In this document: positions 1 to 64,000 of the stretch, piece after piece | How positions within the stretch are numbered: position 1 is the first letter of the stretch | Layout: every line of letters starts with the position of its first letter | NCBI GenBank assembly: GCA_040755495.1 | Contig: JBFMAT010000014.1 | Coordinates: 7,764 to 71,763 of the forward strand | Source: Chloroflexota bacterium | GTDB lineage: Bacteria; Chloroflexota; Limnocylindria; Limnocylindrales; CSP1-4 | Direction: 5' to 3' | Length of the DNA stretch: 64,000 bases | Position numbers and translations under genes: made by a program | The notes under the pieces: model-generated | The model's database searches: none | Told to the model about the DNA's origin: nothing | Seen by the model: the letters and a program-made list of their open reading frames with translations, nothing else

Positions 1-270
1 GGAGCGCAGCGGATCGGCCACGGACCGGGCCACCGACGGGATCGCCGCCTGGTGGAGCACGACCTCCACGCCGTCCGTCGCGCGGGCCGTCGCGTCCGGG
101 TCGCGGATGTCGCCCTCCACCATCGTGATCAGGTCGCGAACCCCGTCGAGCCGCGAACGAAGGCCCGTGCTGTAGTCGTCGAGCACGACGACCTCGTCGC
201 CCCGGGCGAGCAGCGCCGCGACGAGGTGATGTCCGATGAACCCGGCGCCGCCGGTGACGAGCACGCGCAT
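1..270 (-). CDS. NAD-dependent epimerase/dehydratase (SDR), N-terminal part only; gene continues beyond window start
   Basis: Minus-strand translation from the ATG (cat at 268-270) gives MRVLVTGGAGFIGHHLV...VVLDD, a Rossmann GxxGxxG N-terminus. It lies immediately downstream of the ligase-like gene, whose stop is at 274. Confidence 0.7.
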   Translation of the reverse strand, partial: MRVLVTGGAGFIGHHLVAALLARGDEVVVLDDYSTGLRSRLDGVRDLITMVEGDIRDPDATARATDGVEVVLHQAAIPSVARSVADPLRS

Positions 271-273
271 GCG

Positions 274-1683
274 TCAGCCTTCCTTGGACGGGTGGCCCCG
301 ACGCGATCCGGTGGCCAGGGTGACAGCGAGCACGAGCCACAGCAGGCTCAGGCTCTGGAACACAGTACCGGAGTGGAGGAACGCGGACGTGCCGAGCAGC
401 GCCGCGCCCATCCCCAGCGTGGCCGGGGCCAGGGGACTGCCGCTGCGCCGGATGGCGACGGCCGCGATGACGACCATCGCCCCGACCAGGAAGGCGCCGA
501 CCAGGCCCTGCTCGGCGAGGATGTTGAGGTACTGGTTGTGCGAGAAGGTGGAGTCCGGCGCCGCGCCCCTGATGAAGAACGGGCTGACGTACTGGAACAC
601 CCCGAAGCCGACCCCGACGATCGGGTGAGCCAGGAACATCGCGACGCCCGCCAACAGGATCGCGCGTCGCGACGCCTCGCTCTGCGCCAGGTCGTAGGTG
701 TCGACGGGAATGAGGGCTCCCCCCTGGCGCGCTTCGAGGAAGGCCGGATAGAGCGTCACGCCGATGATGCCGATGACGACCGCCAGGACGACGGCGGCCG
801 CCCGGTGCCGCTGCCAGACGAGCACGACCGCGCCGATTGCCACCCCCACGTACGCCCCGCGGGAGTAGGTGAGCGCGACGCACGCCAGCAGGAGGAGCAC
901 CAGCGGGAGCAGTGCGAGCTTGATCGACCGGCGAGCCGCCGCCAGCGCGCCCAGCCCGAAGGTGAAGGCGGTGGCCGCGTACAGGCCGAGGAAGTTCGGG
1001 TCCGCGAACGCGCCGCTGGCCCGCGCGTTCCCCGTGTCCTCCACGAGGCCCCCGGTGAAGGCCGTGAACGGCAGGTACGACGTGATGTCGCCGATCGCGA
1101 GCAGGGCGGTGAGGCCGGTGCCCAGCATCGCGAGCGCGAGGATGGGCCAGGGCGACATCAGCCGGAACAGGTACGTCGCGGACAGGAACAGCGCGACGCC
1201 CGTCGAGAACCGGATCAGCGCGTTCATCGCGGAGGGCAGCCAGTCGGGCGCGAGTCCGTTCAGGGGCGACGGGAGGCTCAGGGCCGAGATGAGCACGTAG
1301 CCGACCAGCATCACCACGCCCGGATGGACCCGCAGCCGCAGCCGGTCCACGGGCAGCCGGAGGATGCAGCCCATGAAGATCGCGCCGGCCATGATCGCGT
1401 TGATCCGGATCGGGACGAGGATCTCCGGCTCACGCATCGGCATGATCATGACGAACATCGCCAGGCCGGCCGCCGGCCACGCCACCGACACGGCCGCGCT
1501 CATCGCGATCACCACGAGGGCGATCCGCTCCTCACCCGCCCCGAGGGCCACCAGGTAGGGCAACGCGAGGGCCGGACCGACCACGATCTGCAGTCGCGAG
1601 CCGACGACGGGCCAGACCGCCGGCGGCAGCCACGGGCGCGAGGCGGGACGGGGCCCGGGCCGGACCGCGGCGCCGCTCGTCAT
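274..1683 (-). CDS. O-antigen ligase/polymerase family integral membrane protein (Wzy_C-like)
   Basis: ORF 274..1716 is a polytopic membrane protein with a YSRGAYVG-type Wzy_C motif. The start was refined to the ATG at 1683, which overlaps the upstream glycosyltransferase stop (ATGA). Confidence 0.7.
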   Translation of the reverse strand: MTSGAAVRPGPRPASRPWLPPAVWPVVGSRLQIVVGPALALPYLVALGAGEERIALVVIAMSAAVSVAWPAAGLAMFVMIMPMREPEILVPIRINAIMAGAIFMGCILRLPVDRLRLRVHPGVVMLVGYVLISALSLPSPLNGLAPDWLPSAMNALIRFSTGVALFLSATYLFRLMSPWPILALAMLGTGLTALLAIGDITSYLPFTAFTGGLVEDTGNARASGAFADPNFLGLYAATAFTFGLGALAAARRSIKLALLPLVLLLLACVALTYSRGAYVGVAIGAVVLVWQRHRAAAVVLAVVIGIIGVTLYPAFLEARQGGALIPVDTYDLAQSEASRRAILLAGVAMFLAHPIVGVGFGVFQYVSPFFIRGAAPDSTFSHNQYLNILAEQGLVGAFLVGAMVVIAAVAIRRSGSPLAPATLGMGAALLGTSAFLHSGTVFQSLSLLWLVLAVTLATGSRRGHPSKEG

Positions 1684-2846
1684 CGGCGCACCGCCTCCCT
1701 GAACAGGGCCTCCCACCGTGACGACACCGCCTCGATCGTGAAGCGCTCGCGGACCGCCATCGCCCCGCGGGCCAGGCTCGCGCGGCGGGCGTCGTCGCGG
1801 AGGAGGCCGCCGATCGCGTCGGCGAGAGCGTCCACGTCCTCGGGCGGCACGAGCAACCCGTCGACGCCGTCGGTGATGATGTCACGTGGCCCATGGTCGC
1901 AGTCGCAGGCGACGACGGCTCGGCCGAGGGCCATCGCCTCGATCAGCGCCATCGGCAGGCCCTCCTTCCGGGAGGACAGGACGAACACGGTGGCGGCCAG
2001 CAGCTCGTCCTCGGGCACCGGCGTGGTCCCCGGCAGCGAGACCTGCCCCCCGAGGCCCAGCTCGGCGACGAGCGCCTCCAGGTTGCGGCGCTCGTCGCCC
2101 TCGCCCCAGATCACGAGCCTCGCCGTCGGCCACTCGCCGGTGATCCTCGCGAAGGCGCGGATCAGCAGGTCAAACCCCTTCTCGGGTCCCAGGCGCCCCA
2201 GCCCCATGATGACCGGGCCGGCAGCCATCGCGCCCTCGGTGGGCTCCACGCGCACCTCGCGAGCGAGGAACGACGACGGCAGGGGATTGGGCACCACCCG
2301 TCCGCGCCGCCGGAGGGTCGGCGACAAGTGGGCGAGGGCGCTGTGGGTGAGCATCACGACGAACACGGCACGCCGGTACGTCACTTCCCGGAGGATGCTC
2401 CACGGCAGGCTGAGCTCGCCCCGCGGGCCACGATGCTCGCTCACCAGCACCGGGACCCCGAGCCCGAGCGTCGCGAGCATGGTGATGACGTTGGCCATGA
2501 ACGACAGCACGACCTCCGGTCGGGTCTCGCGGATCGCCCGCCGCACTGCGCGGATCCGGTGCACGTTGTTGCGGACGGCCGAGACCGGAGAGTGCGACTC
2601 CCGGTGCAACCCGAGGGGAACCACCGAGATGCGCGGGTCGAGCGGGTAGGCGGGCGGCTTCGAGGGTGGCGAGTAGTGGATGATCGTGATCGTCCAGCCC
2701 AGCGTCACCCAGTGGTTGGCGAGCTCCGTCATCACCCGCTCGGCACCGCCCATCTCGAGCGACGAGATGACGAGGGTGACGCGCTGCGGAGCTCGCGCCG
2801 CCGGTGCCGGAGCCGGGACGGGTTCCGGGGTCGCCGTGCTGGCCAT
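1680..2846 (-). CDS. Glycosyltransferase family 1 (GT4)
   Basis: It carries a GT4 C-terminal signature (LGRLGPEKGFDLLIRAF...RKEGLPMALIEAMALGRAVVA...GVDGLLV). The start at the ATG 2846 (MASTATPEP) lies 5 bp after the upstream epimerase stop. Confidence 0.85.
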   Translation of the reverse strand: MASTATPEPVPAPAPAARAPQRVTLVISSLEMGGAERVMTELANHWVTLGWTITIIHYSPPSKPPAYPLDPRISVVPLGLHRESHSPVSAVRNNVHRIRAVRRAIRETRPEVVLSFMANVITMLATLGLGVPVLVSEHRGPRGELSLPWSILREVTYRRAVFVVMLTHSALAHLSPTLRRRGRVVPNPLPSSFLAREVRVEPTEGAMAAGPVIMGLGRLGPEKGFDLLIRAFARITGEWPTARLVIWGEGDERRNLEALVAELGLGGQVSLPGTTPVPEDELLAATVFVLSSRKEGLPMALIEAMALGRAVVACDCDHGPRDIITDGVDGLLVPPEDVDALADAIGGLLRDDARRASLARGAMAVRERFTIEAVSSRWEALFREAVRR

Positions 2847-2850
2847 GGGA

Positions 2851-3801
2851 TCAGGCGCCGCCGGAGGCGGATGCCGCGGGCCGGCGGTACGACGCAAGGG
2901 TCCTGCCGATGCCTTCGGCCAGGTCCACCGATGGGCGGTATCCGAGCGCGGTCGCCGCCAGCGTGATGTCCGCCTGCGAGTCGCGGACGTCGCCGGCGCG
3001 CGGCGCCTCGAACGTGGGATCCAGCACGCTGCCGGCCGCCGCGCCAACGGCTCCCAGGAGGTCGAGCAGCGACCGGCGTTCGCCGGATCCGACGTTGACG
3101 GTCAGCCCGACGGCGTCCGGGACGGCCGCGGCGGCCAGGTTGGCCGCGACCACGTCACCCACGAAGGTGAAGTCCCTGGACTGCCGCCCGTCGCCGTAGA
3201 TGATCGGCCGCTCGCCGGCGAGTGCCGCCGTGATGAAGCGTGGCACGACCGCGGCGTACTCGGCCTTGGGATCCTGGCCCGGTCCGAACACGTTGAAGTA
3301 GCGCAGCACGACGGTCTCGACGCCGCCCGCGGCGCCGATGTTGTGGGCGTAGTGCTCGCCTGCCAGCTTGCTGGTCGCGTAGGGAGACTGCGGATCGGGT
3401 CGGTCCGTCTCGCGGCTGGGCAGTCGCGGGTCGCCCCCGTACACGGCCGACGAGCTGGCCACGACGACGCGCCGGACGCCCGCGGAGGCGGCCTCGACCA
3501 TGAGGCGAACCGTCCCATCGACGTTGACCGCATTCGTGGTCACCGGGTCGGTGACGGACAGCGCGACGGACGCGATGGCCGCGAGATGGAACACCACCTC
3601 GCGGTCGCCCAGGGCGTCGGCCAGCTCCGGGCCGGCGCGGATGTCTCCCTCGACGACCCGCGACACGGCGACGCCCGCGAGACGCTCACGCCGGCCCGTG
3701 CTGAAGTCGTCGAGCACCACGACGTCGTCCCCCCGGTCGACGAGCGCCCGGACCAGGTGGTGGCCGATGAAGCCTGCGCCGCCCGTGACCAGGGCCCTCA
3801 T
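2851..3801 (-). CDS. NAD-dependent epimerase/dehydratase (UDP-sugar 4-epimerase-like)
   Basis: MRALVTGGAGFIGHHLV, YATSKLAGE (YxxxK) and a full 316-aa extended-SDR architecture. Confidence 0.85.
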   Translation of the reverse strand: MRALVTGGAGFIGHHLVRALVDRGDDVVVLDDFSTGRRERLAGVAVSRVVEGDIRAGPELADALGDREVVFHLAAIASVALSVTDPVTTNAVNVDGTVRLMVEAASAGVRRVVVASSSAVYGGDPRLPSRETDRPDPQSPYATSKLAGEHYAHNIGAAGGVETVVLRYFNVFGPGQDPKAEYAAVVPRFITAALAGERPIIYGDGRQSRDFTFVGDVVAANLAAAAVPDAVGLTVNVGSGERRSLLDLLGAVGAAAGSVLDPTFEAPRAGDVRDSQADITLAATALGYRPSVDLAEGIGRTLASYRRPAASASGGA

Positions 3802-4439
3802 TCGGCGCTCTCCTGCGGATATCCGGGCTCGCTCCGGGCGTAGGCGATCGCCGCCACGGCGGCCACGGCCAGCACGAGCGTGACGGCGGCGGCGATGATC
3901 GTGTTGAACAGCACGCGCGGGCCGGACGGCTCGAGCGGGGTCGCGGCGCGCTCGACGATCGCGAGGATCGCCTCATCGGGCTCGCCGGCGGCACCCTCCA
4001 CGGTGGACAGCTCGACGAGGATGTCGCCCAGCGCGTTGGCGGTCTCCTCCGCGCGGACCGCGCTCTCGTTGGTCACCGCGATGATGATGAACGGGGAGCT
4101 CGCGTCCGTGGCGACCTGGACCTGGAGCCCGAGGTCCTCGGGGCTGTACGGCAGCTCGAGGTCGCTGATCACCCGTTGGAGCACCGGGCGGGTCAGGGCC
4201 AGGGTCCCGTACGTCTGCGCCAGCCGTGGCGCCGTGATGACGTCGCCGGTGACGTCCAGGCCGAGCCCGGCCGTGACCACCAGCTGCGTCTCCGCCGTGT
4301 ACACCTTGGGGGCGGCACTGGTGATGCCGAACGCGGCCGTCGCCGCGACCGCGGTCAGGACCACGACCGCGAGGATGGAGCGCACCAGGACTGCGACGCC
4401 GCCGGACGCATTGGCGGGGATGAGCCGTTCGAGGGCCAT
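3798..4439 (-). CDS. Polysaccharide chain-length determinant (Wzz-like) protein
   Basis: An N-terminal TM (VAVLVRSILAVVVLTAVAAT) and a C-terminal TM (IIAAAVTLVLAVAAVAAIAYA) flank a periplasmic-type segment. Its stop overlaps the start of the downstream epimerase. Confidence 0.55.
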   Translation of the reverse strand: MALERLIPANASGGVAVLVRSILAVVVLTAVAATAAFGITSAAPKVYTAETQLVVTAGLGLDVTGDVITAPRLAQTYGTLALTRPVLQRVISDLELPYSPEDLGLQVQVATDASSPFIIIAVTNESAVRAEETANALGDILVELSTVEGAAGEPDEAILAIVERAATPLEPSGPRVLFNTIIAAAVTLVLAVAAVAAIAYARSEPGYPQESAE

Positions 4440-4496
4440 GAGCAGACTCGTTCGCCTCCGATTCGGATGATGGCCGGCCCGCCGCTGACGGCCGGG

Positions 4497-5136
4497 TCAG
4501 AGGATGATCTTGCGACAGTGGAACGCCTCGGCGCAGTCCGTCGCCGCCTCGATGCCCCGCAACCGGGCGATCGCCCGAAACGAATCGGGGCGCCACCACG
4601 TCCGGCCGTGCTGCGAGGGGAAGTGTGCCTGCAGCAGCGAGATCTTGCGTTCGAGGGTCTCCTCATCGACATCCACGAACAGGTTCGGCCGGCCCAGGTC
4701 GCCGTCGTACTTCGGGATCTCGTACTCGATGACGAGGTGGCTCCGGAACGTCTGCCACACCGTCTCTGCGACGATCCGGTGATCCTGGTGCAGGTCCTGC
4801 ACGTGGGGAGCGAGGATCAGGTCGGGATCCTGATCCTTGATCGACTCCAGCAGGTCCTTGAGCGCCGGGAGCGCGGCAGGCAGACGCCCGTCAGGAAGAT
4901 CGCCCACGATCAGGTCGTGGCTGGCCGCGTCGGCGGAGAACGCCGCGGCGCTCGATCGCGCCTCGTCGGCGCGGGTCGTGGTGGCCGACGCCACCAGCCA
5001 TCGAATGGTGCTGCCGGGGTGCTCTGCGAGCAGCCGGAGGATCGTGGCGCCGCCGCCGATCTCGACGTCGTCGGCGTGGGCGCCCACGGCGAGCAGGTTC
5101 AGCGGCCCCGGCGTTGCGAACGTCAGACGGCGCATC
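4497..5136 (-). CDS. PIG-L/LmbE family N-acetylglucosaminyl deacetylase
   Basis: VGAHADDVEIGGGATI motif, and HxxH-type residues later (LHQDHRIVAE). The start was refined to the ATG at 5136 (MRRLTFATPG). Confidence 0.75.
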
Positions 5137-5139
5137 GCC

Positions 5140-5922
5140 TCAAGCCGTCCCGTTCTGCCACAGCGCCCACGGCGGGCGGCCACCGTCGAACGCGGACTGG
5201 AGCGCTTGGACGTCCTTGAGCGTGTCCATCGGCGCCCAGAATCCCTCGTACGGGTCGCCCTGCAGCCGGCCGGCCGCAATCAACCGCGCGAACGGCTCCT
5301 GGACAAGCTCCTCGCCGGGCTGGATGAGATCGAAGATCTCGGGGCGGAAGATGAAGTAGCCGCCGTTGATCCACAGGTCGGACGTGGCGACGTCCTTGAT
5401 CGCGGCGACGCGGTCCGCGTCACCGAGCTTGACGATGTGGAAGGAGTAGCTCGTCGGCCGCACGCACATGAACGAGGCGATGGCGTCGCCGGCCAGGAAC
5501 CGGTCGATCCGGGCATTCAGCGGCGCGTCGGTCAGGACGTCCCCGTAATTGGCCAGGAATGGCTCATCCCCGACGTGCTTGCGCACGGCCCGCAGGCGCT
5601 GGCCGACGTTGGCGCTGAGCCCGGTGTCCACGAAGGTGATTCGCCACTCCGACATGTCCCGGGCCAGCAGCTCGATGTTGCCATCGCCTGACAGGACGAA
5701 GTCGTTGGACCGGGCCTCCTGGTAGTTGAGGAAATAGTCCTTGATGTGGTCCGCCTTGTAGCCGAGACACAGGATGAACTCGCGGTGCCCGAAGTGGGCG
5801 TAGTAGCGCATCACGTGCCACAGGATCGGGCGGTACCCGACGGTGACCATCGGCTTGGGTACCTGCTCCGAGTGGTCACGCAGCCGGAGCCCTTGACCCC
5901 CACAGAAGAGAACGACCTTCAC
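5140..5922 (-). CDS. rfbF: Glucose-1-phosphate cytidylyltransferase
   Basis: VKVVLFCGGQGLRL...KPMV...GYRPILWHVM is the RfbF/DdhA signature. It is about 260 aa from the GTG at 5922. Confidence 0.85.
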   Translation of the reverse strand: MKVVLFCGGQGLRLRDHSEQVPKPMVTVGYRPILWHVMRYYAHFGHREFILCLGYKADHIKDYFLNYQEARSNDFVLSGDGNIELLARDMSEWRITFVDTGLSANVGQRLRAVRKHVGDEPFLANYGDVLTDAPLNARIDRFLAGDAIASFMCVRPTSYSFHIVKLGDADRVAAIKDVATSDLWINGGYFIFRPEIFDLIQPGEELVQEPFARLIAAGRLQGDPYEGFWAPMDTLKDVQALQSAFDGGRPPWALWQNGTA

Positions 5923-6153
5923 GCTTGCGATCCTCGGAGCCTGTTTGGCTTGTGCGGCCTGCGACGCGGCGTCGTGGCGGGCGGCGACCGGTGGTCCCGG
6001 GTCGCGCGGTGTCCGCGGGCACCGGATACCTGCCCGGCCATGCGGCCCGATCATCGTACGGGCTGGCCCGGAGGTACCATCATTCGAAGGTACCAGTGCG
6101 TGGCGCGTGCCCGCGACGGACTGCGGGCTCGGCTATCGGGAGACGCGAAACCA

Positions 6154-6921
6154 GTGCGGACTGTGATCCTGGCGGGGGGCATGGGCAGCCGCCTGTCCGA
6201 GGAGACCATCACCAAGCCCAAGCCCATGGTCGAGATCGGCGGCGATCCCATCCTGTGGCACATCCTCAAGCACTACTCCCACTACGGGCACACCGACTTC
6301 GTGATCGCCCTGGGCTACCGGGGCGAACTCATCAAGCAGTACTTCGCCCAGTACGCCTCCCTGTCGGGGAACCTGACGGTCCACACCAGCCGTGGCGTCA
6401 TCGAGCGCGCGCGCCACGACGTCGAGGACTGGACGGTCCACCTCGTTGACACCGGGCTCGAGACGGCCACCGGCGGGCGGATGCGCCGGGTGGCGCACCT
6501 CCTCGATGGGCCGTTCCTGATGACGTTCGGCGACGGAGTGTCGGACGTCGACCTCGGTCGCCTGGTCGACTTCCATCGGTCCCACGGACGCCTGGCCACG
6601 ATCACCGCGGTGCGCCCACCCGCCCGCTTCGGCCACGTCCAGCTCGACGGCGACGCGGTCGCCGAGTTCTCGGAGAAGCCCCAGACGGGGGAAGGCTGGA
6701 TCAACGGGGGTTACATGGTCCTGGAGCGAGCGGTGCTTGACTACATCGACAGCGACGACGTGTATTTCCAGAAGGAGCCGATGGAACGTCTCGCTGCGGA
6801 CGGACAGCTGATGGCATATCGCCACGAGTCGTTCTGGCAGTGCATGGACACGATGCGTGACCGCGTCATGCTCGAGAGCCTGTGGGCCACCGGTGACGCG
6901 CCGTGGAAGGTGTGGGCCTGA
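6154..6921 (+). CDS. rfbF: Glucose-1-phosphate cytidylyltransferase (second paralog, divergent)
   Basis: VRTVILAGGMGSRLSEETITKPKPMVEIGGDPILWHILK, 255 aa from the GTG at 6154. Its stop TGA overlaps the next ATG (TGATG). Confidence 0.85.
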   Translation: MRTVILAGGMGSRLSEETITKPKPMVEIGGDPILWHILKHYSHYGHTDFVIALGYRGELIKQYFAQYASLSGNLTVHTSRGVIERARHDVEDWTVHLVDTGLETATGGRMRRVAHLLDGPFLMTFGDGVSDVDLGRLVDFHRSHGRLATITAVRPPARFGHVQLDGDAVAEFSEKPQTGEGWINGGYMVLERAVLDYIDSDDVYFQKEPMERLAADGQLMAYRHESFWQCMDTMRDRVMLESLWATGDAPWKVWA

Positions 6922-7973
6922 TGCACGTCCTGGTCACGGGCAGCGAGGGCTACATCGGCACGATCCTGTGCGCCTACCTGCTGGATCGCGGGTACGACGT
7001 GACCGGGCTCGACACGGGGTTCCATCGCGTCGGCTGGCTGTACCACGGCGTGGACCGCTCGCCGCGCTGGATCGCGAGGGATATTCGCCGGGTCGGCGTC
7101 GAGGACCTGGCCGGCTACGACGCCGTCGTCCACCTGGCAGAGCTGTCGAACGACCCGGTGGGCCAGCTGAACCCGGACATCACGTTCGAGATCAACCACC
7201 ACGGCAGCGTCAACCTGGCCACGATGGCCAAGGCGGCCGGGGTCGAGCGGTTCATCTACATGTCGTCGTGCAGCGTGTACGGCGCCGCGGGTGACACGGA
7301 CAGCACGGAGACCTCCGAGGTCCACCCGCTGACGGCGTACGCCAAGTGCAAGGTGCTCGTGGAGCGCGACGTCCCGGCCCTCGCGGACGACGACTTCTCG
7401 CCGACGTTCCTGCGCAACGCGACGGCCTTCGGCGCGTCGCCGCGGATGCGCTTCGACCTGGTCGTCAACGACCTGGCCGGTCATGCCTGGACCGAGAAGG
7501 TGATCCGCATGGACAGCGACGGGCGCCCGTGGCGGCCGTTCGTGCACATCCTGGACATCAGCCAGGCGATCGACCTCGTGCTCCGGGCTCCACGCGACCT
7601 CGTCCACGGCGAGATCTTCAACGTGGGCAGCAACCTGCAGAATCACCAGGTCCGGGACGTGGCCGAGATGATCGCCGACACGTTCCCGGGCTGCCGGACC
7701 GAGTACGGCGACAGCACCGGCGACCACCGCAACTACCGCGCCAACTTCGACAAGATCCACGAGCGCCTGGGGTTCGAGACGCGGTACGACGTGGCCCGCG
7801 GCGCGCGGCAGCTGCTCGAGGTCTTCCAGGCCGTGGACATGAGCACCGAGCTGTTCGAGTGGCGGGGTCACACCCGGATCAAGCAGATCCGGCACCTGCT
7901 CGCCACCGGGCAGATCGACGAACGGTTCTTCTGGATCCGGGCGCCCGGGACCGAGGCGGGGGACGCGCGATGA
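6921..7973 (+). CDS. NAD-dependent epimerase/dehydratase family protein (extended SDR; candidate CDP-hexose dehydratase/reductase)
   Basis: MHVLVTGSEGYIGTIL Rossmann motif, YAKCK catalytic YxxxK, 350 aa. Translationally coupled on both sides. Confidence 0.8.
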   Translation: MHVLVTGSEGYIGTILCAYLLDRGYDVTGLDTGFHRVGWLYHGVDRSPRWIARDIRRVGVEDLAGYDAVVHLAELSNDPVGQLNPDITFEINHHGSVNLATMAKAAGVERFIYMSSCSVYGAAGDTDSTETSEVHPLTAYAKCKVLVERDVPALADDDFSPTFLRNATAFGASPRMRFDLVVNDLAGHAWTEKVIRMDSDGRPWRPFVHILDISQAIDLVLRAPRDLVHGEIFNVGSNLQNHQVRDVAEMIADTFPGCRTEYGDSTGDHRNYRANFDKIHERLGFETRYDVARGARQLLEVFQAVDMSTELFEWRGHTRIKQIRHLLATGQIDERFFWIRAPGTEAGDAR

Positions 7974-8515
7974 AGCCGCTCCCTGCGGGTCTCGAGGGCT
8001 CATTCCTCATCGACCTCACCCGGATCGGCGACGAGCGGGGGTTCTTCGCCCGGATCTGGGACGACGCGTGGTCCGAGCAGCTCGGCGTCGACACCCGCGC
8101 GGTGCAGGTCAACCTGTCCACCAACCGCCACCGCGGGACGATCCGCGGGCTCCACTGGCAGGTCGCGCCGTACGGCGAGTCGAAGCTCCTCCGGTGCACC
8201 CGCGGCGCGGTGTTCGACGTGGCCGTCGACCTTCGTCCCGGCTCGCCGACCTATCGCCAGTGGCAGGGCCACGTCATCGACGCGGACAGCCGCCGGATGG
8301 TGTTCGTACCGGCCGGCTGCGCCCATGGCTACCAGGCGCTGGAGGACGACGCGGAGGTCAGCTACCAGGTGTCCCACCCGTACGTGCCGGGGATGGAGCG
8401 TGGCCTGCGCTGGAACGACCCCGCCCTGGGCATCGACTGGCCGATCACCGAGGGCGTGATCGTGTCCGAGAAGGACATGGCCTGGCCCGACATCACCCCG
8501 GAGACCCACGCATGA
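7970..8515 (+). CDS. dTDP/CDP-4-dehydro-6-deoxyhexose 3,5-epimerase family (RmlC-like cupin)
   Basis: ERGFFARIWD...IRGLHWQ...SKLLRCTRGAVFDVAVDLR are RmlC motifs. ATGA overlap with the upstream gene. Confidence 0.8.
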   Translation: MKPLPAGLEGSFLIDLTRIGDERGFFARIWDDAWSEQLGVDTRAVQVNLSTNRHRGTIRGLHWQVAPYGESKLLRCTRGAVFDVAVDLRPGSPTYRQWQGHVIDADSRRMVFVPAGCAHGYQALEDDAEVSYQVSHPYVPGMERGLRWNDPALGIDWPITEGVIVSEKDMAWPDITPETHA

Positions 8516-9801
8516 GCACCCTCCTCCGCGCCCTCGAGGCGCGCGCGGCCGCCGGCGACCCGATCCGCGTCGGCCTGGTCGGCGCCGGCTACGCGGGCCG
8601 CGGCTTCGCGGCCCGGATCATCCGCCGCATCCCGGGCATCGAGCTCGTGGCCATCGCCAACCGGACCGTGGCCCAGGCCGAGCGCGCCTACCGCGAAGCC
8701 GGCGCGGGCGACCCGGCGTACGCGGCCTCTGCCGCGGACCTCGACGCCGCCATCCGCCGCCACCGCCCGGTGGTCACCGACGACCCGACGCTGCTCACCG
8801 ATGCCGACGGCATCGAAGCCATCGTGGAGGCGACCGGCGAGGTCGAGTTCGGGGCGGGCGTCGCGCTCCGCACGATCGATGCCGGCAAGCACCTCGTGCT
8901 GGTCAACGCGGAGCTGGACTCCTGCCTCGGGCCGATCCTCAAGACCCGCGCCGATGCCGCCGGCGTCGTCCTCACCGACATGGCCGGCGACCAGCCGGCC
9001 GTGATCATGGACCTCGTGGACGAGGTGCGGCTGCTGGGCTTCCGGCCGATCCTGGCCGGCAACATCAAGAGCCTCCTCGACCACAAGCGGACGCCCGAGA
9101 CCCAGAAGGGGTTCGCCGAGGCCCACGGCCAGCGGCCGAAGATGATCACGTCGTTCGCCGACGGGACCAAGATCGCCGCCGAGATGGGCGTCGTCGCCAA
9201 CGCGACCGGCTTCGGCGTCGCCGAGCGCGGCATGCGGGGCCCGCGCGCGGAGCGCGTCGAGCAGGCACCGGACCGGTTCGACGTCGAGGCGCTCCTGGAG
9301 CGTCCGATCGTCGACTACCTCCTGGGCGCCGAGCCCAGCTTCGGCGTGTTCGTGCTGGGGTACGAGGAGGACCCGCTCAGCCGCGCGTACATGAAGTTCT
9401 ACAAGATGGGCGACGGGCCGGTGTACACGTTCTACCGGCCGTTGCACCTCGGCCCGCTGGAGACGGTCCAGTCGGTCGCCCGCGCCGTGCTGCTGCGGGA
9501 CGCGGCCGCGACGCCGCTCGGTGGCCCGGTGACCGAGGTCATCGCCCAGGCGAAGCGGCACCTTGCGGTCGGCGAGACGCTGGACGGGATCGGCGGCTTC
9601 ACGGTGTACGGCATGCTCGAGAACGCGGCGACCGCGCGCCGCGAGCGGCTGCTGCCGATGGGCCTGACCGACGGGGCCGTGGTCGTCCGCCCGGTCGCCG
9701 AGGACGTCGCGCTGACCTTCGACGACGTGGAGCTGCCGCCCGGGCGCCTGGCCACGCGCCTGTGGCAGGAGCAGGCGGAGCGCTTCGGCGTCCCGGCCTG
9801 A
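8512..9801 (+). CDS. NAD(P)-dependent oxidoreductase, homoserine-dehydrogenase-like/SAF-domain family (COG4091-like)
   Basis: N-terminal VGLVGAGYAGRGFAARI dinucleotide-binding motif, 429 aa. ATGA overlap with the RmlC-like gene. The family assignment is from memory of the architecture. Confidence 0.6.
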   Translation: MSTLLRALEARAAAGDPIRVGLVGAGYAGRGFAARIIRRIPGIELVAIANRTVAQAERAYREAGAGDPAYAASAADLDAAIRRHRPVVTDDPTLLTDADGIEAIVEATGEVEFGAGVALRTIDAGKHLVLVNAELDSCLGPILKTRADAAGVVLTDMAGDQPAVIMDLVDEVRLLGFRPILAGNIKSLLDHKRTPETQKGFAEAHGQRPKMITSFADGTKIAAEMGVVANATGFGVAERGMRGPRAERVEQAPDRFDVEALLERPIVDYLLGAEPSFGVFVLGYEEDPLSRAYMKFYKMGDGPVYTFYRPLHLGPLETVQSVARAVLLRDAAATPLGGPVTEVIAQAKRHLAVGETLDGIGGFTVYGMLENAATARRERLLPMGLTDGAVVVRPVAEDVALTFDDVELPPGRLATRLWQEQAERFGVPA

Positions 9802-9839
9802 CCGTCAGCCGGGGCGGCCACCACGGGGGTACTGGCCCA

Positions 9840-11057
9840 TCAGCGGATGCGCGCGGGTCGCGGGTAGCCGCCCACGCCGCGTCGGCGTGCCATCTCCTCG
9901 TACAGATCCGCCGTCTCGCGCACGAACCGGTCGACGCCGAACGCGGCCGCGACGTGGTCGCGCGCGGCGGAACCGAGACGGAGACGCAGGGGGGCGTCGC
10001 TGGCGAGCCGGGTCAACGCCACGCGCAGCCCCGCGTCGTCGTCAACCGGGACCACGAGGCCGGTCCGACCGTCCTCGACGATCTCCACGGTGCCTCCCGC
10101 GGCCGTGGTCACGATCGGGATCCCGGCCGCGGCCGCCTCGAGCACCGAGTTCGGCAGTCCTTCCGCCATGGACGCCGAGACGAACAGGTCCAGCGCGCCG
10201 AACAGGGGTCGCGCGTCGACGACATCGCCGGTGAGGGTGACCCGGTCGCCCACCCCGAGCTCCGCGATGCGACGCTCGATCACCGGACGCTCGGGCCCGC
10301 CGCCCACCAGCACCAGGCGGGCCTTGGGGACCTGCCGGATCAGGTCCGGCATCGCGGCAACGATCCGCGCGTGGCCCTTGCCGGGCCGCATCGACCCGAC
10401 GTAGCCGACGACGAGATCGTCGTCGGCCGCCCCCCAGCCGGCCCGCCGGGTGCGGCGCTCGTCGGCCGGCATCGGGTCCGGGATGAGCACGCCGTTGCGG
10501 ATGATCCGGATCGATGCGCGATCGATGCCCTCGCGGGCGGCGACGTCGTCGGCGACCGCCTCGGCGTTGGCGAAGATGAGATCTGACTGCCGCCTGGCGA
10601 TCGCGTCGGCGACGCGTTCGAGGGGGCCGAAGGCCTGCTTGTACCCGCTCAGGCTGACCCGGCCGCTGATCAGCACAGGGACGCGCGTCAGGGGCCGGGT
10701 GACGCCCGCGACGGCATAGCCGTGGTACAGCCAGGCATCGACGATGTCGAAGCGCTCGCGCCGGCAGAGACGGACGTAATCGAGCACGACGCGCGAGGCG
10801 TGGACCGCGAGGCGGGGCCGGGACAGCCGCCGCCGCCCGTGGGCGCCCAGCGCATGCACGTGCGCGCCCGCGGCGAGCGCGAGGTCGGCGTTTGGCGTCC
10901 AGGCTCCGAGCATGACGAACGACACGTCGAATCGTTCACGTGGCAGGCGCTCCGCGAGCAGGAGCATCTGGCGCTCGGCACCCCCCACGGTGAGCGACGC
11001 TGGGTACAGGATCCGGAGCCGCTGCGGGCCGCCGGATCCGCCACTCGACGGGGTCAT
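9840..11057 (-). CDS. Glycosyltransferase family 1 (GT4)
   Basis: SLTVGGAERQ N-terminal GT4 motif and C-terminal EGLPNSVLEAAAAGIPIVTT...GRTGLVV. The start was chosen at the ATG 11057 so as not to overlap the divergent gene. Confidence 0.8.
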   Translation of the reverse strand: MTPSSGGSGGPQRLRILYPASLTVGGAERQMLLLAERLPRERFDVSFVMLGAWTPNADLALAAGAHVHALGAHGRRRLSRPRLAVHASRVVLDYVRLCRRERFDIVDAWLYHGYAVAGVTRPLTRVPVLISGRVSLSGYKQAFGPLERVADAIARRQSDLIFANAEAVADDVAAREGIDRASIRIIRNGVLIPDPMPADERRTRRAGWGAADDDLVVGYVGSMRPGKGHARIVAAMPDLIRQVPKARLVLVGGGPERPVIERRIAELGVGDRVTLTGDVVDARPLFGALDLFVSASMAEGLPNSVLEAAAAGIPIVTTAAGGTVEIVEDGRTGLVVPVDDDAGLRVALTRLASDAPLRLRLGSAARDHVAAAFGVDRFVRETADLYEEMARRRGVGGYPRPARIR

Positions 11058-11110
11058 CACGCTGAGGATAGCCGGGACGGCTCCACGGCTCGCCGGGCTA
11101 TGCTCCGCCC

Positions 11111-12811
11111 ATGGTCGGCTCATCTGATCGCACCGCCGCCCACCTCCTCGTGGACTGCCTCGCGGCCGAGGGCTGCGAGTGGGTGTTCTCCGTGCCCGGC
11201 GAGGAGACGATGGACGTCCTCGAGGCGCTCGCCGACCACGAGCAGGTCCGCCACGTGACCACCCGCCACGAGCAGGGCGCGGCGTTCATGGCGGACGTCC
11301 ACGGGCGGCTCACCGGGCGCTGCGCCGTCGCGATGGCCACCCTGGGGCCCGGGGCGACCAACCTCGTGACCGGCATCGCGGACGCCTACCTCGACCGGGC
11401 GCCGATGGTCGCGCTCACCGGCCAGACCGGGATCGACAAGGTCCACAAGGAGTCGCACCAGTACGTGGACATCCCGCGGATGCTGGAGCCGGTCACGAAG
11501 TGGACGACGCGCGTGCAGCGGGCCGGGGCGATCCCCGAGATCGTGGCCAAGGCATTCCGCGTCGCGCAGCTCGCGAAGCCCGGACCGACCCACATCGAGC
11601 TGCCGGAGGACGTCGCCGCCAGCGTGGTGGATCCCGAGCTGGTGCCGCTGCCGTGCTCGCGCGCCTACTTCCCCGAGCCCACCGACGAGGCGATCGCCCA
11701 CGCGGCCTCGCTGATCGCATCCTCGTCACGACCGATCGTCCTGGCCGGCAACGGCGTGCTTCGCCGCCATGCGTCGCCGGAGCTGCGCGCCTTCGCCCGG
11801 GGCCTCCACGTCCCCGTCGCAGCCACGTTCATGGGCAAGGGCGCCATCGACGACCGATCGCACCTGTCGCTGATGGCCGTGGGCCTCCAGGCGCGCGACC
11901 ACGTGCTGTCCGGCTTCGACCGCGCGGACCTCGTGATCGCCGTGGGCTACGACCAGGTGGAGTACGCACCCGAGCGCTGGAACCCGGACGGCAGGACGAA
12001 GATCCTGCACATCGACACCGCGCCGTCCGAGGTCGACGCCGCCTACCGGCCCGAGGTGGAGCTGATCGGCGACATCGACGGCACGCTCCGCCGCCTGCTG
12101 GCGGCCGTCCTGCCGCGGGGCATCAACGGGCGCGATGCCGCCGAGCGCCACGCGTCGCGCGAGATCCTGGTCCACGCCGACCTGCGCCAGCGCCTGCTCG
12201 AGGACCTCAGGGCGTACGAGGCCGACGACGGCTGGCCGATCCGGCCCCAGAAGGCGATCGCGGACCTGCGCGCCGCCCTCGCCCCCGAGGACGTGGTGGT
12301 GAGCGACGTCGGCGCGCACAAGATCTGGGTCGCCCGGCTGTACCAGGCGTACGAGCCCAACACCGTGATCATCTCCAACGGCTTCGCGTCGATGGGGATC
12401 GCGCTGCCGGGTGCGATCGCGGCCGCCCTCGTCCACCCCGACCGCCACGTCGTCGCGCTGTGCGGCGACGGCGGCTTCCTGATGAACGTCCAGGAGCTGG
12501 AGACCGCGGTCCGGCTGGGCGTCCGGGTGACGGTGGTCGTGTGGCGCGACGACGGCTACGGGCTGATCGACTGGAAGCAGCGCAACGAGTTCGGGCGGCC
12601 GTTCGGCGTGTCGTTCGGCAACCCCGACTTCGTGGCCCTCGCCGAGTCGTTCGGGATGCCGGCGTTCCGGCCCCAGTCGGCCGCGGACCTCGCCCCCATG
12701 CTGCGCCGGGCGCTGGACGTGGCCGGCCCGTCGCTGGTCGAGGTCCCGATCGACTACCGCGAGAACCTGCGGCTCACCGAGCGGCTCGGGGCGCTGGATC
12801 CCTGGGGGTAG
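11111..12811 (+). CDS. Thiamine-pyrophosphate-dependent enzyme, acetolactate synthase large-subunit family (candidate YerE-like sugar C-branching enzyme)
   Basis: 566 aa with an IlvB/AlsS-like three-domain layout: N-terminal CLAAEGCEWVFSVPGEE, central domain, and C-terminal GDGGFLMNVQELETA (the TPP-binding GDG...N motif). Confidence 0.85.
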   Translation: MVGSSDRTAAHLLVDCLAAEGCEWVFSVPGEETMDVLEALADHEQVRHVTTRHEQGAAFMADVHGRLTGRCAVAMATLGPGATNLVTGIADAYLDRAPMVALTGQTGIDKVHKESHQYVDIPRMLEPVTKWTTRVQRAGAIPEIVAKAFRVAQLAKPGPTHIELPEDVAASVVDPELVPLPCSRAYFPEPTDEAIAHAASLIASSSRPIVLAGNGVLRRHASPELRAFARGLHVPVAATFMGKGAIDDRSHLSLMAVGLQARDHVLSGFDRADLVIAVGYDQVEYAPERWNPDGRTKILHIDTAPSEVDAAYRPEVELIGDIDGTLRRLLAAVLPRGINGRDAAERHASREILVHADLRQRLLEDLRAYEADDGWPIRPQKAIADLRAALAPEDVVVSDVGAHKIWVARLYQAYEPNTVIISNGFASMGIALPGAIAAALVHPDRHVVALCGDGGFLMNVQELETAVRLGVRVTVVVWRDDGYGLIDWKQRNEFGRPFGVSFGNPDFVALAESFGMPAFRPQSAADLAPMLRRALDVAGPSLVEVPIDYRENLRLTERLGALDPWG

Positions 12812-12817
12812 CGGCGC

Positions 12818-12838
12818 CGGGACGCGAGCGCCGTCCCC
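12818..12838. terminator. Weak GC-rich hairpin between convergent genes (possible bidirectional terminator)
   Basis: A GGGACG / CGTCCC inverted repeat with a 7-nt loop, lying between the TPP-enzyme stop (12811) and the minus-strand gene stop (12885). There is no T-run. Confidence 0.25.
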
Positions 12839-12884
12839 GCAAGGCGAGCACGGCCGGGCGGGATCGAGGTGCAGCCCCGCCGGG

Positions 12885-13478
12885 TCAGGGGGTTGGCGAT
12901 TCCGCGCGGGCGCGCAACGACCGGTCCAGCTGGGCCAGCGGCCCCAGCATCGCCAGCAGACCCTGTGCGCCGCTGCGGTAGGCCGCCGCGTTGGACAGGC
13001 CGGCCTGGAGGGTCTGCCGGTTGACGCGGAGCGCCCCCTCGTACACGGCGTCCAGCTGTCCCGCGAGCGCGGCCGCGGACGGGTCGGCGGCCAGCAGCTC
13101 GACAGCGGCGCGGGCGCCGCTCAGGATCGTGTTTGACCGGCGGAGCAGGTCCGCGACCTCGGACGCGGGAGCGCCGTCCGCGAGCGCGGTCTCGAGCTCG
13201 ACCTGCAGCCCAGCGAGCTGGCTGTTCGCGTCGACGAGCCGGCCGATGACGGCCTGGCCGACGCCGGGGCTCGCGGGGACCGGCGTGCTCGATGGTCGGG
13301 GTGACGGCGGGGCACCCGTCGGCGCCGTGGCCGCCGGCCGATCCTGGCCGCCGAGGGACGCCGCGACGGCCGCCAGGAGGAGGACGACGACCGCGACGAG
13401 CACCAGCGCGATCGCTTCCGGTGATGCGAGCGTGCGGAGCTGGGACGGCGGCCTCCGCCGGCTCGATGCGGCGGTCAT
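12885..13478 (-). CDS. Membrane-anchored hypothetical protein (N-terminal TM, Pro-rich linker, Ala/Leu-rich helical domain)
   Basis: MTAASSRRRPPSQLRTLASPEAIALVLVAVVVLLLAAVAASLGG, then a PTGAPPSPRPSSTPVP linker. Its ATG at 13478 overlaps the upstream stop (ATGA). Confidence 0.5.
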   Translation of the reverse strand: MTAASSRRRPPSQLRTLASPEAIALVLVAVVVLLLAAVAASLGGQDRPAATAPTGAPPSPRPSSTPVPASPGVGQAVIGRLVDANSQLAGLQVELETALADGAPASEVADLLRRSNTILSGARAAVELLAADPSAAALAGQLDAVYEGALRVNRQTLQAGLSNAAAYRSGAQGLLAMLGPLAQLDRSLRARAESPTP

Positions 13479-14485
13479 GTTGTCTCCCGGAGCGCAGCCG
13501 TCGCGGCATCGACCACGTCGTCGGCGAGCTGCACGGGATCGCTGCCCGCGATCGAGGTGAACACCGCGAGGATCCGCGGCGTCGACCCGACCTTCTCCGT
13601 CACCACGACCCGTCCCTCGAGGCTGGTGGCATCGACCCTGGCAATCGCAACCTCGAGGGCGGGCATCCCGGGCCGCTGGTCCACGGGGCCGACGATCCGG
13701 AACGTGCCGTGGCCCACGGAGATCTCGTAGCGACAGCCGGCGAGCAGCGGCGCCGCACCCGTCATGCACACGCCCGACGCCAGGACCCGGACCGCGCCCG
13801 CCGCCGGCGGGGCGGCCGGTTCGCCGGGGGGTGCGGCCGACCGGACGACCTCGGCCTGCTCCGCCCCGGTCCCTGGCGCGGCGCCACGCGGTGCAGGACG
13901 AGCCGCCTCGGCCCGTTCCGTGGCACGCACGGACGGCGCGGCCACCGGCGCGGCGGGCCGCGAGCGGGCCCCCGTGTCGGTGCCCCGCCCGGCCGTGCCC
14001 CGCCCAGAGGTGCCCCGCCCAGAGGTGCCCCGCCCGGCCGTTCGCGACGCGGGTCCTGCGACGTCGGCGGAGATCGCCACCCGTTCCGGGTGGCTCGGCT
14101 TGGCGACCGCCTCTCCGCAGACGCCGCACACCCACATCCAGCCGGCCACCTTGGCGCCGCAGGCGCGGCAGCGCCCGGGCGGCGCGAGGATCAGCAGCGC
14201 GAGCGCGACGGGTCCGAGCAGAGCCCCGAACACCGCCCACAGCACGGGGTTGCGGCCGCGACCATGGGCCACCATGACGCCTGCCACCCCGAACACCGCG
14301 AGCCAATCGACGACCAGGAGGAGGATGAACGGGTCGATCGATTGCTCCTTCTCGTGGCGGCGCACGGGCTGGCCGTGACGCGCGACGTCGATGGGTGCGA
14401 GGGCGGCGCGCGGTGCGCGGGGTGCGTCAGTGAGCTCCCGGACCGGGATCGCCACCGGGCGGTATGACGGCGGTCCGGCGAGCAT
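13475..14485 (-). CDS. Membrane protein with zinc-ribbon (CxxC...CxxC) and low-complexity GRGT(S/A) repeat linker
   Basis: TM segments (FILLLVVDWLAVFGVAGVMV, LWAVFGALLGPVALALLILA), then CRACGAKVAGWMWVCGVCGE, then GRGTSGRGTSGRGTAGRGT encoded by a 15-bp tandem repeat at about 13977-14040. Confidence 0.5.
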   Translation of the reverse strand: MLAGPPSYRPVAIPVRELTDAPRAPRAALAPIDVARHGQPVRRHEKEQSIDPFILLLVVDWLAVFGVAGVMVAHGRGRNPVLWAVFGALLGPVALALLILAPPGRCRACGAKVAGWMWVCGVCGEAVAKPSHPERVAISADVAGPASRTAGRGTSGRGTSGRGTAGRGTDTGARSRPAAPVAAPSVRATERAEAARPAPRGAAPGTGAEQAEVVRSAAPPGEPAAPPAAGAVRVLASGVCMTGAAPLLAGCRYEISVGHGTFRIVGPVDQRPGMPALEVAIARVDATSLEGRVVVTEKVGSTPRILAVFTSIAGSDPVQLADDVVDAATAALRETT

Positions 14486-14723
14486 ATCCGAGTCCCGCCA
14501 CGAACCTCGCAGCGGGGTTCACCCGAGGCTATGGTCGGGGCGCCAGGCGGCAGGGCCGTTGACTCGCTCGCACGGCCCGGCGCATCTCGCCCGACCGTCA
14601 TCGCAGGCCCGACTCCGCGGTCGCCCTGCCCTGGAGTCGCGACCGCCCGGCGTCGCCCGCCGGCCCGCCACCCTGGCACCCGAGCGACCACGGATCCCGT
14701 GCGTCGCGGCCGGCCGTGGTGCA

Positions 14724-15449
14724 CTAATGCATCGTGTCACCCGGCGCCCAGGCGTGGACGCGCGCGTGCCCGCCCCGCGCCTCGATCGCGGCGGCCAGGG
14801 CCGCGGGGGTCCCGGCGAGGATCGGGAACGTGCCCCAGTGGACCGGCAGGACGTCGTGGACGCCCAGCAGCTCCGCGGCCAGCGAGGCGCCCGCGGGGTC
14901 CATCGTGAAGTGGCCGCCGATGGGCAGGATCGCGAGGTCCGGCCGGAACAGGTCGCGGATCAGGGCCATGTCCCCGAAGGCGGTCGTGTCGCCGGCGTGG
15001 TAGACGCGGAACCCGTTCTCCAGCTCGATCACGAACCCGATCGGCTGGCCGAAGTAGTGGACCGACTCGCCGCCCATCGTGTCGCCGGCGGAGTGGACGG
15101 CGGGGACCATCGTGATCCGCAGGCCGCGCGTCTCGACCGTGCCGCCCTGGTTCATGCCGATGACCTCGGCCGCCTCGCCCAGCTCGCGGCCGAGGTACAG
15201 GCTCAGCTCGTGGATGCAGGGCATCACCGGTCCGAGCCGCCGGGCGAGGGCGAGCGTGTCGGTGTCGAAGTGGTCGAAGTGGCCGTGCGTCACGAGGAGC
15301 ACGTCGCAGGCCGCCTGCTGCTCCTGGGTCCGCGGGCTGGTGGGATTGCCGAACCAGGGGTCGATCAGCACGGTCCTGCCGCCCGGCGTGACGATCTCCA
15401 CGCCGGCGTGCCCCAGCCAGGTGAACGAGGTGTCGCGACCGAGCGCCAT
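14724..15449 (-). CDS. Metallo-beta-lactamase-fold metal-dependent hydrolase (UPF0173-like)
   Basis: A VLLVTHGHFDHFD motif and the further His/Asp ligands (HAGD, HWGTF); 241 aa. Confidence 0.8.
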   Translation of the reverse strand: MALGRDTSFTWLGHAGVEIVTPGGRTVLIDPWFGNPTSPRTQEQQAACDVLLVTHGHFDHFDTDTLALARRLGPVMPCIHELSLYLGRELGEAAEVIGMNQGGTVETRGLRITMVPAVHSAGDTMGGESVHYFGQPIGFVIELENGFRVYHAGDTTAFGDMALIRDLFRPDLAILPIGGHFTMDPAGASLAAELLGVHDVLPVHWGTFPILAGTPAALAAAIEARGGHARVHAWAPGDTMH

Positions 15450-15535
15450 GCCGGAACCTCCTGCCGCCGCGCGGCGGCGTCTCGCGTACGGGCCGTCGGG
15501 GCCATTATCCGCCGCCCGGCGGCTACACTCGGACC

Positions 15536-16390
15536 GTGGCCGCGGAGCAGATCGCCTCGAACCTCGCGCTGATCAACTGGACGGTGCTGTCGAGCGTCGC
15601 GGTCGGCTCCTTCGCCGTGGTCGTGCTGGCCAGGCTGCGGACCGCTGCCACCAGGGGATTCCTCGCGTTCACCGCCTTCGCGTCCGCGGTCTTTGCCGGG
15701 CTCGCCTACCTGTCCGACACCGGGCTGGGGCCGATCGCGGCGGGCTCGCCGGTGACCGCGGATCCCGCGTTCGACCTCCCGCGCCGGGCGGCGCTCGCGC
15801 TGTTCGCCGTCCTGTCGCTGGTCGCCACCGTCGCGATCGCGCGGGGCGGCCGGGCGACCGTCATCCTGCTCGCCGGCCTGGGCACGGGCGTGGCCGCGCT
15901 GCTGCTGGGGGCGCTGACCTGGGGCGGCAGCGGGCCGGGCGTCATCCCGCTCGCGATCCAGCTCCTCGTGCTCGCGGGGGCGACCGGCGGCGTGTTCGCC
16001 GCGATGATCCTGGGCCACTGGTACCTGGTCACGCCCCGGCTGCCGGAGGCGCCGCTGGTGATGGTGTCCCGGCGGCTGTTCTGGCTGGTGGGCCTGCAGG
16101 TGCTGCTGTTCGTCGTGTGGGTGGGGTTCGGAGTGGGGCCCGGCGACGCGGGCCCGGGCGGCAGCGACGGCCCGTTCGGGGCGCTGGTGGGACCGTGGGC
16201 GCTGTTCGTGTGGCTGCGGCTGGTCGTGGGGCTGGTGTTCCCGCTGGTCGTGTCCTGGGCGGCGGTGCAGACGGCGCGCTCGCGGTCGATGGAGTCGGCG
16301 ACCGGGCTGCTGTACATCAACGTGGGCACGATCGCATCCGGGACGATCCTGGCCGCGGGCCTCTACTTTGGCGCGGGGCTGCTGGTCTGA
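15536..16390 (+). CDS. Integral membrane protein, function unknown (about 8 TM)
   Basis: Strongly hydrophobic 284-aa ORF. Its stop overlaps the start of the MoaD-MoaE gene (TGATG). Confidence 0.55.
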   Translation: MAAEQIASNLALINWTVLSSVAVGSFAVVVLARLRTAATRGFLAFTAFASAVFAGLAYLSDTGLGPIAAGSPVTADPAFDLPRRAALALFAVLSLVATVAIARGGRATVILLAGLGTGVAALLLGALTWGGSGPGVIPLAIQLLVLAGATGGVFAAMILGHWYLVTPRLPEAPLVMVSRRLFWLVGLQVLLFVVWVGFGVGPGDAGPGGSDGPFGALVGPWALFVWLRLVVGLVFPLVVSWAAVQTARSRSMESATGLLYINVGTIASGTILAAGLYFGAGLLV

Positions 16391-17187
16391 TGGCCGTCCT
16401 GCCGCCGTTGCGCATCCGGGTCCGCCTGTTCGCAATGCAGCGCGAGGCCGCGGGGACGAAGGAGCTGCGGCTCGAGGTGCCGCTGGGCTCGACGGTGGAC
16501 GACGCGTGGAGCGCGGTGGTCGAGGTGGTGCCGGGCCTGGCGCCGGGCCGGGTATCGCTGCGGTTCGCGGTCAACGGCAGCTACGCGGACCCCGCCACGC
16601 CGCTGTCCGACGGCGACGAGGTCGCCTGCATCCCGCCGGTCAGCGGCGGCTCCGGCGAGGCCGGCGAGGCCGACGTCGCCGGCGACGCGACGCGCCTCCG
16701 AATTCTCGACATCCGCTCGGCGCCGTTCGGGGCGGACCTGGTCGCGGACCTGGCCGATCGCCTGGCCACGGACGAGGACGGCGGCGTGGTCGCGTTCCTG
16801 GGGCGGACGCGGGTCACGCCCGGCACCCCGGCGCCGGGCCAGGAGGCGGAGGCCGCGCGGCACGCCGGCCGGGTCGTGGAGGGGCTGGAGTACGAGGCGT
16901 TCGAGCCGATGGCGCTCGCGGTCCTCGCGCAGATCGCCGACGAGATCGAGGCGCGCTTCGGCGTCCGGCGGGTCGCCATCGTCCACCGGACCGGGCCCGT
17001 GCCCCTGGGCGAGGCGTCGATCGTGGTGGTGGCCGCGGCCCCGCACCGCGACGCCGCGTTCGACGCCGCCCGCTACGCCATCGACGAGACGAAGGCGCGC
17101 GCGCCGATCTGGAAGGCCGAGCGGTTCCGCGACGGGCACGTCTGGATCGGCCACGCCGCGCGCACCGGGCCGTCGGACCCGGCGTAG
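16390..17187 (+). CDS. moaX: Fused molybdopterin synthase MoaD-MoaE (MoaX-like)
   Basis: The N-terminal MoaD-like part ends in ...DGDEVACIPPVSGG (a Gly-Gly). The C-terminal MoaE-like part has VVAFLGRTR...VEGLEYEAFEPMA...IVHRTG...PIWK. Total 265 aa. Confidence 0.8.
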   Translation: MAVLPPLRIRVRLFAMQREAAGTKELRLEVPLGSTVDDAWSAVVEVVPGLAPGRVSLRFAVNGSYADPATPLSDGDEVACIPPVSGGSGEAGEADVAGDATRLRILDIRSAPFGADLVADLADRLATDEDGGVVAFLGRTRVTPGTPAPGQEAEAARHAGRVVEGLEYEAFEPMALAVLAQIADEIEARFGVRRVAIVHRTGPVPLGEASIVVVAAAPHRDAAFDAARYAIDETKARAPIWKAERFRDGHVWIGHAARTGPSDPA

Positions 17188-17204
17188 CCCGCCATACTGG
17201 GCGC

Positions 17205-18803
17205 ATGGACGAGCTCGGGGCGACCGGGGACCTCGACGCGCTGCGGGAGCGCGCCACGTCCCTCGCCGCCGCCTGGGGTGCCGCCGCGGCGTCCGTGACG
17301 ACCGTCGGCCAGGAGCGCGCGATCCTGCGCCTGTTCGGCGTGGCGGGCATCGACCGGGCGCGCCGCCCGCTGGCGACCGAGGTCGTGGACCGCTACCTCG
17401 CCCCGGACCCGGGCCGCCTGGGCGGCGGGGTCGCGCTGCCGTTCGCGATGGCGATGGCCGAGTACGACCTGGGCCCCCACGACCTCGCGCTCGAGGTCGC
17501 GGCGGGCAACGTGGACCTCGGGCTCGAGGCGGAGCTGCTGGCGGAGCCCGACCGGCGGGCGATCGCGGTGGCGGACGCGACCCGGCTCGCCCGCGCCGCG
17601 TTGGAGCGCGTGGACGCGAACCGCACCGCCCGCCGCGAGCTGCTCGCCCTGCTCGGCGACCCGCCGCGACCGTGGCTGGGCGTCGCGCTCGAGGAGCCGG
17701 CGATCATCGACGCGCTCGACGAGGCCGCCATCGCGATCGACGCCGGCGTGGAGCTGGTCCGCGTCGAGGTGCCGCCCAGCCGGGAGCTGACCGCCCGGAT
17801 GGCGCGGATCGCCGGTGGCCCGGTCGAGGCGTGGCGGGCCGGACCCGCCTCGCGCGGCGGTCTCGATGCCTACGACCCGTCGGGCCAGCCGATCCCGACC
17901 GGGTCCTCGCGCGCGCTCGCCGTCCTGCGGCGGTTCGTCGACGAGGGCGGCGCGCGCCGTCGCGGCTACGTGCGCCTGGTCACCGATGCCCCGGCCCTCG
18001 CCGCGCCCGACCAGGCGGTGGTGGCGGCGTTCGAGCGGATCGACGTCGTGGTCGCGGACCCGATGCGCGAGATCGTGACCGGACGCGTTGACCCGGACCG
18101 GGCGATCGCGGACCACGTGTTCGCCCACCGGCTGCTGGCCCGTGCCGGGACCGGCGTCCTGGTGCCGGCGGGCCCCCTGGTCGTCGCGCCGGACCTCGCC
18201 ACCGGGGTGCCGTCGGACCCGGCCACGCGCTCCGGCCGGGCGCTCGCGCTCCAGCTGCTGGCGGTCGCGCTGGCGCGCCGCGACGGGCTGCCGGCGAGCG
18301 CGATCACCGTCGGCGCGCTGCCCGACTGGCTCACGGACGAGCCGGACGCCCCCGCCCGGGCGGCCGCGGAGATCGCGCTCCGGCGGGCGCTGCTGCCGGA
18401 CCTGGGCCTCGCGTTCGTCGAGCCGCCGCTGCGCGACGACGCCGCCGTCACGTGGCACGCGATCGCGGCGGCGCTCCTGCCCGACGCCGGCCCCGTGGAC
18501 GTGATCCTCCGGCGCCCCGGCGCCTCGCTGCCCGCCCGCGCCCGGCTGACGCGCGCTGCCGCCGCCGTCGCGGCGGGGCTCGCCCGGTCCCGCGTCGCGC
18601 CGCGGCTGGCGGGCGTGGCAGTTGACCACGCTCGCGACGCCGTCCGGGTGGCCGCCGCGACCCTGGCCGCGCTCGAGGAGACGGGCTGGCGGTCGATGGT
18701 CGACCAGCCGCTGGGGTTCGACGAGTCCCGGCTCGGCGCGGACGCCGTGGCCGAGCGGACCGAGGCGTTCGATCCCCTGGTCGTCGGCGAGACTCCCGCG
18801 TAG
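17205..18803 (+). CDS. Conserved hypothetical protein, Ala/Arg-rich, about 532 aa (possible aminomutase-alpha-like TIM-barrel; unverified)
   Basis: A long uninterrupted ORF with non-repetitive composition and plausible domain-like segments. There is no recognisable catalytic motif. Confidence 0.45.
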   Translation: MDELGATGDLDALRERATSLAAAWGAAAASVTTVGQERAILRLFGVAGIDRARRPLATEVVDRYLAPDPGRLGGGVALPFAMAMAEYDLGPHDLALEVAAGNVDLGLEAELLAEPDRRAIAVADATRLARAALERVDANRTARRELLALLGDPPRPWLGVALEEPAIIDALDEAAIAIDAGVELVRVEVPPSRELTARMARIAGGPVEAWRAGPASRGGLDAYDPSGQPIPTGSSRALAVLRRFVDEGGARRRGYVRLVTDAPALAAPDQAVVAAFERIDVVVADPMREIVTGRVDPDRAIADHVFAHRLLARAGTGVLVPAGPLVVAPDLATGVPSDPATRSGRALALQLLAVALARRDGLPASAITVGALPDWLTDEPDAPARAAAEIALRRALLPDLGLAFVEPPLRDDAAVTWHAIAAALLPDAGPVDVILRRPGASLPARARLTRAAAAVAAGLARSRVAPRLAGVAVDHARDAVRVAAATLAALEETGWRSMVDQPLGFDESRLGADAVAERTEAFDPLVVGETPA

Positions 18804-18979
18804 GGCTCGGCAGCCCACTCGATCCGCGGCCTCGGCTCGCCAGGCAGCGCGCGGATCACCGCCCCACCGCGGCGCTCCGACCCGCGGACGGCCGGGCGGA
18901 TCGCACGGCCCGGCCGCGACTCGTTCCGGACGTCCCGTCGGCGAACCACTGACTCACAGTCCTTGAGATCGCGAATCAG

Positions 18980-18993
18980 GGCCCGGATCCGGG
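18980..18993. promoter_or_regulatory. Perfect 14-bp palindrome GCCCGGATCCGGGC (hairpin/operator candidate), plus CTGACgGTCAG at 19088-19098
   Basis: The palindromes sit in the 375-bp intergenic region between the 17205..18803 gene and the HxlR stop. Confidence 0.25.
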
Positions 18994-19177
18994 CGGATAC
19001 CGGCGCAGTTGCGCGAGTTCGTGGACTGGGAGTCAACGCGGACCCGCATCCGGCCGACCGCCGGCGCCCGATTCGCGATCTCATTGACTGACGGTCAGCG
19101 GGCGGCCGGGGCGACCACCGGCACGCCTGCGCCGGCCCTGGCGCCGGCCCTGGCGCCGGCGAGGCCGGCGAGGCCGA

Positions 19178-19644
19178 TCACAGGCGGGTCAGCCCGTCCG
19201 GCTCGCCCTCGTCCACGAGCCGCCCGCAGGTGGGGCAGTGCCAGCGCGCCTCGAGCGGGGTGCCGCACGCCTCGTGCCGCAGCGCCTCGCCGGTGCCGCC
19301 CCGGCGCACGCCCCAGTCGGCGAGCAGGTGGAGGGCTCCCGCGAGCTCGCGGCCGTCCGCCGTGAGGGCGTACTCCATCCGCGGCGGGCGGCGGCTGTAC
19401 GGCGTCGCGACGAGGATCCCGCCGCGCTCCAGGCGCCGCAGCCGGTCGGCCAGGATGTTGGGCGCGATCCCGGTCATCGCCTCGCCCAGCTCGCCGAACC
19501 GCCGCGGGCCGTCGAGCAGCGCCTCGACCAGCAGCAGGCTCCATCGGTCGCCCACCCGGTCGAGGGCGGCGCCGAGGGCGCTGGGAGCCGGACGGCCGGT
19601 GGGGTCGTCGGTGGGCGGGTCGAGCCGGGGCGTCATGGCGGTCA
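19178..19644 (-). CDS. HxlR-family winged-helix transcriptional regulator with Cys-rich C-terminal extension
   Basis: DRWSLLLVEALLDGPRRFGEL...RLERGGILVATPYSRRPPRMEYALT is an HxlR core. A C-terminal HEACGTPLEARWHCPTCG motif follows. Confidence 0.8.
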
Positions 19645-19729
19645 TGGTAGGGGAGGGCTTGCGGCTCGTCGTGGTCGGTAGTAGATTGCAATTCACAAGT
19701 TACACCAGCACCAGCCGAGGTCCATCGTC

Positions 19730-20617
19730 ATGTCCGTGCTCGAAGAGCTCCAGGCCTCCGTCGCCGCCGTCGCCTCGGCGGTCGGCCCGTCCGTCGTCGG
19801 GATCGGATCCCGGCTTCGCGGCTCGGGCGTCGTCGTCGCCGATGGCCGCGTCCTCACCAACGCCCACAACCTGCGGGGCGGCGAGGTCACGGTCCGGTTC
19901 GCCGACGGACGCACGACGCGCGGCGCCGTCCGGGGCGTGGACTGGGACGGCGACCTCGCCGTGGTCGAGGTGGACACGACCGGCGTTCCCGCCGTCGCGT
20001 GGTCGGGCGGCGGCGTCACGATCGGCTCGGCCGTGTTCGCGGCCGCGGCGACGCCCGCCGGCGGGACGCGCGTGTCGTTCGGGTTCGTGTCCTCCGTGGC
20101 GCGGGCGTTCCGGGGCCCGGGCGGCCGCCGGATCTCCGGGTCGGTGGAGCACACGGCGCCGCTCGCGCCGGGCTCGTCGGGCAGCCCGCTGCTGGACGCC
20201 GACGGGGCGTTCGTGGGCCTCAACACGAACCGGGTCGGCGAGGGGTTCTACCTCGCACTGCCCGCGGACGCCGCGTTCCGCGAGCGCGTCGAGGCCCTGG
20301 GCCGCGGCGAGTCCCGCGAACGGCCACGGCTCGGCATCTCCGTGGCGCCCGCCCACGTCGCCCGGCGGCTGCGCCGCTCGGTCGGGCTGCCGGAGCGGGA
20401 TGGCGTCCTGGTCCGGGGCGTCGAGGCCGGGAGCCCCGCCGAGGCGGCCGGCATCCGTGAGGGCGACCTCGTCGTCGCCGCGGGCGGCCGGCCGGTCGCG
20501 GACGTGGACGACCTGCACGAGGCGCTCGCCCAGGCCGGCTTCCCGCTGGAGGTCACGCTGGTCCGCGGGATGGACGAGCTGGCGGTCACCGTCGCCGCGG
20601 CGGCCGCCGGGGAGTAG
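19730..20617 (+). CDS. Trypsin-like serine protease with C-terminal PDZ domain (HtrA/DegP-like)
   Basis: NAHNL (His), DGDLAVVEV (Asp) and GSSGSPLLD (Ser) form the catalytic triad. A C-terminal PDZ-like GVLVRGVEAGSPAEAAGIREGDLVV follows. No signal peptide is evident. Confidence 0.75.
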   Translation: MSVLEELQASVAAVASAVGPSVVGIGSRLRGSGVVVADGRVLTNAHNLRGGEVTVRFADGRTTRGAVRGVDWDGDLAVVEVDTTGVPAVAWSGGGVTIGSAVFAAAATPAGGTRVSFGFVSSVARAFRGPGGRRISGSVEHTAPLAPGSSGSPLLDADGAFVGLNTNRVGEGFYLALPADAAFRERVEALGRGESRERPRLGISVAPAHVARRLRRSVGLPERDGVLVRGVEAGSPAEAAGIREGDLVVAAGGRPVADVDDLHEALAQAGFPLEVTLVRGMDELAVTVAAAAAGE

Positions 20618-20870
20618 CCCGGCGGCCGTCCCGGCCAGCCGGGCCCCCGGAGGACTCGGCCGGGCACGCGGATCACCCGCGCCCGGAACATGCGCTGTGC
20701 TCCACGCGCCGCCAGGCGGTTGAACCAGCCCACGGCGTTCGATCCCAGCCGCTGGGCGGCGGGATCCGCGCCCGCGAACCCCGCCCATGGCACAGCTCAA
20801 CCGCTGGGCGGCTGACGTGGCCCATCATGGGCTCGGCGAACCGCCCAGCGACCGGCCAGCCCCGCCCGCC

Positions 20871-20931
20871 GATCCCGCCGATCCCGCCGATCCCGCCGAC
20901 AGCGCCGACAGCGCCGACAGCGCCGATCCCC
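20871..20931. repeat. 9-bp tandem repeat (GATCCCGCC x3, GACAGCGCC x3, partial seventh unit)
   Basis: Read directly from the sequence. It lies in the roughly 470-bp region between the HtrA-like gene and the tryptophanase-family gene. Confidence 0.8.
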
Positions 20932-21040
20932 GACCCGGCACCCGCTCCCCCCGCCACCGAGCGCCCCGTTGCGGGACCTTCGGCAAGGGTTCCGCGGGCC
21001 CAACGGACCGGATCGCGGACGCCGTCGCGCGCTAGCGTAG

Positions 21041-22504
<1,464 letters not shown>

Positions 22505-22560
22505 GGAGCGCCTCCGCCGACGCGTGGACCGGCGGCCACGGATGGGGTAGGGTCGCGGCG

Positions 22561-23352
22561 ATGGGTGTCGCCGGTCCTCTCCTCGTCGAGCGCGCGGGCG
22601 CGCAGGGCGAGATCGCCGTCCTGACGCTCCACCGGCCGGAGGTCCACAACGCGATCGACAACGCGCTGCTGTCCGCCCTCCACGCGGCGCTGGGCGAGGT
22701 CGAGGCGGACCCGGCCGTGCGCGGCGTCGTCCTGGCGGGAACCGGCGGACGCGCGTTCTGCACCGGGATGGACCTCAAGGAGCGGGCCGGCTTCTCGGAC
22801 GACGACCTCCGGGCGCAGCGCCGCCGGATCGTGGACCTGGTGCGTCATGTCCACGAGCTGCCGGTCGCGACGATCGCCGCGGTCGAGGGCTTCGCGCTGG
22901 GCGGGGGGTTCGAGCTGGCCCTCGCCTGCGACCTGATCGTGGCCTCGGACTCGGCGGTGCTCGGGCTGCCCGAGGTGAAGGTGGGGATCTTCCCGGGTGG
23001 TGGATCGACGCACACGCTGACCTGGCTGGTGGGGCCGGCGCGGGCGCGGGACGTGATCCTCGCCGGGCGCCGGCTGACGGCCGGCGAGGCGGAGGCCTGG
23101 GGCGTCGTCGCGCGGGTGGTGCCGGCCGGCGGGGCGCGCGAGGCGGCGATCGCCCTCGGGGACTCGATCGCCGAGGGCGCGCCGCTGGGGATCCGCCAGG
23201 CGAAGGCGGCCATCCGGGGCGCCCACCGCGCGCTGGCCGAGGGCCTGGCCGCCGAGAACGAGCTGTACGAGGTCGTCCTGACCTCGCGCGACCGCCGCGA
23301 GGGTTTCGAGGCCTTCGCCGCCAAGCGCCGGCCGCGGTTCGAGGGCCGCTGA
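22561..23352 (+). CDS. liuC: Enoyl-CoA hydratase/isomerase (crotonase); candidate methylglutaconyl-CoA hydratase
   Basis: Crotonase motifs [17 protein letters not shown] and [15 protein letters not shown]. The functional call rests on its position upstream of the MCC genes. Confidence 0.75.
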
Positions 23353-23353
23353 G

Positions 23354-24958
23354 GTGCCGGTCATCCCCGAGGGCCCGGCCGGCCCGGGCGTCGAGGCCAA
23401 CCGGGAGGCGAACCTCGCCCTGGTCAGCGAGCTCCGCGCCCGGCTGGAGCTCGTCCGGCGCGGCGGCGGCGACGAGGCGGTCCGGCGGCACCGGGAGCGC
23501 GGCAAGCTGCTCGCGCGCGAGCGCATCGACCGCCTGGTCGATCCCGGCTCCCCGTTCCTCGAGCTGTCGCCGCTCGCGGCCTGGGACATGTACGACGGCG
23601 ACGCGCCGTCGGCGGGGATCGTGACCGGGATCGGGGTCGTGGGCGGGCGCGAGGTGGCGATCGTCGCCAACGACGCGACGGTCAAGGGCGGCACCTACTT
23701 CCCGATGACGGTCAAGAAGCACCTGCGGCTGCAGGAGATCGCCGCCGAGAACCGGCTGCCGTGCGTGTACCTCGTGGACAGCGGCGGCGCGTTCCTGCCG
23801 CTCCAGGCCGAGGTGTTCCCGGACCGCGACCACTTCGGCCGGATCTTCTACAACCAGGCGAACCTGTCCGCGGCCGGGATCGCGCAGGTCGCCGTCGTGA
23901 TGGGGTCGTCGACCGCCGGCGGGGCGTACGTGCCGGCGATGAGCGACGAGACCGTGATCGTGCGCGGGACGGGCACGATCTTCATCGGCGGACCGCCGCT
24001 GGTGAAGGCGGCCACCGGCGAGGAGGTGTCCGCCGAGGACCTGGGCGGGGCGGACGTCCACACCCGGGTGTCCGGCGTGGCCGACCACTTCGCCGACGAC
24101 GACGAGCACGCGCTCGCGATCGCCCGCCGCATCCTGGCCAACGTGCCACCGGCGCGCAAGGACCCGCCGTGGGAGGTGCTGCCGCCGCGCGAGCCCGTGT
24201 ACGACCCGGCCGGCCTGTACGGGATCGTGCCCCCGGACCTGCGCCACTCGTTCGACGTGCGCGACATCATCGCCCGGATCGTGGACGGGTCGGAGCTGGA
24301 CGAGTTCAAGGCGCGCTACGGCACGACGCTGGTCACCGGGTTCGCCCGGATCATGGGCTACCCCGTGGGCATCATCGCCAACAACGGGATCCTGTTCTCC
24401 GAGTCGTCGCTCAAGGGTGCCCACTTCATCGAGCTGTGCACGAAGCGCCGGATCCCGCTCGTGTTCCTCCAGAACATCACCGGGTTCATGGTCGGGCGCG
24501 AGTACGAGAACCGGGGCCTGGCGCGCGACGGCGCGAAGATGGTGATGGCGGTCGCCAACGCGCGGGTGCCCAAGCTCACGGTGATCGTCGGGGGCTCGTT
24601 CGGGGCGGGGAACTACGGCATGTGCGGGCGCGCGTTCGGGCCGCGCCAGCTGTGGATGTGGCCCAACGCCCGGATCAGCGTGATGGGCGGCACGCAGGCG
24701 GCGTCCGTGCTGCTCCAGGTCCGGCTCGACGCCCTGGCCCGCGAGGGGAAGGACCTCACGCACGAGGAGCGCGAGGCGTTCACGGCCCCGACGCTGGCCG
24801 CCTACGAGCGCGAGGGCTCGCCGTACTACTCCACGGCGCGGCTGTGGGACGACGGGATCATCGACCCCGTGGACACCCGGATGGTGCTGGGCCTCGGGCT
24901 GTCTGCCGCGCTCAACGCCCCGATCCCGGACACGCCGTTCGGCGTGTTCCGGATGTAG
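23354..24958 (+). CDS. liuB: Methylcrotonyl-CoA carboxylase beta subunit (carboxyltransferase)
   Basis: A 534-aa acyl-CoA carboxyltransferase fold ([24 protein letters not shown]). GTG start 2 bp after the crotonase stop. Confidence 0.9.
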
Positions 24959-24971
24959 CGGCAGCGGGCGG

Positions 24972-26972
24972 GTGTTCCGGTCGGTCCTGGTCGCCAACCG
25001 GGGGGAGGTCGCGGTCCGCGTGATCCGCACCTGCCGGCGCCTCGGGATCCGGACGATCGCGGTCTACTCGGACGCGGACTGGGATGCCCCGCACGTGCGG
25101 TCCGCCGACGAGGCGCACCGGATCGGGGCCGGGCCCGCGGCGGACAGCTACCTGCGGGCGTCCGCGATCGTCGAGCTGGCGCGGGCGACGGGCGCCGAGG
25201 CGATCCACCCGGGCTACGGGTTCCTGGCGGAGAACCCGGACGTCGCCGAGGCGGTCGAGGACGCGGGCCTCGCCTGGGTCGGGCCGCCGCCGGCGGCGAT
25301 GCGGGCGCTGGGCGACAAGGCGCGGGCGAAGGCGCTCGCGGAGGCGAACCGCGTTCCCGTGCTACCCGGTTACCACGCTGACATGGCAGCAGACGACGAC
25401 CTGGTCGCGCGGGCGGACGGGATCGGGTTTCCCCTGCTGGTCAAGGCGAGCGCGGGCGGCGGCGGTCGGGGGATGCGCCTGGTGCGCGCCCCGTCCGAGC
25501 TTCCCGAGGCGCTGGCGGCCGCGCGCCGCGAGGCGCTGGCGGCGTTCGGCGACGACCGGCTGCTCCTGGAGCGGTACCTGGAGCGGCCGCGGCACGTGGA
25601 GATCCAGGTCCTGGGCGACGCGCATGGCACGCTGGTCCACCTCGGCGAGCGCGAGTGCAGCATCCAGCGCCGGCACCAGAAGCTCATCGAGGAGTCGCCC
25701 TCTCCCGCAGTTTCGCCCGAGCTGCGCACGGCGATGGGCGATGCCGCCCTGCGGCTGGCCCGCGCGGCCGGCTACCGGAACGCCGGCACCGTGGAGTTCC
25801 TGCTGGACGGGACCGGGGCGTTCTACTTCCTCGAGGTCAACGCCCGCCTCCAGGTGGAGCACCCGGTGACCGAGGCCGTGACCGGTCTCGACCTCGTGGA
25901 GCAGCAGCTGCGGGTGGCGGCGGGCGAGCCGCTCGGGTTCGGGCAGGCGGACGTCCGCCCCGAGGGGCATGCGATGGAGCTGCGGATCGTGGCCGAGGAC
26001 GCGACCGCCGGGTTCCTGCCCTCGACCGGGGCGGTGACGAGGTTCGACGTCCCGACCAGCGTCCGCGTGGACACCGGGATCGCGTGCGGGTCGACGATCT
26101 CGCCGTTCTACGACTCGCTGGTCGCCAAGCTGGTCGCGCACGCGCGCGACCGCGCCGCGTCGCTGGAGCGGCTCCGCGAGGCCCTCGACGCGACGCAGAT
26201 CGAGGGCGTGGCCACGAACGTCGACCTCCTGGCCGCCGTCCTCGACGAGCCGGCGTTCGCGGCCGGCGACCTCCACGCCGGCTTCCTCGAGGAGCACCGG
26301 GTGGCGGACCGCCTGGCCGAGGTGCCGCCGGAGGTCGTCGCGGCAGCCGCCGCGGCGCGGTCGCTCGCACCCGGCGACGGCGACCGAGGCGACCCGTGGC
26401 GCCGCACCGTCCCGTGGCGCGTCGCTCGGACGGGCGAGCCCAGCCGCTGGCTCGCCGGCGGACGCACGTTCGCGGCCGTCACCTCCCTGGACGCCGCCCC
26501 CGCCACCGCGACGGTCGTCGTCGGCACCGCGACGGTCGTCGGAGGCTCCCGGTCCGTCCGCGCCCGCCTGGGCGGCGGCGATCCCGACGCCGGCTGGACG
26601 ATCGCCATCGCCGACGAGCGCGCGCTCGTCCGGCCCGCGACCGGTGGGCGCCGCGTCGAGACCGTCACCTGGCGCGGACGCCGCCATCGCCTCGCCCTCG
26701 CCGCCGCGCCGTCGGGCGAGCTGGCCGTCGCCGAGGCCGACGAGCCCGACGCCCTCGCCGCGCCGATGCCCGGGCGGGTCGTGCGCGTCCTCGTGGCCGA
26801 GGGCGATCACGTGCGCGCCAACGCTCCGCTGGTCATCCTTGAGGCGATGAAGATGGAGCACGTGATCGCCGCCACGGCGCCCGGCCGTGTGACCCGCCTG
26901 CACGTCGCGGCGGGCGACCAGGTCCTACGCGGGGCACCGCTCGTGGATCTCGACGCGGCGGAGGCACCATGA
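24972..26972 (+). CDS. liuD: Methylcrotonyl-CoA carboxylase alpha subunit (biotin carboxylase + BCCP)
   Basis: Biotin-carboxylase N-terminus VANRGEVAVRVIRT, ATP-grasp region, and a C-terminal biotinyl-lysine motif EAMKMEH. Confidence 0.9.
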   Translation: MFRSVLVANRGEVAVRVIRTCRRLGIRTIAVYSDADWDAPHVRSADEAHRIGAGPAADSYLRASAIVELARATGAEAIHPGYGFLAENPDVAEAVEDAGLAWVGPPPAAMRALGDKARAKALAEANRVPVLPGYHADMAADDDLVARADGIGFPLLVKASAGGGGRGMRLVRAPSELPEALAAARREALAAFGDDRLLLERYLERPRHVEIQVLGDAHGTLVHLGERECSIQRRHQKLIEESPSPAVSPELRTAMGDAALRLARAAGYRNAGTVEFLLDGTGAFYFLEVNARLQVEHPVTEAVTGLDLVEQQLRVAAGEPLGFGQADVRPEGHAMELRIVAEDATAGFLPSTGAVTRFDVPTSVRVDTGIACGSTISPFYDSLVAKLVAHARDRAASLERLREALDATQIEGVATNVDLLAAVLDEPAFAAGDLHAGFLEEHRVADRLAEVPPEVVAAAAAARSLAPGDGDRGDPWRRTVPWRVARTGEPSRWLAGGRTFAAVTSLDAAPATATVVVGTATVVGGSRSVRARLGGGDPDAGWTIAIADERALVRPATGGRRVETVTWRGRRHRLALAAAPSGELAVAEADEPDALAAPMPGRVVRVLVAEGDHVRANAPLVILEAMKMEHVIAATAPGRVTRLHVAAGDQVLRGAPLVDLDAAEAP

Positions 26973-28030
26973 CGACGATGCTGCCCGGAACCCTGCCGGC
27001 CGCCGTTACGATCGTGGAGGTCGGCCCGCGGGACGGGCTCCAGAACGAGGCCGCCGCCATCGCGACCGAGGTGAAGCTCGGGTTCATCGAGCGTCTCGGC
27101 GCGGCCGGGCTGTCCGCCATCGAGGCGACGTCGTTCGTCCACCCGCGCGCCGTGCCACAGCTCGCCGACGCCGATGCGCTGCTGCCGGCGATCCGGCGCC
27201 GCCCCGGCGTCCGGTACCCGGTCCTCGCGCCCACGCCGCGCGGCCTCGAGCGCGCCCTGGCCGCCGGGGCGGACGACATCGCCGTGGTCATCGGCGCCAC
27301 CGACGCGTTCAACGGCGCGAACCTGCACCGGACGACCGCCTCAGCCATCGACGATGCTGCGAGGGTGATCGCGGACGCGACGGCGGCCGGCTGCCGGACG
27401 CGCGGCTACGTGTCGGTCGCCTTCGGCTGCCCGTACGAGGGGCCGGTCGCCCCGCAGGCGACGGCGGGGATCGCCGACCGGCTGCTCGACCTCGGCTGTG
27501 ACGAGATCAGCCTCGGCGACACGATCGGCGCGGCCACCCCCGGCGACGTCCACCGGGTCCTCGACGCGGTGCTGCCACGGGTGGACGCGGCGCGCGTCGG
27601 GCTCCACGCGCACGACACGCGCGGCCAGGCGCTCGCCGACGTGTACGCGGCGCTGGAGCGCGGCCTGGCCACCTTCGACAGCTCGGCCGGCGGGCTCGGC
27701 GGCTGCCCGTTCGCCGGCCCGGGCGCCGTCGGCAACCTCGCAACCGAGGATCTCGTGTTCTTCCTCGACGGGCTGGGCATCCGGCACGGGGTGGACCTCG
27801 ACGCCGTCATCGCCGCGGCCGCGTTCATCGAGGGCGCGGTGGGTCACGCGCTGCGCAGCCGGACCTACCTCGCCGGCGGCCGCCCGAGGACCCGCCCGCT
27901 GCCGGCGGCGACGGCCGGCACGGGCGCGGCGACGGCCGACACCGGCGCGGACCCGGCGCCCGGCCCGGCTGCCCGCCCGCTGCCCGACCCGGGGACCGGT
28001 GCCGGAACCGATCCCGGCCGGCCGGTGTAA
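26969..28030 (+). CDS. liuE: Hydroxymethylglutaryl-CoA lyase with about 55-aa low-complexity C-terminal tail
   Basis: VEVGPRDGLQNE is the HMGL signature, followed by a TIM-barrel core. ATGA overlap with liuD. The tail is rich in P/G/A/T. Confidence 0.85.
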   Translation: MTTMLPGTLPAAVTIVEVGPRDGLQNEAAAIATEVKLGFIERLGAAGLSAIEATSFVHPRAVPQLADADALLPAIRRRPGVRYPVLAPTPRGLERALAAGADDIAVVIGATDAFNGANLHRTTASAIDDAARVIADATAAGCRTRGYVSVAFGCPYEGPVAPQATAGIADRLLDLGCDEISLGDTIGAATPGDVHRVLDAVLPRVDAARVGLHAHDTRGQALADVYAALERGLATFDSSAGGLGGCPFAGPGAVGNLATEDLVFFLDGLGIRHGVDLDAVIAAAAFIEGAVGHALRSRTYLAGGRPRTRPLPAATAGTGAATADTGADPAPGPAARPLPDPGTGAGTDPGRPV

Positions 28031-28061
28031 CAGCACCGACCACCTGCCACCGGAGGCCACG

Positions 28062-28694
28062 ATGCGCTCCCTCGTCGCCATCGCCCTTGCCGCCATCCTC
28101 GTCCTCGCCATCGCCGCCCCCGCCCTCGCCAAGGAGGGCCTCGAGGCCCGTCTCGACGCCCCGATCGCCCGCGACACCCCGGGCGGGTCCGAGATCGAGG
28201 TCGGGATGACCGTCACGGTCCCCGACGGGGACGCCGTCCACCCGGTCGAGGGCTCGCCGGTCTACCTGAGGCTGTTCGGCCCCGACGGCAGCTCGACGTG
28301 GCAGCTCGGGCGAGAGGGCCGCGTCGCCGGCCACTACACAATGCGGATCCTGGTCCCGGCCAGCGGCGTGTCCCGGGTCGAGGTGGGGATCCGTGGCACC
28401 ACGGACCTGCCGATCACCGTCGTCGGGGACGCGCTGGTCGCGGGCGGGGTCACCAACGCCACGGCCCGGCTCGTGCCGCCCGCGGCGGCCGCCGCGACAC
28501 CGCCCCCGCCGGCCGTCCTGACGCCGGCCCCGGCGGCACCCGCCGACGCCGCGCCGGTGCCCTGGCTGCCGATCGGGGTCCTCGCGCTGGCGGTGCTCGG
28601 GCTGGGTGGGGCGGCCGTGGGGATCGCGCGGCGCGGACGTGACGGCGTCCGGGACGGCCGCCTCGCGGACCCGCACCGGGCGTCCGGGACGTAG
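28062..28694 (+). CDS. Secreted/cell-surface protein with signal peptide and C-terminal membrane anchor
   Basis: MRSLVAIALAAILVLAIAAPALA|KEG signal peptide and a C-terminal PWLPIGVLALAVLGLGGAAVGIARRGR anchor. A GGAGG RBS lies 6 nt upstream. Confidence 0.6.
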   Translation: MRSLVAIALAAILVLAIAAPALAKEGLEARLDAPIARDTPGGSEIEVGMTVTVPDGDAVHPVEGSPVYLRLFGPDGSSTWQLGREGRVAGHYTMRILVPASGVSRVEVGIRGTTDLPITVVGDALVAGGVTNATARLVPPAAAAATPPPPAVLTPAPAAPADAAPVPWLPIGVLALAVLGLGGAAVGIARRGRDGVRDGRLADPHRASGT

Positions 28695-28714
28695 GCCGCG
28701 GAGCCGCGCCGGAC

Positions 28715-29314
28715 GTGGGGCCGGACGCACCGGACGATGCCGTCGCCCGCGAGGCGGCGCTGGTCCGGCGCGCCCAGGCCGGGGACGCAACAGCGTACGG
28801 AGACCTCGTGACCATGCACCAGGCGGCCGCGTTCCGGGTCGCGCACCTGCTCGCCGGCTCGGCCGCGGATGCCGAGGACGCGGCGCAGGAGGCGTTCGTC
28901 AAGGCGTACCTCGCGCTCGGACGGTTCCGGGCCGGTGAGCCGTTCCGGCCCTGGCTCCTCCAGGTGGTCGGCAACGAGGCCCGCAACCGCCGCCGGGCGC
29001 TGGGTCGTCGTGGCCGCCTGCTGGACCGCGCCGTGGCCGCGTTCCGGGGATCGGCCGGACAGGCGGCGCCGTCGCCCGAGACCGCGGTGCTCCTCGGGGA
29101 GCTGCGGGACGAGGTCCGGGCCGCGCTCCTCCGGCTGCGCGACGAGGAGCGCATGGTCGTGGCCTGCCGCTACCTGCTGGACCTGTCTGAGGCCGAGACC
29201 GCGTCCGCGCTGGGGGTGCCGCCCGGGACCGTCAAGTCGCGGCTCCACCGGGCGATGGGCCGCCTCCGCACCGAGCTGGGCGGGGCCGGGCCGATGACGG
29301 AGGCGACGCCATGA
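28715..29314 (+). CDS. ECF (sigma-70 family) RNA polymerase sigma factor
   Basis: Region 2 is HLLAGSAADAEDAAQEAFVKAY. Region 4 is LSEAETASALGVPPGTVKSRLHRA. Confidence 0.8.
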   Translation: MGPDAPDDAVAREAALVRRAQAGDATAYGDLVTMHQAAAFRVAHLLAGSAADAEDAAQEAFVKAYLALGRFRAGEPFRPWLLQVVGNEARNRRRALGRRGRLLDRAVAAFRGSAGQAAPSPETAVLLGELRDEVRAALLRLRDEERMVVACRYLLDLSEAETASALGVPPGTVKSRLHRAMGRLRTELGGAGPMTEATP

Positions 29315-30156
29315 TCGCCCGCGACGAGCGACACGTGGAGACGCTGCTGCGTGCCGCCGCGGCCGAGCTGGCCTGGCCGGCCACGCCGGACCTCCGGGCG
29401 GCGGTGCTCGGCCGGATCGCCCGCGACGGCCTCGTCCCGGGCCCGGCCGCGTCGGCCGCGCCTGCCCCCGAGGCCCGAACGCCCGCCTCCGAGGCCGGCT
29501 CGCCGGCGCCGTCGCGGCCGTGGGCACCGCCCCGCCCGCGCCGGTCGATGCTCCACCACGCCCGTCCGCTGGTCGTGGCCCTGCTGGCGCTGCTGGTCCT
29601 CGGCGGCGTGGCGGCCGCGCTGGGCTTCCGGTTGCCCGGGCTCGAGATCCTGCGCATCGACCGAGTCCCGGCCGCCGGCGCCGGCCTCGACCTCGGCTCG
29701 CCGATCCCGCTCGCGGACGCGCTCGCCCGAGACCAGCCGCGGGTCAGGCTCCCGTCCGCGCTCCCGCCGCCCGACACCGCCTGGGAGCTGGGCGCCGGCG
29801 AGAGGCGGATCGTCACCCTCGCCTATCGGGCGACCGGCGACCAGGGCACGCTGGCCGGCAGCGACCTCGCGCTGACGGTCATGGCCGTGCCGGGATCGGT
29901 GGACGAGCGCCTGATCACCAAGCTGGTGGGCCCCGGCGGGACCGTCGAGCCCGTGTCGGTGGACGGGTCGCCGGGCTGGTGGATCGCGGGCGCGCCGCAT
30001 GAGATCCTGGTCTTCCGCCCGGACGGCGAGGTCGGTGTCGTGACGTCGGCGCTGGCCGGCGACACGCTGCTGTTCGCTCGCGAGGGGACGCTGTACCGCA
30101 TCGAGACCACCCTCGGCCGCGACGCCACGATCGCGATCGCGGAGTCGATGGACTGA
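29311..30156 (+). CDS. Putative anti-sigma factor (single TM, extracytoplasmic C-terminal domain)
   Basis: ATGA overlap with the sigma factor. A central TM (LVVALLALLVLGGVAAALGF) follows a Pro-rich segment. Confidence 0.55.
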   Translation: MIARDERHVETLLRAAAAELAWPATPDLRAAVLGRIARDGLVPGPAASAAPAPEARTPASEAGSPAPSRPWAPPRPRRSMLHHARPLVVALLALLVLGGVAAALGFRLPGLEILRIDRVPAAGAGLDLGSPIPLADALARDQPRVRLPSALPPPDTAWELGAGERRIVTLAYRATGDQGTLAGSDLALTVMAVPGSVDERLITKLVGPGGTVEPVSVDGSPGWWIAGAPHEILVFRPDGEVGVVTSALAGDTLLFAREGTLYRIETTLGRDATIAIAESMD

Positions 30157-30278
30157 TCCGCCGCCGGCCGTCGCGCGCATCCCGTGCCGGCGCCCGCCAG
30201 CGCGCGACGGCCGTTGGTGCTTGACTTGGCGCCCACGACGGCCGGGCATCGGCGGCGGCCGCGAAGGAGGCGCGAGCG

Positions 30279-31559
30279 ATGGCGGTCGGGCGGGCGACGG
30301 CGGCGTGGGGGCGGGGCTTCGATCCCGATCGCCTCGCCGCGATCGAGCTGCGGATGTGGAAGGCGTACTACCGGCGCCAGCCGCTGCGCCTCCTGGCGCT
30401 CCTCGTCCAGGCCAATCGCGAGCAGGCGCGGGCGTCGTGGCCGCGGGCCGTGGCGGCGGCGCTGTTCCTCGCCCGGGCCGCCGCGGGCTTCGGCCGCGCG
30501 ACCGGCGACTACGACCGCTTCCTGCCCGACATCGTGCGCGGCTACCGGGCGCTGGGGCTGCCGCCGGACGTCGACGCCGAGGCCGTGGCCCGTCGCGAGC
30601 TCCGCTGGTGGGTCGTGCGGCGCGAGATCGGGCTCGACGCGGGCGAGGCGGCCGGGGACGTGATCGCCGACCTGTACGCGACCCTGTACGGGGTGCCCAG
30701 GGCCGACGTCGCCGAGGCCGGCCGGCTGCGCGGGTTGGCGGCCGAGCTCCGCGATCGCGGCGCGGCGGACGACCCGGACGGTCCCCGGGGCGCCGGCCGC
30801 GCCTACTGGCCGGGGGTGGCGCGGCTGCTGCGCGAGTCGTACCGCAGCCTGGCCGCCGCGGTCCGCCTTCCCTCCGGCGCCCCCGCGACCGGCGCCCGGG
30901 ACGCCGAGCACGCCGGGACCGCCGAGCACGCCGACATCGCCGAGCACGCCGGGACCGCCGGGGACGGCGCGGCGCTCGCCGCCTCCCCCGCGGCCAACGA
31001 CTACCACTTCGTCACCACCTGGCGCCTGCCGGCGACGCGCGACGAGATCACCGACGTCCTCTCGGACGCCGCCGACCTCGCCCGCTGGTGGCCGTCGGTC
31101 TATCTCGAGGTCCACGTGCGCGAGCCGGGCGACGAGCGGGGCGTGGGCCGGGTGGTGGACCTCCACACCAAGGGCTGGCTGCCGTACACGCTGCGCTGGC
31201 GGTTCCGTGTCGTCGAGTCGCGGCCGCCGGAGGGGTTCACCATCGCGGCCGAGGGCGACTTCGCGGGCCGCGGGGTGTGGACCCTGCGCGAGGTGGCCGG
31301 TGCGGGCACGCCGGGCGGGCCGGTGACCGAGGTGGAGTACGACTGGCGGATCCGGGCCGAGAAGGGGCTCCTGCGCTCGCTGTCACCGGTGATGCGCCCG
31401 GTGTTCGGCGCCAACCACCGGTGGGCGATGGCGCGCGGCGAGGCGAGCCTGCGGCTCGAGCTCGCCCGGCGGCGGGCGGCGGGCGATGCCGCGATCCTGG
31501 CCGCGATCCCGGAGCCGCCGGGACCCACGTTCCCGCACGGCCGCCGGCGCCGCCGCTGA
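30279..31559 (+). CDS. Two-domain protein: N-terminal unknown domain + C-terminal SRPBCC (polyketide cyclase/START-like) domain, with AEHAGT repeat linker
   Basis: The C-terminus (YHFVTTWRLPATRDEITDVL...WWPSVYLEV...) is Polyketide_cyc2-like. An 18-bp tandem repeat x3 encodes AEHAGT/AEHADI. Confidence 0.55.
   Translation: MAVGRATAAWGRGFDPDRLAAIELRMWKAYYRRQPLRLLALLVQANREQARASWPRAVAAALFLARAAAGFGRATGDYDRFLPDIVRGYRALGLPPDVDAEAVARRELRWWVVRREIGLDAGEAAGDVIADLYATLYGVPRADVAEAGRLRGLAAELRDRGAADDPDGPRGAGRAYWPGVARLLRESYRSLAAAVRLPSGAPATGARDAEHAGTAEHADIAEHAGTAGDGAALAASPAANDYHFVTTWRLPATRDEITDVLSDAADLARWWPSVYLEVHVREPGDERGVGRVVDLHTKGWLPYTLRWRFRVVESRPPEGFTIAAEGDFAGRGVWTLREVAGAGTPGGPVTEVEYDWRIRAEKGLLRSLSPVMRPVFGANHRWAMARGEASLRLELARRRAAGDAAILAAIPEPPGPTFPHGRRRRR
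30903..30956. repeat. 18-bp in-frame tandem repeat x3 (GCCGAGCACGCCGGGACC / ...GACATC)
   Basis: Read directly from the sequence. Confidence 0.8.
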
Positions 31560-31570
31560 CGGGACGCCGG

Positions 31571-32527
31571 TCAGGCGGTCGCCCGGACCTCGGCGTCGGT
31601 GTCGCCCGGGCACACGCCGTACAGGTTCGCGCAGCCCACGAGGTGGCCCGGCTCGGCCTCCACCATCGCCGGCTGCCCGGCCGCCGGGGAGGCGGTGACG
31701 GTGTCGTGGTAGCAGCAGGCGTCGGCCTTGCCGGAGCGCGGCCCCGTGCCCCACTTCTCGTGCAGCCGGGGCACCGCCCCCAGCAGCTGCTGCGTGTACG
31801 GGTGGAGCGGGTTCCCGAACACCGCGGTCGTGGGGCCGCTCTCCACCACGCGGCCGCGCCGGAGGATGATCGCCCGCTCGCTGATGTAGTTGGCCAGCGA
31901 CAGGTCGTGGGTGATGAACAGGATCCCGAGGCCCCGGGCCTTGAGGTCGCCGAGCAGGTTGAGGACGTCGATCCGCGTCGACGCGTCGAGCATGCTGATG
32001 ATCTCGTCGGCGACCAGGAACCGGGTGTCGAGCAGCAGCGCCCGGGCGATGAGCACCCGCTGGAGCTGCCCGCCGCTGAGCTGGTGCGGGTACTTGTGGA
32101 GGACCTGGCCGCCCTCGAGCCCGACGCTCGCCAGCGCCTCGTCCACGCGCCGCCGCCAGCCGTCGTCCGCCTGGCCGCCGCCGAGGAGCCCGCGGAGCAG
32201 GCTGAACACGTGGTCGACCTTGAAGATCGGGTTGAACGAGCTGAACGGGTCCTGGAACACGCCCTGGACGACGCGGTAGTAGGCCCGCAGGGCGGGGCCG
32301 CGGAGCGCGGCGATGTCCTCGCCGTCGAGCGTGATCCGCCCGCCGTTGACCGAGATCAGGCGCAGGATCATCCGCCCGATCGTCGTCTTGCCGCTGCCGC
32401 TCTCGCCGATCAGCGACACCACCTCGCCCTGCGCGACCGAGAAGTCCGCCTCGCGCACGGCCACCAGCCGGCCGCCGCCGAAGGCGCCGATCCGGTAGGT
32501 CTTCGAGGCGCGTTCGAGGGTCAGCAT
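31571..32527 (-). CDS. ABC transporter ATP-binding protein (DppF/OppF-type)
   Basis: Walker A GESGSGKTT, signature LSGGQLQRV, and an oligopeptide-type C-terminal extension. Confidence 0.85.
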   Translation of the reverse strand: MLTLERASKTYRIGAFGGGRLVAVREADFSVAQGEVVSLIGESGSGKTTIGRMILRLISVNGGRITLDGEDIAALRGPALRAYYRVVQGVFQDPFSSFNPIFKVDHVFSLLRGLLGGGQADDGWRRRVDEALASVGLEGGQVLHKYPHQLSGGQLQRVLIARALLLDTRFLVADEIISMLDASTRIDVLNLLGDLKARGLGILFITHDLSLANYISERAIILRRGRVVESGPTTAVFGNPLHPYTQQLLGAVPRLHEKWGTGPRSGKADACCYHDTVTASPAAGQPAMVEAEPGHLVGCANLYGVCPGDTDAEVRATA

Positions 32528-33477
32528 CAGGCGACCTTCCAGCACGCCACGGCGTGCTCCGGGGCGACCTCGACGAACGGCGGCTGCGTCTCGCACTCGG
32601 CATCGGCGAGCGGGCAGCGGGTCCGGAACCGGCAACCGGTGGGCGGGTTGAGCAGCGACGGCGGCGCGCCCGGGATCCCGGCCAGCCGCGCGTCGGCGAA
32701 CCGCACGCCCATCTCCGGCAGGGACGAGATCAGCAGCCGCGTGTAGGGGTGGAGGGGCCGCTCCATCAGCTCCTCGGTGGGCGCCTTCTCGGCCAGGCGG
32801 CCCGCGTACATGATCGCGAGCGTGTCGGCGATCTGGTACAGGATCGAGACGTCGTGGGTGACCACGATCATGGCCCGGACGAACCCCTCGTCGCGGAACT
32901 GGACCAGCGTCTGGGCGACCGCCTTCTGGCTGGACACGTCGAGGGCCGAGGTGATCTCGTCCGCGATCAGCAGCGAGGGGTCGAGCAGCGTGGAGATCAC
33001 CATCACGACCCGCTGCTTCATGCCCCCCGACAGCTCGATCGGGTAGCGCCGCAGGACGTCCTCCTGGAGGCCCACCAGCGCCAGCCGCCGCCTGAGCTCG
33101 GCCTCGTACTCCTCGTGGCGGACGCCGCGCGACTCGAGCAGCTCGTCGATCATCCGCCCGATCCGCCGGGTGGGGTTGAGGGCGCTCATCGCGTACTGGG
33201 GGATGATCGAGACCAGCTTGTAGCGGTACTCGCGCATCGCGTCCCCGTCCGCGATCGGCAGCTCGATGCCGTCGAGGACGACGCTGCCGCCGACGTGGCG
33301 CATCCGGCCGTCGATCCGGATCAGGCTGTTGCCGAACGTGGACTTGCCACAACCGGACTCGCCGGCGAGGCCCATGATCTCGCCCTCGGCGACCCCCAGC
33401 GTGACGCCGTCGAGCGCCTTCACGTCGCCGGCCAGGGTCCGGTAGTAGACGCGCAGGTCCGTGACCTCGAGGCCCAT
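32527..33477 (-). CDS. ABC transporter ATP-binding protein (DppD/OppD-type)
   Basis: Walker A GESGCGKST, signature LSGGMKQRV, and a C-terminal CxxxxC-containing tail. Confidence 0.85.
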   Translation of the reverse strand: MGLEVTDLRVYYRTLAGDVKALDGVTLGVAEGEIMGLAGESGCGKSTFGNSLIRIDGRMRHVGGSVVLDGIELPIADGDAMREYRYKLVSIIPQYAMSALNPTRRIGRMIDELLESRGVRHEEYEAELRRRLALVGLQEDVLRRYPIELSGGMKQRVVMVISTLLDPSLLIADEITSALDVSSQKAVAQTLVQFRDEGFVRAMIVVTHDVSILYQIADTLAIMYAGRLAEKAPTEELMERPLHPYTRLLISSLPEMGVRFADARLAGIPGAPPSLLNPPTGCRFRTRCPLADAECETQPPFVEVAPEHAVACWKVA

Positions 33478-33478
33478 C

Positions 33479-34369
33479 TCAGGACTCCCGGAGCCGCGGG
33501 TTGAAGATCTCGTCGAGCCCCACGTTCATCACGTACAGCGAGCCGACGATGGCCGTGATGGCGACCCCCGGCGGGACGAACCACCACCACAGCCCCAGCT
33601 GCAGGGCGCTCCAGGCCACCGAGTTGTACATCATCAGCCCCAGCGACACGCCCGACGTCGGCCCCAGCCCGATGAAGTCCAGCGAGGCGGCGATCAGGAT
33701 CGAGCCGCCGAACAGCAGGATGAACGTCATGAACAGGTAGGAGCTCATGTTGGGCGCGATCTCGCCGAAGATCACCCGCCAGGCCGGGACGCCGCTGATC
33801 CGGGCCAGGTCCACGAACTCGCGGGCGTTGAGCGAGAACGTCTGGGCGCGGATGGCGCGGGCCGCCCAGGGCCACGAGGTGAGCCCGATGAACGCGGCCT
33901 CGATCACGATCCCGCGGGCCTTGAAGAACGCGGTCACGACCACCAGCAGGGCGATGGTGGGGATCACCAGCACGATGTTGGTGACCATGTTCAGGATCTC
34001 GTCCGTGATCCCGCCGCGGTAGCCCGCGACGAAGCCCACGGTCACCCCGATCAGCGCGGCGATGCCGCCGCCGGCCAGGCCCACGGCGAACGTCGAGCCG
34101 AGGCCGTACAGGAACTGGGCGAACACGTCCTGCCCGAAGGTGGTGGTCCCGAACCAGTACTCGGCCGAGGGGGCGGCGCCCAGCGGGCCGACGAACGCGT
34201 TGGGATCGCCGGGCCGGATCGTGGGGCCCAGCGCGGCGAGCACGAGGAACGCGGCGATGATCGCCGTGGAGATCAGGATCTTGCGGCTGCGCAGGACGAA
34301 GTACCGGACCTCGCGCGCCCGCCCGACCGACTCGCCCGCCTTCGGGATCTGGCCGGCCAGGGCGGTCAC
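33479..34369 (-). CDS. ABC transporter permease (DppC/OppC-type)
   Basis: Six-TM BPD_transp_1-type sequence. GTG start at 34369 overlapping the upstream stop. Confidence 0.85.
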   Translation of the reverse strand: MTALAGQIPKAGESVGRAREVRYFVLRSRKILISTAIIAAFLVLAALGPTIRPGDPNAFVGPLGAAPSAEYWFGTTTFGQDVFAQFLYGLGSTFAVGLAGGGIAALIGVTVGFVAGYRGGITDEILNMVTNIVLVIPTIALLVVVTAFFKARGIVIEAAFIGLTSWPWAARAIRAQTFSLNAREFVDLARISGVPAWRVIFGEIAPNMSSYLFMTFILLFGGSILIAASLDFIGLGPTSGVSLGLMMYNSVAWSALQLGLWWWFVPPGVAITAIVGSLYVMNVGLDEIFNPRLRES

Positions 34370-35358
34370 GCCGTGCCCCCGCTCATCCCGACCCGCGTCC
34401 GCGGGTCCAGCAGGACGTAGGCGATGTCGACCAGGAAGTTCGCGATCAGCGTACCCACGATCACGAACAGGAAGATGCCCTGGAGCAGGAAGTAGTCCTC
34501 GTTCTGGACGGCCGCCAGCAGGAGCTTGCCGAGTCCCGGGTAGCTGAACACGATCTCGGTCACCAGCGCGCCCGCGACGATCACGCCCAGCTGCAGCGCG
34601 AGGCCGGTGACCTGGGGCAGCACGGCGTTGCGGAACGCGTAGCGCCGGACGAGGCCGCTGGGCGCACCCAGGGCGTCGAGGTACTTGGAGTAGTCGGCGT
34701 CCAGCTCGTAGATGATCATGTTGCGCATCCCGATCGCCCAGCCGCCGAACATGACCATGAACAGCGACAGGAACGGCATCACCCAGTGCGCGAACAGGTC
34801 CATCGCGAACGCCCAAGTGAGCGACGGCTCGAGCGCGTAGCTGTAGCCGCCCGAGATGGGGAACACCCGGAGGACCGATCCCAGGACCCAGGCGACCATG
34901 ATCGCGAGCCACATGTAGGGCGCGGCGCTCAGGATGTAGCCGACGGGCAGGATCGCGTCGTCCAGGTACCGTCGGCGGGCGGCGAGCGCCCCGAACTTGT
35001 TGCCGGCCCACCAGCTGAGGAGGATGGCCGGGATCAGCAGGCCGAGGGTGTACGGCAGCGCGGCCAGGATCACGTCGGTCACGGGACGCCCGGACAGGTA
35101 CACGCTGCGGCCCAGGTCACCCTGGAGCAGCGATCCCCAGAAGTTGAGGTACTGCTGCCAGATCGGCTGGTCGAGGCCGAACAGCGCGTTGTAGTAGGCG
35201 ATCAGGTCCGGGACCGCCTCGGGCGCGACCTGGTGCCGCGAGAGCAGGCTCTGGACGGGGTCCCCGGGCATGAAGCGGGGGATCATCCAGTTGACCGTGG
35301 CCGCGACGAAGAAGGTCAGCCCGTAGATGAGGAGCTTGCGGCCGAAGTAGCGTCGCAC
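34366..35358 (-). CDS. ABC transporter permease (DppB/OppB-type)
   Basis: VRRYFGRKLLIYGLTFFVAATVNWMIPRF N-terminus typical of DppB. The start was refined to the GTG at 35358. Confidence 0.8.
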   Translation of the reverse strand: MRRYFGRKLLIYGLTFFVAATVNWMIPRFMPGDPVQSLLSRHQVAPEAVPDLIAYYNALFGLDQPIWQQYLNFWGSLLQGDLGRSVYLSGRPVTDVILAALPYTLGLLIPAILLSWWAGNKFGALAARRRYLDDAILPVGYILSAAPYMWLAIMVAWVLGSVLRVFPISGGYSYALEPSLTWAFAMDLFAHWVMPFLSLFMVMFGGWAIGMRNMIIYELDADYSKYLDALGAPSGLVRRYAFRNAVLPQVTGLALQLGVIVAGALVTEIVFSYPGLGKLLLAAVQNEDYFLLQGIFLFVIVGTLIANFLVDIAYVLLDPRTRVGMSGGTA

Positions 35359-35393
35359 TCGGTCTCCCGCTGGGTCGGGCGAGCCCCGCAAGC

Positions 35394-35422
35394 GGCTCCC
35401 CCGCCCGTGGGGCGGGGGAGCC
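35394..35422. other. Perfect 13-bp-stem hairpin (GGCTCCCCCGCCC gtg GGGCGGGGGAGCC) between substrate-binding-protein and permease genes
   Basis: Read directly. There is no T-run, so it is probably an mRNA-stability or attenuation element rather than an intrinsic terminator. Confidence 0.5.
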
Positions 35423-35438
35423 TCGGAGGAGCGGGGTT

Positions 35439-37205
35439 CTAGGGCTGGACCAGCTCGAGCTGGGTCAGCATCTTGACGGCACCCATCTGCCAGTACCCGT
35501 TCCAGGTGGCCGGCAGGATCTGGTTCGCCCCGTCCGACGGCCAGTTGGTCCAGACCACGTTGCTGACCTGGGACCACATCCCGTTGTACCAGAGCGGGAT
35601 CACCGGCATCTCGGTGAGCGAGATCTTCTGCAGCTTGCTGGTGATGGCCTGCATCGCCGCCACGTCGTCGACGGGCGTCTTGTCGAGCTCCTGGACGAGC
35701 GCCCAGGCCTCGGGGTTCTCGTAGCCACCGTAGTTGCGGTTCTTGCCGGCGCCCTCCATGAGCGGCATCCGGAACATGTAGTCGTAGTAGGTCCAGGGCG
35801 TGTTCGAGATCTGGACCTCGTTGTTGACGACCAGGTCGAAGTCGAAGTTGTTGCGGGCATCGACGAGGCCGTTGTAGTCGACGATCCGGGCCTCGGCGTT
35901 GATGCCGGCCGCGATCAGGCTCGAGATGATCACGTCACGCGCGGCCTCCCAGTCGGACCAGCCGGTGGGGACCATGATCGTGAGTTTGATCGGCGAGCCG
36001 TCCTTGTTGGTGTAGAACCCGTCGCCGCCCTTCTTGTAGCCCGCGGCGTCGAGCAGCGACGCGGCCTTGGCCGGGTCGTACTTGAAGCCGAGCGCGTCGC
36101 GCTGGGCGGTGTCGACGTACTTCTCCCAGGTGGGCAGCAGGCCCGTCGGGTCGGCGGCCTTGACGATGTTGCCGTACACCTTGTTGACGATGTCCGGGAC
36201 GTTGACCGCGTGGGCGATCGCGAGCCGGAACTGCGGGTCGTCGAGCGGCGGCTTCTTGTCGTTGGTGACCAGCCACGCCGTGTTGCCCGACAGCATGTAC
36301 GGCGCCTCGGGGAAGTAGGTGCTCACGTACCCGTTGTCCACCAGGGTGGCGATGCCGGGCAGGAAGTTGTTGGACAGGTCGATGCCGCCCTGCATCAGCA
36401 GGCCGAGCGCGACGTTGTTGGCGCCGTTGACGATGTCGACGATGTACTTGGGCTTGGCCTCGAGGCCGAGTGCCGTCTTCGCCCACCAGGTCTCGTTCCG
36501 CTCGTAGACCATGCGGTCCTCGGCGGCGGTCTTGTACTTGTAGGGGCCCGTGCCCACGCCGTTGGCGTTGGTGTCGGTCAGGATGTCCTCGTTGGCCTTG
36601 GACTCCCAGATGTGCTTGGGCAGGATCGGCTTGTCGTACGTCCACAGCGCCCACTCCTGGTAGGCGGGGTCACTGAACTTGACGACAACGGTGGACGGGT
36701 CGGTGGCCGTGGCGTCGGTGACGTAGTCCCAGATGTTCCAGCCGACCGCCTTGATCTTGCCCAGGCCGATGGTGAACGCCACGTCGTCGGCGGTGAACGG
36801 GGTCCCGTCAGACCAGGTCACGCCCGAGCGGACCTTGATGGTGTAGGTCGTGGGGTCGGTCCAGGTCGCGCTCTCGGCGAGCCAGGGATCGAACGTGTCG
36901 GCGAGCGGGTCGTACAGGAACAGGCTCTCGTACTGGAGCCCGACGGTGCCCATCGCCGCATTCGGGTCGAGCGGGTTCCACGTCGACGGCGGACCCCACT
37001 GCTTGCCCGTGGTGTACAGGGTCTCGTTGCGCGGGTAGGTCTCGGCGCCCGAGGACGGCGCCGGCGTCACCTCGGCCGATGCCCCGGGCGTCGCGGGGGC
37101 GACGGTCTCGCCTCCCGGGCTCGCGGTCTGGCCGCTCGTGCCGCACGCGCCGACCACGATGCTCGCGATCGCGAGCAGGGCGGCGAGCCGCTTCGTGTAT
37201 GCCAT
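35439..37205 (-). CDS. ABC transporter substrate-binding lipoprotein, family 5 (peptide/oligosaccharide-binding)
   Basis: MAYTKRLAALLAIASIVVGAC lipobox, 588 aa with an SBP_bac_5-like body. An RBS (ggaggag) lies upstream. Confidence 0.85.
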   Translation of the reverse strand: MAYTKRLAALLAIASIVVGACGTSGQTASPGGETVAPATPGASAEVTPAPSSGAETYPRNETLYTTGKQWGPPSTWNPLDPNAAMGTVGLQYESLFLYDPLADTFDPWLAESATWTDPTTYTIKVRSGVTWSDGTPFTADDVAFTIGLGKIKAVGWNIWDYVTDATATDPSTVVVKFSDPAYQEWALWTYDKPILPKHIWESKANEDILTDTNANGVGTGPYKYKTAAEDRMVYERNETWWAKTALGLEAKPKYIVDIVNGANNVALGLLMQGGIDLSNNFLPGIATLVDNGYVSTYFPEAPYMLSGNTAWLVTNDKKPPLDDPQFRLAIAHAVNVPDIVNKVYGNIVKAADPTGLLPTWEKYVDTAQRDALGFKYDPAKAASLLDAAGYKKGGDGFYTNKDGSPIKLTIMVPTGWSDWEAARDVIISSLIAAGINAEARIVDYNGLVDARNNFDFDLVVNNEVQISNTPWTYYDYMFRMPLMEGAGKNRNYGGYENPEAWALVQELDKTPVDDVAAMQAITSKLQKISLTEMPVIPLWYNGMWSQVSNVVWTNWPSDGANQILPATWNGYWQMGAVKMLTQLELVQP

Positions 37206-37267
37206 TGGCCGTTCTCCTCCACTGGTTCCCGTGATGCTTCGCGCGCTCGCGGAGGTGGTCTGCGATC

Positions 37268-38278
37268 TCAAGCCCGTGTCCCACCTCCCACCGTCGATTG
37301 CCGGATGACGAGCTCGGTCGGCAGCAGCACCCGGCGCGGTGCGCCGTCGCGGTCGCCGATCAGCTGGAACAGGCAGTTCACGGCCTCGGCCCCCTGGTCC
37401 CGGACGCCCTGGCGGATCGTCGTGAGCGGGGGATCCATGTGGGAGGCGAACTCGAGGTCGTCGAAGCCGGCGAGGGCGACGTCCTCGGGGATCCGCAGCC
37501 CGCGGGAGCGGATCACCTCGAGGGCGCCCAGCGCCGTCGAGTCGTTGGCGCAGAAGATGGCGTCGGCCCCCCGGTCGAGCAGGGCCTCGGCGCCCGCCGC
37601 GCCGGACGGGGTGTTGAAGTCGCCGTCCACCAGGAGGCCGTCGATCGGGAGCCCGGCCCGGTTCATCGCCCGGGTGTAGCCCGCGATCCGGTCCTCGCCG
37701 GCGACGGTCCGCCGCATGCCCGAGATGTGGCCCACCCGGCGCCGCCCGATCCCGATCAGGTGGGTCGTCATCGCGTCGGCAGCGTGGACGTTGTCGACGT
37801 CCACGTAGCTGGCAGACCGGTCCGCCTTGCGGTGCCCGACCAGCACCGTCGGCAGCGACGACGCGAGCAGGCCGTCGACGAGCGGGTCGTCGAGGTTGTG
37901 GGCCGTGACGATGACACCGTCGAGGAGGCCCATCGACAGGATCGTGTCGAGCGTCTCCTGCTTGGTCCGGTTGCCCAGCCACAGCATCATGCCGGCGGCG
38001 ACGTCCGCGAGGGCGCCGCTCATGCCCTGCATCAGCTGCCCGAAGTACGGGTCCTGGAACAGCAGGTGCGAGTCGATGTGCATCACCACGCCCACGACGC
38101 CGGACCGACCGGAGGCCAGGGAGCGGGCCGCGAGGTTGGGCCGGAAGTTCGTCTCGACGAGGACGCTCTGGACCCGCCGGCGCGTCCGCTCGGACACGCT
38201 GCCGCCGTTGATGACCCGCGAGACGGTGGCGCGCGAGACCCCGCTCAGGCGGGCGAGCTCGTCGATCGTCCTGGCCAT
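37268..38278 (-). CDS. LacI-family transcriptional regulator
   Basis: N-terminal HTH TIDELARLSGVSRATVSRVING plus a periplasmic-binding-fold effector domain. Confidence 0.85.
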   Translation of the reverse strand: MARTIDELARLSGVSRATVSRVINGGSVSERTRRRVQSVLVETNFRPNLAARSLASGRSGVVGVVMHIDSHLLFQDPYFGQLMQGMSGALADVAAGMMLWLGNRTKQETLDTILSMGLLDGVIVTAHNLDDPLVDGLLASSLPTVLVGHRKADRSASYVDVDNVHAADAMTTHLIGIGRRRVGHISGMRRTVAGEDRIAGYTRAMNRAGLPIDGLLVDGDFNTPSGAAGAEALLDRGADAIFCANDSTALGALEVIRSRGLRIPEDVALAGFDDLEFASHMDPPLTTIRQGVRDQGAEAVNCLFQLIGDRDGAPRRVLLPTELVIRQSTVGGGTRA

Positions 38279-38317
38279 CCGGATAGGGCTCCTCGGTGCA
38301 CGGGGACGCCGGCTGGA

Positions 38318-38333
38318 TTGGAAGCGCTTCCAA
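38318..38333. promoter_or_regulatory. Perfect 16-bp palindrome TTGGAAGCGCTTCCAA (LacI-family operator candidate); second inverted repeat GACAACgcgGTTGTC at 38344-38358
   Basis: Located in the divergent intergenic region between the lacI-family gene start (38278) and the GH1 start (38437). The central CG is flanked by a TGGAA/TTCCA motif like LacI/GalR-type operators. Confidence 0.5.
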
Positions 38334-38436
38334 AGTAGACGTCGACAACGCGGTTGTCAAGCGTCAGAATGGACATCCGCGGTACGATGTGGACGCGCAA
38401 TCCGATGAGACCGCTTTCATTCGAGAGGAGCTGAGG

Positions 38437-39768
38437 GTGCCGGAGGAGCCGTTCCCGCAGGGGTTCGCCTGGGGCGCCGCCACCGCCTCGTACCAGGTCG
38501 AGGGCGCCGTGACGGCGGACGGCCGCGGGGAGTCCATCTGGGACCGGTTCGCGCATACGCCCGGCCGGGTGGCCGGCGGCGACACGGGCGACGTCGCCTG
38601 CGACCACTACCACCGCTACCGCGAGGACGTGGCGCTGATGGCCGAGCTGGGCCTCGACGCCTACCGGTTCTCGGTGGCCTGGCCGCGGGTCGTGCCCACC
38701 GGCACGGGGGCCGTGAACGCCGCCGGGCTGGACTTCTACGACCGGCTGGTGGACGAGCTGTGCGCCCGGGGGATCGCCCCCCACGCGACGCTGTACCACT
38801 GGGACCTGCCCCAGGCGCTCGAGGACGCGGGCGGCTGGCCGGTGCGCGCCACCGCCGAGGCGTTCGCCGCCTATGCGGACGCCGTGGCCCGGCGGATCGG
38901 CGACCGGACGGCGGCGATCGCCACGATCAACGAGCCGTGGTGCCCGAGCTACCTCGGGTACCGGGTCGGCGTCCACGCGCCCGGCCGCGCCGAGCCCGAC
39001 GCCGCCCTGGCGGCCGCCCACCACCTGCTGGTCGGGCACGGGCTGGCGATCCAGGCGATCCGCGCCGCCGCCCCCGGGACGCCGGCCGGGATCGTCCTCA
39101 ACTTCGAGCCCAAGCGGCCGGCCACGGCGCACCCGCTGGACCTCGAGGCGGCCGCGGTCGAGCACGACCAGTACAACCGCTGGTTCCTCGACCCGCTCAC
39201 CGGCGGCGACTATCCGGAGGCCGGCGCCCGCGCCTGGGGCTGGCGCCGGTCCGAGGTCCTGCCGGGCGACCTGGCGCTGGTCGCGGCGCCGATCGACTTC
39301 ATGGGCATCAACTACTACACCTGCCGGACCGTCCGCTCCCCGCTGCTGCCGCCGCTCGACGCGCCGGACGTCCCGCCCGAGCAGACCTCGCAGGGCTGGG
39401 AGGTGCACCCCGAGGGGCTCACCGAGGTCCTCGAGCTGGTGCACTCGCGGACCGGCGACCTGCCCCTGTACGTGACCGAGAACGGTGCGGCCTACGACAC
39501 CCCCGCCGGTGGCGACCGGACCCACGACCCCGACCGGGTCAGCTACCTGCGGCGGCACGTGGCGGCGGCGCGGGCGGCGATCGCGGCGGGCGTGCCCCTG
39601 AAGGGCTACTTCGTGTGGTCGCTGTTCGACAACTTCGAGTGGCACGAGGGGTACGCGCACCGGTTCGGGATCGTGGACGTGGACTTCGCGACGCAGGAGC
39701 GACGGGTGCGCGACAGCGGCCGCTACTGGGCGTCGCTGGCCGCGGCGCAGCACGCGGTGGCGGCGTGA
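38437..39768 (+). CDS. bglB: Glycoside hydrolase family 1 beta-glucosidase
   Basis: [14 protein letters not shown], catalytic TINEPW (acid/base Glu) and YVTENG (nucleophile Glu). GTG start with a gagaggag RBS. Confidence 0.9.
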
Positions 39769-40736
39769 GCGTCGCGGCGCCCATCCCGTGGGAGGAGCGC
39801 GCCGCGGGCTCCGCCGCGGTCGTCTGGCGGTCGAGCCGCAACCCGATCATCCCGCGCGACCTGCTGCCCCGCTCGAACAGCATCTTCAACTCGGCGGTGG
39901 TCCCGTTCCGCGACGGGTTCGCCGGCGTGTTCCGGGTGGACGACACCGTCCGGACCATGAACGTCCACGCCGGCCGCAGCCGCGACGGCGTCGCCTGGGA
40001 CATCGACCCCGCGCCGATCCGGTTCCTGCCGGCGGACGACCGGGTCCGCGAGATCCAGGCGACGTTCACGCACGCCTACGACCCCCGGGTGACGTGGCTC
40101 GAGGACCGCTGGTACGTGACCTGGTGCAACGGGTATCACGGGCCGACGATCGGGATCGCGTGGACGCACGACTTCGAGACGTTCCACCAGCTGGACAACG
40201 CGTTCCTGCCGTTCAACCGCAACGGCGTGCTGTTCCCGCGCCGGATCGGCGACCGCTACCTGATGCTCAACCGGCCCAGCGACAACGGGCACACCGCGTT
40301 TGGCGACATCTACCTCTCGGAGAGCCCGGACCTCGTCCACTGGGGTCGCCACCGGCACGTGCTGGGTCCCGTGCCCTGGACCTGGGAGTCCACGAAGGTC
40401 GGCCCCGGCCCGACGCCCATCGAGACCGACGAAGGCTGGCTGCTGATCTACCACGGCGTCCTGACGTCGTGCAACGGGTTCGTCTACTCGATGGGGGCGG
40501 CGCTGCTGGACCTCGACCAGCCGTGGCGGGTCATCGGCCGCGGCCGCGACTACCTCCTCTCGCCGCAGGTGGCGTACGAGCAGGTGGGGGACGTGCCCAA
40601 CGTGGTGTTCCCCTGCGCCGCGCTCGTCGACCGGGACGCGGACCGGGTGTCGATCTACTACGGGGCCGCGGACACCGTGACCTGCCTCGCCCACGCGCAC
40701 CTGTCCGAGCTGGTGGCCTTCGCCCGCGGCCGGTGA
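39765..40736 (+). CDS. Glycoside hydrolase family 130 (beta-mannoside/glycoside phosphorylase)
   Basis: [21 protein letters not shown]...[19 protein letters not shown]...GWLLIYHGV matches the GH130 beta-propeller signature. GTGA overlap with bglB. Confidence 0.75.
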
Positions 40737-40989
40737 GGTCGTCACGGCGCGGTTGCGGGTCCATCGAGACTCGCGTCCGGCGAGCGCACGCGCGCCGACC
40801 GCGGAGACGTGCTCGACGACGCCGTGATGCCCGCGGTCTACGCCGTCGCCGCCGCCGATGCGGCAGCCGAGTGTGACGGGCTGTCTCCGGCGGGACGTTC
40901 GCCGAACGGCTCGCCACCGAGGGGCGTTGATGGACGCCGGCGACCAATGAGGTTCGTCCGCGGGTAGCGTCAGGAACGCGGCTTGGCGG

Positions 40990-41310
40990 TCAGGGCTGCG
41001 GCGCTGTGCTTGGCACCGGCTCGGAGCGCAGGCAGAGCGTGCCATCCGGCCGCTGGAACGTCGCGTCGGTTCCTTCCGGGCAACTCCCACTCCCGCGAAC
41101 CCAGGCGACAACGACGTGGGAGTGCGGGCCGGAGCACGGAACGCTCCTGGTCACCCAGTCGCCGTCCGGCGTCCGGTAGTTCACGCACGATCCGTCCGGG
41201 AAGGTCTCGGCGATCGCATCTCGGCAGGCCGCGACGGAGCCGGCCAGCAGCACGGCCGCGGGGCAGACACGCGAACGGCGCACCGGTCCCACCCGTCGTC
41301 GGCTGACCAT
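40990..41310 (-). CDS. Small Cys-rich secreted protein (signal peptide; 6 Cys)
   Basis: MVSRRRVGPVRRSRVCPAAVLLAGSVAAC signal-like N-terminus, then spaced Cys residues. 106 aa. Confidence 0.4.
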   Translation of the reverse strand: MVSRRRVGPVRRSRVCPAAVLLAGSVAACRDAIAETFPDGSCVNYRTPDGDWVTRSVPCSGPHSHVVVAWVRGSGSCPEGTDATFQRPDGTLCLRSEPVPSTAPQP

Positions 41311-41588
41311 TACGCCGCCCCTGGCGTGCGGTTCGGAGCGCGGCGGCGCAGCGAGATGAACACGGCGACGGACACGACGAGCGACACGAGGCCGCCGACG
41401 ACCGGCACCCACAGGTCGTAGCCCGGGGCAGCGAGCGCCGTCAGCGTGACCAGCACGAGGTAGAGGACGAACGCGGTGACGAACGGACTCGAACCGACGC
41501 GCGGCCATCTCGGCGACAGGGCTACGACCAAGACGCCCACGAGGATCGGTAGGGCGATCTGCCCGAGGATGACCCACAAGAGGTCCAT
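41310..41588 (-). CDS. Small membrane protein (3 TM), unknown
   Basis: Hydrophobic 92-aa ORF immediately upstream of the Cys-rich protein. Confidence 0.4.
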   Translation of the reverse strand: MDLLWVILGQIALPILVGVLVVALSPRWPRVGSSPFVTAFVLYLVLVTLTALAAPGYDLWVPVVGGLVSLVVSVAVFISLRRRAPNRTPGAA

Positions 41589-41755
41589 CGTCTCTCACGC
41601 CCCCACTTCGCGCTGCGCGCAACGGCGCTCGCCTGACCTGATCGTCCGCTGTCGCCCTGGGATGGTCAAGGCGCCGTTCTTCCTGTGCCGTGGTCCCGAA
41701 CCTCAACCCCCTGGGGAACACGGCGGCTCCGGCAGGCCGGACCTAGCAACGGTCC

Positions 41756-42232
41756 TCACACTCGGCTGCCGCATCGGCGCCGCCGTCCTCGGATCAGCGC
41801 GTGCGCGGCAGCGACGGCGAACCCGACTGCCGCGCCCACGACCACTGCGGTCAGGAGCGCCCACCCATCCAGCGGTCGGGGCACCGAGAGCCATTGACCG
41901 AGTGAGTCCAACCCCTCGAGCGTGCGCGGCCACAGGGCCAGGAACAGGACACCGCCCGCCACGGCCCCAATGGCCGTTGAGGCGACGGAATCGAGCCGGT
42001 CACGAGGTCCAACGGGAACGAGCACGACGAGCGCGAGTGCGATGGTCAGTGCGAGCGCGGGTGTCCCGAGCCCGACGCTAGAGAACAGGCCCGTGTGCAT
42101 CGCACACTCGACCTCGGTGACGTTGAGGGGGCCGAGGCACATCGCCACGCCGCCCCCGCCGACCGTGAGCGCGACGGGAGCGCCGAGCAGCACGGCGATT
42201 GCCGCGACGACGAGGCGGCTGTAATGGCGCAT
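41756..42232 (-). CDS. Membrane protein, unknown
   Basis: Hydrophobic ORF. The start was chosen at MRHYSRLVVAAIAVLL. Confidence 0.35.
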   Translation of the reverse strand: MRHYSRLVVAAIAVLLGAPVALTVGGGGVAMCLGPLNVTEVECAMHTGLFSSVGLGTPALALTIALALVVLVPVGPRDRLDSVASTAIGAVAGGVLFLALWPRTLEGLDSLGQWLSVPRPLDGWALLTAVVVGAAVGFAVAAAHALIRGRRRRCGSRV

Positions 42233-42341
42233 GCCTCCACCATCCTTGCGACCGGGCCTGTGGTCAATGCAGAGCATCCCGCAACGGCGACGCGGTGGTG
42301 CGTGGCATGAACCCCATCAGGATCTGGACCGCCCGCGCCAC

Positions 42342-43097
42342 TCAGCTCCCGACGCCTCGGGGCGCGCCAGGCAGCACGTGCGTCCGGGCCCCCGCGACAT
42401 CGACCCACAGGATGCTCGAGCCCGGCCACGGCATCGTCGAGGTGGTGAGCGCGGCGTAGGCGTCCCTCGTCCGGGCGGGGTAGGCCGCGCGGAACGTGTT
42501 CGGCAGCGCGCGCACGAGTGCCCGGGTCTCCGCCGTGGACCGGAGCAGCAGGAGCCGGGACGCGGGCGGCGGGGCGACGACGTCCGCCCACGGCCAACCG
42601 CGGGCCGACGGCAGTGCGTCCGCCTTCTCGCCGGCCCACCGCAGCTGCTGCTCGACGACCCGGAGCGAGCCGTGCCCCTCGCCGGCGACCAGCTGGTTCG
42701 TGCCGCGGTCCTGGAGGACGAGATCGACCACACCGCGAACCGGGCGATAGACAGCGACCTCGAGGCGTGCGATCCAGCGGACATCGAGGATCCCGAGCAG
42801 CGCCTCGATCATCCGGACCTGGACGTGATCGCGGACCCGTGGGCCGGTGGACTCGTAGAGGCGGAGCGACACGTCGCGACCGAGGGCGGTGGCGATGGCG
42901 ACCATCGCGTCGAGGCTTGGGTCGCGCTCCGCGCGCTCGATGCGGCGGAGGTGGGCGGGATCGAGGCCGGTGGCCCGGCCGAGCGCCCGCAGTGACAGGC
43001 CCGCGTCGAGCCGCGCCGCCCGGTACTGGTCACCCACCGTGCGGGCCATCGCCACCTGGCGGTCTGCGATCGTCCGTTCCAGCTCCGAGTTGCCCAT
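42342..43097 (-). CDS. XRE-family helix-turn-helix transcriptional regulator with C-terminal domain of unknown function
   Basis: RLDAGLSLRALGRATGLDPAHLRRIERAERDPSLDAMVAIATALG is an HTH_XRE. 251 aa. Confidence 0.65.
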   Translation of the reverse strand: MGNSELERTIADRQVAMARTVGDQYRAARLDAGLSLRALGRATGLDPAHLRRIERAERDPSLDAMVAIATALGRDVSLRLYESTGPRVRDHVQVRMIEALLGILDVRWIARLEVAVYRPVRGVVDLVLQDRGTNQLVAGEGHGSLRVVEQQLRWAGEKADALPSARGWPWADVVAPPPASRLLLLRSTAETRALVRALPNTFRAAYPARTRDAYAALTTSTMPWPGSSILWVDVAGARTHVLPGAPRGVGS

Positions 43098-43447
43098 GGT
43101 CCTGCCTCCCTGCCGGCGGGCGTGGACCCACAGTCAATGACATCGCGCATGGCTGCGGCTTATCGGGCTTTGGGGGCGGGTTCTCGCGGTTTCGGGGACC
43201 CATGGTCCACGGGATCGGGAATCACGGCGCGGCCGGGGGCCGGTCTCGCGGTCTCATGGACTGACAGTCCACGGCGGCGCCAGAGGGGCGGTGGCGGAGG
43301 GGCGGCCGGGCCAGAGGGCTGAGTGCGGCCGGGCCGAAGGGGCGGTGGCGGAGAGCGGTGAGCGCGGCGAACGGCCCGGTCGAACGGCGGCCGGCCCGGT
43401 CGAACGGCCCCGTCGACGAGCCGAGGGGCGAGCACCCGCCCCGGCGG

Positions 43448-44908
43448 CTACCCCTCGGGCACCCCGGGCAGGGCGCCCGTCAACCCGAACGGTGCCCCCG
43501 CCTCGCGGACGCGGTCGGCCATCGCGGCCACCACGGCCGGGTCCAGCTCCGGCAGGCGGTGGGTCGCCTCGATCTCCGCCACGCGGGCCCGGGCACGCCC
43601 GAAGGCGTCGAGGCCGCCGGCGTCGAGCCAGGCCCGCCGCGAGCTGCGGTCGATGATCCCGGACGGCAGGAACTGCTCGCCCCGGAACAGGCGCCGCGTG
43701 TCCTCCAGCTCCAGGAACCGGCCCTCGGGACCGGCCGCCTCGAAGAACGCCGTCGCGAGCGTCTCGGTCGGGGTGCCCACGCCGCGCAGCAGCCGCTGGA
43801 CCATGCCGATCGCATCCGCGTCGATGACCAGCTTCTCCGCGCTCTGGGCGAGCAGGAAGTCGAGCATCCCGGCCCCCGAGATCATGTCGATCCCGGCGAG
43901 GCCGCCGACGAGCGCCGTCATCCCGGTCTCGAGGCCGGCCTGCGCGTCGATCACCTTCGCGTCCGTCGCGCCCAGGTAGCCGTGGACCGGCAGGCCCAGC
44001 GACTTGCCCACGGCCGCGTACCCGGCGTCGATCAGCGCCGTCTCGATGGCGCCCATCGGCGTGGAGCCGGTCCGCATGTCCACGATCGTCGGGGCACCGC
44101 CCCACACGATCGGGCCGCCGGGCGCGGCGAGCTGGTGGAGGACGATGCCGGCCAGCGTCTCGGCGGCGTGCTGGACGATTGCCCCGACCAGGGTCACGGG
44201 CGCCGCCACGCCGGCCAGGGGCATGGAGATCAGCTCCGCCGGGACGTGCGCCCGACCGAGGTCGATGACGTTGCGGCAGGCGAACTCGGACCAGGTCAGC
44301 GGCGGCGACGGGCAGACGTCGAACACGGCCCGCGGGCGCTCGGCGAGCGCGTCCCGGCCGCCGGCGTCGATCGCGAGCAGCTCCAGCATCACGCCGGATC
44401 CCCGGGCGCTGAACGCCCCGGTCACGATCGGCTTGGACGAGTGGAGGAGCACCACGAACAGCCGGTACAGGTCGCCGATCTCGGTCGGCACGTCGTGGCA
44501 CACGACCGCCGTCGACACCGCGTCGTACGCGGGGAGCGCGTCCGCGACTTGGATCAGCCGGGCGAGGTCGGCGGCCTGCGACGTCCGGGTGTCGAGCGTC
44601 GCGGGGTCCAGCACGGCCACCCCGGACGAGCCGGGGTCGAAGTGGACGGCGCCCGTGCCGTAGCGGACGGCCGCACGCCCGGCCCGGTCGAACAGGTCGA
44701 ACGAGTGCGGGACGGTGTCCAGCGCCCGGCGGACCATCGCCTCGGGGATCGCGATCCGGTCCCCGGCCGCGGTGGCGCCGGCGCCGGTCAGCAGCGCGAC
44801 CGCCTCCGGCTCCTCGACCCGGATCCCGGGCCTGCGGAGCAGCTGCAGGGCCTCGTCGAGGATGCGCTCGATGAGGGCCGGATCGAGGAGCTCGAAGCGG
44901 GGCCGCAT
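43448..44908 (-). CDS. MttB-family (trimethylamine methyltransferase superfamily) non-pyrrolysine methyltransferase, paralog 1
   Basis: 486 aa, uninterrupted (no in-frame TAG), full-length MttB-like TIM-barrel sequence. The start ATG overlaps the upstream stop. Confidence 0.85.
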   Translation of the reverse strand: MRPRFELLDPALIERILDEALQLLRRPGIRVEEPEAVALLTGAGATAAGDRIAIPEAMVRRALDTVPHSFDLFDRAGRAAVRYGTGAVHFDPGSSGVAVLDPATLDTRTSQAADLARLIQVADALPAYDAVSTAVVCHDVPTEIGDLYRLFVVLLHSSKPIVTGAFSARGSGVMLELLAIDAGGRDALAERPRAVFDVCPSPPLTWSEFACRNVIDLGRAHVPAELISMPLAGVAAPVTLVGAIVQHAAETLAGIVLHQLAAPGGPIVWGGAPTIVDMRTGSTPMGAIETALIDAGYAAVGKSLGLPVHGYLGATDAKVIDAQAGLETGMTALVGGLAGIDMISGAGMLDFLLAQSAEKLVIDADAIGMVQRLLRGVGTPTETLATAFFEAAGPEGRFLELEDTRRLFRGEQFLPSGIIDRSSRRAWLDAGGLDAFGRARARVAEIEATHRLPELDPAVVAAMADRVREAGAPFGLTGALPGVPEG

Positions 44909-46443
44909 CAGCCGGCCCCGGCTGGAGCGCCCGGGGCGCCGGCCCCCGTGCCCGAGGCGCCGGCCGCCGCGCCGTCCAGTGCCCGTGCCTCGTGCGCGTC
45001 CACGAGCGCCGCGAGCTCCGCGTCGAGCGCCGGGTCCAGCCGCGGCGGCTCGTGCTCGCGGAGCAGCGTCCGGGCCCGCTCCAGCGCCGCCCGGTGCGGC
45101 GCGTCGGGGTCCTCCTCCCACTGGCCGTACGGCCGGCGATCCATGAACCGGGTCTGCCACAGCGAGCGCATGTGGGTCCGCGTGTGCGGCGACGTCAGGT
45201 ACTCGCCGCCCGGCCCGACCTCGCGGATGACGTCGAGCGCCAGGGCCTCGTCGTCGAGCGGGATGCCGCGCAGCATCGCCGCGACGATCCCGGCGATCTC
45301 CGTGTCCAGCAGCAACTGCTCGTAGGACCAGATCCGGGACCCGTGGAGCAGCCCGGCGCCCAGCAGCATGTCGGACCCGACCACGGAGGCCATGAACGCG
45401 GACAGGCCGTTCTCCACGCCGGCCTGCCAGTCGGGGCGCTTGGCGCCCGTGGCGTAGGCACCCATCGACAGGGGCACGTCGTAGAAGTCGGCCAGCTGGT
45501 TGGTCGCGGCGCCGAACAGGAAGTCCTCCGGGCCGCCGCCGGTGTAGGCGCCGGAGCGGAGGTCCATGGCGGTCTGGGCGGCCGCGTAGTACACGGGCGA
45601 GCCCGGGTAGGCGAGCTGCATCAGGGCCATCGCCGAGACGACCTCGGCGTTGCCGACGACCAGCGAGCCCGCGACGGTGGCCGGGCCGCTGAACGCGCAC
45701 GAGGCCATGGTCATGAACCCGACCGGGACCCCGTGTTCCGCGGCGACCAGCGCCGCCTCGATCGCCCCGCCGTCCTGGGCGAGCGGGCTGATCGTGCACT
45801 GCATCATCGACAGCACCGGCCGCTCGCGCAGCGCGGCGTGGCCGCCCGCGATCGCCGCCGCCATCTCGATCGCCGTACGCGCGTCCTCGGGCGTCACGAT
45901 GCTCTCGGTCTGGACGTGCTTGGACGAGTTGCGCCACACGGCGAGCACCTCGTCCAGCGAGCGGCGCTCCGGGGCCGCGTCCTGGGCCGACACCGCGACC
46001 CAGTGGAACGCGATCTCGGGCAGGGCATCGGCGACGCGCGCGATGTCGGCCACGTCCGCCAGGGCCGAGCGACGGCGCTCGCCCGTCCAGGCGTCGAGGA
46101 CCTCGATCGCGCAGCCGTCGGTGCCCAGGTGGACATGCCGGCCGTCGAGCGGCAGGTCGCGCGCCGGGTCTCGCGCGGCGAGCGTGTACGCGGCCGGGGC
46201 GCTGCGCAGCGCGGCCTCGATGACGTCGGCCGGCACGCGCACCACGGACGTGGCGCGGTCCACCGTCGCGCCGTGGGCCTCCCAGAGGTCCAGGGCGCGC
46301 GCCGACGGGAAGCGCACCCCGGTGGTCTCGATGACCGCAAGGGTGGCCTCGTGGATCCGGCGCACGTCGGCCGGGGACAGGACCTCGAGGCGCGGCCGGG
46401 CGACGGGACCGGCCTCGGTCCGGACGGGGGTGATCGTCGCCAT
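44908..46443 (-). CDS. MttB-family non-pyrrolysine methyltransferase, paralog 2
   Basis: 511 aa, uninterrupted, homologous to paralog 1 along its full length (for example LSPADVRRIHEATLAVIE vs LDPALIERILDEALQLL). Confidence 0.85.
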   Translation of the reverse strand: MATITPVRTEAGPVARPRLEVLSPADVRRIHEATLAVIETTGVRFPSARALDLWEAHGATVDRATSVVRVPADVIEAALRSAPAAYTLAARDPARDLPLDGRHVHLGTDGCAIEVLDAWTGERRRSALADVADIARVADALPEIAFHWVAVSAQDAAPERRSLDEVLAVWRNSSKHVQTESIVTPEDARTAIEMAAAIAGGHAALRERPVLSMMQCTISPLAQDGGAIEAALVAAEHGVPVGFMTMASCAFSGPATVAGSLVVGNAEVVSAMALMQLAYPGSPVYYAAAQTAMDLRSGAYTGGGPEDFLFGAATNQLADFYDVPLSMGAYATGAKRPDWQAGVENGLSAFMASVVGSDMLLGAGLLHGSRIWSYEQLLLDTEIAGIVAAMLRGIPLDDEALALDVIREVGPGGEYLTSPHTRTHMRSLWQTRFMDRRPYGQWEEDPDAPHRAALERARTLLREHEPPRLDPALDAELAALVDAHEARALDGAAAGASGTGAGAPGAPAGAG

Positions 46444-46445
46444 CG

Positions 46446-47111
<666 letters not shown>

Positions 47112-47171
47112 CGGTCTCTCCTCGTGGTCCGGGTCCCGGATGGTGGGTCGTAGTTGGGGATTGGCTGGGCG

Positions 47172-48627
47172 TCAGGGGATGGGCGTGGCGCGCATGGTGG
47201 CCTCGGCGCGCTCGAGGATGCCGGCGATGGCCGTCGCGGCCTCGCCGGGGAGTGGCGGCGGCTTGTGGGCCGCGAGCAGCTCGTCCACGCGGGCGGCCGC
47301 GCGCTCGCCCATCGTACGGGCACCCTTCGCGCGCCACGCGGAGTGGCTGAGCCGGTCGATCAGCGAGGGGTACCAGCGCTCCCGGTAGTGGGCGAGCGTG
47401 TGGTCCGCCTCGAGGAACGACCCGTCCGGGCCGAGCGCGTCGATGAGGTCCAGCGACAGCGTCTCGTCGTCGATCCGGACGGGCGCGATCGCCGCCCGGA
47501 TCCAGGCCGCGATCTCGTCGCAGATCACGAGCTGGGCGAGCGAGCCGGTCAGGCCGGACTCGAGGTAGCCGGAGTCGTGGAGCAGGTGACCGCCGGCCAG
47601 CGCGTCCACGAGCATCGTGAGCGCGGCCTCCGCCGCCGCCTGCTGGTCGACGACCTTGCTGTCGGCGCCGCCGGCGAGGCTGAACATCGGCAGCCCGTAG
47701 TGGTGTGCCAGCGATGGCGCCACGCCCCGGTGATCGGGCTCGGCGTAGGGGTCCACCATCGTCCGCAGGTCCAGCGCGTCACCGCCGAACCCCGGCACGA
47801 TGATCGGGGTGCCCTTCCGGACGAGCTGCGACAGGACGATCCCGACCAGCACGCCGGCCTGGTTGAGCGCCATGTTGCCCGCGGTCGTCACCGGGCCCGT
47901 CGTGCCGCCCGACGTCACCGGCACCCAGATCGCCGGCAGCCCGCGCGCCGCGAGGATCAGCAGCTTGCGCAGCGAGTCGCCGTTCTGGACGAGGCCCCGG
48001 GTCACGTTGACGTAGAGCGCGATCTGCGGCCGCTCGCGGAGCGCGTCCGGCCCGCCGGCCACCGCCTCCGCCATCGCGATCGCGTCCGCCATGGCGTCCA
48101 CGTCGTAGGTCACGACCACCAGCGGCTTGCTCGTCCGCTCCAGCATCACCGCCATCTGGCGCCGGTCGGCCATCGCCGGGTCCACGTCGGACGGCAGGAA
48201 CATCGACATCGCGAAGTCCATGTTGGGCAGCGCATCGACCAGCGCCATGCCATCGCGGACGTCGGACAGGACCGCGAGCCGGCGCTCCCCGGTGCGGTGG
48301 TCGAGCACGTTGAGGCAATCCGATCCCGGGCCGAAGAAGACGTTGTCGCCCTCCACGGCGAGCGCGGCGCGGCCCGCGCGGTCGTGGAGCGTGATCGAGC
48401 GGGGGGCGACCGAGAGCGCCCAGTCCACGAGCGACCCGGGCACGAACACGCGGCCGTCGTCGCCCACCCGGGCGCCCGCGCCGTGCAGCCGCTCGACGGC
48501 CTCGGCGTCGTGGAGCCGGGCCCCGGTCCGCTCCAGGATCGACACCGCGGCGTCGTGGAGGCGCGCGGAATCCGCCGGGGTCAACCGGTCGTAGCGCGGC
48601 GATCGGGACGCCGTCGGATCCGGGGCG
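47172..48627 (-). CDS. MttB-family non-pyrrolysine methyltransferase, paralog 3
   Basis: About 485 aa from the GTG at 48627 (GGAGG RBS 5 nt upstream), uninterrupted. N-terminus YDRLTPADSARLHDAAVSILE is homologous to the other two paralogs. Confidence 0.8.
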
Positions 48628-48770
48628 TGCAGGAGCACGGACGCCTCCCGCGAAGGGGTCGATGGCGTGCAGCGTCCCGCGTCCGGGCCCGCCCGCGATA
48701 GGGCGGAAGGTCCCCCCCGAAGGGTCCGACGGACCATCCGGCGTCGGGGCCGGCAGGCGAGACTGTCCCC

Positions 48771-50386
48771 CGATGCCCGACCTGGTCCACGGGCGCGAGC
48801 GACGTCCGCTCGTGTCCGGCCATACGCTGTTCGAGGAGGCCGACGAGCTGTCGGTCGTCGTCCCCGCGTCCTGCCAACGCCTCGGACGCTGTCACGAGTG
48901 CGTCGTCGAGGTGCGGGCGGGCGGCGACCTCCTCTCGCCCCGGACCGATGCGGAGGCATTCCTGAGCGGTGCCTTCCGCCTGGCCTGCCAGGCGCGGATC
49001 GAGCACACGGACGGCGACCTGGAGTTCAACGTCCTTCGCCGCCGGCTGCGCATCCTGCTGGCGCCCGAGGGCGAGACGGCCGACGTGGACCCGCCGGTGC
49101 ACCGCCGGGGGAATCGCGTCGTGCGCGACGGCGGCGTGGACCTGGGCACCTGGTTCGGGCGCCTGCTGGGCCTCGCCGTGGACGTGGGCACGACGACGAT
49201 CGTGCTTGAGCTGGTGGACCTCGAGACGGGCGAGACCGCGGCCTCGGCGGCGCTCGAGAACCCGCAGCGCTACGGCGGCAGCGACGTCATGAGCCGCATC
49301 TCGTACGAGGCGACGTTCCCGGGCCAGCTGCGCCAGTCGCTCCGGCGCGCGCTCAACCACGAGATCCGGCGGCTGTGCTCGATGCTGGGTGTTGACCGCC
49401 GGGCGATCGTCGAGGCGGTGCTCGTGGGCAACACCACGATGCGCGACCTCGCGTTCGGGCTGGACGTCGCGCCCATCGGCCGGCTGCCGTACCGGAGCAC
49501 CACGGAGGCGGCGGCGAGGGTCGTCGGCGCGCGCAGCACCCGCGTCGTCAAGCACGCCTACGAGCTGGGGCTGCTGATGCACCCACGGGGCCGGGTCATC
49601 GGGGCGCCGATCATCGCCAGCCACGTCGGGGCGGACGCGGCCGCGGACCTGGTGGCCGTGGGGGCGATCCACCACCGCGAGCCGTTCCTGCTGATCGACA
49701 TCGGGACCAACACGGAGGTCATCGCGAGCGACGGCCGGCGGATGGTCGCCGCCTCCAGCCCCGCCGGGCCCGCGTTCGAGGGTGGCGGCGTGCGACACGG
49801 CATGGCCGGAGCGGACGGGGCGATCGAGGCCGTCCGGCTCGTGGACGGGCGGCTCGAGACGCGTACGATCGGCGGCGTGGAGCCCGAGGGGATCTGCGGG
49901 TCCGGCCTGGTCGACCTGCTGGCGGTGCTGCGCCGGTCGGGGAAGCTGACCGCGCGCGGCGGCTTCGCGGACGGCACCCGCGAGACCGAGGTCGTGCCAG
50001 CGCGCGGGATCGTGCTCACGACGGCGGACGTCGCGCACCTGGCGGTGGCCAAGGCGGCCACGGCCGTGGGGCAGCGGGTCCTGCTGCGGACCCTGGGCCT
50101 CGCCCCGTCGGACCTGCGCCACGTGTACCTCGCCGGCGGCTTCGCCAACGCGCTCGACGTCTCCGCCTCGATCGACATCGGGCTGCTGGTGCCGGTGGAG
50201 CCGTCCCGGGTCGTGCGGGCCGGCAACGCGTCGGTCGCCGGGGCCAAGGCCTTCCTGCTGTCGCGCCGCCGGCGCGCGGAGCTCGAGTCGGCGGTCCGCC
50301 GGATCGACCACGTGGAGCTCGAGTCCGAGCCGGACTTCTTCGACCTGTTCACCGACGGCTGCATGTTCGAGCCGATCACCGCCTGA
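48771..50386 (+). CDS. Corrinoid reductive activation protein (RACo/RamA-like: N-terminal 2Fe-2S ferredoxin + ASKHA ATPase)
   Basis: CQRLGRCHEC ferredoxin-type Cys cluster, then a DVGTTTIVLELVD sugar-kinase/Hsp70/actin-fold phosphate-1 motif. About 538 aa. Confidence 0.75.
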
Positions 50387-50395
50387 GGGACCCCG

Positions 50396-51955
50396 ATGTC
50401 GCTCCGCCAGACCCTCCTCGCCACTACCGACTTCGCCACCGTGGTGGAGCTCGTGCCCTGGGCGGGCGAGCTCGACGACGCGCGCGGCCAGCGCCCGCTC
50501 AAGATGGCCGTCGACCTCGCCGGCGACCCGCGGATCACCGCGCTCTCGATCACCGACAACGCCGGCGGCCACGCGCGCCTGTCGCCCGACGCCCCGGCGG
50601 AGCCGGTCGTGGAGCTGGGCCACGACGTGATCGTCCACGTCGCCTGCCGCGACCGGAACCGCAACGGGCTCCAGAGCCTGGGCTGGGACCTCCTGAGCCG
50701 GGGCCTGACCACGGTCCTCGCCGTGTCGGGCGACTACCCGGTCGAGGGGTTTGACGGGCTGTCGAAGCCGGTGTTCGACGTGGACTCGGTCGGCCTGCTG
50801 GCCCTGTACCGCGAGCTGGGCGAGGTCGCGATCGCCCGGGCGACGGCCGACGGCGTGCCGGAGCCGGCACAGCGCGCCTTCTTCCTCGGCTGTGCCGTGG
50901 ACAACATCAAGCGCTTCGAGCGCGAGCTCATCCCGCAGTACCTGAAGCTGGCGCTCAAGGTCCGCAGCGGCGCCGACTTCGTCATCAGCCAGGTGGGCTA
51001 CGACGCCCGCAAGCAGGACGAGCTGCTGCGCGCGATGCGCCGCGACGGCCTCGCGATCCCGGCCATCGCCAACGCGTACATCCTGGACCGCGGGGTCGCC
51101 CGCGCCTTCCACGCCGGCCGGGTGCCGGGCTGCGTCGTGAGCGACGAGCTGCTGGCGCTGGTCGAGCGACGGGCCGCGGGCCCGGACAAAGGCCGGGCGT
51201 TCTTCCTCGAGCTCGCGGCCAGGCAGCTCGTGGTCGCCCGGGGTCTCGGCTACCGCGGCATCTACCTGTCCGGCCACCGCGACGCGACCGAGATCGGCCG
51301 GGTGCTGGAGTACGCGGAGGCGTTCGCCGACGGCGACTGGCGAGACCTGGTGCCGGACGTGACGTTCCCCCTGCCGGGCTCGTTCCACCTGTTCGAACGC
51401 GACCCGGCGACGGGCCTCAACACGGACGAGGTCTCGCGGGCCTACCGGCGCTCGCTGGAGCCGGCGGCGCGGCGGCGGGCGCGGGCGGGCGTCGACCCGT
51501 TCTACAAGGTCAACCGGGTGGTCCACGATCGCGTGTTCTCGAGCGGGACGCCCGGGTTCCGGTTCTGGGGCTCGGTCTACGGGCGCGTCGAGCGCGCGCA
51601 CCTGGCCAAGCCGCTGCACGTGTTCGAGCAGGCGGTCAAGGTGCCGCTCTACGACTGCCGGGACTGCGGCGACTGCTCGCTGCCGGACCTCGCCTACCTG
51701 TGCCCCGAGTCGCACTGTGCGAAGAACCAGCGCAACGGGCCCTGCGGCGGCTCGCACGACGGCCGGTGCGAGGTGGGCGACCGGCCCTGCGTGTGGGCAG
51801 AGGCCTACCGGCGGCTCAAGCCGTACGGCGAGGAGCTCGCGATGCTCGAACGCCCGCCGATCCTCCAGGACAACGCCCTCCGGCGGACCTCCGCCTGGGC
51901 GAACACGTTCCTGGGCCGCGACCACTTCGCCAAGCAGAAAGGACCCCGATCGTGA
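50396..51955 (+). CDS. metF: 5,10-methylenetetrahydrofolate reductase (MetF) fused to Cys-rich MTHFR C-terminal domain
   Basis: An N-terminal TIM-barrel MTHFR-like domain of about 300 aa, then a C-terminus with CRDCGDC...CPESHCAKNQRNGPCGG...C. Confidence 0.75.
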   Translation: MSLRQTLLATTDFATVVELVPWAGELDDARGQRPLKMAVDLAGDPRITALSITDNAGGHARLSPDAPAEPVVELGHDVIVHVACRDRNRNGLQSLGWDLLSRGLTTVLAVSGDYPVEGFDGLSKPVFDVDSVGLLALYRELGEVAIARATADGVPEPAQRAFFLGCAVDNIKRFERELIPQYLKLALKVRSGADFVISQVGYDARKQDELLRAMRRDGLAIPAIANAYILDRGVARAFHAGRVPGCVVSDELLALVERRAAGPDKGRAFFLELAARQLVVARGLGYRGIYLSGHRDATEIGRVLEYAEAFADGDWRDLVPDVTFPLPGSFHLFERDPATGLNTDEVSRAYRRSLEPAARRRARAGVDPFYKVNRVVHDRVFSSGTPGFRFWGSVYGRVERAHLAKPLHVFEQAVKVPLYDCRDCGDCSLPDLAYLCPESHCAKNQRNGPCGGSHDGRCEVGDRPCVWAEAYRRLKPYGEELAMLERPPILQDNALRRTSAWANTFLGRDHFAKQKGPRS

Positions 51956-53007
51956 GGCCTGACCGTTCCGGCACCCCGTTCCTCGTGGTCGGGGAGAACA
52001 TCCACGCCACGCGCGTGCTCAAGCGGGGCGGCCGCCATGCCGCGGAGCTCGAGGACGGGAGCGTGGGCATCGCGTTCGAGGCCGCCGACGGCTCGCGCGG
52101 CGTCCTGCCGGTCCACCCGGACGTCGCCGCGACCCGCGACTTCGGCGTGGGCAAGGTCAAGCACGTGGCGAGCGCCATCCGGTGGGGCCTCGACGGCGGC
52201 GCGCACGCGGACCAGGCGGCGGCCTACATCCGATCGATGGCGGCCCGGCAGGAGGCCGCGGGGGCGGACTGGCTGGACCTCAACGCGGACGAGGTGGCGT
52301 CCGATTCCGCCATCCGGGCGCGGGCGATGGCCTGGCTGGTCGGGGTGGTCGAGGCGACGGCGGCGGTGCCCGTCTCGATCGATTCATCGGACGTGGCCGT
52401 GCTCGCGGCCGGCGTCGCGGCGTCCACGCAGCCCGCGGGACGGCTGCTGCTCAACTCGGCGTCCGTGGAGCGCCCGGAGGTGCTGGAGCTGGCCGCGGCG
52501 ACCGGCTGCGCGGTGATCCTCGCGGCCAGCGGCAGGGGCGGCATGCCGGCCAACGCCGAGGAGCGGGTCGCCAACGCGATCGCCCTGGTCGAGGAGGCCG
52601 TCGCGCGCCAGGTCCCCCCGGCGTTGCTGTACGTGGATCCGCTGGTGCTGCCGGTGGCCGTGGAGCCCGACGCCCCGTCGCACGTGCTCGAGGCGGCTCG
52701 CCAGCTGCGCGCCGAGTACGGCGACACGATCCACCTCACGGGCGGCCTGTCCAACGTGTCGTTCGGGCTGCCCGAGCGGCGCCTGCTCAACGACGTGTTC
52801 ATCGACCTGGCCGCCGAGGCCGGGATCGACGGCGGGATCATCGACCCGGTCGCCTCGGACCTGGCCCGGGTCTTCGGGCAGGACCGCGCGAGCGAGCCTT
52901 ACCGGCTGGCCGCGGACCTGCTGCTGGGCCGCGACCCGTTCGGCGGCGCGTACGTGGCCGCGTTCCGCGAGGGCCGGCTGGCAGCGGAGGGCGCGGCCGC
53001 AGGCTGA
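51952..53007 (+). CDS. Pterin-binding methyltransferase (MtgA/AcsE/MtrH-like methylcorrinoid:tetrahydrofolate methyltransferase)
   Basis: GTGA overlap with metF. About 351 aa with a DHPS-like TIM-barrel character (LVVGENIHATR...LDLNAD...YVDPLVLPVA). The family call is from architecture and context. Confidence 0.7.
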   Translation: MRPDRSGTPFLVVGENIHATRVLKRGGRHAAELEDGSVGIAFEAADGSRGVLPVHPDVAATRDFGVGKVKHVASAIRWGLDGGAHADQAAAYIRSMAARQEAAGADWLDLNADEVASDSAIRARAMAWLVGVVEATAAVPVSIDSSDVAVLAAGVAASTQPAGRLLLNSASVERPEVLELAAATGCAVILAASGRGGMPANAEERVANAIALVEEAVARQVPPALLYVDPLVLPVAVEPDAPSHVLEAARQLRAEYGDTIHLTGGLSNVSFGLPERRLLNDVFIDLAAEAGIDGGIIDPVASDLARVFGQDRASEPYRLAADLLLGRDPFGGAYVAAFREGRLAAEGAAAG

Positions 53008-53058
53008 GGCCGCCATGCGTCGCCGGAGGCCAACGCCAGGGGCTGGCGCCGGGCTTGC

Positions 53059-53808
53059 CTACGTCGCGGGCACCGCCTTCACCACGCCGTCGTCGTGGCT
53101 CATCGCGAGCCGCTCGCCGGGCCGGAGCACCAGCACGTCGTCGTCCCACTCGCCGTCGAGCAGGCGGCGGAGCAGGACCAGGCTGCCCTCGACCCGCTCG
53201 AACGCCCAGCCCCGCCGCTCCGCCTGCTCGCGGGCCGTGGCCTCGGCGGTGGCTTCGTCGGTCACGCCCAACGAGATGAACGCGCCGCGCCGGTAGTGGC
53301 TGCGCCAGGCGCCCATGACCTCCATCAGGTAGTCCGCGTTGTCCTCGCCGTACCTGGCCACGTACTCGGCCCGGAGGGCGTCCATGTCGTCCTCCGTGTC
53401 ACCCGCGCCCAGGCCGCCGTCGCGTCGACCGTCGGGCGCGCCGGACGGCCGCTGCAGCTGGTCGGCGACGTACCAGTAGGTGGGGTCGCGGCCCGCGGTC
53501 TCCGCCGCGTACCGCTCGCGCGCCCCGAGGAACAGCGTGATGCAGTCGTGGGCGCGCGGCAGGACCACGGGGACCTCGCGGGCCTCGATGCCGGCCGTGG
53601 CGCCACCGCACAGCCCATAGCCCAGGACGATCGCGTCGTAGCCCGGCGGTACGCCGTCGATCTCCGCCTGCAGCCGGGTCCGCAGGTCGCGCGGATCGAC
53701 ATGCAGGCCGCGTGGCAGCAGCGACAGGTCCACCACGTGGGGCGAGCGCGCCGCACACAGGTACACGGGTCGCGCGAGCACGTCGCAGGCGATCGCATGG
53801 AGCCGCAT
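53059..53808 (-). CDS. DUF1638-family protein
   Basis: 249 aa from the ATG at 53808. This family is commonly found next to mttB-family/corrinoid genes; that is recalled, not verified here. Confidence 0.6.
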   Translation of the reverse strand: MRLHAIACDVLARPVYLCAARSPHVVDLSLLPRGLHVDPRDLRTRLQAEIDGVPPGYDAIVLGYGLCGGATAGIEAREVPVVLPRAHDCITLFLGARERYAAETAGRDPTYWYVADQLQRPSGAPDGRRDGGLGAGDTEDDMDALRAEYVARYGEDNADYLMEVMGAWRSHYRRGAFISLGVTDEATAEATAREQAERRGWAFERVEGSLVLLRRLLDGEWDDDVLVLRPGERLAMSHDDGVVKAVPAT

Positions 53809-53913
53809 CGCGAGATCGTAGCGCCCGATCCGGTCGCTTTGCCCCTGCCATCCGGGCGCCGGGTGTGGCACGGTGGACGCACGCCCGAATCCGTCGGGCG
53901 GGGAGGACGGTCG

Positions 53914-54384
53914 ATGGATGCACAGGACGCCGGTCCCGGGCCGGCCGGAGTCACGGAGCGCTGGGTGCGGATGGAGCGCCGCCTGGACGCCTCGGCGGAG
54001 CGCGCCTTCCGCGCCTGGACGGACCCGGAGGAGCTCGCGCGCTGGCTGCCGGAGCGCATCGAGGGCGGCCTCGCAGTCGGGGCGCGGAGCGTGCTCGTGT
54101 GGTCCGGGGCCCGCGTCTGGTGGGATGTCCTCGAGGTCCATCCCAGCGACACGTTCCTGTTCCGCCGGCCGTGGCTGCCCGACGAGTCGATCGTGACCAC
54201 GGTCCGGGTCGCGGTGCACCCGGTGGGCTACGGCAGCCGGGTGGAGCTCGAGGACGGGCCGTTCCCGATCGACACGCCCGCGGGACTGGACGCCTGGGCG
54301 GCGGCGATCGCGGCCTGGGCCGAGGCGCTGACGATGCTCCGGGCGCACCTGGACTCCAGCGTCGACGTCCGCCAGCGGCGGTAG
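53914..54384 (+). CDS. SRPBCC / Aha1-like (activator of Hsp90 ATPase homolog) domain protein
   Basis: WVRMERRLDASAERAFRAWTDPEELARWL is typical of the AHSA1/SRPBCC N-terminus. A GGGAGGA RBS lies 7 nt upstream. Confidence 0.7.
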   Translation: MDAQDAGPGPAGVTERWVRMERRLDASAERAFRAWTDPEELARWLPERIEGGLAVGARSVLVWSGARVWWDVLEVHPSDTFLFRRPWLPDESIVTTVRVAVHPVGYGSRVELEDGPFPIDTPAGLDAWAAAIAAWAEALTMLRAHLDSSVDVRQRR

Positions 54385-54393
54385 CGCGCGGCG

Positions 54394-54747
54394 ATGGACG
54401 CCCGGCTGGTCGCCTTCGGCCTGGTCGAGGTCGAGGGCAGGCGCTATGCCCATGACGTGGTCATCGAACGGGGGATCGTGCGCAAGCGCCGGAAGGGGCC
54501 GTCGAAGCCGTACCGCGACCGGTACGGCCACACGCCGCTGTCGGCGAACGAGGCAATCCCCTGGCACGGGCGCGGCCTGGTGGTGGGGACGGGTGCCGAG
54601 GGCCTGCTGCCGGTCATGCGCGAGGTGCTCGACGAGGGGCGACGGCGCGGCATCGAGGTGATCGCCGTCCCGACCGAGGAGGCGTGCCGTCTGCTCCGCG
54701 ACCTGCCGCCGGAGCGGGCGAATGCCGTGCTCCACGTCACCTGCTGA
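54394..54747 (+). CDS. Mth938-like small conserved protein
   Basis: 117 aa. AFGLVEVEGRRYAHDVVI...LVVGTGAEGLLPVMREV resembles the Mth938/DUF498 fold family. Confidence 0.5.
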   Translation: MDARLVAFGLVEVEGRRYAHDVVIERGIVRKRRKGPSKPYRDRYGHTPLSANEAIPWHGRGLVVGTGAEGLLPVMREVLDEGRRRGIEVIAVPTEEACRLLRDLPPERANAVLHVTC

Positions 54748-54817
54748 TCGGGTCGCCTCCTGGGCCGGCGCGGGCGGCCCGGCACCTGCCGCACCCGCCC
54801 GCGACCCGCCGGCACCC

Positions 54818-55981
54818 TCAGCCGCGCCGGGGGTACGTCCCGTAGGCCACCGCCTCGTCCACCATCGCCAGCACGTTCTCCGGCGGCACGTCACCCATCA
54901 CGGTGTGCACGGCGCCCAGCATCAGGCCGCCGCCCGGCCCCAGCGTGTCGATCACGCGCCGGACCTCCGCCCGCACCTCGTCCACGGTGCCGTGGGGGAG
55001 CACGCGGTGGGTGTCCATCCCGCCGCAGAACACGAGCCGATCGCCGAACCGCCGCTTGAGCCCCGCGAAGTCGGACATGCCGCCGGCCGAGGCCTGCACG
55101 GGGTTGAGCACGTCGACGCCGATCTCCACGAAATCGTCGAGCAGGTCGAACACGTCGCCGTCGGTGTGGAACACCACCTTCGCCGTCGTCCGCTCGCGGA
55201 TGAACGCGATGTAGTCGGCGTGGACGGGCTTGAGCATCCGGCGGTACATCGCCGGCGACATCAGCAGCCCCACCTGCGAGCCCAGGTCGTCACCGATCTT
55301 GATCATGTCGATCAGATCGCCGCACTGGCGCAGGAACCCGTCCATGATCCCCTTGCACACGCCCTGGATCTTCCACAGCAGCGCCTCGGCGAACTCCGGC
55401 TCCGCCGCGAGGTTGAGCAGGAAGCCGTCGGTGCCCTGCATCGCGAACGCGCGCTCGAGGGGGAACAGGAGCCACGGGGTCGCGAGGCTCGCATGCCGGT
55501 TCTCGTCCCGGAGCCGCTGCGCCTCCGCCCGCACGCCCTCGAACCGCGTGGGATCGGCGACGTCCGGCCACGGGTAGGCCTCGATCTCCTCGAGCGTCGT
55601 CGCCTCCGCCATCGGGTGGACGCCCGGGAACCAGGTGCCGGGCGAGGCCTCCAGCTGGCCGCTGCCCCAGTCGTCGATGAACGGCGAGTGCGGCTCGCGG
55701 GCGGCGTTGCGGGCGCGGGTCGCCGCCGGGAAGCGGTCCAGCACCCCGCGGACGTCGGCGTGGAGCCGCTCGTACGTCGCCTCGTCGAGGGCCGCGGTGC
55801 CGAGCTCCGGCCAGTCGTAGATGTAGCGGTCCGGCGCCTCGATCCCGGCCAGCCGCTTGAGACCCCGGTAGGTGGACATCTTGATGCCGGTCGCGTTGCT
55901 CGGGCCGAGCACGATCGGCACGCGGTCGGGCGTCTCGTGGTCGAGGACGGCGAGCACGCGCTCGCGCGGGGTCAGCGGCAT
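54818..55981 (-). CDS. Uroporphyrinogen-decarboxylase (URO-D) family protein (MtaA/MtbA-like methylcobamide methyltransferase family)
   Basis: 387 aa with URO-D-like TIM-barrel motifs (PIVLGPSNATG, VVFHTDGDV, VDVLNPVQ). Confidence 0.75.
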   Translation of the reverse strand: MPLTPRERVLAVLDHETPDRVPIVLGPSNATGIKMSTYRGLKRLAGIEAPDRYIYDWPELGTAALDEATYERLHADVRGVLDRFPAATRARNAAREPHSPFIDDWGSGQLEASPGTWFPGVHPMAEATTLEEIEAYPWPDVADPTRFEGVRAEAQRLRDENRHASLATPWLLFPLERAFAMQGTDGFLLNLAAEPEFAEALLWKIQGVCKGIMDGFLRQCGDLIDMIKIGDDLGSQVGLLMSPAMYRRMLKPVHADYIAFIRERTTAKVVFHTDGDVFDLLDDFVEIGVDVLNPVQASAGGMSDFAGLKRRFGDRLVFCGGMDTHRVLPHGTVDEVRAEVRRVIDTLGPGGGLMLGAVHTVMGDVPPENVLAMVDEAVAYGTYPRRG

Positions 55982-56217
55982 CGAAGGTCTCCGGCGATGG
56001 CGGGCGACCGGGCTGCGGTCTCGCCCAGAGCGTAGCCCCGGGTCCCTGGGTCGTGCATGCCGCCCGACGCGCCTCACGTGGGTGCCGCGCGCCGCGCCGT
56101 CCGCCGCGCCGCCCGCCGTGCGGCCGCGGCGCCCCGCCCACCCACCCCGCATGGGGGATGCCGCGGGCGTACCTTCGGGGAGGGGCCGGTCGCGCGACCC
56201 GGTCCTACGGTGCGTCC

Positions 56218-57753
56218 ATGCATCGCATTCCGGGGGCGCTGCTGCTATTGCCGGCCGTATTGCTGGCCGCGGCATCGGCGATCACGAGCCGCCTGTCGTT
56301 CGAGCCGGTCGCGCCGATCGCGCTCGCCGGTGCGGGCGCGGCGTGGGCGCTGGGCGTCGCGGCCTGCGCGTTCATGGTGCGCCACGAGGTCCGGGCGCTG
56401 GCCGCCCACGCGGCGGCGATCGCCGACGGTGCGGGCACCACCATCGAGGACCCGCGCCCGTTCGGCCTCGTGGCGCCGGTGGCGACCGAGGTGGCCCGGA
56501 TCGCGGCGACGCTCGAGGACGCGACCGAGGCGGCTACCACGGACCGGCTGACCCGGGTCGCGAACCGCCCCACGATGCTGGCCCGCCTGTTCCAGGAGGC
56601 GGAGCGGGCCGCGCGCTATGGCCGCCCCCTCGCCCTCGCCTTCCTGGACATCGACCACTTCAAGGCGGTCAACGACACCTGGGGCCACGAGGTCGGCGAC
56701 GACGTCCTGCGGCGCGTCGCCGAGGTCCTGCGCGAGCACTGCCGCCAGTCCGACATGGTCGCCCGGTATGGCGGCGAGGAGTTCGTCATCGTCCTCCCGG
56801 ACACGACGGTGGACGACGCCACGGAAGTGGCGGAGAAGCTGCGCCTGCTGGTGCTGAAGCAGCGCATCCCGACCGGGACCCCGGAGGAGATCGGCGTCAC
56901 GATCTCGATCGGCGTCGCGGGCGGCCAGGGCGCCAGCCTGCGCGTCGACCAGCTGATCCGCGACGCGGATGCCGCGATGTACTCGGCGAAGTCGCTGGGC
57001 CGGAACCAGACGTTCGTGTTCGCCGAGGTGGACGACGACAGCGCCCGGATCCCCCGGGCGTCGGTCTCGGCGGACGGGCGGGCCCGGGCCGCGGAGGTGG
57101 GCGACCTGGCACGCCACGCCGCCGAGGAGGCGCTGGCCGCGATCGTCGCCCCGCTGCCGCACTACCGCGGCAAGCCCTCGTCGCTGATCGCGGCCATCGC
57201 GGTCGCGCTGGCCCGGCGGCTCGAGCTCCCGGATCGCGAGGTGGAGCGGATCCGCGTCGCATCGCTGCTCCACGACATCGGCAAGGTCGGCGTCCCGGGG
57301 CCGATCCTCGAGAAGCCGGGGCCGCTCTCGCCCGAGGAGTGGCAGTCCGTCGTCCAGCACCCCAAGATCGGGCAGGTGATCATCGACCAGGTGGCCGCGG
57401 TCCGCGACGCCGGGGCGATCATCCTCCACCACCACGAGCGCTACTCCGGGCACGGGTACCCGTACGGGCTGCGTGGCTCGGACATCCCGCTCGGCGCCCG
57501 GATCGTCGCCATCGCCGACGCCTACGACGCGATGATCCACGACCGGCCCTACCGGGCGGCGATCAGCCACGAGCAGGCCATCATCGAGCTCCGCGAGCAC
57601 GCCGGGCTCCAGTTCGACCCCGAGCTGGTCGGCCTGTTCTGCGCCCTGTACGCCGACCGGGCGCCGGTCCCGGACCCGTCGCTGCTGATCGGGCAGCGCC
57701 GGACCGGCCGGGCGCGTGGGACGGCACGCGATCGGCGCGCGGCATCCGCGTGA
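56218..57753 (+). CDS. Membrane-anchored GGDEF diguanylate cyclase fused to HD-GYP phosphodiesterase
   Basis: N-terminal TM segments; RYGGEEF active-site motif; HD-GYP motifs LLHDIGK and HHHERYSGHGYPYGL. Confidence 0.8.
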   Translation: MHRIPGALLLLPAVLLAAASAITSRLSFEPVAPIALAGAGAAWALGVAACAFMVRHEVRALAAHAAAIADGAGTTIEDPRPFGLVAPVATEVARIAATLEDATEAATTDRLTRVANRPTMLARLFQEAERAARYGRPLALAFLDIDHFKAVNDTWGHEVGDDVLRRVAEVLREHCRQSDMVARYGGEEFVIVLPDTTVDDATEVAEKLRLLVLKQRIPTGTPEEIGVTISIGVAGGQGASLRVDQLIRDADAAMYSAKSLGRNQTFVFAEVDDDSARIPRASVSADGRARAAEVGDLARHAAEEALAAIVAPLPHYRGKPSSLIAAIAVALARRLELPDREVERIRVASLLHDIGKVGVPGPILEKPGPLSPEEWQSVVQHPKIGQVIIDQVAAVRDAGAIILHHHERYSGHGYPYGLRGSDIPLGARIVAIADAYDAMIHDRPYRAAISHEQAIIELREHAGLQFDPELVGLFCALYADRAPVPDPSLLIGQRRTGRARGTARDRRAASA

Positions 57754-57763
57754 GCGGCGACTG

Positions 57764-58453
57764 ATGCTCGGGACGCTGCGCCGGCACCTCGGCGGCCCGG
57801 CGACGGCGCCGGCAGTCGACGCGGCCCGCGACGAGGCGCCGGAGCCGCTCGCGCCGGCCACCCGCGAGGTCGAGTTCGCGGGCTACGCCGAGGACTGCCG
57901 CCTGTTCGGCTTCGTGCGCCTCGCAGACGAGCGGATGACCGACCTGCTCAACGAGCGCGAGGAGCTCGAGGTGGACAGCGTCCTGCTCGTGTCGCTGGCG
58001 GACGGCCGGGCGACGGAGGCCGCGGGCATGGCCATCCGGCGCGACGACCTGCTCGCCGTGCGCGCGGCGGGGCCGCGCGGCAACCCCGAGCGCCGCCGCC
58101 GAACCCGGCCGTCGCCGGTCACGCTCCAGGCGGGTCCCTACGTGATCCGCGGCTACGTCCACGGTCCGCCGGGCGCCGACCCGATCACGCAGTTCCGGCG
58201 CCGCCCGCCGATGGTGCCGCTCACCGAGGCCTGGATCGAGTACGTCGCGGCCGGCGAGCAGCACCAGGCGCGGGTCGGGACGATCATCGTGAACCGCGAC
58301 CAGGTGGACTGGATCCGGGTGTCGAAGGACGCTGAGGTCCGGCTGGCCGACCTGCCGGCCGAGACGACGATCGACCCCCGCGCCAAGGACCTGACCGGCC
58401 ACATCCGGTTCGGCGAGGCCGCGACCGGCGGGACCGGCGCCGGCGGGGAGTGA
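57764..58453 (+). CDS. Hypothetical protein, paralog A of an uncharacterised family (AEDC...VNRD)
   Basis: 229 aa, starting 11 bp after the GGDEF/HD-GYP stop. Clear paralogy to 60353..60859. Confidence 0.5.
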   Translation: MLGTLRRHLGGPATAPAVDAARDEAPEPLAPATREVEFAGYAEDCRLFGFVRLADERMTDLLNEREELEVDSVLLVSLADGRATEAAGMAIRRDDLLAVRAAGPRGNPERRRRTRPSPVTLQAGPYVIRGYVHGPPGADPITQFRRRPPMVPLTEAWIEYVAAGEQHQARVGTIIVNRDQVDWIRVSKDAEVRLADLPAETTIDPRAKDLTGHIRFGEAATGGTGAGGE

Positions 58454-58559
58454 CCCCGGCGCGATCGACGCCGGCGGGTTTGAACCCGGCGCCCGCGCGG
58501 ACTGGTACGGTCCGGGCGACGGGCCCGCACGGGGGCGGGCCGCGCGACGGAGGACACCG

Positions 58560-58964
58560 ATGGCAGGCACCGGCACCCGCGAGGACCCGTGGCAGCTGAC
58601 GACGGCCAACGGCGGCTCGCAGTACGAGATGTGGCGCGACGAGGCGGCCGACCCGCCGGCGCTCGTGTGCCAGGTGGGCGGCACGCAGCTGCGCTATCGC
58701 CTGCGGGCGATCGACGACCTGCACGCCTGGCTGCGGGCCCAGGGCGACTGGGTACCGCTGGGCGGCGCGGACGAGCAGAAGCCGGCGGCCGAGGGCACGG
58801 TCGAGGCGTGGGGACGCTCGGAGGCGAACCCGGTCGGCGGCTGGTACGGCACCAAGAAGGGGCTCCGGGGCCGGTTCGGCGTGTACCTGCCGCCGCTGCT
58901 CGAGGCGCTCGGCCTCGCGGAGCTGGAGCACAACCCGAAGAACAACCGGGTGCGGGCACGCTAG
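58560..58964 (+). CDS. Conserved hypothetical protein (134 aa)
   Basis: Good GGAGG RBS 7 nt upstream. Non-repetitive sequence with Trp/Tyr-rich motifs (WYGTKKGLRGRFGVYLPPLLE). Confidence 0.5.
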   Translation: MAGTGTREDPWQLTTANGGSQYEMWRDEAADPPALVCQVGGTQLRYRLRAIDDLHAWLRAQGDWVPLGGADEQKPAAEGTVEAWGRSEANPVGGWYGTKKGLRGRFGVYLPPLLEALGLAELEHNPKNNRVRAR

Positions 58965-59009
58965 GCGGCTCTCAGGCAACCCTCAGGCAAAGGGGGCATC
59001 CTGTGCGCG

Positions 59010-60179
59010 ATGCCCACCTCCCGAACCGCGCGCGGCGAGTCCGGCCGCCCGCCGGCCCACGAGCCACGCCACGAGCCGCGCCTCCGCCCGAGCGAGGAGC
59101 GTCTCGCGAGCGCGTCCCGCACCACGCGCTGGATCGCCTGGCTGGCCCTCGCCGTCGCCGGCATCGCGCTGGGGTTCGCGGCCTCGCGCGTGCTCCTGCC
59201 GTCTGACGCCGGCTGCCAGACCGCTGCCTGGGACGTCACGCCGGCGACGGGGGACCTCCCGGTCGGCTGGTCCGTCAGCTCCAGCCAGTACGACGTCAGC
59301 CGCAAGCAGATGACGCTCCTGGGACCGCTGCCCGAGGACGAGCTGACCAGCCAGGCGGTCCTGTACGCCACGATCACCTGCTTCCCGCAGGGGGCCACGG
59401 ACTCCGTGACCCGGTCCGGCGAGGCCGCCAGCGCCGCCGGCCAGACGGTGACCGCGCGCGACGACCTCGGCGACCAGGCGTTCACGGCGGAGGACGCCTC
59501 GGGCTCGACGTTCATCCAGTTCCGCCGCGGCAGCATCGTCGTGTACCTGGCGGCGTCGAGCGACGCCACCGTCGGCGAGGCCGAGGGCGTGGCGTCGGCG
59601 TTCGACATCGCGATGGGCGGCGACGGGATCCAGACCGCGATCGGCACGCCGGACCCGGGCGCGGCGAGCCCCAGCGAGACGATCGCCAGCGCGGAGCCGT
59701 CCACCGAGCCGTCCGACAGCGCGACCCCGGCCGCGGCGGAGCTCGAGGCCGCCCTGCCGGCCACGGTCGGGGACATCGCGCTCACGATCGAGAGCGCGAT
59801 CGGGACCGACATCCTGGGCGAGGACCAGGGCAGCCGGGCCATCACCGCGGCCCTCCGCCAGGCCGGCAAGACGCCAGGGGACCTGCGGGTCGCCCAGGCC
59901 TACGACGCCAACGGCGAGGCGGACCTGTCGTTCCTCGTCATCCGGGTGGAGGGCATGGAGCTCGAGGCCCTGACCACCCTGGTCAAGGGCTCCTGGCTGG
60001 CCGCCTCGGGTGCGGGCGTCACGCAGGCGCCGGTCACCCTCGCCGGCAGGACCTTCACGCTGATCGACTACGGCGACGAGGGGACGATGAGCTACCTGCT
60101 GGCCGAGGGCGACACCGTCCTGATCATCGAGACCGCGGACGCCGAGCTCGCCGCGCAGGCGGCCGCCGCGCTGCCCTGA
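59010..60179 (+). CDS. Membrane-anchored extracytoplasmic protein (single N-terminal TM), unknown
   Basis: WIAWLALAVAGIALGFAASRVLL TM after an Arg-rich cytoplasmic N-terminus. Acidic, Ala-rich ectodomain. Confidence 0.45.
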   Translation: MPTSRTARGESGRPPAHEPRHEPRLRPSEERLASASRTTRWIAWLALAVAGIALGFAASRVLLPSDAGCQTAAWDVTPATGDLPVGWSVSSSQYDVSRKQMTLLGPLPEDELTSQAVLYATITCFPQGATDSVTRSGEAASAAGQTVTARDDLGDQAFTAEDASGSTFIQFRRGSIVVYLAASSDATVGEAEGVASAFDIAMGGDGIQTAIGTPDPGAASPSETIASAEPSTEPSDSATPAAAELEAALPATVGDIALTIESAIGTDILGEDQGSRAITAALRQAGKTPGDLRVAQAYDANGEADLSFLVIRVEGMELEALTTLVKGSWLAASGAGVTQAPVTLAGRTFTLIDYGDEGTMSYLLAEGDTVLIIETADAELAAQAAAALP

Positions 60180-60352
60180 CCGAGGACGGGCCCGCCAGAG
60201 GTGCCCCGGGCACCGCCAGGGCACGCGCCCGCACATCCGCCCCACACCGCACCGTGCCGCTCCCGACCGCACTTCCGCGCACCCGGTCCACGGCGTATGC
60301 TCCGCGCTGAGGGACCCGCCGCCGGGCGGACCGCGTCGCTCGAGGAGGGAAC

Positions 60353-60859
60353 GTGCGCGAACCTCTCGTGGCCTGGGCCGAGGATTGCGTCGTGCGGGGC
60401 GAGGTCGACCTCGCCGATGGTCGGTTGAGCGACGTCGTCAACGAGCTCGACTTCCTGACCTTCACCGCCGCCAGCCTCGAGGCGCTCGAGGACGGCCGGA
60501 CGGTGGACGTGGGCGAGCTCGAGGTCGAGCGCCGGGACCTCCACCTGATCGAGGTCCACGGGCGGCGTGGCGACCCGGTCCGGCGCCTGCGGACGATCGA
60601 GGAACGGGTGGTCCTCGAGGTGGGCCCGTTCACCGTGACCGGCAACCTCCACCGGCCGCCCAACACCCAGCCGATGGCGGCGCTGGCCCGCTGGTCGCGG
60701 TTCGTGCCGGTCACGGACGCAGTGTTCCGCCTCGGTCCGGACACGCCCGAGCGGCACGAGGCGGTGCTGCTCGTCAACCGCGACCGGATCGCGAAGTCGC
60801 AGCCCCTCCACTACATGCCGTCGCGCAGCGATCCCTGGGACGGCGCCCAGCCGGCCTGA
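60353..60859 (+). CDS. Hypothetical protein, paralog B of the same uncharacterised family
   Basis: GTG start with a GAGGAGGG RBS. Shares AEDC, LADGR, VNE, RRDL, GP..V.G..H.PP, VP.T.A and VNRD blocks with 57764..58453. Confidence 0.5.
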   Translation: MREPLVAWAEDCVVRGEVDLADGRLSDVVNELDFLTFTAASLEALEDGRTVDVGELEVERRDLHLIEVHGRRGDPVRRLRTIEERVVLEVGPFTVTGNLHRPPNTQPMAALARWSRFVPVTDAVFRLGPDTPERHEAVLLVNRDRIAKSQPLHYMPSRSDPWDGAQPA

Positions 60860-60946
60860 GCGCCGCCCGTCAGGGCCACCCACCGCGGAGCGCGCTGACC
60901 GCGTGTCACGGGCGCGTCACCGTTGCCCGCGAGGCTTGGGACCGCG

Positions 60947-61690
60947 ATGATGCCGTTCATGCCCGCCCCCGGCCGCGACGCCGCCCCGATCCTCGTCGTG
61001 GACGACGACCCCAAGATCGTCGCCCTCGTGCGCACGTACCTCGAGCGCGAGCGCTACCGCGTCGTGACCGCGTCGACGGGCCGGGCGGCCCTGCGCGAGA
61101 TCGCCGCGCACCCCCGGTTGGTGGTGCTGGACCTGATGATCCCGGAGCTGGACGGGATCGAGGTCATCCGACGGGCTCGCCAGTTCGACGACGTGCCGAT
61201 CCTCGTGCTCTCGGCCCGAGGCGCCGTCGGCGACCGGATCGAGGCGCTCACCGAGGGCGCGGACGACTACCTGCCCAAGCCGTTCTCGCCGGCCGAGCTG
61301 GTGGTCAGGGTGCGGACGATCCTGCGCCGGGCGGAGCGCGGGGCCGGCACGCCGGACGACGTCGTGCTGGCCGGTGCCGGCCTGGAGCTGGACGTGGGCC
61401 GGCACGCCGCGACCGTGGACGGCCGGCCGGTCGCGCTGAGCGCACTCGAGCTCCGGCTGCTCGCCGCGCTGCTCGAGGCGGACGGCCGGGTCCTGACCCG
61501 CGACCAGCTGCTGGACGCGATCCACGGCGTGGGCGAGGGCGACGTCACGGACCGCGCCATCGACCAGTACGTCAAGCGGCTGCGCGAGAAGCTGGGCGAC
61601 GACCCGGCGGAGCCCCGGTTCGTGGCCACGGTCCGCGGCGCCGGCTATCGGGCCGCCATGCCGGTGGAGCGCCGGGCGGCGGCTCGATGA
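60947..61690 (+). CDS. OmpR-family two-component response regulator
   Basis: Receiver motifs (ILVVDDDPKI, VLDLMIPELDG, DDYLPKPF) plus a winged-helix C-terminus. Confidence 0.85.
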   Translation: MMPFMPAPGRDAAPILVVDDDPKIVALVRTYLERERYRVVTASTGRAALREIAAHPRLVVLDLMIPELDGIEVIRRARQFDDVPILVLSARGAVGDRIEALTEGADDYLPKPFSPAELVVRVRTILRRAERGAGTPDDVVLAGAGLELDVGRHAATVDGRPVALSALELRLLAALLEADGRVLTRDQLLDAIHGVGEGDVTDRAIDQYVKRLREKLGDDPAEPRFVATVRGAGYRAAMPVERRAAAR

Positions 61691-62760
61691 GCGCGCCCCG
61701 GTTCGGGATCTCGGCCCGCATCCTGGTGGCGGCGCTGGCCGTCGCCGGGGTGGCCCTCGCGATCGTCGCCGTCGGCGTCCTGCGCATCGGCGCCGAGTCG
61801 TTCATGGCGCTGATGATGGCCGCCGGGGACAGCGCGGACCACGCCCACGCGATGTTCGACACCAGCGTCACGCTGGTGTTCGCGCTCGCGGCGGGCGTCG
61901 CGGCGGTCGTGGCCGTCCTCGTCGCTCTGGCGCTGGCGCGGCGCCTGGCGCGGCCGATCGAGCGGCTCGCCGCCGCCGCCGCGCGCATCGCGGAGGGCGA
62001 CCTGGGCGCCCGCGTGCCCGAGGAGGGCCCGGCCGAGCTGCGCGCCCTGGCGGCCTCGTACAACACGATGGCCGCCCGGCTCGCGGAGCAGGAGGCGATC
62101 CGGCGCGAGTTCATCGTCAATGCCTCGCACGAGCTGCGGACGCCGCTGACGAACCTCCAGGGCTACCTCGAGGCGCTGCGCGACGGCGTCCTGCCCCCGG
62201 ACCCCGCCACGTTCGACTCGCTGCGCGAGGAGGTGGACCGGCTCACCCGGCTGGCGGCGTCGCTGGACGTCCTGGCCGGGGCCGAGCGGCGCCCGGGCAC
62301 GCCCCGCGAGGTGGACGTGGCGTCGCTCGTGCGCGGCGCCGCGGACCTCGTCGCCCCGGCGCTGGCCCGCCGCTCGATCGCGCTGTCGATGGACGTCGCG
62401 CCCGGCATCCTCGCCAGCGTCCGCGCCGACGAGCTCACCCAGGTCCTGGCCAACCTGCTCCAGAACGCCGTCCGCTACACGCCCGAGGGCGGCCAGGTCC
62501 GCGTCTCGGCCACGCGTACGGCGGAGGGCATCGACATCCGCGTCGCCAACACCGGCCCGGGCATCCCGGAGGCCGACCTGCCGCGCGTCTGGGAGCGCTT
62601 CTACCGGGTGGAGAAGTCGCGCGACCGGGAGCGGGGCGGGGCCGGCATCGGCCTCGCGATCGTGCGCCAGCTGGTGGAGGCGGCGGGCGGCGCCGTCGGC
62701 GTGACCAGCGAGGGCGGCTGGACGACGTTCCTCGTCACGCTCCCGTCGACGTCGCGGTGA
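61687..62760 (+). CDS. Sensor histidine kinase (2 TM, HAMP, HisKA, HATPase_c)
   Basis: H-box NASHELRTPL; N, G1 and G2 boxes (NLLQNAVRYT, NTGPGIP, GGAGIGLAIV). ATGA overlap with the response regulator. Confidence 0.85.
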   Translation: MSAPRFGISARILVAALAVAGVALAIVAVGVLRIGAESFMALMMAAGDSADHAHAMFDTSVTLVFALAAGVAAVVAVLVALALARRLARPIERLAAAAARIAEGDLGARVPEEGPAELRALAASYNTMAARLAEQEAIRREFIVNASHELRTPLTNLQGYLEALRDGVLPPDPATFDSLREEVDRLTRLAASLDVLAGAERRPGTPREVDVASLVRGAADLVAPALARRSIALSMDVAPGILASVRADELTQVLANLLQNAVRYTPEGGQVRVSATRTAEGIDIRVANTGPGIPEADLPRVWERFYRVEKSRDRERGGAGIGLAIVRQLVEAAGGAVGVTSEGGWTTFLVTLPSTSR

Positions 62761-64000
62761 CGAACCGGTCGCGCGCCGGCAGCACGACCGTCGGCCCCAC
62801 CAGGGTCACCTCGGCGACCAGCGGCAGGTCCGTCGACGAACGGCCGACGAACAGCCGCACGCGCCCGGGATCGACGACCCGGCGATAGTCGGCGCCGGTG
62901 TAGGCGAGCAGCTCGACGGGCATCCGGAAGGTGACCGTCCGGCGCTCGCCGGGTGCCAGCGACACGCGCCGGAACCCGCACAGCGCGAGCACCGGCCGGG
63001 CCACCGTCGCGTCCTCGTCGCGCGCGTACAGCTGGACGACCTCGTCACCCGGGCGATCGCCGGTGTTGGCCACCTCCACGGACACCGCCAGCTCGCCGTC
63101 CTCGGTCGGCACCTCGGTGGCCTCGAGCCGGAGCCCGGTCAGGGCGAACGTGGTGTACGACAGGCCGTGCCCGAACGGCCACAGCGGCGACACCGGGCCG
63201 TCGACATAGTCGCCCTTCCACTGCGAGCGACCCCCGGACGGGTGGTGGCGGTAGGTCAGCGGCACCCGGCCGGCATCGCGCGGCACGGTGACCGGGAGCT
63301 TGCCGCCCGGGCTCACGTCGCCGATCAGCACGTCCGCGATCGCCTCCGGTCCCTCGTCGCCCGGCACCCAGGCGAGCAGGATCGCGGCGCAGTGCTCGGC
63401 GGCCCACTCGAGGGCCAGCGGGCGACCGCTGACCACGACCAGCACGGTCGGCGTCCCGGTCGCCACCACCGCCTCCAGCAGCTCCTGCTGGCGGCCGAGG
63501 AGGCCCAGCCCGCGCCGGTCGCGGAACTCGCCGGTGGTCGCGTCATCGGTCAGGCCGGAGCGCTCGCCGAGCACGACGATCGCCACGTCCGACGCCCGGG
63601 CGAGCTCGACCGCCTCGGCGATGCCGGCGTCGTCCCCGTCGCGGATCCCGCTCCCCGCCGCGTGGCGGACCTCGGCGCCCGCCAGCCGGCCGCGGATCGC
63701 GTCCAGGAGCGTGCGTCGCCCGGTCAGCTCGTCGCCCGGCGCCATCGTGCGGCCGGGCCCCACGATCCCCAGCGCGTTCCCCTCGCCCTGCATCTCGCGC
63801 AGCGTCTGCATGTGGACGAGGTGGCTGTAGTCGCCCAGCAGGTCGCGGGCGCTGTCGGCGATCGGGCCCAGCACGGCGACCCGCGCCAGGCCGGGCGCCA
63901 GCGGCAGCACGCCGTCGTTGCGCACCAGGACCAGCGACCGCCGGGCCAGCTCGCGGCCGATCCGGCTCTCGTCCGCCGCCAGGGCCTCGAGCTCGGCCTC
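62735..64000 (-). CDS. Glycoside hydrolase family 3 (beta-glucosidase/xylosidase), C-terminal two-thirds; gene runs off window end
   Basis: LVRNDGVLPL and VLVVVSGRPL motifs, then an FnIII-like C-terminal domain (EVVQLYARDE). The reading frame stays open to position 64000. Confidence 0.8.
   Translation of the reverse strand, partial: EAELEALAADESRIGRELARRSLVLVRNDGVLPLAPGLARVAVLGPIADSARDLLGDYSHLVHMQTLREMQGEGNALGIVGPGRTMAPGDELTGRRTLLDAIRGRLAGAEVRHAAGSGIRDGDDAGIAEAVELARASDVAIVVLGERSGLTDDATTGEFRDRRGLGLLGRQQELLEAVVATGTPTVLVVVSGRPLALEWAAEHCAAILLAWVPGDEGPEAIADVLIGDVSPGGKLPVTVPRDAGRVPLTYRHHPSGGRSQWKGDYVDGPVSPLWPFGHGLSYTTFALTGLRLEATEVPTEDGELAVSVEVANTGDRPGDEVVQLYARDEDATVARPVLALCGFRRVSLAPGERRTVTFRMPVELLAYTGADYRRVVDPGRVRLFVGRSSTDLPLVAEVTLVGPTVVLPARDRFVTATSTGA

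Follow-up and report, generated by a model that had tools for sequence, protein, structure and literature searches.

A Dpp/Opp-type ABC importer encoded with a GH1 β-glucosidase and a GH130 phosphorylase in a soil Chloroflexota: a probable cassette for β-1,4-linked manno- and gluco-manno-oligosaccharides

Organization of the locus

The cassette is composed of eight genes arranged in two divergent groups, within positions 31571–40736 of a 64,000-nt stretch of DNA (hereafter the window; Table 1). The leftward group contains lacI and the five genes of an ABC transporter, and the rightward group contains GH1 followed by GH130. Gene boundaries were taken from third-position GC frame analysis and family assignments from Pfam profiles; gene content and family membership were thus computed directly. 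All of the elements lie where the original prediction had placed them, including the shared orientation of lacI and the transporter, the divergence of the two enzyme genes and the GTGA coupling between them. The host is an uncultured, mesophilic soil Chloroflexota of high GC content and is Limnocylindria-like; it does not belong to the actinobacteria.

Table 1. Positions of the genes and regulatory features in the window
Feature	Position	Strand	Description
ATPase2 (DppF/OppF-like)	31571-32527	-	318 aa; Pfam ABC_tran 91 bits, partial oligo_HPY 37 bits
ATPase1 (DppD/OppD-like)	32527-33477	-	316 aa; Pfam ABC_tran 70 bits, oligo_HPY 72 bits
Permease2 (DppC/OppC-like)	33479-34369	-	296 aa; BPD_transp_1 79 bits
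Permease1 (DppB/OppB-like)	34366-35358	-	330 aa; BPD_transp_1 123 bits, GC3 frame plot
SBP, family-5 lipoprotein	35439-37205	-	588 aa; SBP_bac_5 212 bits
LacI-family repressor	37268-38278	-	336 aa; LacI HTH 52 bits, Peripla_BP_3 122 bits
Predicted operator O1	38318..38333		perfect 16-bp palindrome TTGGAAGCGCTTCCAA, central CG, divergent promoter region
Predicted leftward promoter	38332..38360	-	TTGACA, 17-nt spacer, TACTTT
GH1-GH130 promoter-like site	38342..38370	+	TCGACA, 17-nt spacer, CAGAAT
Tentative operator O2	38402..38415		TGAGACCGCTTTCA, GH1 leader; centre 83 bp from O1 centre
GH1 β-glucosidase	38437-39768	+	443 aa, cytoplasmic; Glyco_hydro_1 500 bits
GH130 β-1,4-mannoside phosphorylase	39765-40736	+	323 aa; Glyco_hydro_130 232 bits
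GH3 C-terminal fragment	62735-63925	-	Glyco_hydro_3_C, Fn3-like

Several of the genes are tightly packed. The TGA stop of GH1 is overlapped by the GTG start of GH130 (GTGA), an arrangement of translational coupling, and the stop of permease 1 is overlapped by the GTG of permease 2 in the same way. The ATPase1 stop and the ATPase2 ATG share a single nucleotide. lacI leads the predicted leftward operon and is separated from the downstream SBP gene by 62 nt; this gap contains no operator-like site. A GH3 gene had also been noted at the end of the window. The gene is real, but it is a C-terminal fragment located 22 kb away behind unrelated genes and does not belong to the locus.

The transporter

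The transporter has the architecture of the PepT class (Dpp/Opp-type, TC 3.A.1.5), with a family-5 solute-binding protein (SBP) and, as four distinct proteins, two permeases and two ATPases, and each of the components named in the original prediction is backed by a Pfam profile (PF00496 SBP_bac_5 for the SBP, cutoff 32 bits). Both ATPases carry oligo_HPY tails that score above the Pfam cutoff of 27.1 bits. In ATPase1 the C-terminal tail is complete, includes a Cys motif and scores 91 bits against TIGR01727, above the cutoff of that model. For Permease2, the best NCBIfam matches are to models of the Opp4C and NikC type, none of which reaches its cutoff. The N-terminus of the SBP, MAYTKRLAALLAIASIVVGAC, contains a lipobox (VVGAC) in which A20 and C21 are invariant across 11 homologues.

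The closest SBP matches in the PDB are 4pft, 1vr5 and 4pfu, the Thermotoga maritima mannoside binders TM1223/TM1226 (E 1e-139 to 1e-136; 44% identity over 527 aa). The Thermotoga cellobiose binder TM0031 follows at E 1e-62 and the Vibrio chitooligosaccharide binders (CBP) at 1e-33, whereas every solved relative outside the sugar binders is at 1e-19 or weaker, with NikA, DppA and OppA at 1e-12 to 1e-8. The nearest relatives are therefore members of the sugar-binding cluster C-IV (TmMnBP1/2, TmCeBP, Vibrio CBP; TM1223/TM1226 are assigned to this cluster in PMC8449061) and not peptide, nickel or opine binders. In VhCBP, W363, D365 and W513 form conserved ligand contacts, a Trp-x-Asp motif plus a C-terminal Trp (PMC8449061). 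In our alignment to TM1223 and the homologues, W416-S-D418-W of the SBP lines up with GWTDW of TM1223, and W539 and W544 are invariant.

The resemblance to Opp-type manno- and cello-oligosaccharide importers of Thermotogae proposed in the original prediction is thus one of homology rather than mere analogy, since the SBP is closest to the Thermotoga mannoside and cellobiose binders. The accompanying idea that a peptide-type transporter had been 'recruited to' a glycan locus was overstated: the transporter family is ancestrally sugar-specific and travels with its enzymes as a cassette. Because the listed ligands of TM1223/TM1226 include mannose, mannobiose, mannopenta- and mannohexaose, and cello-, laminari- and xylo-oligosaccharides (PMC8050422), SBP homology supports β-linked oligosaccharides broadly and not mannosides alone.

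The GH130 phosphorylase and GH1 β-glucosidase

Profile search bears out the GH130 call (232 bits; cutoff 26), and the best PDB matches are UhgbMP (E 5e-145; 65% identity), RaMP2 (E 2e-129) and TM1225 (1vkd; E 5e-124). These place the enzyme in the β-1,4-mannoside phosphorylase group (former subfamily GH130_2, meta-node C2). Active-site residues were compared directly with the diagnostic list for GH130 in PMC7660257, in which a Tyr/Arg pair predicts β-1,4 linkage, and all of them are retained. D106 corresponds to the catalytic proton donor D104 of UhgbMP, and there is no carboxylate base. R170 and H230 preserve the phosphate-binding pair R168/H231; this Arg/His pair occupies the positions at which GH130 hydrolases carry Glu (comparison with PMC4599007 and PMC7660257). 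Y105 and R152 preserve the +1 subsite pair Y103/R150, and R57 and D303 correspond to R59 and D304. The protein aligns with the UhgbMP start from residue 3 onward and has no signal peptide or other hydrophobic leader, indicating a cytoplasmic enzyme. The group assignment spans enzymes specific for mannooligosaccharides and for Man-β-1,4-GlcNAc, which sequence does not tell apart (PMC7660257).

The GH1 protein scores 586 bits against the TIGR03356 BGL model (curated cutoff 478.5) and contains the acid/base motif NEP at 165 and the nucleophile motif TENG at 348. Its top PDB matches are β-glucosidases without exception. We found no endo-mannanase, cellobiose 2-epimerase, GH130_1, phosphomannomutase or phosphomannose isomerase in the 64-kb window, so attack on the polymer and the further metabolism of mannobiose and mannose-1-phosphate must depend on genes outside it or on other organisms. 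GH94 is also absent from the window, and no GH18, GH20, GH85 or GlcNAc catabolic gene is present in or near the cassette.

The LacI regulator and its predicted operators

The regulator consists of an N-terminal HTH domain (PF00356) and a periplasmic-binding-like effector domain (PF13377). The divergent region contains a palindrome, O1, whose sequence TTGGAAGCGCTTCCAA has no other exact match in the window. The columns of O1 are conserved when the intergenic regions are aligned; 26 of 28 related loci retain it ahead of lacI, and it agrees at 12 of 14 positions with the Streptomyces CebR box TGGGAGCGCTCCCA (PMC4358012); the exact CebR sequence occurs in some relatives (L047). It would overlap the -10 and +1 of the lacI–transporter promoter, whose position we infer from conservation: the TTGAC does not vary among the 15 intergenic regions aligned and lies within a conserved TTGACA-17-TAnnnT pattern. 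The -10 match is weak, and a consensus scan did not pick this promoter up. The same scan returned the rightward promoter-like site as the only sigma-70-like match in 31300-41400 (0.3 expected from shuffles).

A tentative second site, O2, differs from O1 by 4 mismatches but lines up with TGG[AG]AGCGCTT[TC]C sites of relatives, several of which have a second site near GH1 with at most 2 mismatches. From these alignments O2 is probably a weaker operator.

Conservation of the cassette

The cassette is present in about 22 related metagenome-assembled genomes, in differing genomic contexts and with flanking genes that vary between loci; its recurrence argues that the arrangement is not due to chance. 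In the close Chloroflexota loci, LacI is encoded next to the transporter in all 22, GH1 in 21 and GH130 in 20, whereas in the distant loci GH130 is kept more often than GH1 (17/22 versus 8/22). A GH94 gene stands beside the cassette at 10 of the 22 close loci and at 12 of the 22 distant ones. The encoded enzyme is of the cellobiose-phosphorylase type, with 1040 bits to that family and 453 to chitobiose phosphorylase. In ten cultured actinomycetes, a homologous transporter has a GH2 β-mannosidase gene after it (E 1e-131 to solved β-mannosidases), and in seven of these a type I phosphomannose isomerase is encoded nearby. This gene neighbourhood is an independent pointer to mannosides.

Proposed function and alternatives

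Together, these features point to a self-contained catabolic cassette for β-1,4-linked manno- and gluco-manno-oligosaccharides, the breakdown products of glucomannan or mannan, a reading to which we assign a probability of about 0.75. The lipid-anchored SBP would capture oligosaccharides outside the cell and pass them to the importer formed by the two permeases and two ATPases. In the cytoplasm, GH130 would use phosphate to cleave non-reducing β-mannosyl residues as α-mannose-1-phosphate, and GH1 would take off β-glucosyl residues. A single LacI-family repressor bound to the palindrome in the divergent region may silence both operons, with derepression by a disaccharide of the mannobiose or cellobiose type. 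The ligand range and the inducer are predicted from homology. Either gluco- or manno-substrates may predominate, because the operator is CebR-like and TM1223/TM1226 also bind cello-oligosaccharides.

The same two observations would fit a system primarily for cellobiose and cellodextrins, in which cellobiose would act as inducer for a CebR-type repressor, GH1 (joined by GH94 in relatives) would be the main enzyme and GH130 a minor accessory. The canonical β-glucosidase and the cellobiose type of the relatives' GH94 agree with such a system, but GH130 is conserved as well as GH1 in close loci and better in distant ones, the actinomycete transporters are paired with β-mannosidase and phosphomannose isomerase, the SBP is far nearer to the mannoside binders than to the Thermotoga cellobiose binder, and the window itself has no GH94; we consider this unlikely. 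Scavenging of the N-glycan core (Man-β-1,4-GlcNAc, either alone or bearing a second GlcNAc) from glycoproteins of plants or fungi, by a GH130 acting like UhgbMP or BT1033, is less likely still. It draws on the identity of the top GH130 match, a β-1,4-mannosyl-N,N'-diacetylchitobiose phosphorylase (PMC7660257), and on the chitooligosaccharide binders within the SBP cluster (PMC8449061). These are only distant relatives of the SBP, however, and UhgbMP-group enzymes are promiscuous, with mannooligosaccharides among their substrates (PMC7660257). The partner of GH130 is a β-glucosidase, the GH94 of relatives is not of the chitobiose type, and the enzymes of GlcNAc-glycan breakdown listed above are missing in and near the cassette.

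A genuine peptide or nickel importer that merely neighbours sugar genes is very improbable. A source pipeline names homologues 'peptide/nickel transport system substrate-binding protein', and the best NCBIfam matches are of the NikA and Opp4A type, but all are far below cutoff (NikA 98 bits versus 393). In E-value, the solved peptide and nickel binders trail the mannoside binders by about 120 orders of magnitude, linkage of the transporter to GH130, GH1, GH94 or GH2 is conserved in two phyla, and the sugar-type LacI regulator is predicted to be co-transcribed with the transporter. The SBP relatives and GH130 residues instead support uptake and phosphorolysis of β-mannosides or β-glucosides, as originally predicted, and the SBP does not fall among di- or oligopeptide binders.

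Comparison with known systems

The cassette is a clear relative of the T. maritima mannan locus TM1219-TM1227, which has already been studied, and offers no new mechanism. Both combine a PepT-type transporter (two permeases and two oligo_HPY ATPases) and homologous SBPs with a cytoplasmic mannoside phosphorylase (TM1225 in Thermotoga). The Thermotoga SBPs are a duplicated pair, TM1223 and TM1226, whereas a single SBP is present here. The Thermotoga regulator is ROK-type, in contrast to the LacI-family protein and CebR-like palindrome of the Chloroflexota locus, which further differs in the coupling of GH1 to GH130, the lack of an endo-mannanase and a mesophilic, high-GC soil host.

The β-mannan loci of Roseburia intestinalis use a binding protein, RiMnBP, that is a different protein from the PepT family-5 SBP described here and belongs to another SBP family. 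Their β-glucosidases are GH3 rather than GH1, and they also include an epimerase, GH130_1, esterases, GH36, GH113, phosphomannomutase and an extracellular GH26, none of which is in the cassette. The intracellular steps are alike: glucose is trimmed by β-glucosidases and mannose-1-phosphate released by GH130_2, a division of labour on glucomannan oligosaccharides that has been demonstrated in Roseburia (PMC6385246). The UhgbMP/RaMP2 group shares the retained catalytic, phosphate-binding and +1-subsite residues, but the context here (GH1, and GH94 in relatives) resembles that of plant-glycan genes rather than a Bacteroides N-glycan locus. In the Streptomyces CebR system, CebE is a CUT1-type SBP of another family and the ATPase, MsiK, is shared; GH130 is lacking. 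The CebR–CebEFG–BglC system (PMC4358012, PMC4890002) is similar in placing a LacI-family repressor over an oligosaccharide ABC importer and a GH1 enzyme, with a near-identical 14-bp palindrome (TGGGAGCGCTCCCA versus TGGAAGCGCTTCCA); the regulators are likened by operator and domain family.

The 'peptide/nickel' label carried by hundreds of homologues is almost certainly wrong, and these proteins are sugar importers. A single transporter family has been joined to phosphorolytic enzymes in Chloroflexota or to hydrolytic ones in actinomycetes. More tentatively, the cassette may be a portable, enzyme-minimal 'scavenger' module with which abundant, largely uncultured soil Chloroflexota (Limnocylindria-like) cross-feed on glucomannan and cellulose oligosaccharides freed by other degraders. 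In that case, rewiring would have put a Thermotoga-type mannoside importer under a CebR-type regulator, and the back-end of that transporter family would vary by phylum, phosphorolytic (GH130 with or without GH94) or hydrolytic (GH2 with phosphomannose isomerase). For these soil Chloroflexota, a class that is little known and hard to culture, the cassette provides a testable prediction of carbon sources: β-mannan or glucomannan oligosaccharides and cellodextrins.

Organization of the cassette

The eight genes of the cassette span exactly the interval originally predicted for them (31571–40736), and every family call is backed by Pfam. The GC content of the window (68–78%) makes raw ORF lists noisy; coding frames were chosen by third-position GC (GC3), and start codons were set from context. 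From permease 1 to ATPase 2 the genes overlap or abut, with GTGA, a 1-nt gap and TGATG at the successive junctions. Both ATPases carry the oligo_HPY tails claimed for them, and the claimed GTGA coupling of the glycosidase genes is seen as an overlap of the GH1 TGA stop with the GH130 GTG start. The solute-binding protein (SBP) opens with a signal peptide, and in its lipobox (…IVVGAC) the Ala–Cys pair is invariant among homologues. A terminator scan at the cassette ends yielded no convincing candidate.

Positions of the cassette genes, regulatory sites and neighboring features in the window
Feature	Position	Strand	Basis or remark
ATPase 2	31571–32527	-	GC3 frame, Pfam; oligo_HPY tail
ATPase 1	32527–33477	-	GC3 frame, Pfam; oligo_HPY tail
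Permease 2	33479–34369	-	GC3 frame, Pfam
Permease 1	34366–35358	-	GC3 frame, Pfam
Family-5 SBP	35439–37205	-	GC3 frame, Pfam
lacI	37268–38278	-	GC3 frame, Pfam
GH1	38437–39768	+	GC3 frame, Pfam; divergent from lacI
GH130	39765–40736	+	GC3 frame, Pfam; divergent from lacI
Palindrome	38318–38333		putative operator
Inverted repeat	38342–38360		
Rightward promoter-like site	38342–38370		consensus scan
Weaker conserved site	38402–38415		GH1 leader
Surface-polysaccharide cluster	274–12811		
Lyase and leucine-catabolism set	21092–28030		upstream
Variable segment	40737–42331		directly 3' of GH130
Methyl-transfer cluster	43448–56275		
Operator-like sequence	62590–62603		two mismatches
GH3 fragment	62735–63925		cut by window end

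The SBP resembles mannoside binders

The closest solved relatives of the SBP are the mannoside-binding proteins TM1223/TM1226 of T. maritima (4pft, 1vr5 and 4pfu; E 1e-139 to 1e-136), with 44% identity over 527 residues. The Thermotoga cellobiose binder TM0031 follows at E 1e-62, and Vibrio chitooligosaccharide binders at E 1e-33. The five sugar binders correspond to the recognized SBP cluster C-IV (PMC8449061), and manno- and cello-oligosaccharides are listed among the ligands of TM1223 and TM1226 (PMC8050422). When placement among peptide binders was checked, nickel, dipeptide and oligopeptide binders proved far weaker matches (E 1e-16 to 1e-8), and all NCBIfam peptide and nickel models scored far under their cutoffs.

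The GH130 and GH1 enzymes

The GH130 protein shows 65% identity to UhgbMP (E 5e-145), and two further solved phosphorylases, RaMP2 and TM1225, are also very close. With the diagnostic residue list of PMC7660257, the proton donor (D106), the phosphate-binding pair (R170 and H230) and the +1-subsite residues (R57, Y105, R152 and D303) are all found to be conserved. The family call is confirmed by Pfam, and the Y/R pair predicts a β-1,4-mannoside phosphorylase, a class in which mannooligosaccharide-specific and Man-β-1,4-GlcNAc-specific members of the UhgbMP group are indistinguishable by sequence (PMC7660257). The GH1 protein contains NEP and TENG motifs and, at 586 bits, passes the curated β-glucosidase equivalog cutoff of 478.5.

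The divergent regulatory region

The 158-bp intergenic region between lacI and GH1 contains a perfect 16-bp palindrome, TTGGAAGCGCTTCCAA, a putative operator and the sole exact copy in the window. Of 28 related loci, 26 carry this palindrome with at most two mismatches, 35–55 bp ahead of lacI. When 15 intergenic regions are aligned, TTGAC(A) is invariant and is followed, after a spacer of 17 nt, by a TAnnnT element. That element borders on or overlaps the palindrome, which would therefore cover −10 and +1 of the leftward promoter. The same alignment contains a further conserved site, weaker and degenerate in the window copy, and a consensus scan returned one rightward promoter-like site. An inverted repeat, TCGACAAC-GCG-GTTGTCAA, sets the −35-like hexamers of the two divergent promoters face to face; its TTGACA half is invariant among relatives and the other half is not. 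The palindrome agrees with the Streptomyces CebR box TGGGAGCGCTCCCA (PMC4358012) at 12 of 14 positions, a resemblance between the boxes. No operator was found in the lacI–SBP gap, which is only 62 nt long, so the operator-controlled promoter most likely drives lacI and the transporter genes as one transcript.

Genomic surroundings

The cassette is an island amid unrelated functions. Upstream lie a sigma factor gene and a tryptophanase-like β-eliminating lyase followed by a leucine-catabolism set (enoyl-CoA hydratase, carboxyltransferase, biotin carboxylase/BCCP and an HMG-CoA-lyase-like protein). A surface-polysaccharide biosynthesis cluster near the start of the window encodes a Wzy-like O-antigen ligase, GT4 glycosyltransferases, epimerases/dehydratases, a Wzz-like protein, a PIG-L deacetylase, a nucleotidyltransferase and a TPP enzyme. 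Downstream are an HTH protein, a corrinoid-dependent methyl-transfer cluster, a GGDEF-HD protein and a two-component system. The methyl-transfer cluster resembles a demethylation system for quaternary amines of the glycine-betaine type, with two MttB-family methyltransferases, a B12-binding corrinoid protein, a RACo reductive activase, an MTHFR-like protein, a pterin-binding methyltransferase, a DUF1638 protein and a URO-D-like protein; neither MttB reading frame has an in-frame stop and there is therefore no sign of pyrrolysine. The segment directly 3' of GH130 is a strain-variable insertion or deletion, missing in the two closest relatives (40855–41777 from locus L004, 40737–42331 from locus L005), and its small hydrophobic ORFs have no Pfam match. 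No mannanase, epimerase, GH130_1, GH94, GH2, phosphomannomutase or phosphomannose isomerase gene is present within the window.

The GH3 gene noted at the window end is real, but it is a C-terminal fragment (C-terminal domain and Fn3-like domain) and lies 22 kb away, beyond the methyltransferase cluster, the GGDEF protein and the two-component system; we do not count it as part of the locus. An operator-like sequence 3' of GH3, TGGGAGCGCTTCTA, falls inside a histidine-kinase gene and is within chance expectation. GC content is lower in the cassette (68–70%) than in its flanks (74–78%), but third-position GC (0.96–0.99) equals that of the flanks. The lower value thus reflects amino-acid composition and was discarded as evidence of recent horizontal transfer.

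Related loci in two phyla

Exact-sequence matching of the SBP, LacI and GH130 proteins gave no hit, and relatives were traced through homologues. A genome-collection scan with SBP alignment placed the nearest relatives in Chloroflexota MAGs (SBP 98% and 97% identical), one labeled ‘Chloroflexi bacterium RBG_16_72_14’ and others Candidatus Limnocylindrales. The two nearest MAGs share the window flanks at 92–96% nucleotide identity, which assigns the window to a Limnocylindria-like member of the Chloroflexota and rules out the actinobacterial origin suggested by its 74% GC. The eight cassette proteins were then compared with 83 loci by tblastn, counts being restricted to loci with enough flanking DNA. 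Gene arrangement is constant in the close group, and the flanking genes vary by locus.

Occurrence of sugar-related genes at related loci
Group	Loci	GH130	GH1	LacI	GH94
Close Chloroflexota (SBP at least 67%)	22	20	21	22	10
Distant Chloroflexota (SBP below 67%)	22	17	8	10	12
Actinomycetota-labeled	18	1	1	1	1

The GH94 of the relatives is of the cellobiose-phosphorylase type (1040 bits, versus 453 to chitobiose phosphorylase). It adjoins the cassette after GH130 or after the ATPases, at 3906–6413 in related loci L002/L024 and in about 20 others.

In ten cultured actinomycete species (genera Acrocarpospora, Sphaerimonospora, Herbidospora, Nonomuraea and Actinorugispora), a GH2 gene comes directly after the ATPase genes, and its best solved relatives are all β-mannosidases (E 1e-131). 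GH2 stands in place of GH130/GH1 at related loci L079 (15981–19638), L061, L063, L064, L066, L069, L073, L074, L075 and L081. The SBP of the actinomycete transporter is ~52% identical to the window SBP, and a type I phosphomannose isomerase is encoded nearby in 7 of the 10. One transporter family is thus linked to β-mannoside breakdown in two phyla, with a different enzymology in each.

Proposed function and alternatives

The original prediction of uptake and phosphorolysis of β-mannosides or β-glucosides, not peptides, is supported and sharpened by SBP and GH130 homology and the conserved sugar context. The lipoprotein SBP would capture oligosaccharides with β-1,4-mannosyl and β-1,4-glucosyl residues, such as glucomannan or mannan fragments and possibly cellodextrins, which would enter through the PepT-type ABC transporter. 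GH130 is expected to free mannose-1-phosphate from non-reducing mannosyl ends and GH1 to trim glucosyl ends, a division of labor shown experimentally for a β-glucosidase and GH130_2 in Roseburia intestinalis (PMC6385246); in relatives, GH94 would phosphorolyse cellobiose. The LacI repressor may hold off both operons as long as an inducing disaccharide is absent. The neighborhood encodes no extracellular endo-enzyme, suggesting oligosaccharide scavenging or endo-enzyme genes elsewhere.

The CebR-like box, the GH1 gene, the GH94 of relatives and the promiscuity of Thermotoga binders could also describe a system mainly for cellodextrins, which we consider unlikely, as GH130 is tightly conserved and the actinomycete loci have a mannosidase and isomerase context. 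Import of the N-glycan core (Man-GlcNAc) is more improbable still: the top GH130 match is the one observation in its favor, no GlcNAc-related gene is present and the GH94 is of the cellobiose type. With such score gaps and a conserved sugar context, a true peptide/nickel importer is effectively excluded. A system for β-1,4-linked manno- and gluco-oligosaccharides is our preferred reading.

Among known systems, the T. maritima TM1219–TM1227 mannan locus comes closest: its SBP and GH130 are homologous to those of the cassette and its transporter has the same architecture, in agreement with the resemblance to Thermotogae importers claimed earlier. The cassette differs from the T. maritima locus in host phylum (Chloroflexota), in its LacI regulator with a CebR-like box, in the coupled GH1 and in the lack of a mannanase. 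Glycoside transport by PepT-family members is already recognized. According to a 2026 review, Bacillota, Actinomycetota, Pseudomonadota and Thermotogae account for over 90% of the characterized glycoside ABC transporters; Chloroflexota did not turn up in a text search of the review (PMC13543919). The present assignment corrects a widespread mis-annotation of transporter homologues and provides a predicted substrate for uncultured soil Chloroflexota. The related loci also reveal one transporter family on which phosphorolytic and hydrolytic back-ends swap, and the cultivable actinomycete strains could serve as experimental stand-ins.

Follow-up and report, generated by a model that had tools for sequence, protein, structure and literature searches.

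What would three MttB-superfamily methyltransferases grouped around a single corrinoid protein act on in an uncultured soil Chloroflexota lineage, to which this cluster belongs, and where would the methyl groups go? At a probability of roughly 0.7, we read the locus as a corrinoid-dependent methyl-harvesting system in which three distinct MttB-type methyltransferases I (MT Is) share one corrinoid protein (CoP) and the methyl groups pass to folate. Gene calling by codon-position GC and codon log-odds in the window (the whole stretch of 64,000 nucleotides analysed) reproduced the map of the first-pass annotation; the features of the locus are:

42342..43097, minus strand: XRE-family HTH regulator (251 aa; HTH_3 and HTH_31 matches, residues 22-79)
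43448..44908, minus strand: MttB1, non-Pyl MttB-superfamily MT I, "His-type" pocket (486 aa; PF06253)
44908..46443, minus strand: MttB2, non-Pyl MttB-superfamily MT I, "Ser-type" pocket (511 aa; PF06253)
46446..47111, minus strand: CoP (221 aa; B12-binding and B12-binding_2)
47172..48638, minus strand: MttB3, non-Pyl MttB-superfamily MT I, "Phe-type" pocket (488 aa, GTG start; PF06253)
48697..48763, plus strand: conserved cis element, spacer and nAnACT box, upstream of the RACo gene
48773..50386, plus strand: RACo/RamA-like ATP-dependent reductive activase (537 aa; Fer2, Raco_middle and RACo_C_ter)
50396..51955, plus strand: methylene-THF reductase (MetF) with a fused Cys-rich DUF5981 (MetV-like) tail (519 aa; MTHFR and DUF5981)
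51952..53007, plus strand: pterin-binding methylcorrinoid:THF methyltransferase (MT II; Pterin_bind)
53059..53808, minus strand: DUF1638 protein (249 aa; PF07796)
~53914..54384, plus strand: SRPBCC/AHSA1-fold protein (AHSA1 and Polyketide_cyc2 matches)
54394..54747, plus strand: DUF498/Mth938-like protein (PF04430)
54818..55981, minus strand: UroD-superfamily (URO-D) protein (387 aa; URO-D)

The minus-strand methyltransferase and CoP genes have the structure of an operon: the MttB2 stop overlaps the MttB1 start (TGATG), the CoP/MttB2 junction is TGAcgATG, and the 60-nt gap from MttB3 to CoP carries a GGAGAG ribosome-binding site. The first-pass annotation had described three full-length MttB-superfamily genes flanking a corrinoid protein with a DxHxxG motif, and we recovered this arrangement: PF06253 matched each MttB over its full length (E of 5e-83, 8e-97 and 4e-83 for MttB1, MttB2 and MttB3; profile positions 29-492 of 500 for MttB1), and the three genes contained no internal stop, in-frame TAG included. 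Its lengths of 486 and 511 aa stood, but the third protein is 488 aa long from a GTG start, not 485. Divergent transcription of RACo, MetF with its Cys-rich tail and the pterin methyltransferase also agreed with the gene calls and Pfam matches. The RACo start was placed at 48773 because the orthologs are 537 aa long; a longer ORF from 48662 was rejected.

The view of the MttBs as non-pyrrolysine enzymes was upheld not only by the lack of in-frame TAG, but also by Ala, Ala and Gly at the Pyl column (Ala in MttB1). The paralogs are 28-32% identical to MtgB, 26-31% to Pyl-MttB and 31-34% among themselves, and each falls into an orthogroup of its own, in which the residues at the substrate-contact columns are invariant and differ from those of the other two; the orthogroup of MttB3 is widespread among Chloroflexota MAGs. 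For MttB2, the best PDB sequence matches are to MtgB (9yce/2qne, 250 bits), and its AF2 model (pLDDT 71.7) superposes on 9yce with TM of 0.77/0.82, with low confidence precisely at residues 291-304 and 328-372, the loops of the active site.

The rest of the component set that had been listed (corrinoid protein, pterin MT II, ATP-dependent activase and MetF) is all present as well. CoP scored 220 bits against TIGR02370 (cut-off 215), matched both B12-binding families above their cut-offs and carries DIHEIG at residues 103-108; its best PDB matches were 1y80 (200 bits) and MttC (7xcn_M, 192 bits), versus 115 bits for MetH. The pterin protein matched Pterin_bind above cut-off (E 7e-21) and PRK07535 at 185 bits, below the 259-bit cut-off; against the PDB it scored 110 bits to 4o0q/4o1e/4o1f, 91 to AcsE and 62 to MetH. 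By sequence score both proteins are thus closer to methylotrophic components than to MetH, and the earlier caveat that they might be methionine synthase fragments found no favour in these comparisons. The MetF gene, with conserved synteny, matched MTHFR (41.7 bits) and DUF5981 (87 bits) above cut-offs and encodes eight Cys within residues 421-465. RACo matched its three domain families above cut-offs, has Cys34/40/43/72 and scored 227 bits to 3zyy/4c1n. The GYGLCGG and RAHDC motifs of DUF1638 (PF07796, E 2e-37) are invariant across the 34 loci that conserve it.

In the pathway that we infer from these components, each of the three MT Is would bind a methylated small molecule and transfer a single methyl from it to the one CoP that all three share, in its Co(I) state. 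The pterin-binding MT II would move the methyl from methyl-Co(III) CoP to tetrahydrofolate, and the MetF-DUF5981 fusion would then oxidise methyl-THF, yielding methylene-THF that could enter C1 oxidation or assimilation. When the cobalt is adventitiously oxidised to Co(II), the RACo/RamA-type activase, probably with the help of DUF1638, would spend ATP and an electron to restore Co(I). By analogy with Ruegeria, the methyl flux could also be reversed or dual.

What the MT Is bind was approached through the pocket of MtgB, whose activity requires R312, Y97, H348 and F356; the R312L variant abolishes activity, and this carboxylate-clamp Arg is conserved in five characterised non-Pyl enzymes, MtgB, MtcB, MtpB, MtyB and MthB (PMC13080624). 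At the R312 column we found His in 45/45 MttB1 orthologs, Ser in 52/52 MttB2 orthologs and Phe in 24/24 MttB3 orthologs, and Arg in just 3 of the 115 cluster representatives nearest MttB1. Y97, R312 and F356 are all absent from the three MttBs in an alignment at ~30% identity, where anchoring is free of indels only for the R312 and Pyl columns; H348 may be kept in MttB3, the Y97 and H348 columns moving by one position from alignment to alignment. The S. meliloti homolog 4YYC retains Y97, R312 and H348. A His at the Arg column, as in MttB1, could still bind an acid group.

Several readings compete with this one. On the reading that follows from the first-pass annotation, the three paralogs would, like their counterparts in Desulfitobacterium and Eubacterium, demethylate quaternary amines already known as substrates: glycine betaine, proline betaine, carnitine and gamma-butyrobetaine, which that annotation named, or phosphocholine. 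In its favour, the locus has the same set of components, the closest solved relative of MttB2 is the glycine betaine enzyme, soil is rich in betaines, and environmental studies routinely take non-Pyl MttB genes for mtgB (PMC6081815). However, identity to MtgB is no higher than to Pyl-MttB, and the residues missing from the pocket, invariantly so across the orthologs, include the very Arg whose replacement kills MtgB and which all five characterised enzymes share. Moreover, no BCCT or ProU transporter, choline kinase (MthK) or dimethylglycine/sarcosine gene was found in the window or related loci, the scan of window genes agreeing with the earlier remark on betaine transporters, and no conserved transporter or substrate-modifying gene adjoins the cluster in related loci. 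We therefore hold this reading to be quite unlikely: because the clamp Arg is absent from all three MttBs, the substrates are, as far as aligned residues can tell, most likely not these five compounds bound in the known way. Far less probable still is the database annotation at face value, by which the MttBs would be trimethylamine:corrinoid methyltransferases (MttB proper). JGI and NCBI label homologs "trimethylamine--corrinoid protein Co-methyltransferase" and TIGR02369 is the sole NCBIfam match, but its scores of 327-436 bits (346 for MttB1) all fall under the 525-bit equivalog cut-off, and the Pyl position is Ala or Gly without TAG. TAG is an ordinary stop here, ending MttB1 itself and 12 of the 59 called genes, and a weak PYLIS_3 match (19 bits, E 3.5) is accounted for by coding homology.

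A further alternative concerns the partners: CoP, the pterin methyltransferase, RACo and DUF1638 might (also) serve as a split methionine synthase. In Phaeobacter and Ruegeria, MtgC and MtgD serve methionine synthesis and betaine demethylation alike (PMC12478193; PMC5764234), and ~70% of marine genomes with MtgBCD are without MetH. On the other hand, neither the window nor the neighbourhood of the cluster in related loci has a gene for homocysteine-binding PF02574 (MtgE), the cluster is centred on MttB genes and MetF, and CoP and the pterin protein match methylotrophic proteins far better than MetH. Such a function is possible but unlikely, and methyl harvesting to folate is the reading we carry forward.

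The first-pass annotation had taken Firmicute and deltaproteobacterial systems as the model, but among described systems the aerobic MtgBCD/MetF2/RamA/DUF1638 set of Ruegeria and Phaeobacter comes closest (PMC12478193); there the components, MetF2, the RamA-like protein and DUF1638 included, are induced or required (PMC12478193; PMC5764234). The parts found in Ruegeria pomeroyi and Phaeobacter inhibens are those seen here: MT I of the MttB family, often as several paralogs, a corrinoid protein that stands alone, a pterin methyltransferase, a MetF paralog dedicated to the system, an activase of the Fer2 plus DUF4445/RACo type and DUF1638. The genes of the aerobic system are clustered in other taxa too, like those here. 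The differences are: i) Proteobacteria there, Chloroflexota here; ii) no MtgE/homocysteine module nearby here; iii) MetF fused to DUF5981 here; and iv) Tyr/Arg/His betaine residues kept in 4YYC (the only alphaproteobacterial MttB homolog compared), but not in the three MttBs. Desulfitobacterium hafniense MtgB-MtgC-MtgA (2QNE/9YCE; PMC13080624) shares the TIM barrel, the lack of pyrrolysine, the adjacent corrinoid protein and a pterin MT II; here, in contrast, three paralogs surround one corrinoid protein at the modest identity given above, with Y97, R312 and F356 replaced in all three and H348 replaced or, in MttB3, possibly kept. Eubacterium limosum MtpB/MtcB/MtyB/MthB, with MtqC/MthC, MtqA/MthA and RamQ, similarly combine substrate-specific MttB paralogs with one corrinoid/THF route and an ATP-dependent activase (PMC12155760; PMC8604678), but their described substrates are all acidic quaternary amines and R312 is retained throughout, and no MthK-like kinase is found here. 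Methanosarcina Pyl-MttB/MttC (7XCL/7XCN) are akin in superfamily and fold, and in the match of CoP to MttC, but differ in the pyrrolysine codon, in coenzyme M rather than THF as acceptor, and in identity (26-31%).

DUF1638 had been listed as accessory together with the SRPBCC, Mth938-like and URO-D genes. Since the closest architecture is the aerobic MtgBCD set with MetF2, RamA-like protein and DUF1638, DUF1638 is therefore a core part, presumed by analogy to be a partner in corrinoid reactivation; the genetic evidence for its role with a RamA-like activase comes from Phaeobacter and Ruegeria (PMC12478193; PMC5764234). The SRPBCC/AHSA1 and DUF498/Mth938-like proteins are local to the lineage and not conserved parts of the cluster: the former adjoins it in only 4-5 of the closest loci, and the latter (PF04430, 32.8 bits versus a cut-off of 33) was found only in L001-L003 among related loci. 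The URO-D protein matched URO-D (E 2e-22), had no PDB sequence match, and its AF2 model (pLDDT 90.5) is nearest the M. mazei methyltransferase 4ay7 (TM 0.65/0.73), then HemE. It thus has a fold in common with UroD-superfamily MT I systems (MtvB/OdmB O-demethylases, haloalkane CdmB/MecE, MtaA), which likewise use a corrinoid protein, pterin MT II, activase and DUF1638-type protein (PMC13222342, PMC9768040), but its family signal is very weak (TIGR01463 mtaA_cmuA, 53 bits versus a cut-off of 235). The gene adjoins the cluster in ~18 Limnocylindria loci; its membership in the system is doubtful because elsewhere in Chloroflexota, in lineages that include Anaerolineae and Caldilineales MAGs, orthologs at 67-69% identity neighbour Bmp-type ABC transporters, and in those other classes no corrinoid genes lie near them.

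Upstream of RACo, a conserved cis element of ~45 nt (GAYAGGGCGGAAGGTCCC...GACCATCCGG, 48697-48742, plus strand) is followed by a 17-nt spacer and an invariant nAnACT box (48758-48763), 9 nt ahead of the RACo ATG. Its position and orientation are constant in 25 genome loci and ~16 metagenome contigs; 97% of cells would allow pairing, but a compensatory change is seen at one pair only. No Rfam family matches the element, and none reached gathering score across the window, in line with the earlier statement that no B12 riboswitch is visible. It is a candidate operator or RNA leader. The XRE-family protein, whose ortholog lies downstream of MttB1 in ~19 related loci, is by its position a candidate regulator of the cluster.

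The locus had been called an island in an actinobacterium-like genome, and neither description survived. The gene order DUF1638<>Pterin-MetF-RACo<>[MttB3]-CoP-MttB2-MttB1 is preserved in ~40 related MAG loci and GC content equals that of the flanks; the nearest loci are Chloroflexota MAGs, the two closest bearing the labels uncultured Anaerolineaceae and Chloroflexi RBG_16_72_14, the remainder being mostly Ca. Limnocylindria, in whose MAGs corrinoid methyltransferase genes have been noted before (PMC11264602). Only about half of the related loci have MttB3, whereas MttB2 and MttB1 are near-obligate neighbours (adjacent in 48/52 loci) that form a conserved core and may share a class of compound or cooperate. 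Thus the system that these Chloroflexota carry is of a known kind, but the three enzymes that would bind its substrates are without the betaine-binding residues of their known relatives.

Gene calling by codon-position GC and a codon log-odds score, with starts set by hand, placed three MttB-superfamily paralogs (MttB1, MttB2 and MttB3), a corrinoid protein (CoP), an ATP-dependent activase (RACo) and their associated genes on both strands of the window, all cluster assignments being backed by Pfam and NCBIfam profiles.

Genes and conserved element of the methyltransferase cluster (window positions)
43448-44908, minus strand: MttB1, 486 aa
44908-46443, minus strand: MttB2, 511 aa
46446-47111, minus strand: corrinoid protein CoP, 221 aa, between MttB3 and MttB2
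47172-48638, minus strand: MttB3, 488 aa, GTG start
48697-48742, plus strand: conserved element of ~45 nt, with core GAYAGGGCGGAAGGTCCC at 48697-48714 and running on to ...GACCATCCGG at about 48742
48773-50386, plus strand: RACo
50396-51955, plus strand: MetF fused to DUF5981
51952-53007, plus strand: pterin-binding protein
53059-53808, minus strand: DUF1638 protein
beyond the DUF1638 gene and before the URO-D gene: SRPBCC protein and DUF498/Mth938-like protein
54818-55981, minus strand: URO-D family protein

A longer RACo frame starting at 48662 was ruled out, as RACo orthologs are 537 aa long. The gene structure proposed in the first-pass annotation was largely borne out: i) the three MttB genes are full-length, PF06253 running end to end on each (E = 5e-83, 8e-97 and 4e-83 for MttB1, MttB2 and MttB3 respectively; profile positions about 26-498 of 500); ii) none contains an in-frame amber codon or any other internal stop, and TAG is the stop of MttB1 and of 12 of the 59 genes in the window; iii) the tight junctions are TGATG (a stop/start overlap) for MttB2/MttB1 and TGAcgATG for CoP/MttB2; iv) the B12-binding protein carries its DxHxxG motif as DIHEIG at residues 103-108; and v) the divergent activator, MetF with its C-terminal domain and pterin methyltransferase all lie on the plus strand with profile support. 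Its lengths of 486 and 511 aa stood, and the 485 aa of the third paralog became 488 aa from the GTG start. A GGAGAG ribosome-binding site lies in the 60-nt gap ahead of the corrinoid gene.

The three paralogs are genuine members of the MttB superfamily. MttB2 scored 250 bits against MtgB, the glycine betaine methyltransferase of Desulfitobacterium hafniense (2QNE/9YCE), 225 bits against the pyrrolysine (Pyl)-containing MttB (7XCL) and 186 bits against the S. meliloti protein 4YYC. The fold was compared via Foldseek for MttB2 alone, using an AF2 model whose pLDDT is only 71.7 and lowest in the active-site loops: the match to 9yce had E 2.5e-32 and TM 0.77/0.82, and TM was 0.78/0.81 to 7xcl and 0.75/0.80 to 4yyc, so that the TIM-barrel fold of MttB/MtgB is predicted for MttB2. 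In the comparison set (MtgB, Pyl-MttB and 4YYC, rebuilt from HMMER alignments and aligned with the window proteins), identity to MtgB and to Pyl-MttB was 26-32%, and that among the three paralogs 31-34%. By this measure none of the three appears to be orthologous to a characterised enzyme.

Trimethylamine methyltransferase MttB proper was rejected as an identity for the three: there is no in-frame UAG, the Pyl column holds Ala in MttB1, Ala in MttB2 and Gly in MttB3, and the scores against TIGR02369, the MttB equivalog, were all below its cut-off (327-436 vs 525 bits). An Rfam match to PYLIS_3 at 43870-43969 (minus strand; 19 bits, E 3.5) starts exactly at the MttB1 codon aligned with the pyrrolysine codon and represents coding homology, not a pyrrolysine insertion element. 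The mec/cdm haloalkane systems were also set aside as MttB relatives, those enzymes being of the UroD superfamily.

The substrate pocket bears on which compounds these enzymes might accept. In MtgB the quaternary nitrogen is held by Y97 and F356 and the carboxylate by R312 and H348, and the R312L substitution abolishes activity; conservation of R312 in MtcB, MtpB, MthB and MtyB is, for the E. limosum enzymes, taken from the same study and not from our own alignment (PMC13080624). In a pairwise-scale alignment to MtgB, where the R312 column is anchored (no indels between a conserved P and D/G-x-K) and the Y97 and H348 columns are alignment-sensitive (moving one position between alignments), the columns Y97/R312/H348/F356 read S/H/S/L in MttB1, C/S/L/S in MttB2 and D/F/H/G in MttB3. 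Thus none of the MtgB residues Y97, R312 and F356 was found in any of the three paralogs, and H348 is replaced in MttB1 and MttB2 and may be kept in MttB3. In particular, all three lack an Arg equivalent to R312, the acid-group clamp of MtgB, MtpB, MtcB, MtyB and MthB, whereas S. meliloti 4YYC keeps Y97, R312 and H348. Moreover, the R312 column is invariant within each orthogroup: His in 45 of 45 MttB1 orthologs, Ser in 52 of 52 for MttB2 and Phe in 24 of 24 for MttB3. An exhaustive HMMER search of 1.84 billion cluster representatives, with MttB1 as the query, returned 6261 relatives at E<=0.001 (1239 at E<=1e-30); among the 115 full-length representatives from the best 150 of these 6261 matches, Arg occupied the R312 column in only three, and His, Gln, Phe and Trp dominated it. 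The three enzymes therefore belong to extensive parts of the superfamily that are uncharacterised and in which the acid clamp is missing, and the pocket of each paralog is under strong purifying selection. The missing clamp and the invariant pocket columns together argue against the substrates first proposed (glycine betaine, proline betaine, carnitine and butyrobetaine), so that known betaines appear disfavoured for all three paralogs, and equally against the habit of taking genes of this kind for "mtgB" (PMC6081815).

All 57 loci recovered by scanning species-representative genomes with MttB2 were Chloroflexota MAGs, which replaces the earlier impression of an actinobacterium-like genome. 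The closest locus (98% identical) is labelled uncultured Anaerolineaceae and the second (94%) "Chloroflexi bacterium RBG_16_72_14", most others being labelled Ca. Limnocylindria/Limnocylindrales or "uncultured Chloroflexia" (Microflora Danica soil survey). The host lineage (RIF-CHLX, Ellin6529) is uncultured, and a MAG survey found corrinoid methyltransferase genes to be common in Ca. Limnocylindria (PMC11264602); clusters like this one are widespread in the lineage, carry generic annotations and have already drawn notice in MAG surveys. Via tblastn with the window proteins, the order [UROD]-DUF1638<>Pterin-MetF-RACo<>[MttB3]-CoP-MttB2-MttB1-[HTH] was found in about 40 of the 57 loci, with MttB3 in about half of those with the conserved order, and CoP-MttB2-MttB1 reached Anaerolineales at 55-65% identity. 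The flanks are syntenic as well (DUF6855, DUF6812, a two-component system and tyrosine phenol-lyase), and GC stays at 68-78% along the whole window, with no shift in composition where the cluster lies. Uniform GC and class-wide synteny reject the cluster as a horizontally acquired "island".

When the genes of about 60 loci were clustered and their Pfam contexts checked, no recurrent transporter or substrate-modifying neighbour emerged; the sole recurring neighbours were the chromosome-synteny genes DUF6855, DUF6812 and tyrosine phenol-lyase. In 22 related loci the tyrosine phenol-lyase gene (21092-22504, plus strand; TIGR02618 766 bits vs a 721 cut-off) accompanies the methyltransferase cluster in synteny, a linkage that reflects chromosome synteny with no obvious functional link, and more than 20 loci have DUF6855 and DUF6812 genes as conserved neighbours. 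Flanking the cluster are genes for a GGDEF plus HD-GYP protein (56260-57753, plus strand) and the DUF6855 protein (58560-58964, plus strand). As initially noted, no BCCT or ProU transporter came up among the window genes scanned: the only transporter set near the cluster, which is not a betaine system, is an ABC transporter of the Opp type (SBP_bac_5, two permeases and two ATPases). It lies in a region at 31571-40736 that also encodes a LacI regulator, GH1 and a GH130 phosphorylase and resembles a locus for the use of mannosides or beta-glucosides. Elsewhere in the window, 22561-28030 (plus strand) is a leucine/isovalerate catabolism block (enoyl-CoA hydratase, carboxyltransferase, biotin carboxylase with BCCP, and HMG-CoA lyase). 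A tRNA-Val(AAC) called by ARAGORN at 17561-17638 (minus strand) is probably false, lying inside a plus-strand Lys-5,6-aminomutase alpha-like gene (17205-18803), and Rfam found no tRNA in the window.

The remaining components match those of known corrinoid systems. CoP scored 200 bits to 1Y80, 192 to MttC and 115 to MetH, and exceeded the TIGR02370 cut-off. The pterin-binding protein, a methylcorrinoid:THF methyltransferase (MT II), scored 110 bits to 4O0Q/4O1E/4O1F, which a later paper used as the CH3-H4F-bound MT II template, followed by AcsE (91) and MetH (62). The better scores of both proteins to these systems than to MetH speak against methionine-synthase fragments, the alternative raised at first pass. 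RACo matched Fer2, Raco_middle and RACo_C_ter, scored 227 bits to 3ZYY and has ferredoxin Cys at 34/40/43/72, giving it the 2Fe-2S plus ASKHA ATPase architecture of RACo/RamA activases. Like the aerobic MtgBCD-type system of Ruegeria and Phaeobacter, the cluster combines an MttB substrate:corrinoid methyltransferase (MT I), a stand-alone corrinoid protein, a pterin methyltransferase, a MetF paralog, a RamA-like activase and DUF1638 (PMC12478193), and these six components are syntenic in about 30-40 loci. In that aerobic system, MttB-family proteins (up to seven paralogs per genome), MetF2, RamA and DUF1638 are all induced on N-osmolytes (PMC12478193). Furthermore, a RamA-like Fer2+DUF4445 protein and a DUF1638 protein, which co-occur phylogenetically, are both required for the split methionine synthase of Phaeobacter inhibens (PMC5764234).

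Since the parts list of the aerobic system is the conserved core here, DUF1638 is a core component and not an accessory one as previously listed; of the other genes on that accessory list, SRPBCC and Mth938 were confined to the closest relatives among the 57 loci (tblastn), and URO-D does not count as a secure part. The DUF1638 motifs GYGLCGG (C67) and RAHDC (H87, D88 and C89), invariant in 35 sequences, might make up a metal or redox centre bearing on the part proposed for DUF1638 in reactivating the corrinoid. Homology and conserved context make the general mechanism well supported: MT I would methylate CoP, MT II would transfer the methyl group from CoP to yield methyl-THF, on which MetF would act, and RACo and DUF1638 would carry out ATP-dependent reactivation of CoP. 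Neither the window nor the regions flanking the cluster in relatives contained a homocysteine-binding PF02574 (MtgE) gene; the system may nonetheless serve methionine synthesis as well, in a dual role.

There are MT I enzymes of the UroD superfamily that work with corrinoid proteins, and the URO-D gene was considered as an extra MT I. Its product is a distant UroD-superfamily member (TIGR01463 53 bits vs a 235 cut-off) with no match in a PDB sequence search, and its AF2 model (pLDDT 90.5) best resembles the M. mazei methyltransferase 4AY7, with HemE almost equal. Conservation of the protein is remarkably high, identity between MAGs of Limnocylindria, Anaerolineae and Caldilineae being 67-94%; outside Limnocylindria its ortholog always adjoins a Bmp-type (PF02608) ABC transporter (three contexts), and no corrinoid genes lie next to it in these three. 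The sub-cut-off score and the lack of conserved corrinoid linkage outside Limnocylindria give no evidence of MtaA/CmuA-type membership, and the gene context in other Chloroflexota classes weakens the role of an extra MT I. The transporter context without corrinoid genes is the reason for not counting URO-D as a secure part, and its link to the cluster may be only positional. One ortholog outside Limnocylindria also adjoins a purine nucleoside phosphorylase gene (loci compared: L063, L065, L066 and L067). In another related locus (L008, about 1-1900), a second corrinoid-protein gene, 54% identical to the window CoP, directly follows URO-D, the only hint of a corrinoid partner.

MttB2 and MttB1 are tightly linked: among the 52 loci offering enough room, 48 have the MttB1 ortholog directly after the MttB2 ortholog, with stop and start codons that overlap. 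The pair persists from Limnocylindria to Anaerolineales, occurring also without the corrinoid gene in one locus (L060) and beside Hdr and NiFe-hydrogenase genes in one Anaerolineae MAG. This suggests that the pair is a functional unit, acting as a heteromer or in consecutive steps.

The region between the divergent operons carries the ~45-nt element, which is followed by a 17-nt variable spacer and an invariant nAnACT box (48758-48763) located 9 nt before the RACo ATG; no Shine-Dalgarno sequence precedes this ATG. In 25 genome loci, and in about 16 metagenome contigs besides, the element has the same position and orientation, irrespective of the presence of MttB3. The element itself matches no Rfam family. 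Exact non-cluster matches to its 18-mer in metagenomes lie inside long ORFs and are due to chance, and none matches Rfam. At the Rfam gathering score no cobalamin, THF or SAM riboswitch was found in the whole window, in agreement with the B12 riboswitch reported missing at the outset, and permissive thresholds (E<=5-10) yielded no riboswitch in the cluster, the 200-nt promoter region or the other instances of the element. The element could be a structured RNA leader: drawn as a hairpin, it has 97% of cells paired, but compensatory change is seen at just one of the ten pairs, together with some G-U pairing. It is equally readable as an inverted DNA repeat, GGAAGGTCC-N19-GGACCATCC. A consensus promoter/terminator scan is uninformative in this 74% GC DNA; because the -10-like box is placed for a leaderless RACo transcript, we consider it likelier that two divergent promoters share an operator or activator site here than that the element is an RNA leader. 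If the element is such an operator, RACo would be leaderless, and we infer the XRE regulator downstream of MttB1 (42342-43097) to be a candidate binder. The 350-nt gap between MttB1 and this regulator (43098-43447) contains short direct repeats, gggccgttcgaccgggcc... and ccgccaccgcccct....

A more novel reading, to which we assign a probability of roughly one in four, is that MttB2-MttB1 would form an obligate unit acting on a methylated compound other than an acidic quaternary amine and regulated via the ~45-nt element upstream of the activase operon. The unit would be either a heteromeric MttB or a pair of enzymes for two consecutive demethylation steps; a heteromer would be analogous to the MtgB homodimer, in which the C-terminal arm completes the active site of the partner subunit. 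If true, this would represent a new substrate class for the MttB superfamily.

To our knowledge, only six substrates are known for the thousands of proteins in this superfamily. Metagenome surveys label any non-Pyl MttB a "TMA" or "glycine betaine" methyltransferase (PMC6081815, PMC11264602). The present locus yields three orthogroups that are well defined and widely conserved, in an uncultured lineage abundant in soil and freshwater. All three orthogroups fail the residue test for these labels; as they come with their own corrinoid protein, MT II and activase, they are practical expression targets. Identification of their substrates would overturn no current concept. The main gains are the residue evidence against MtgB/MttB equivalence, the near-obligate pairing of MttB2 with MttB1 and the element conserved in the promoter region; with the substrates known, turnover of methylated (C1) compounds and B12 demand in soil would be better read from genomes.
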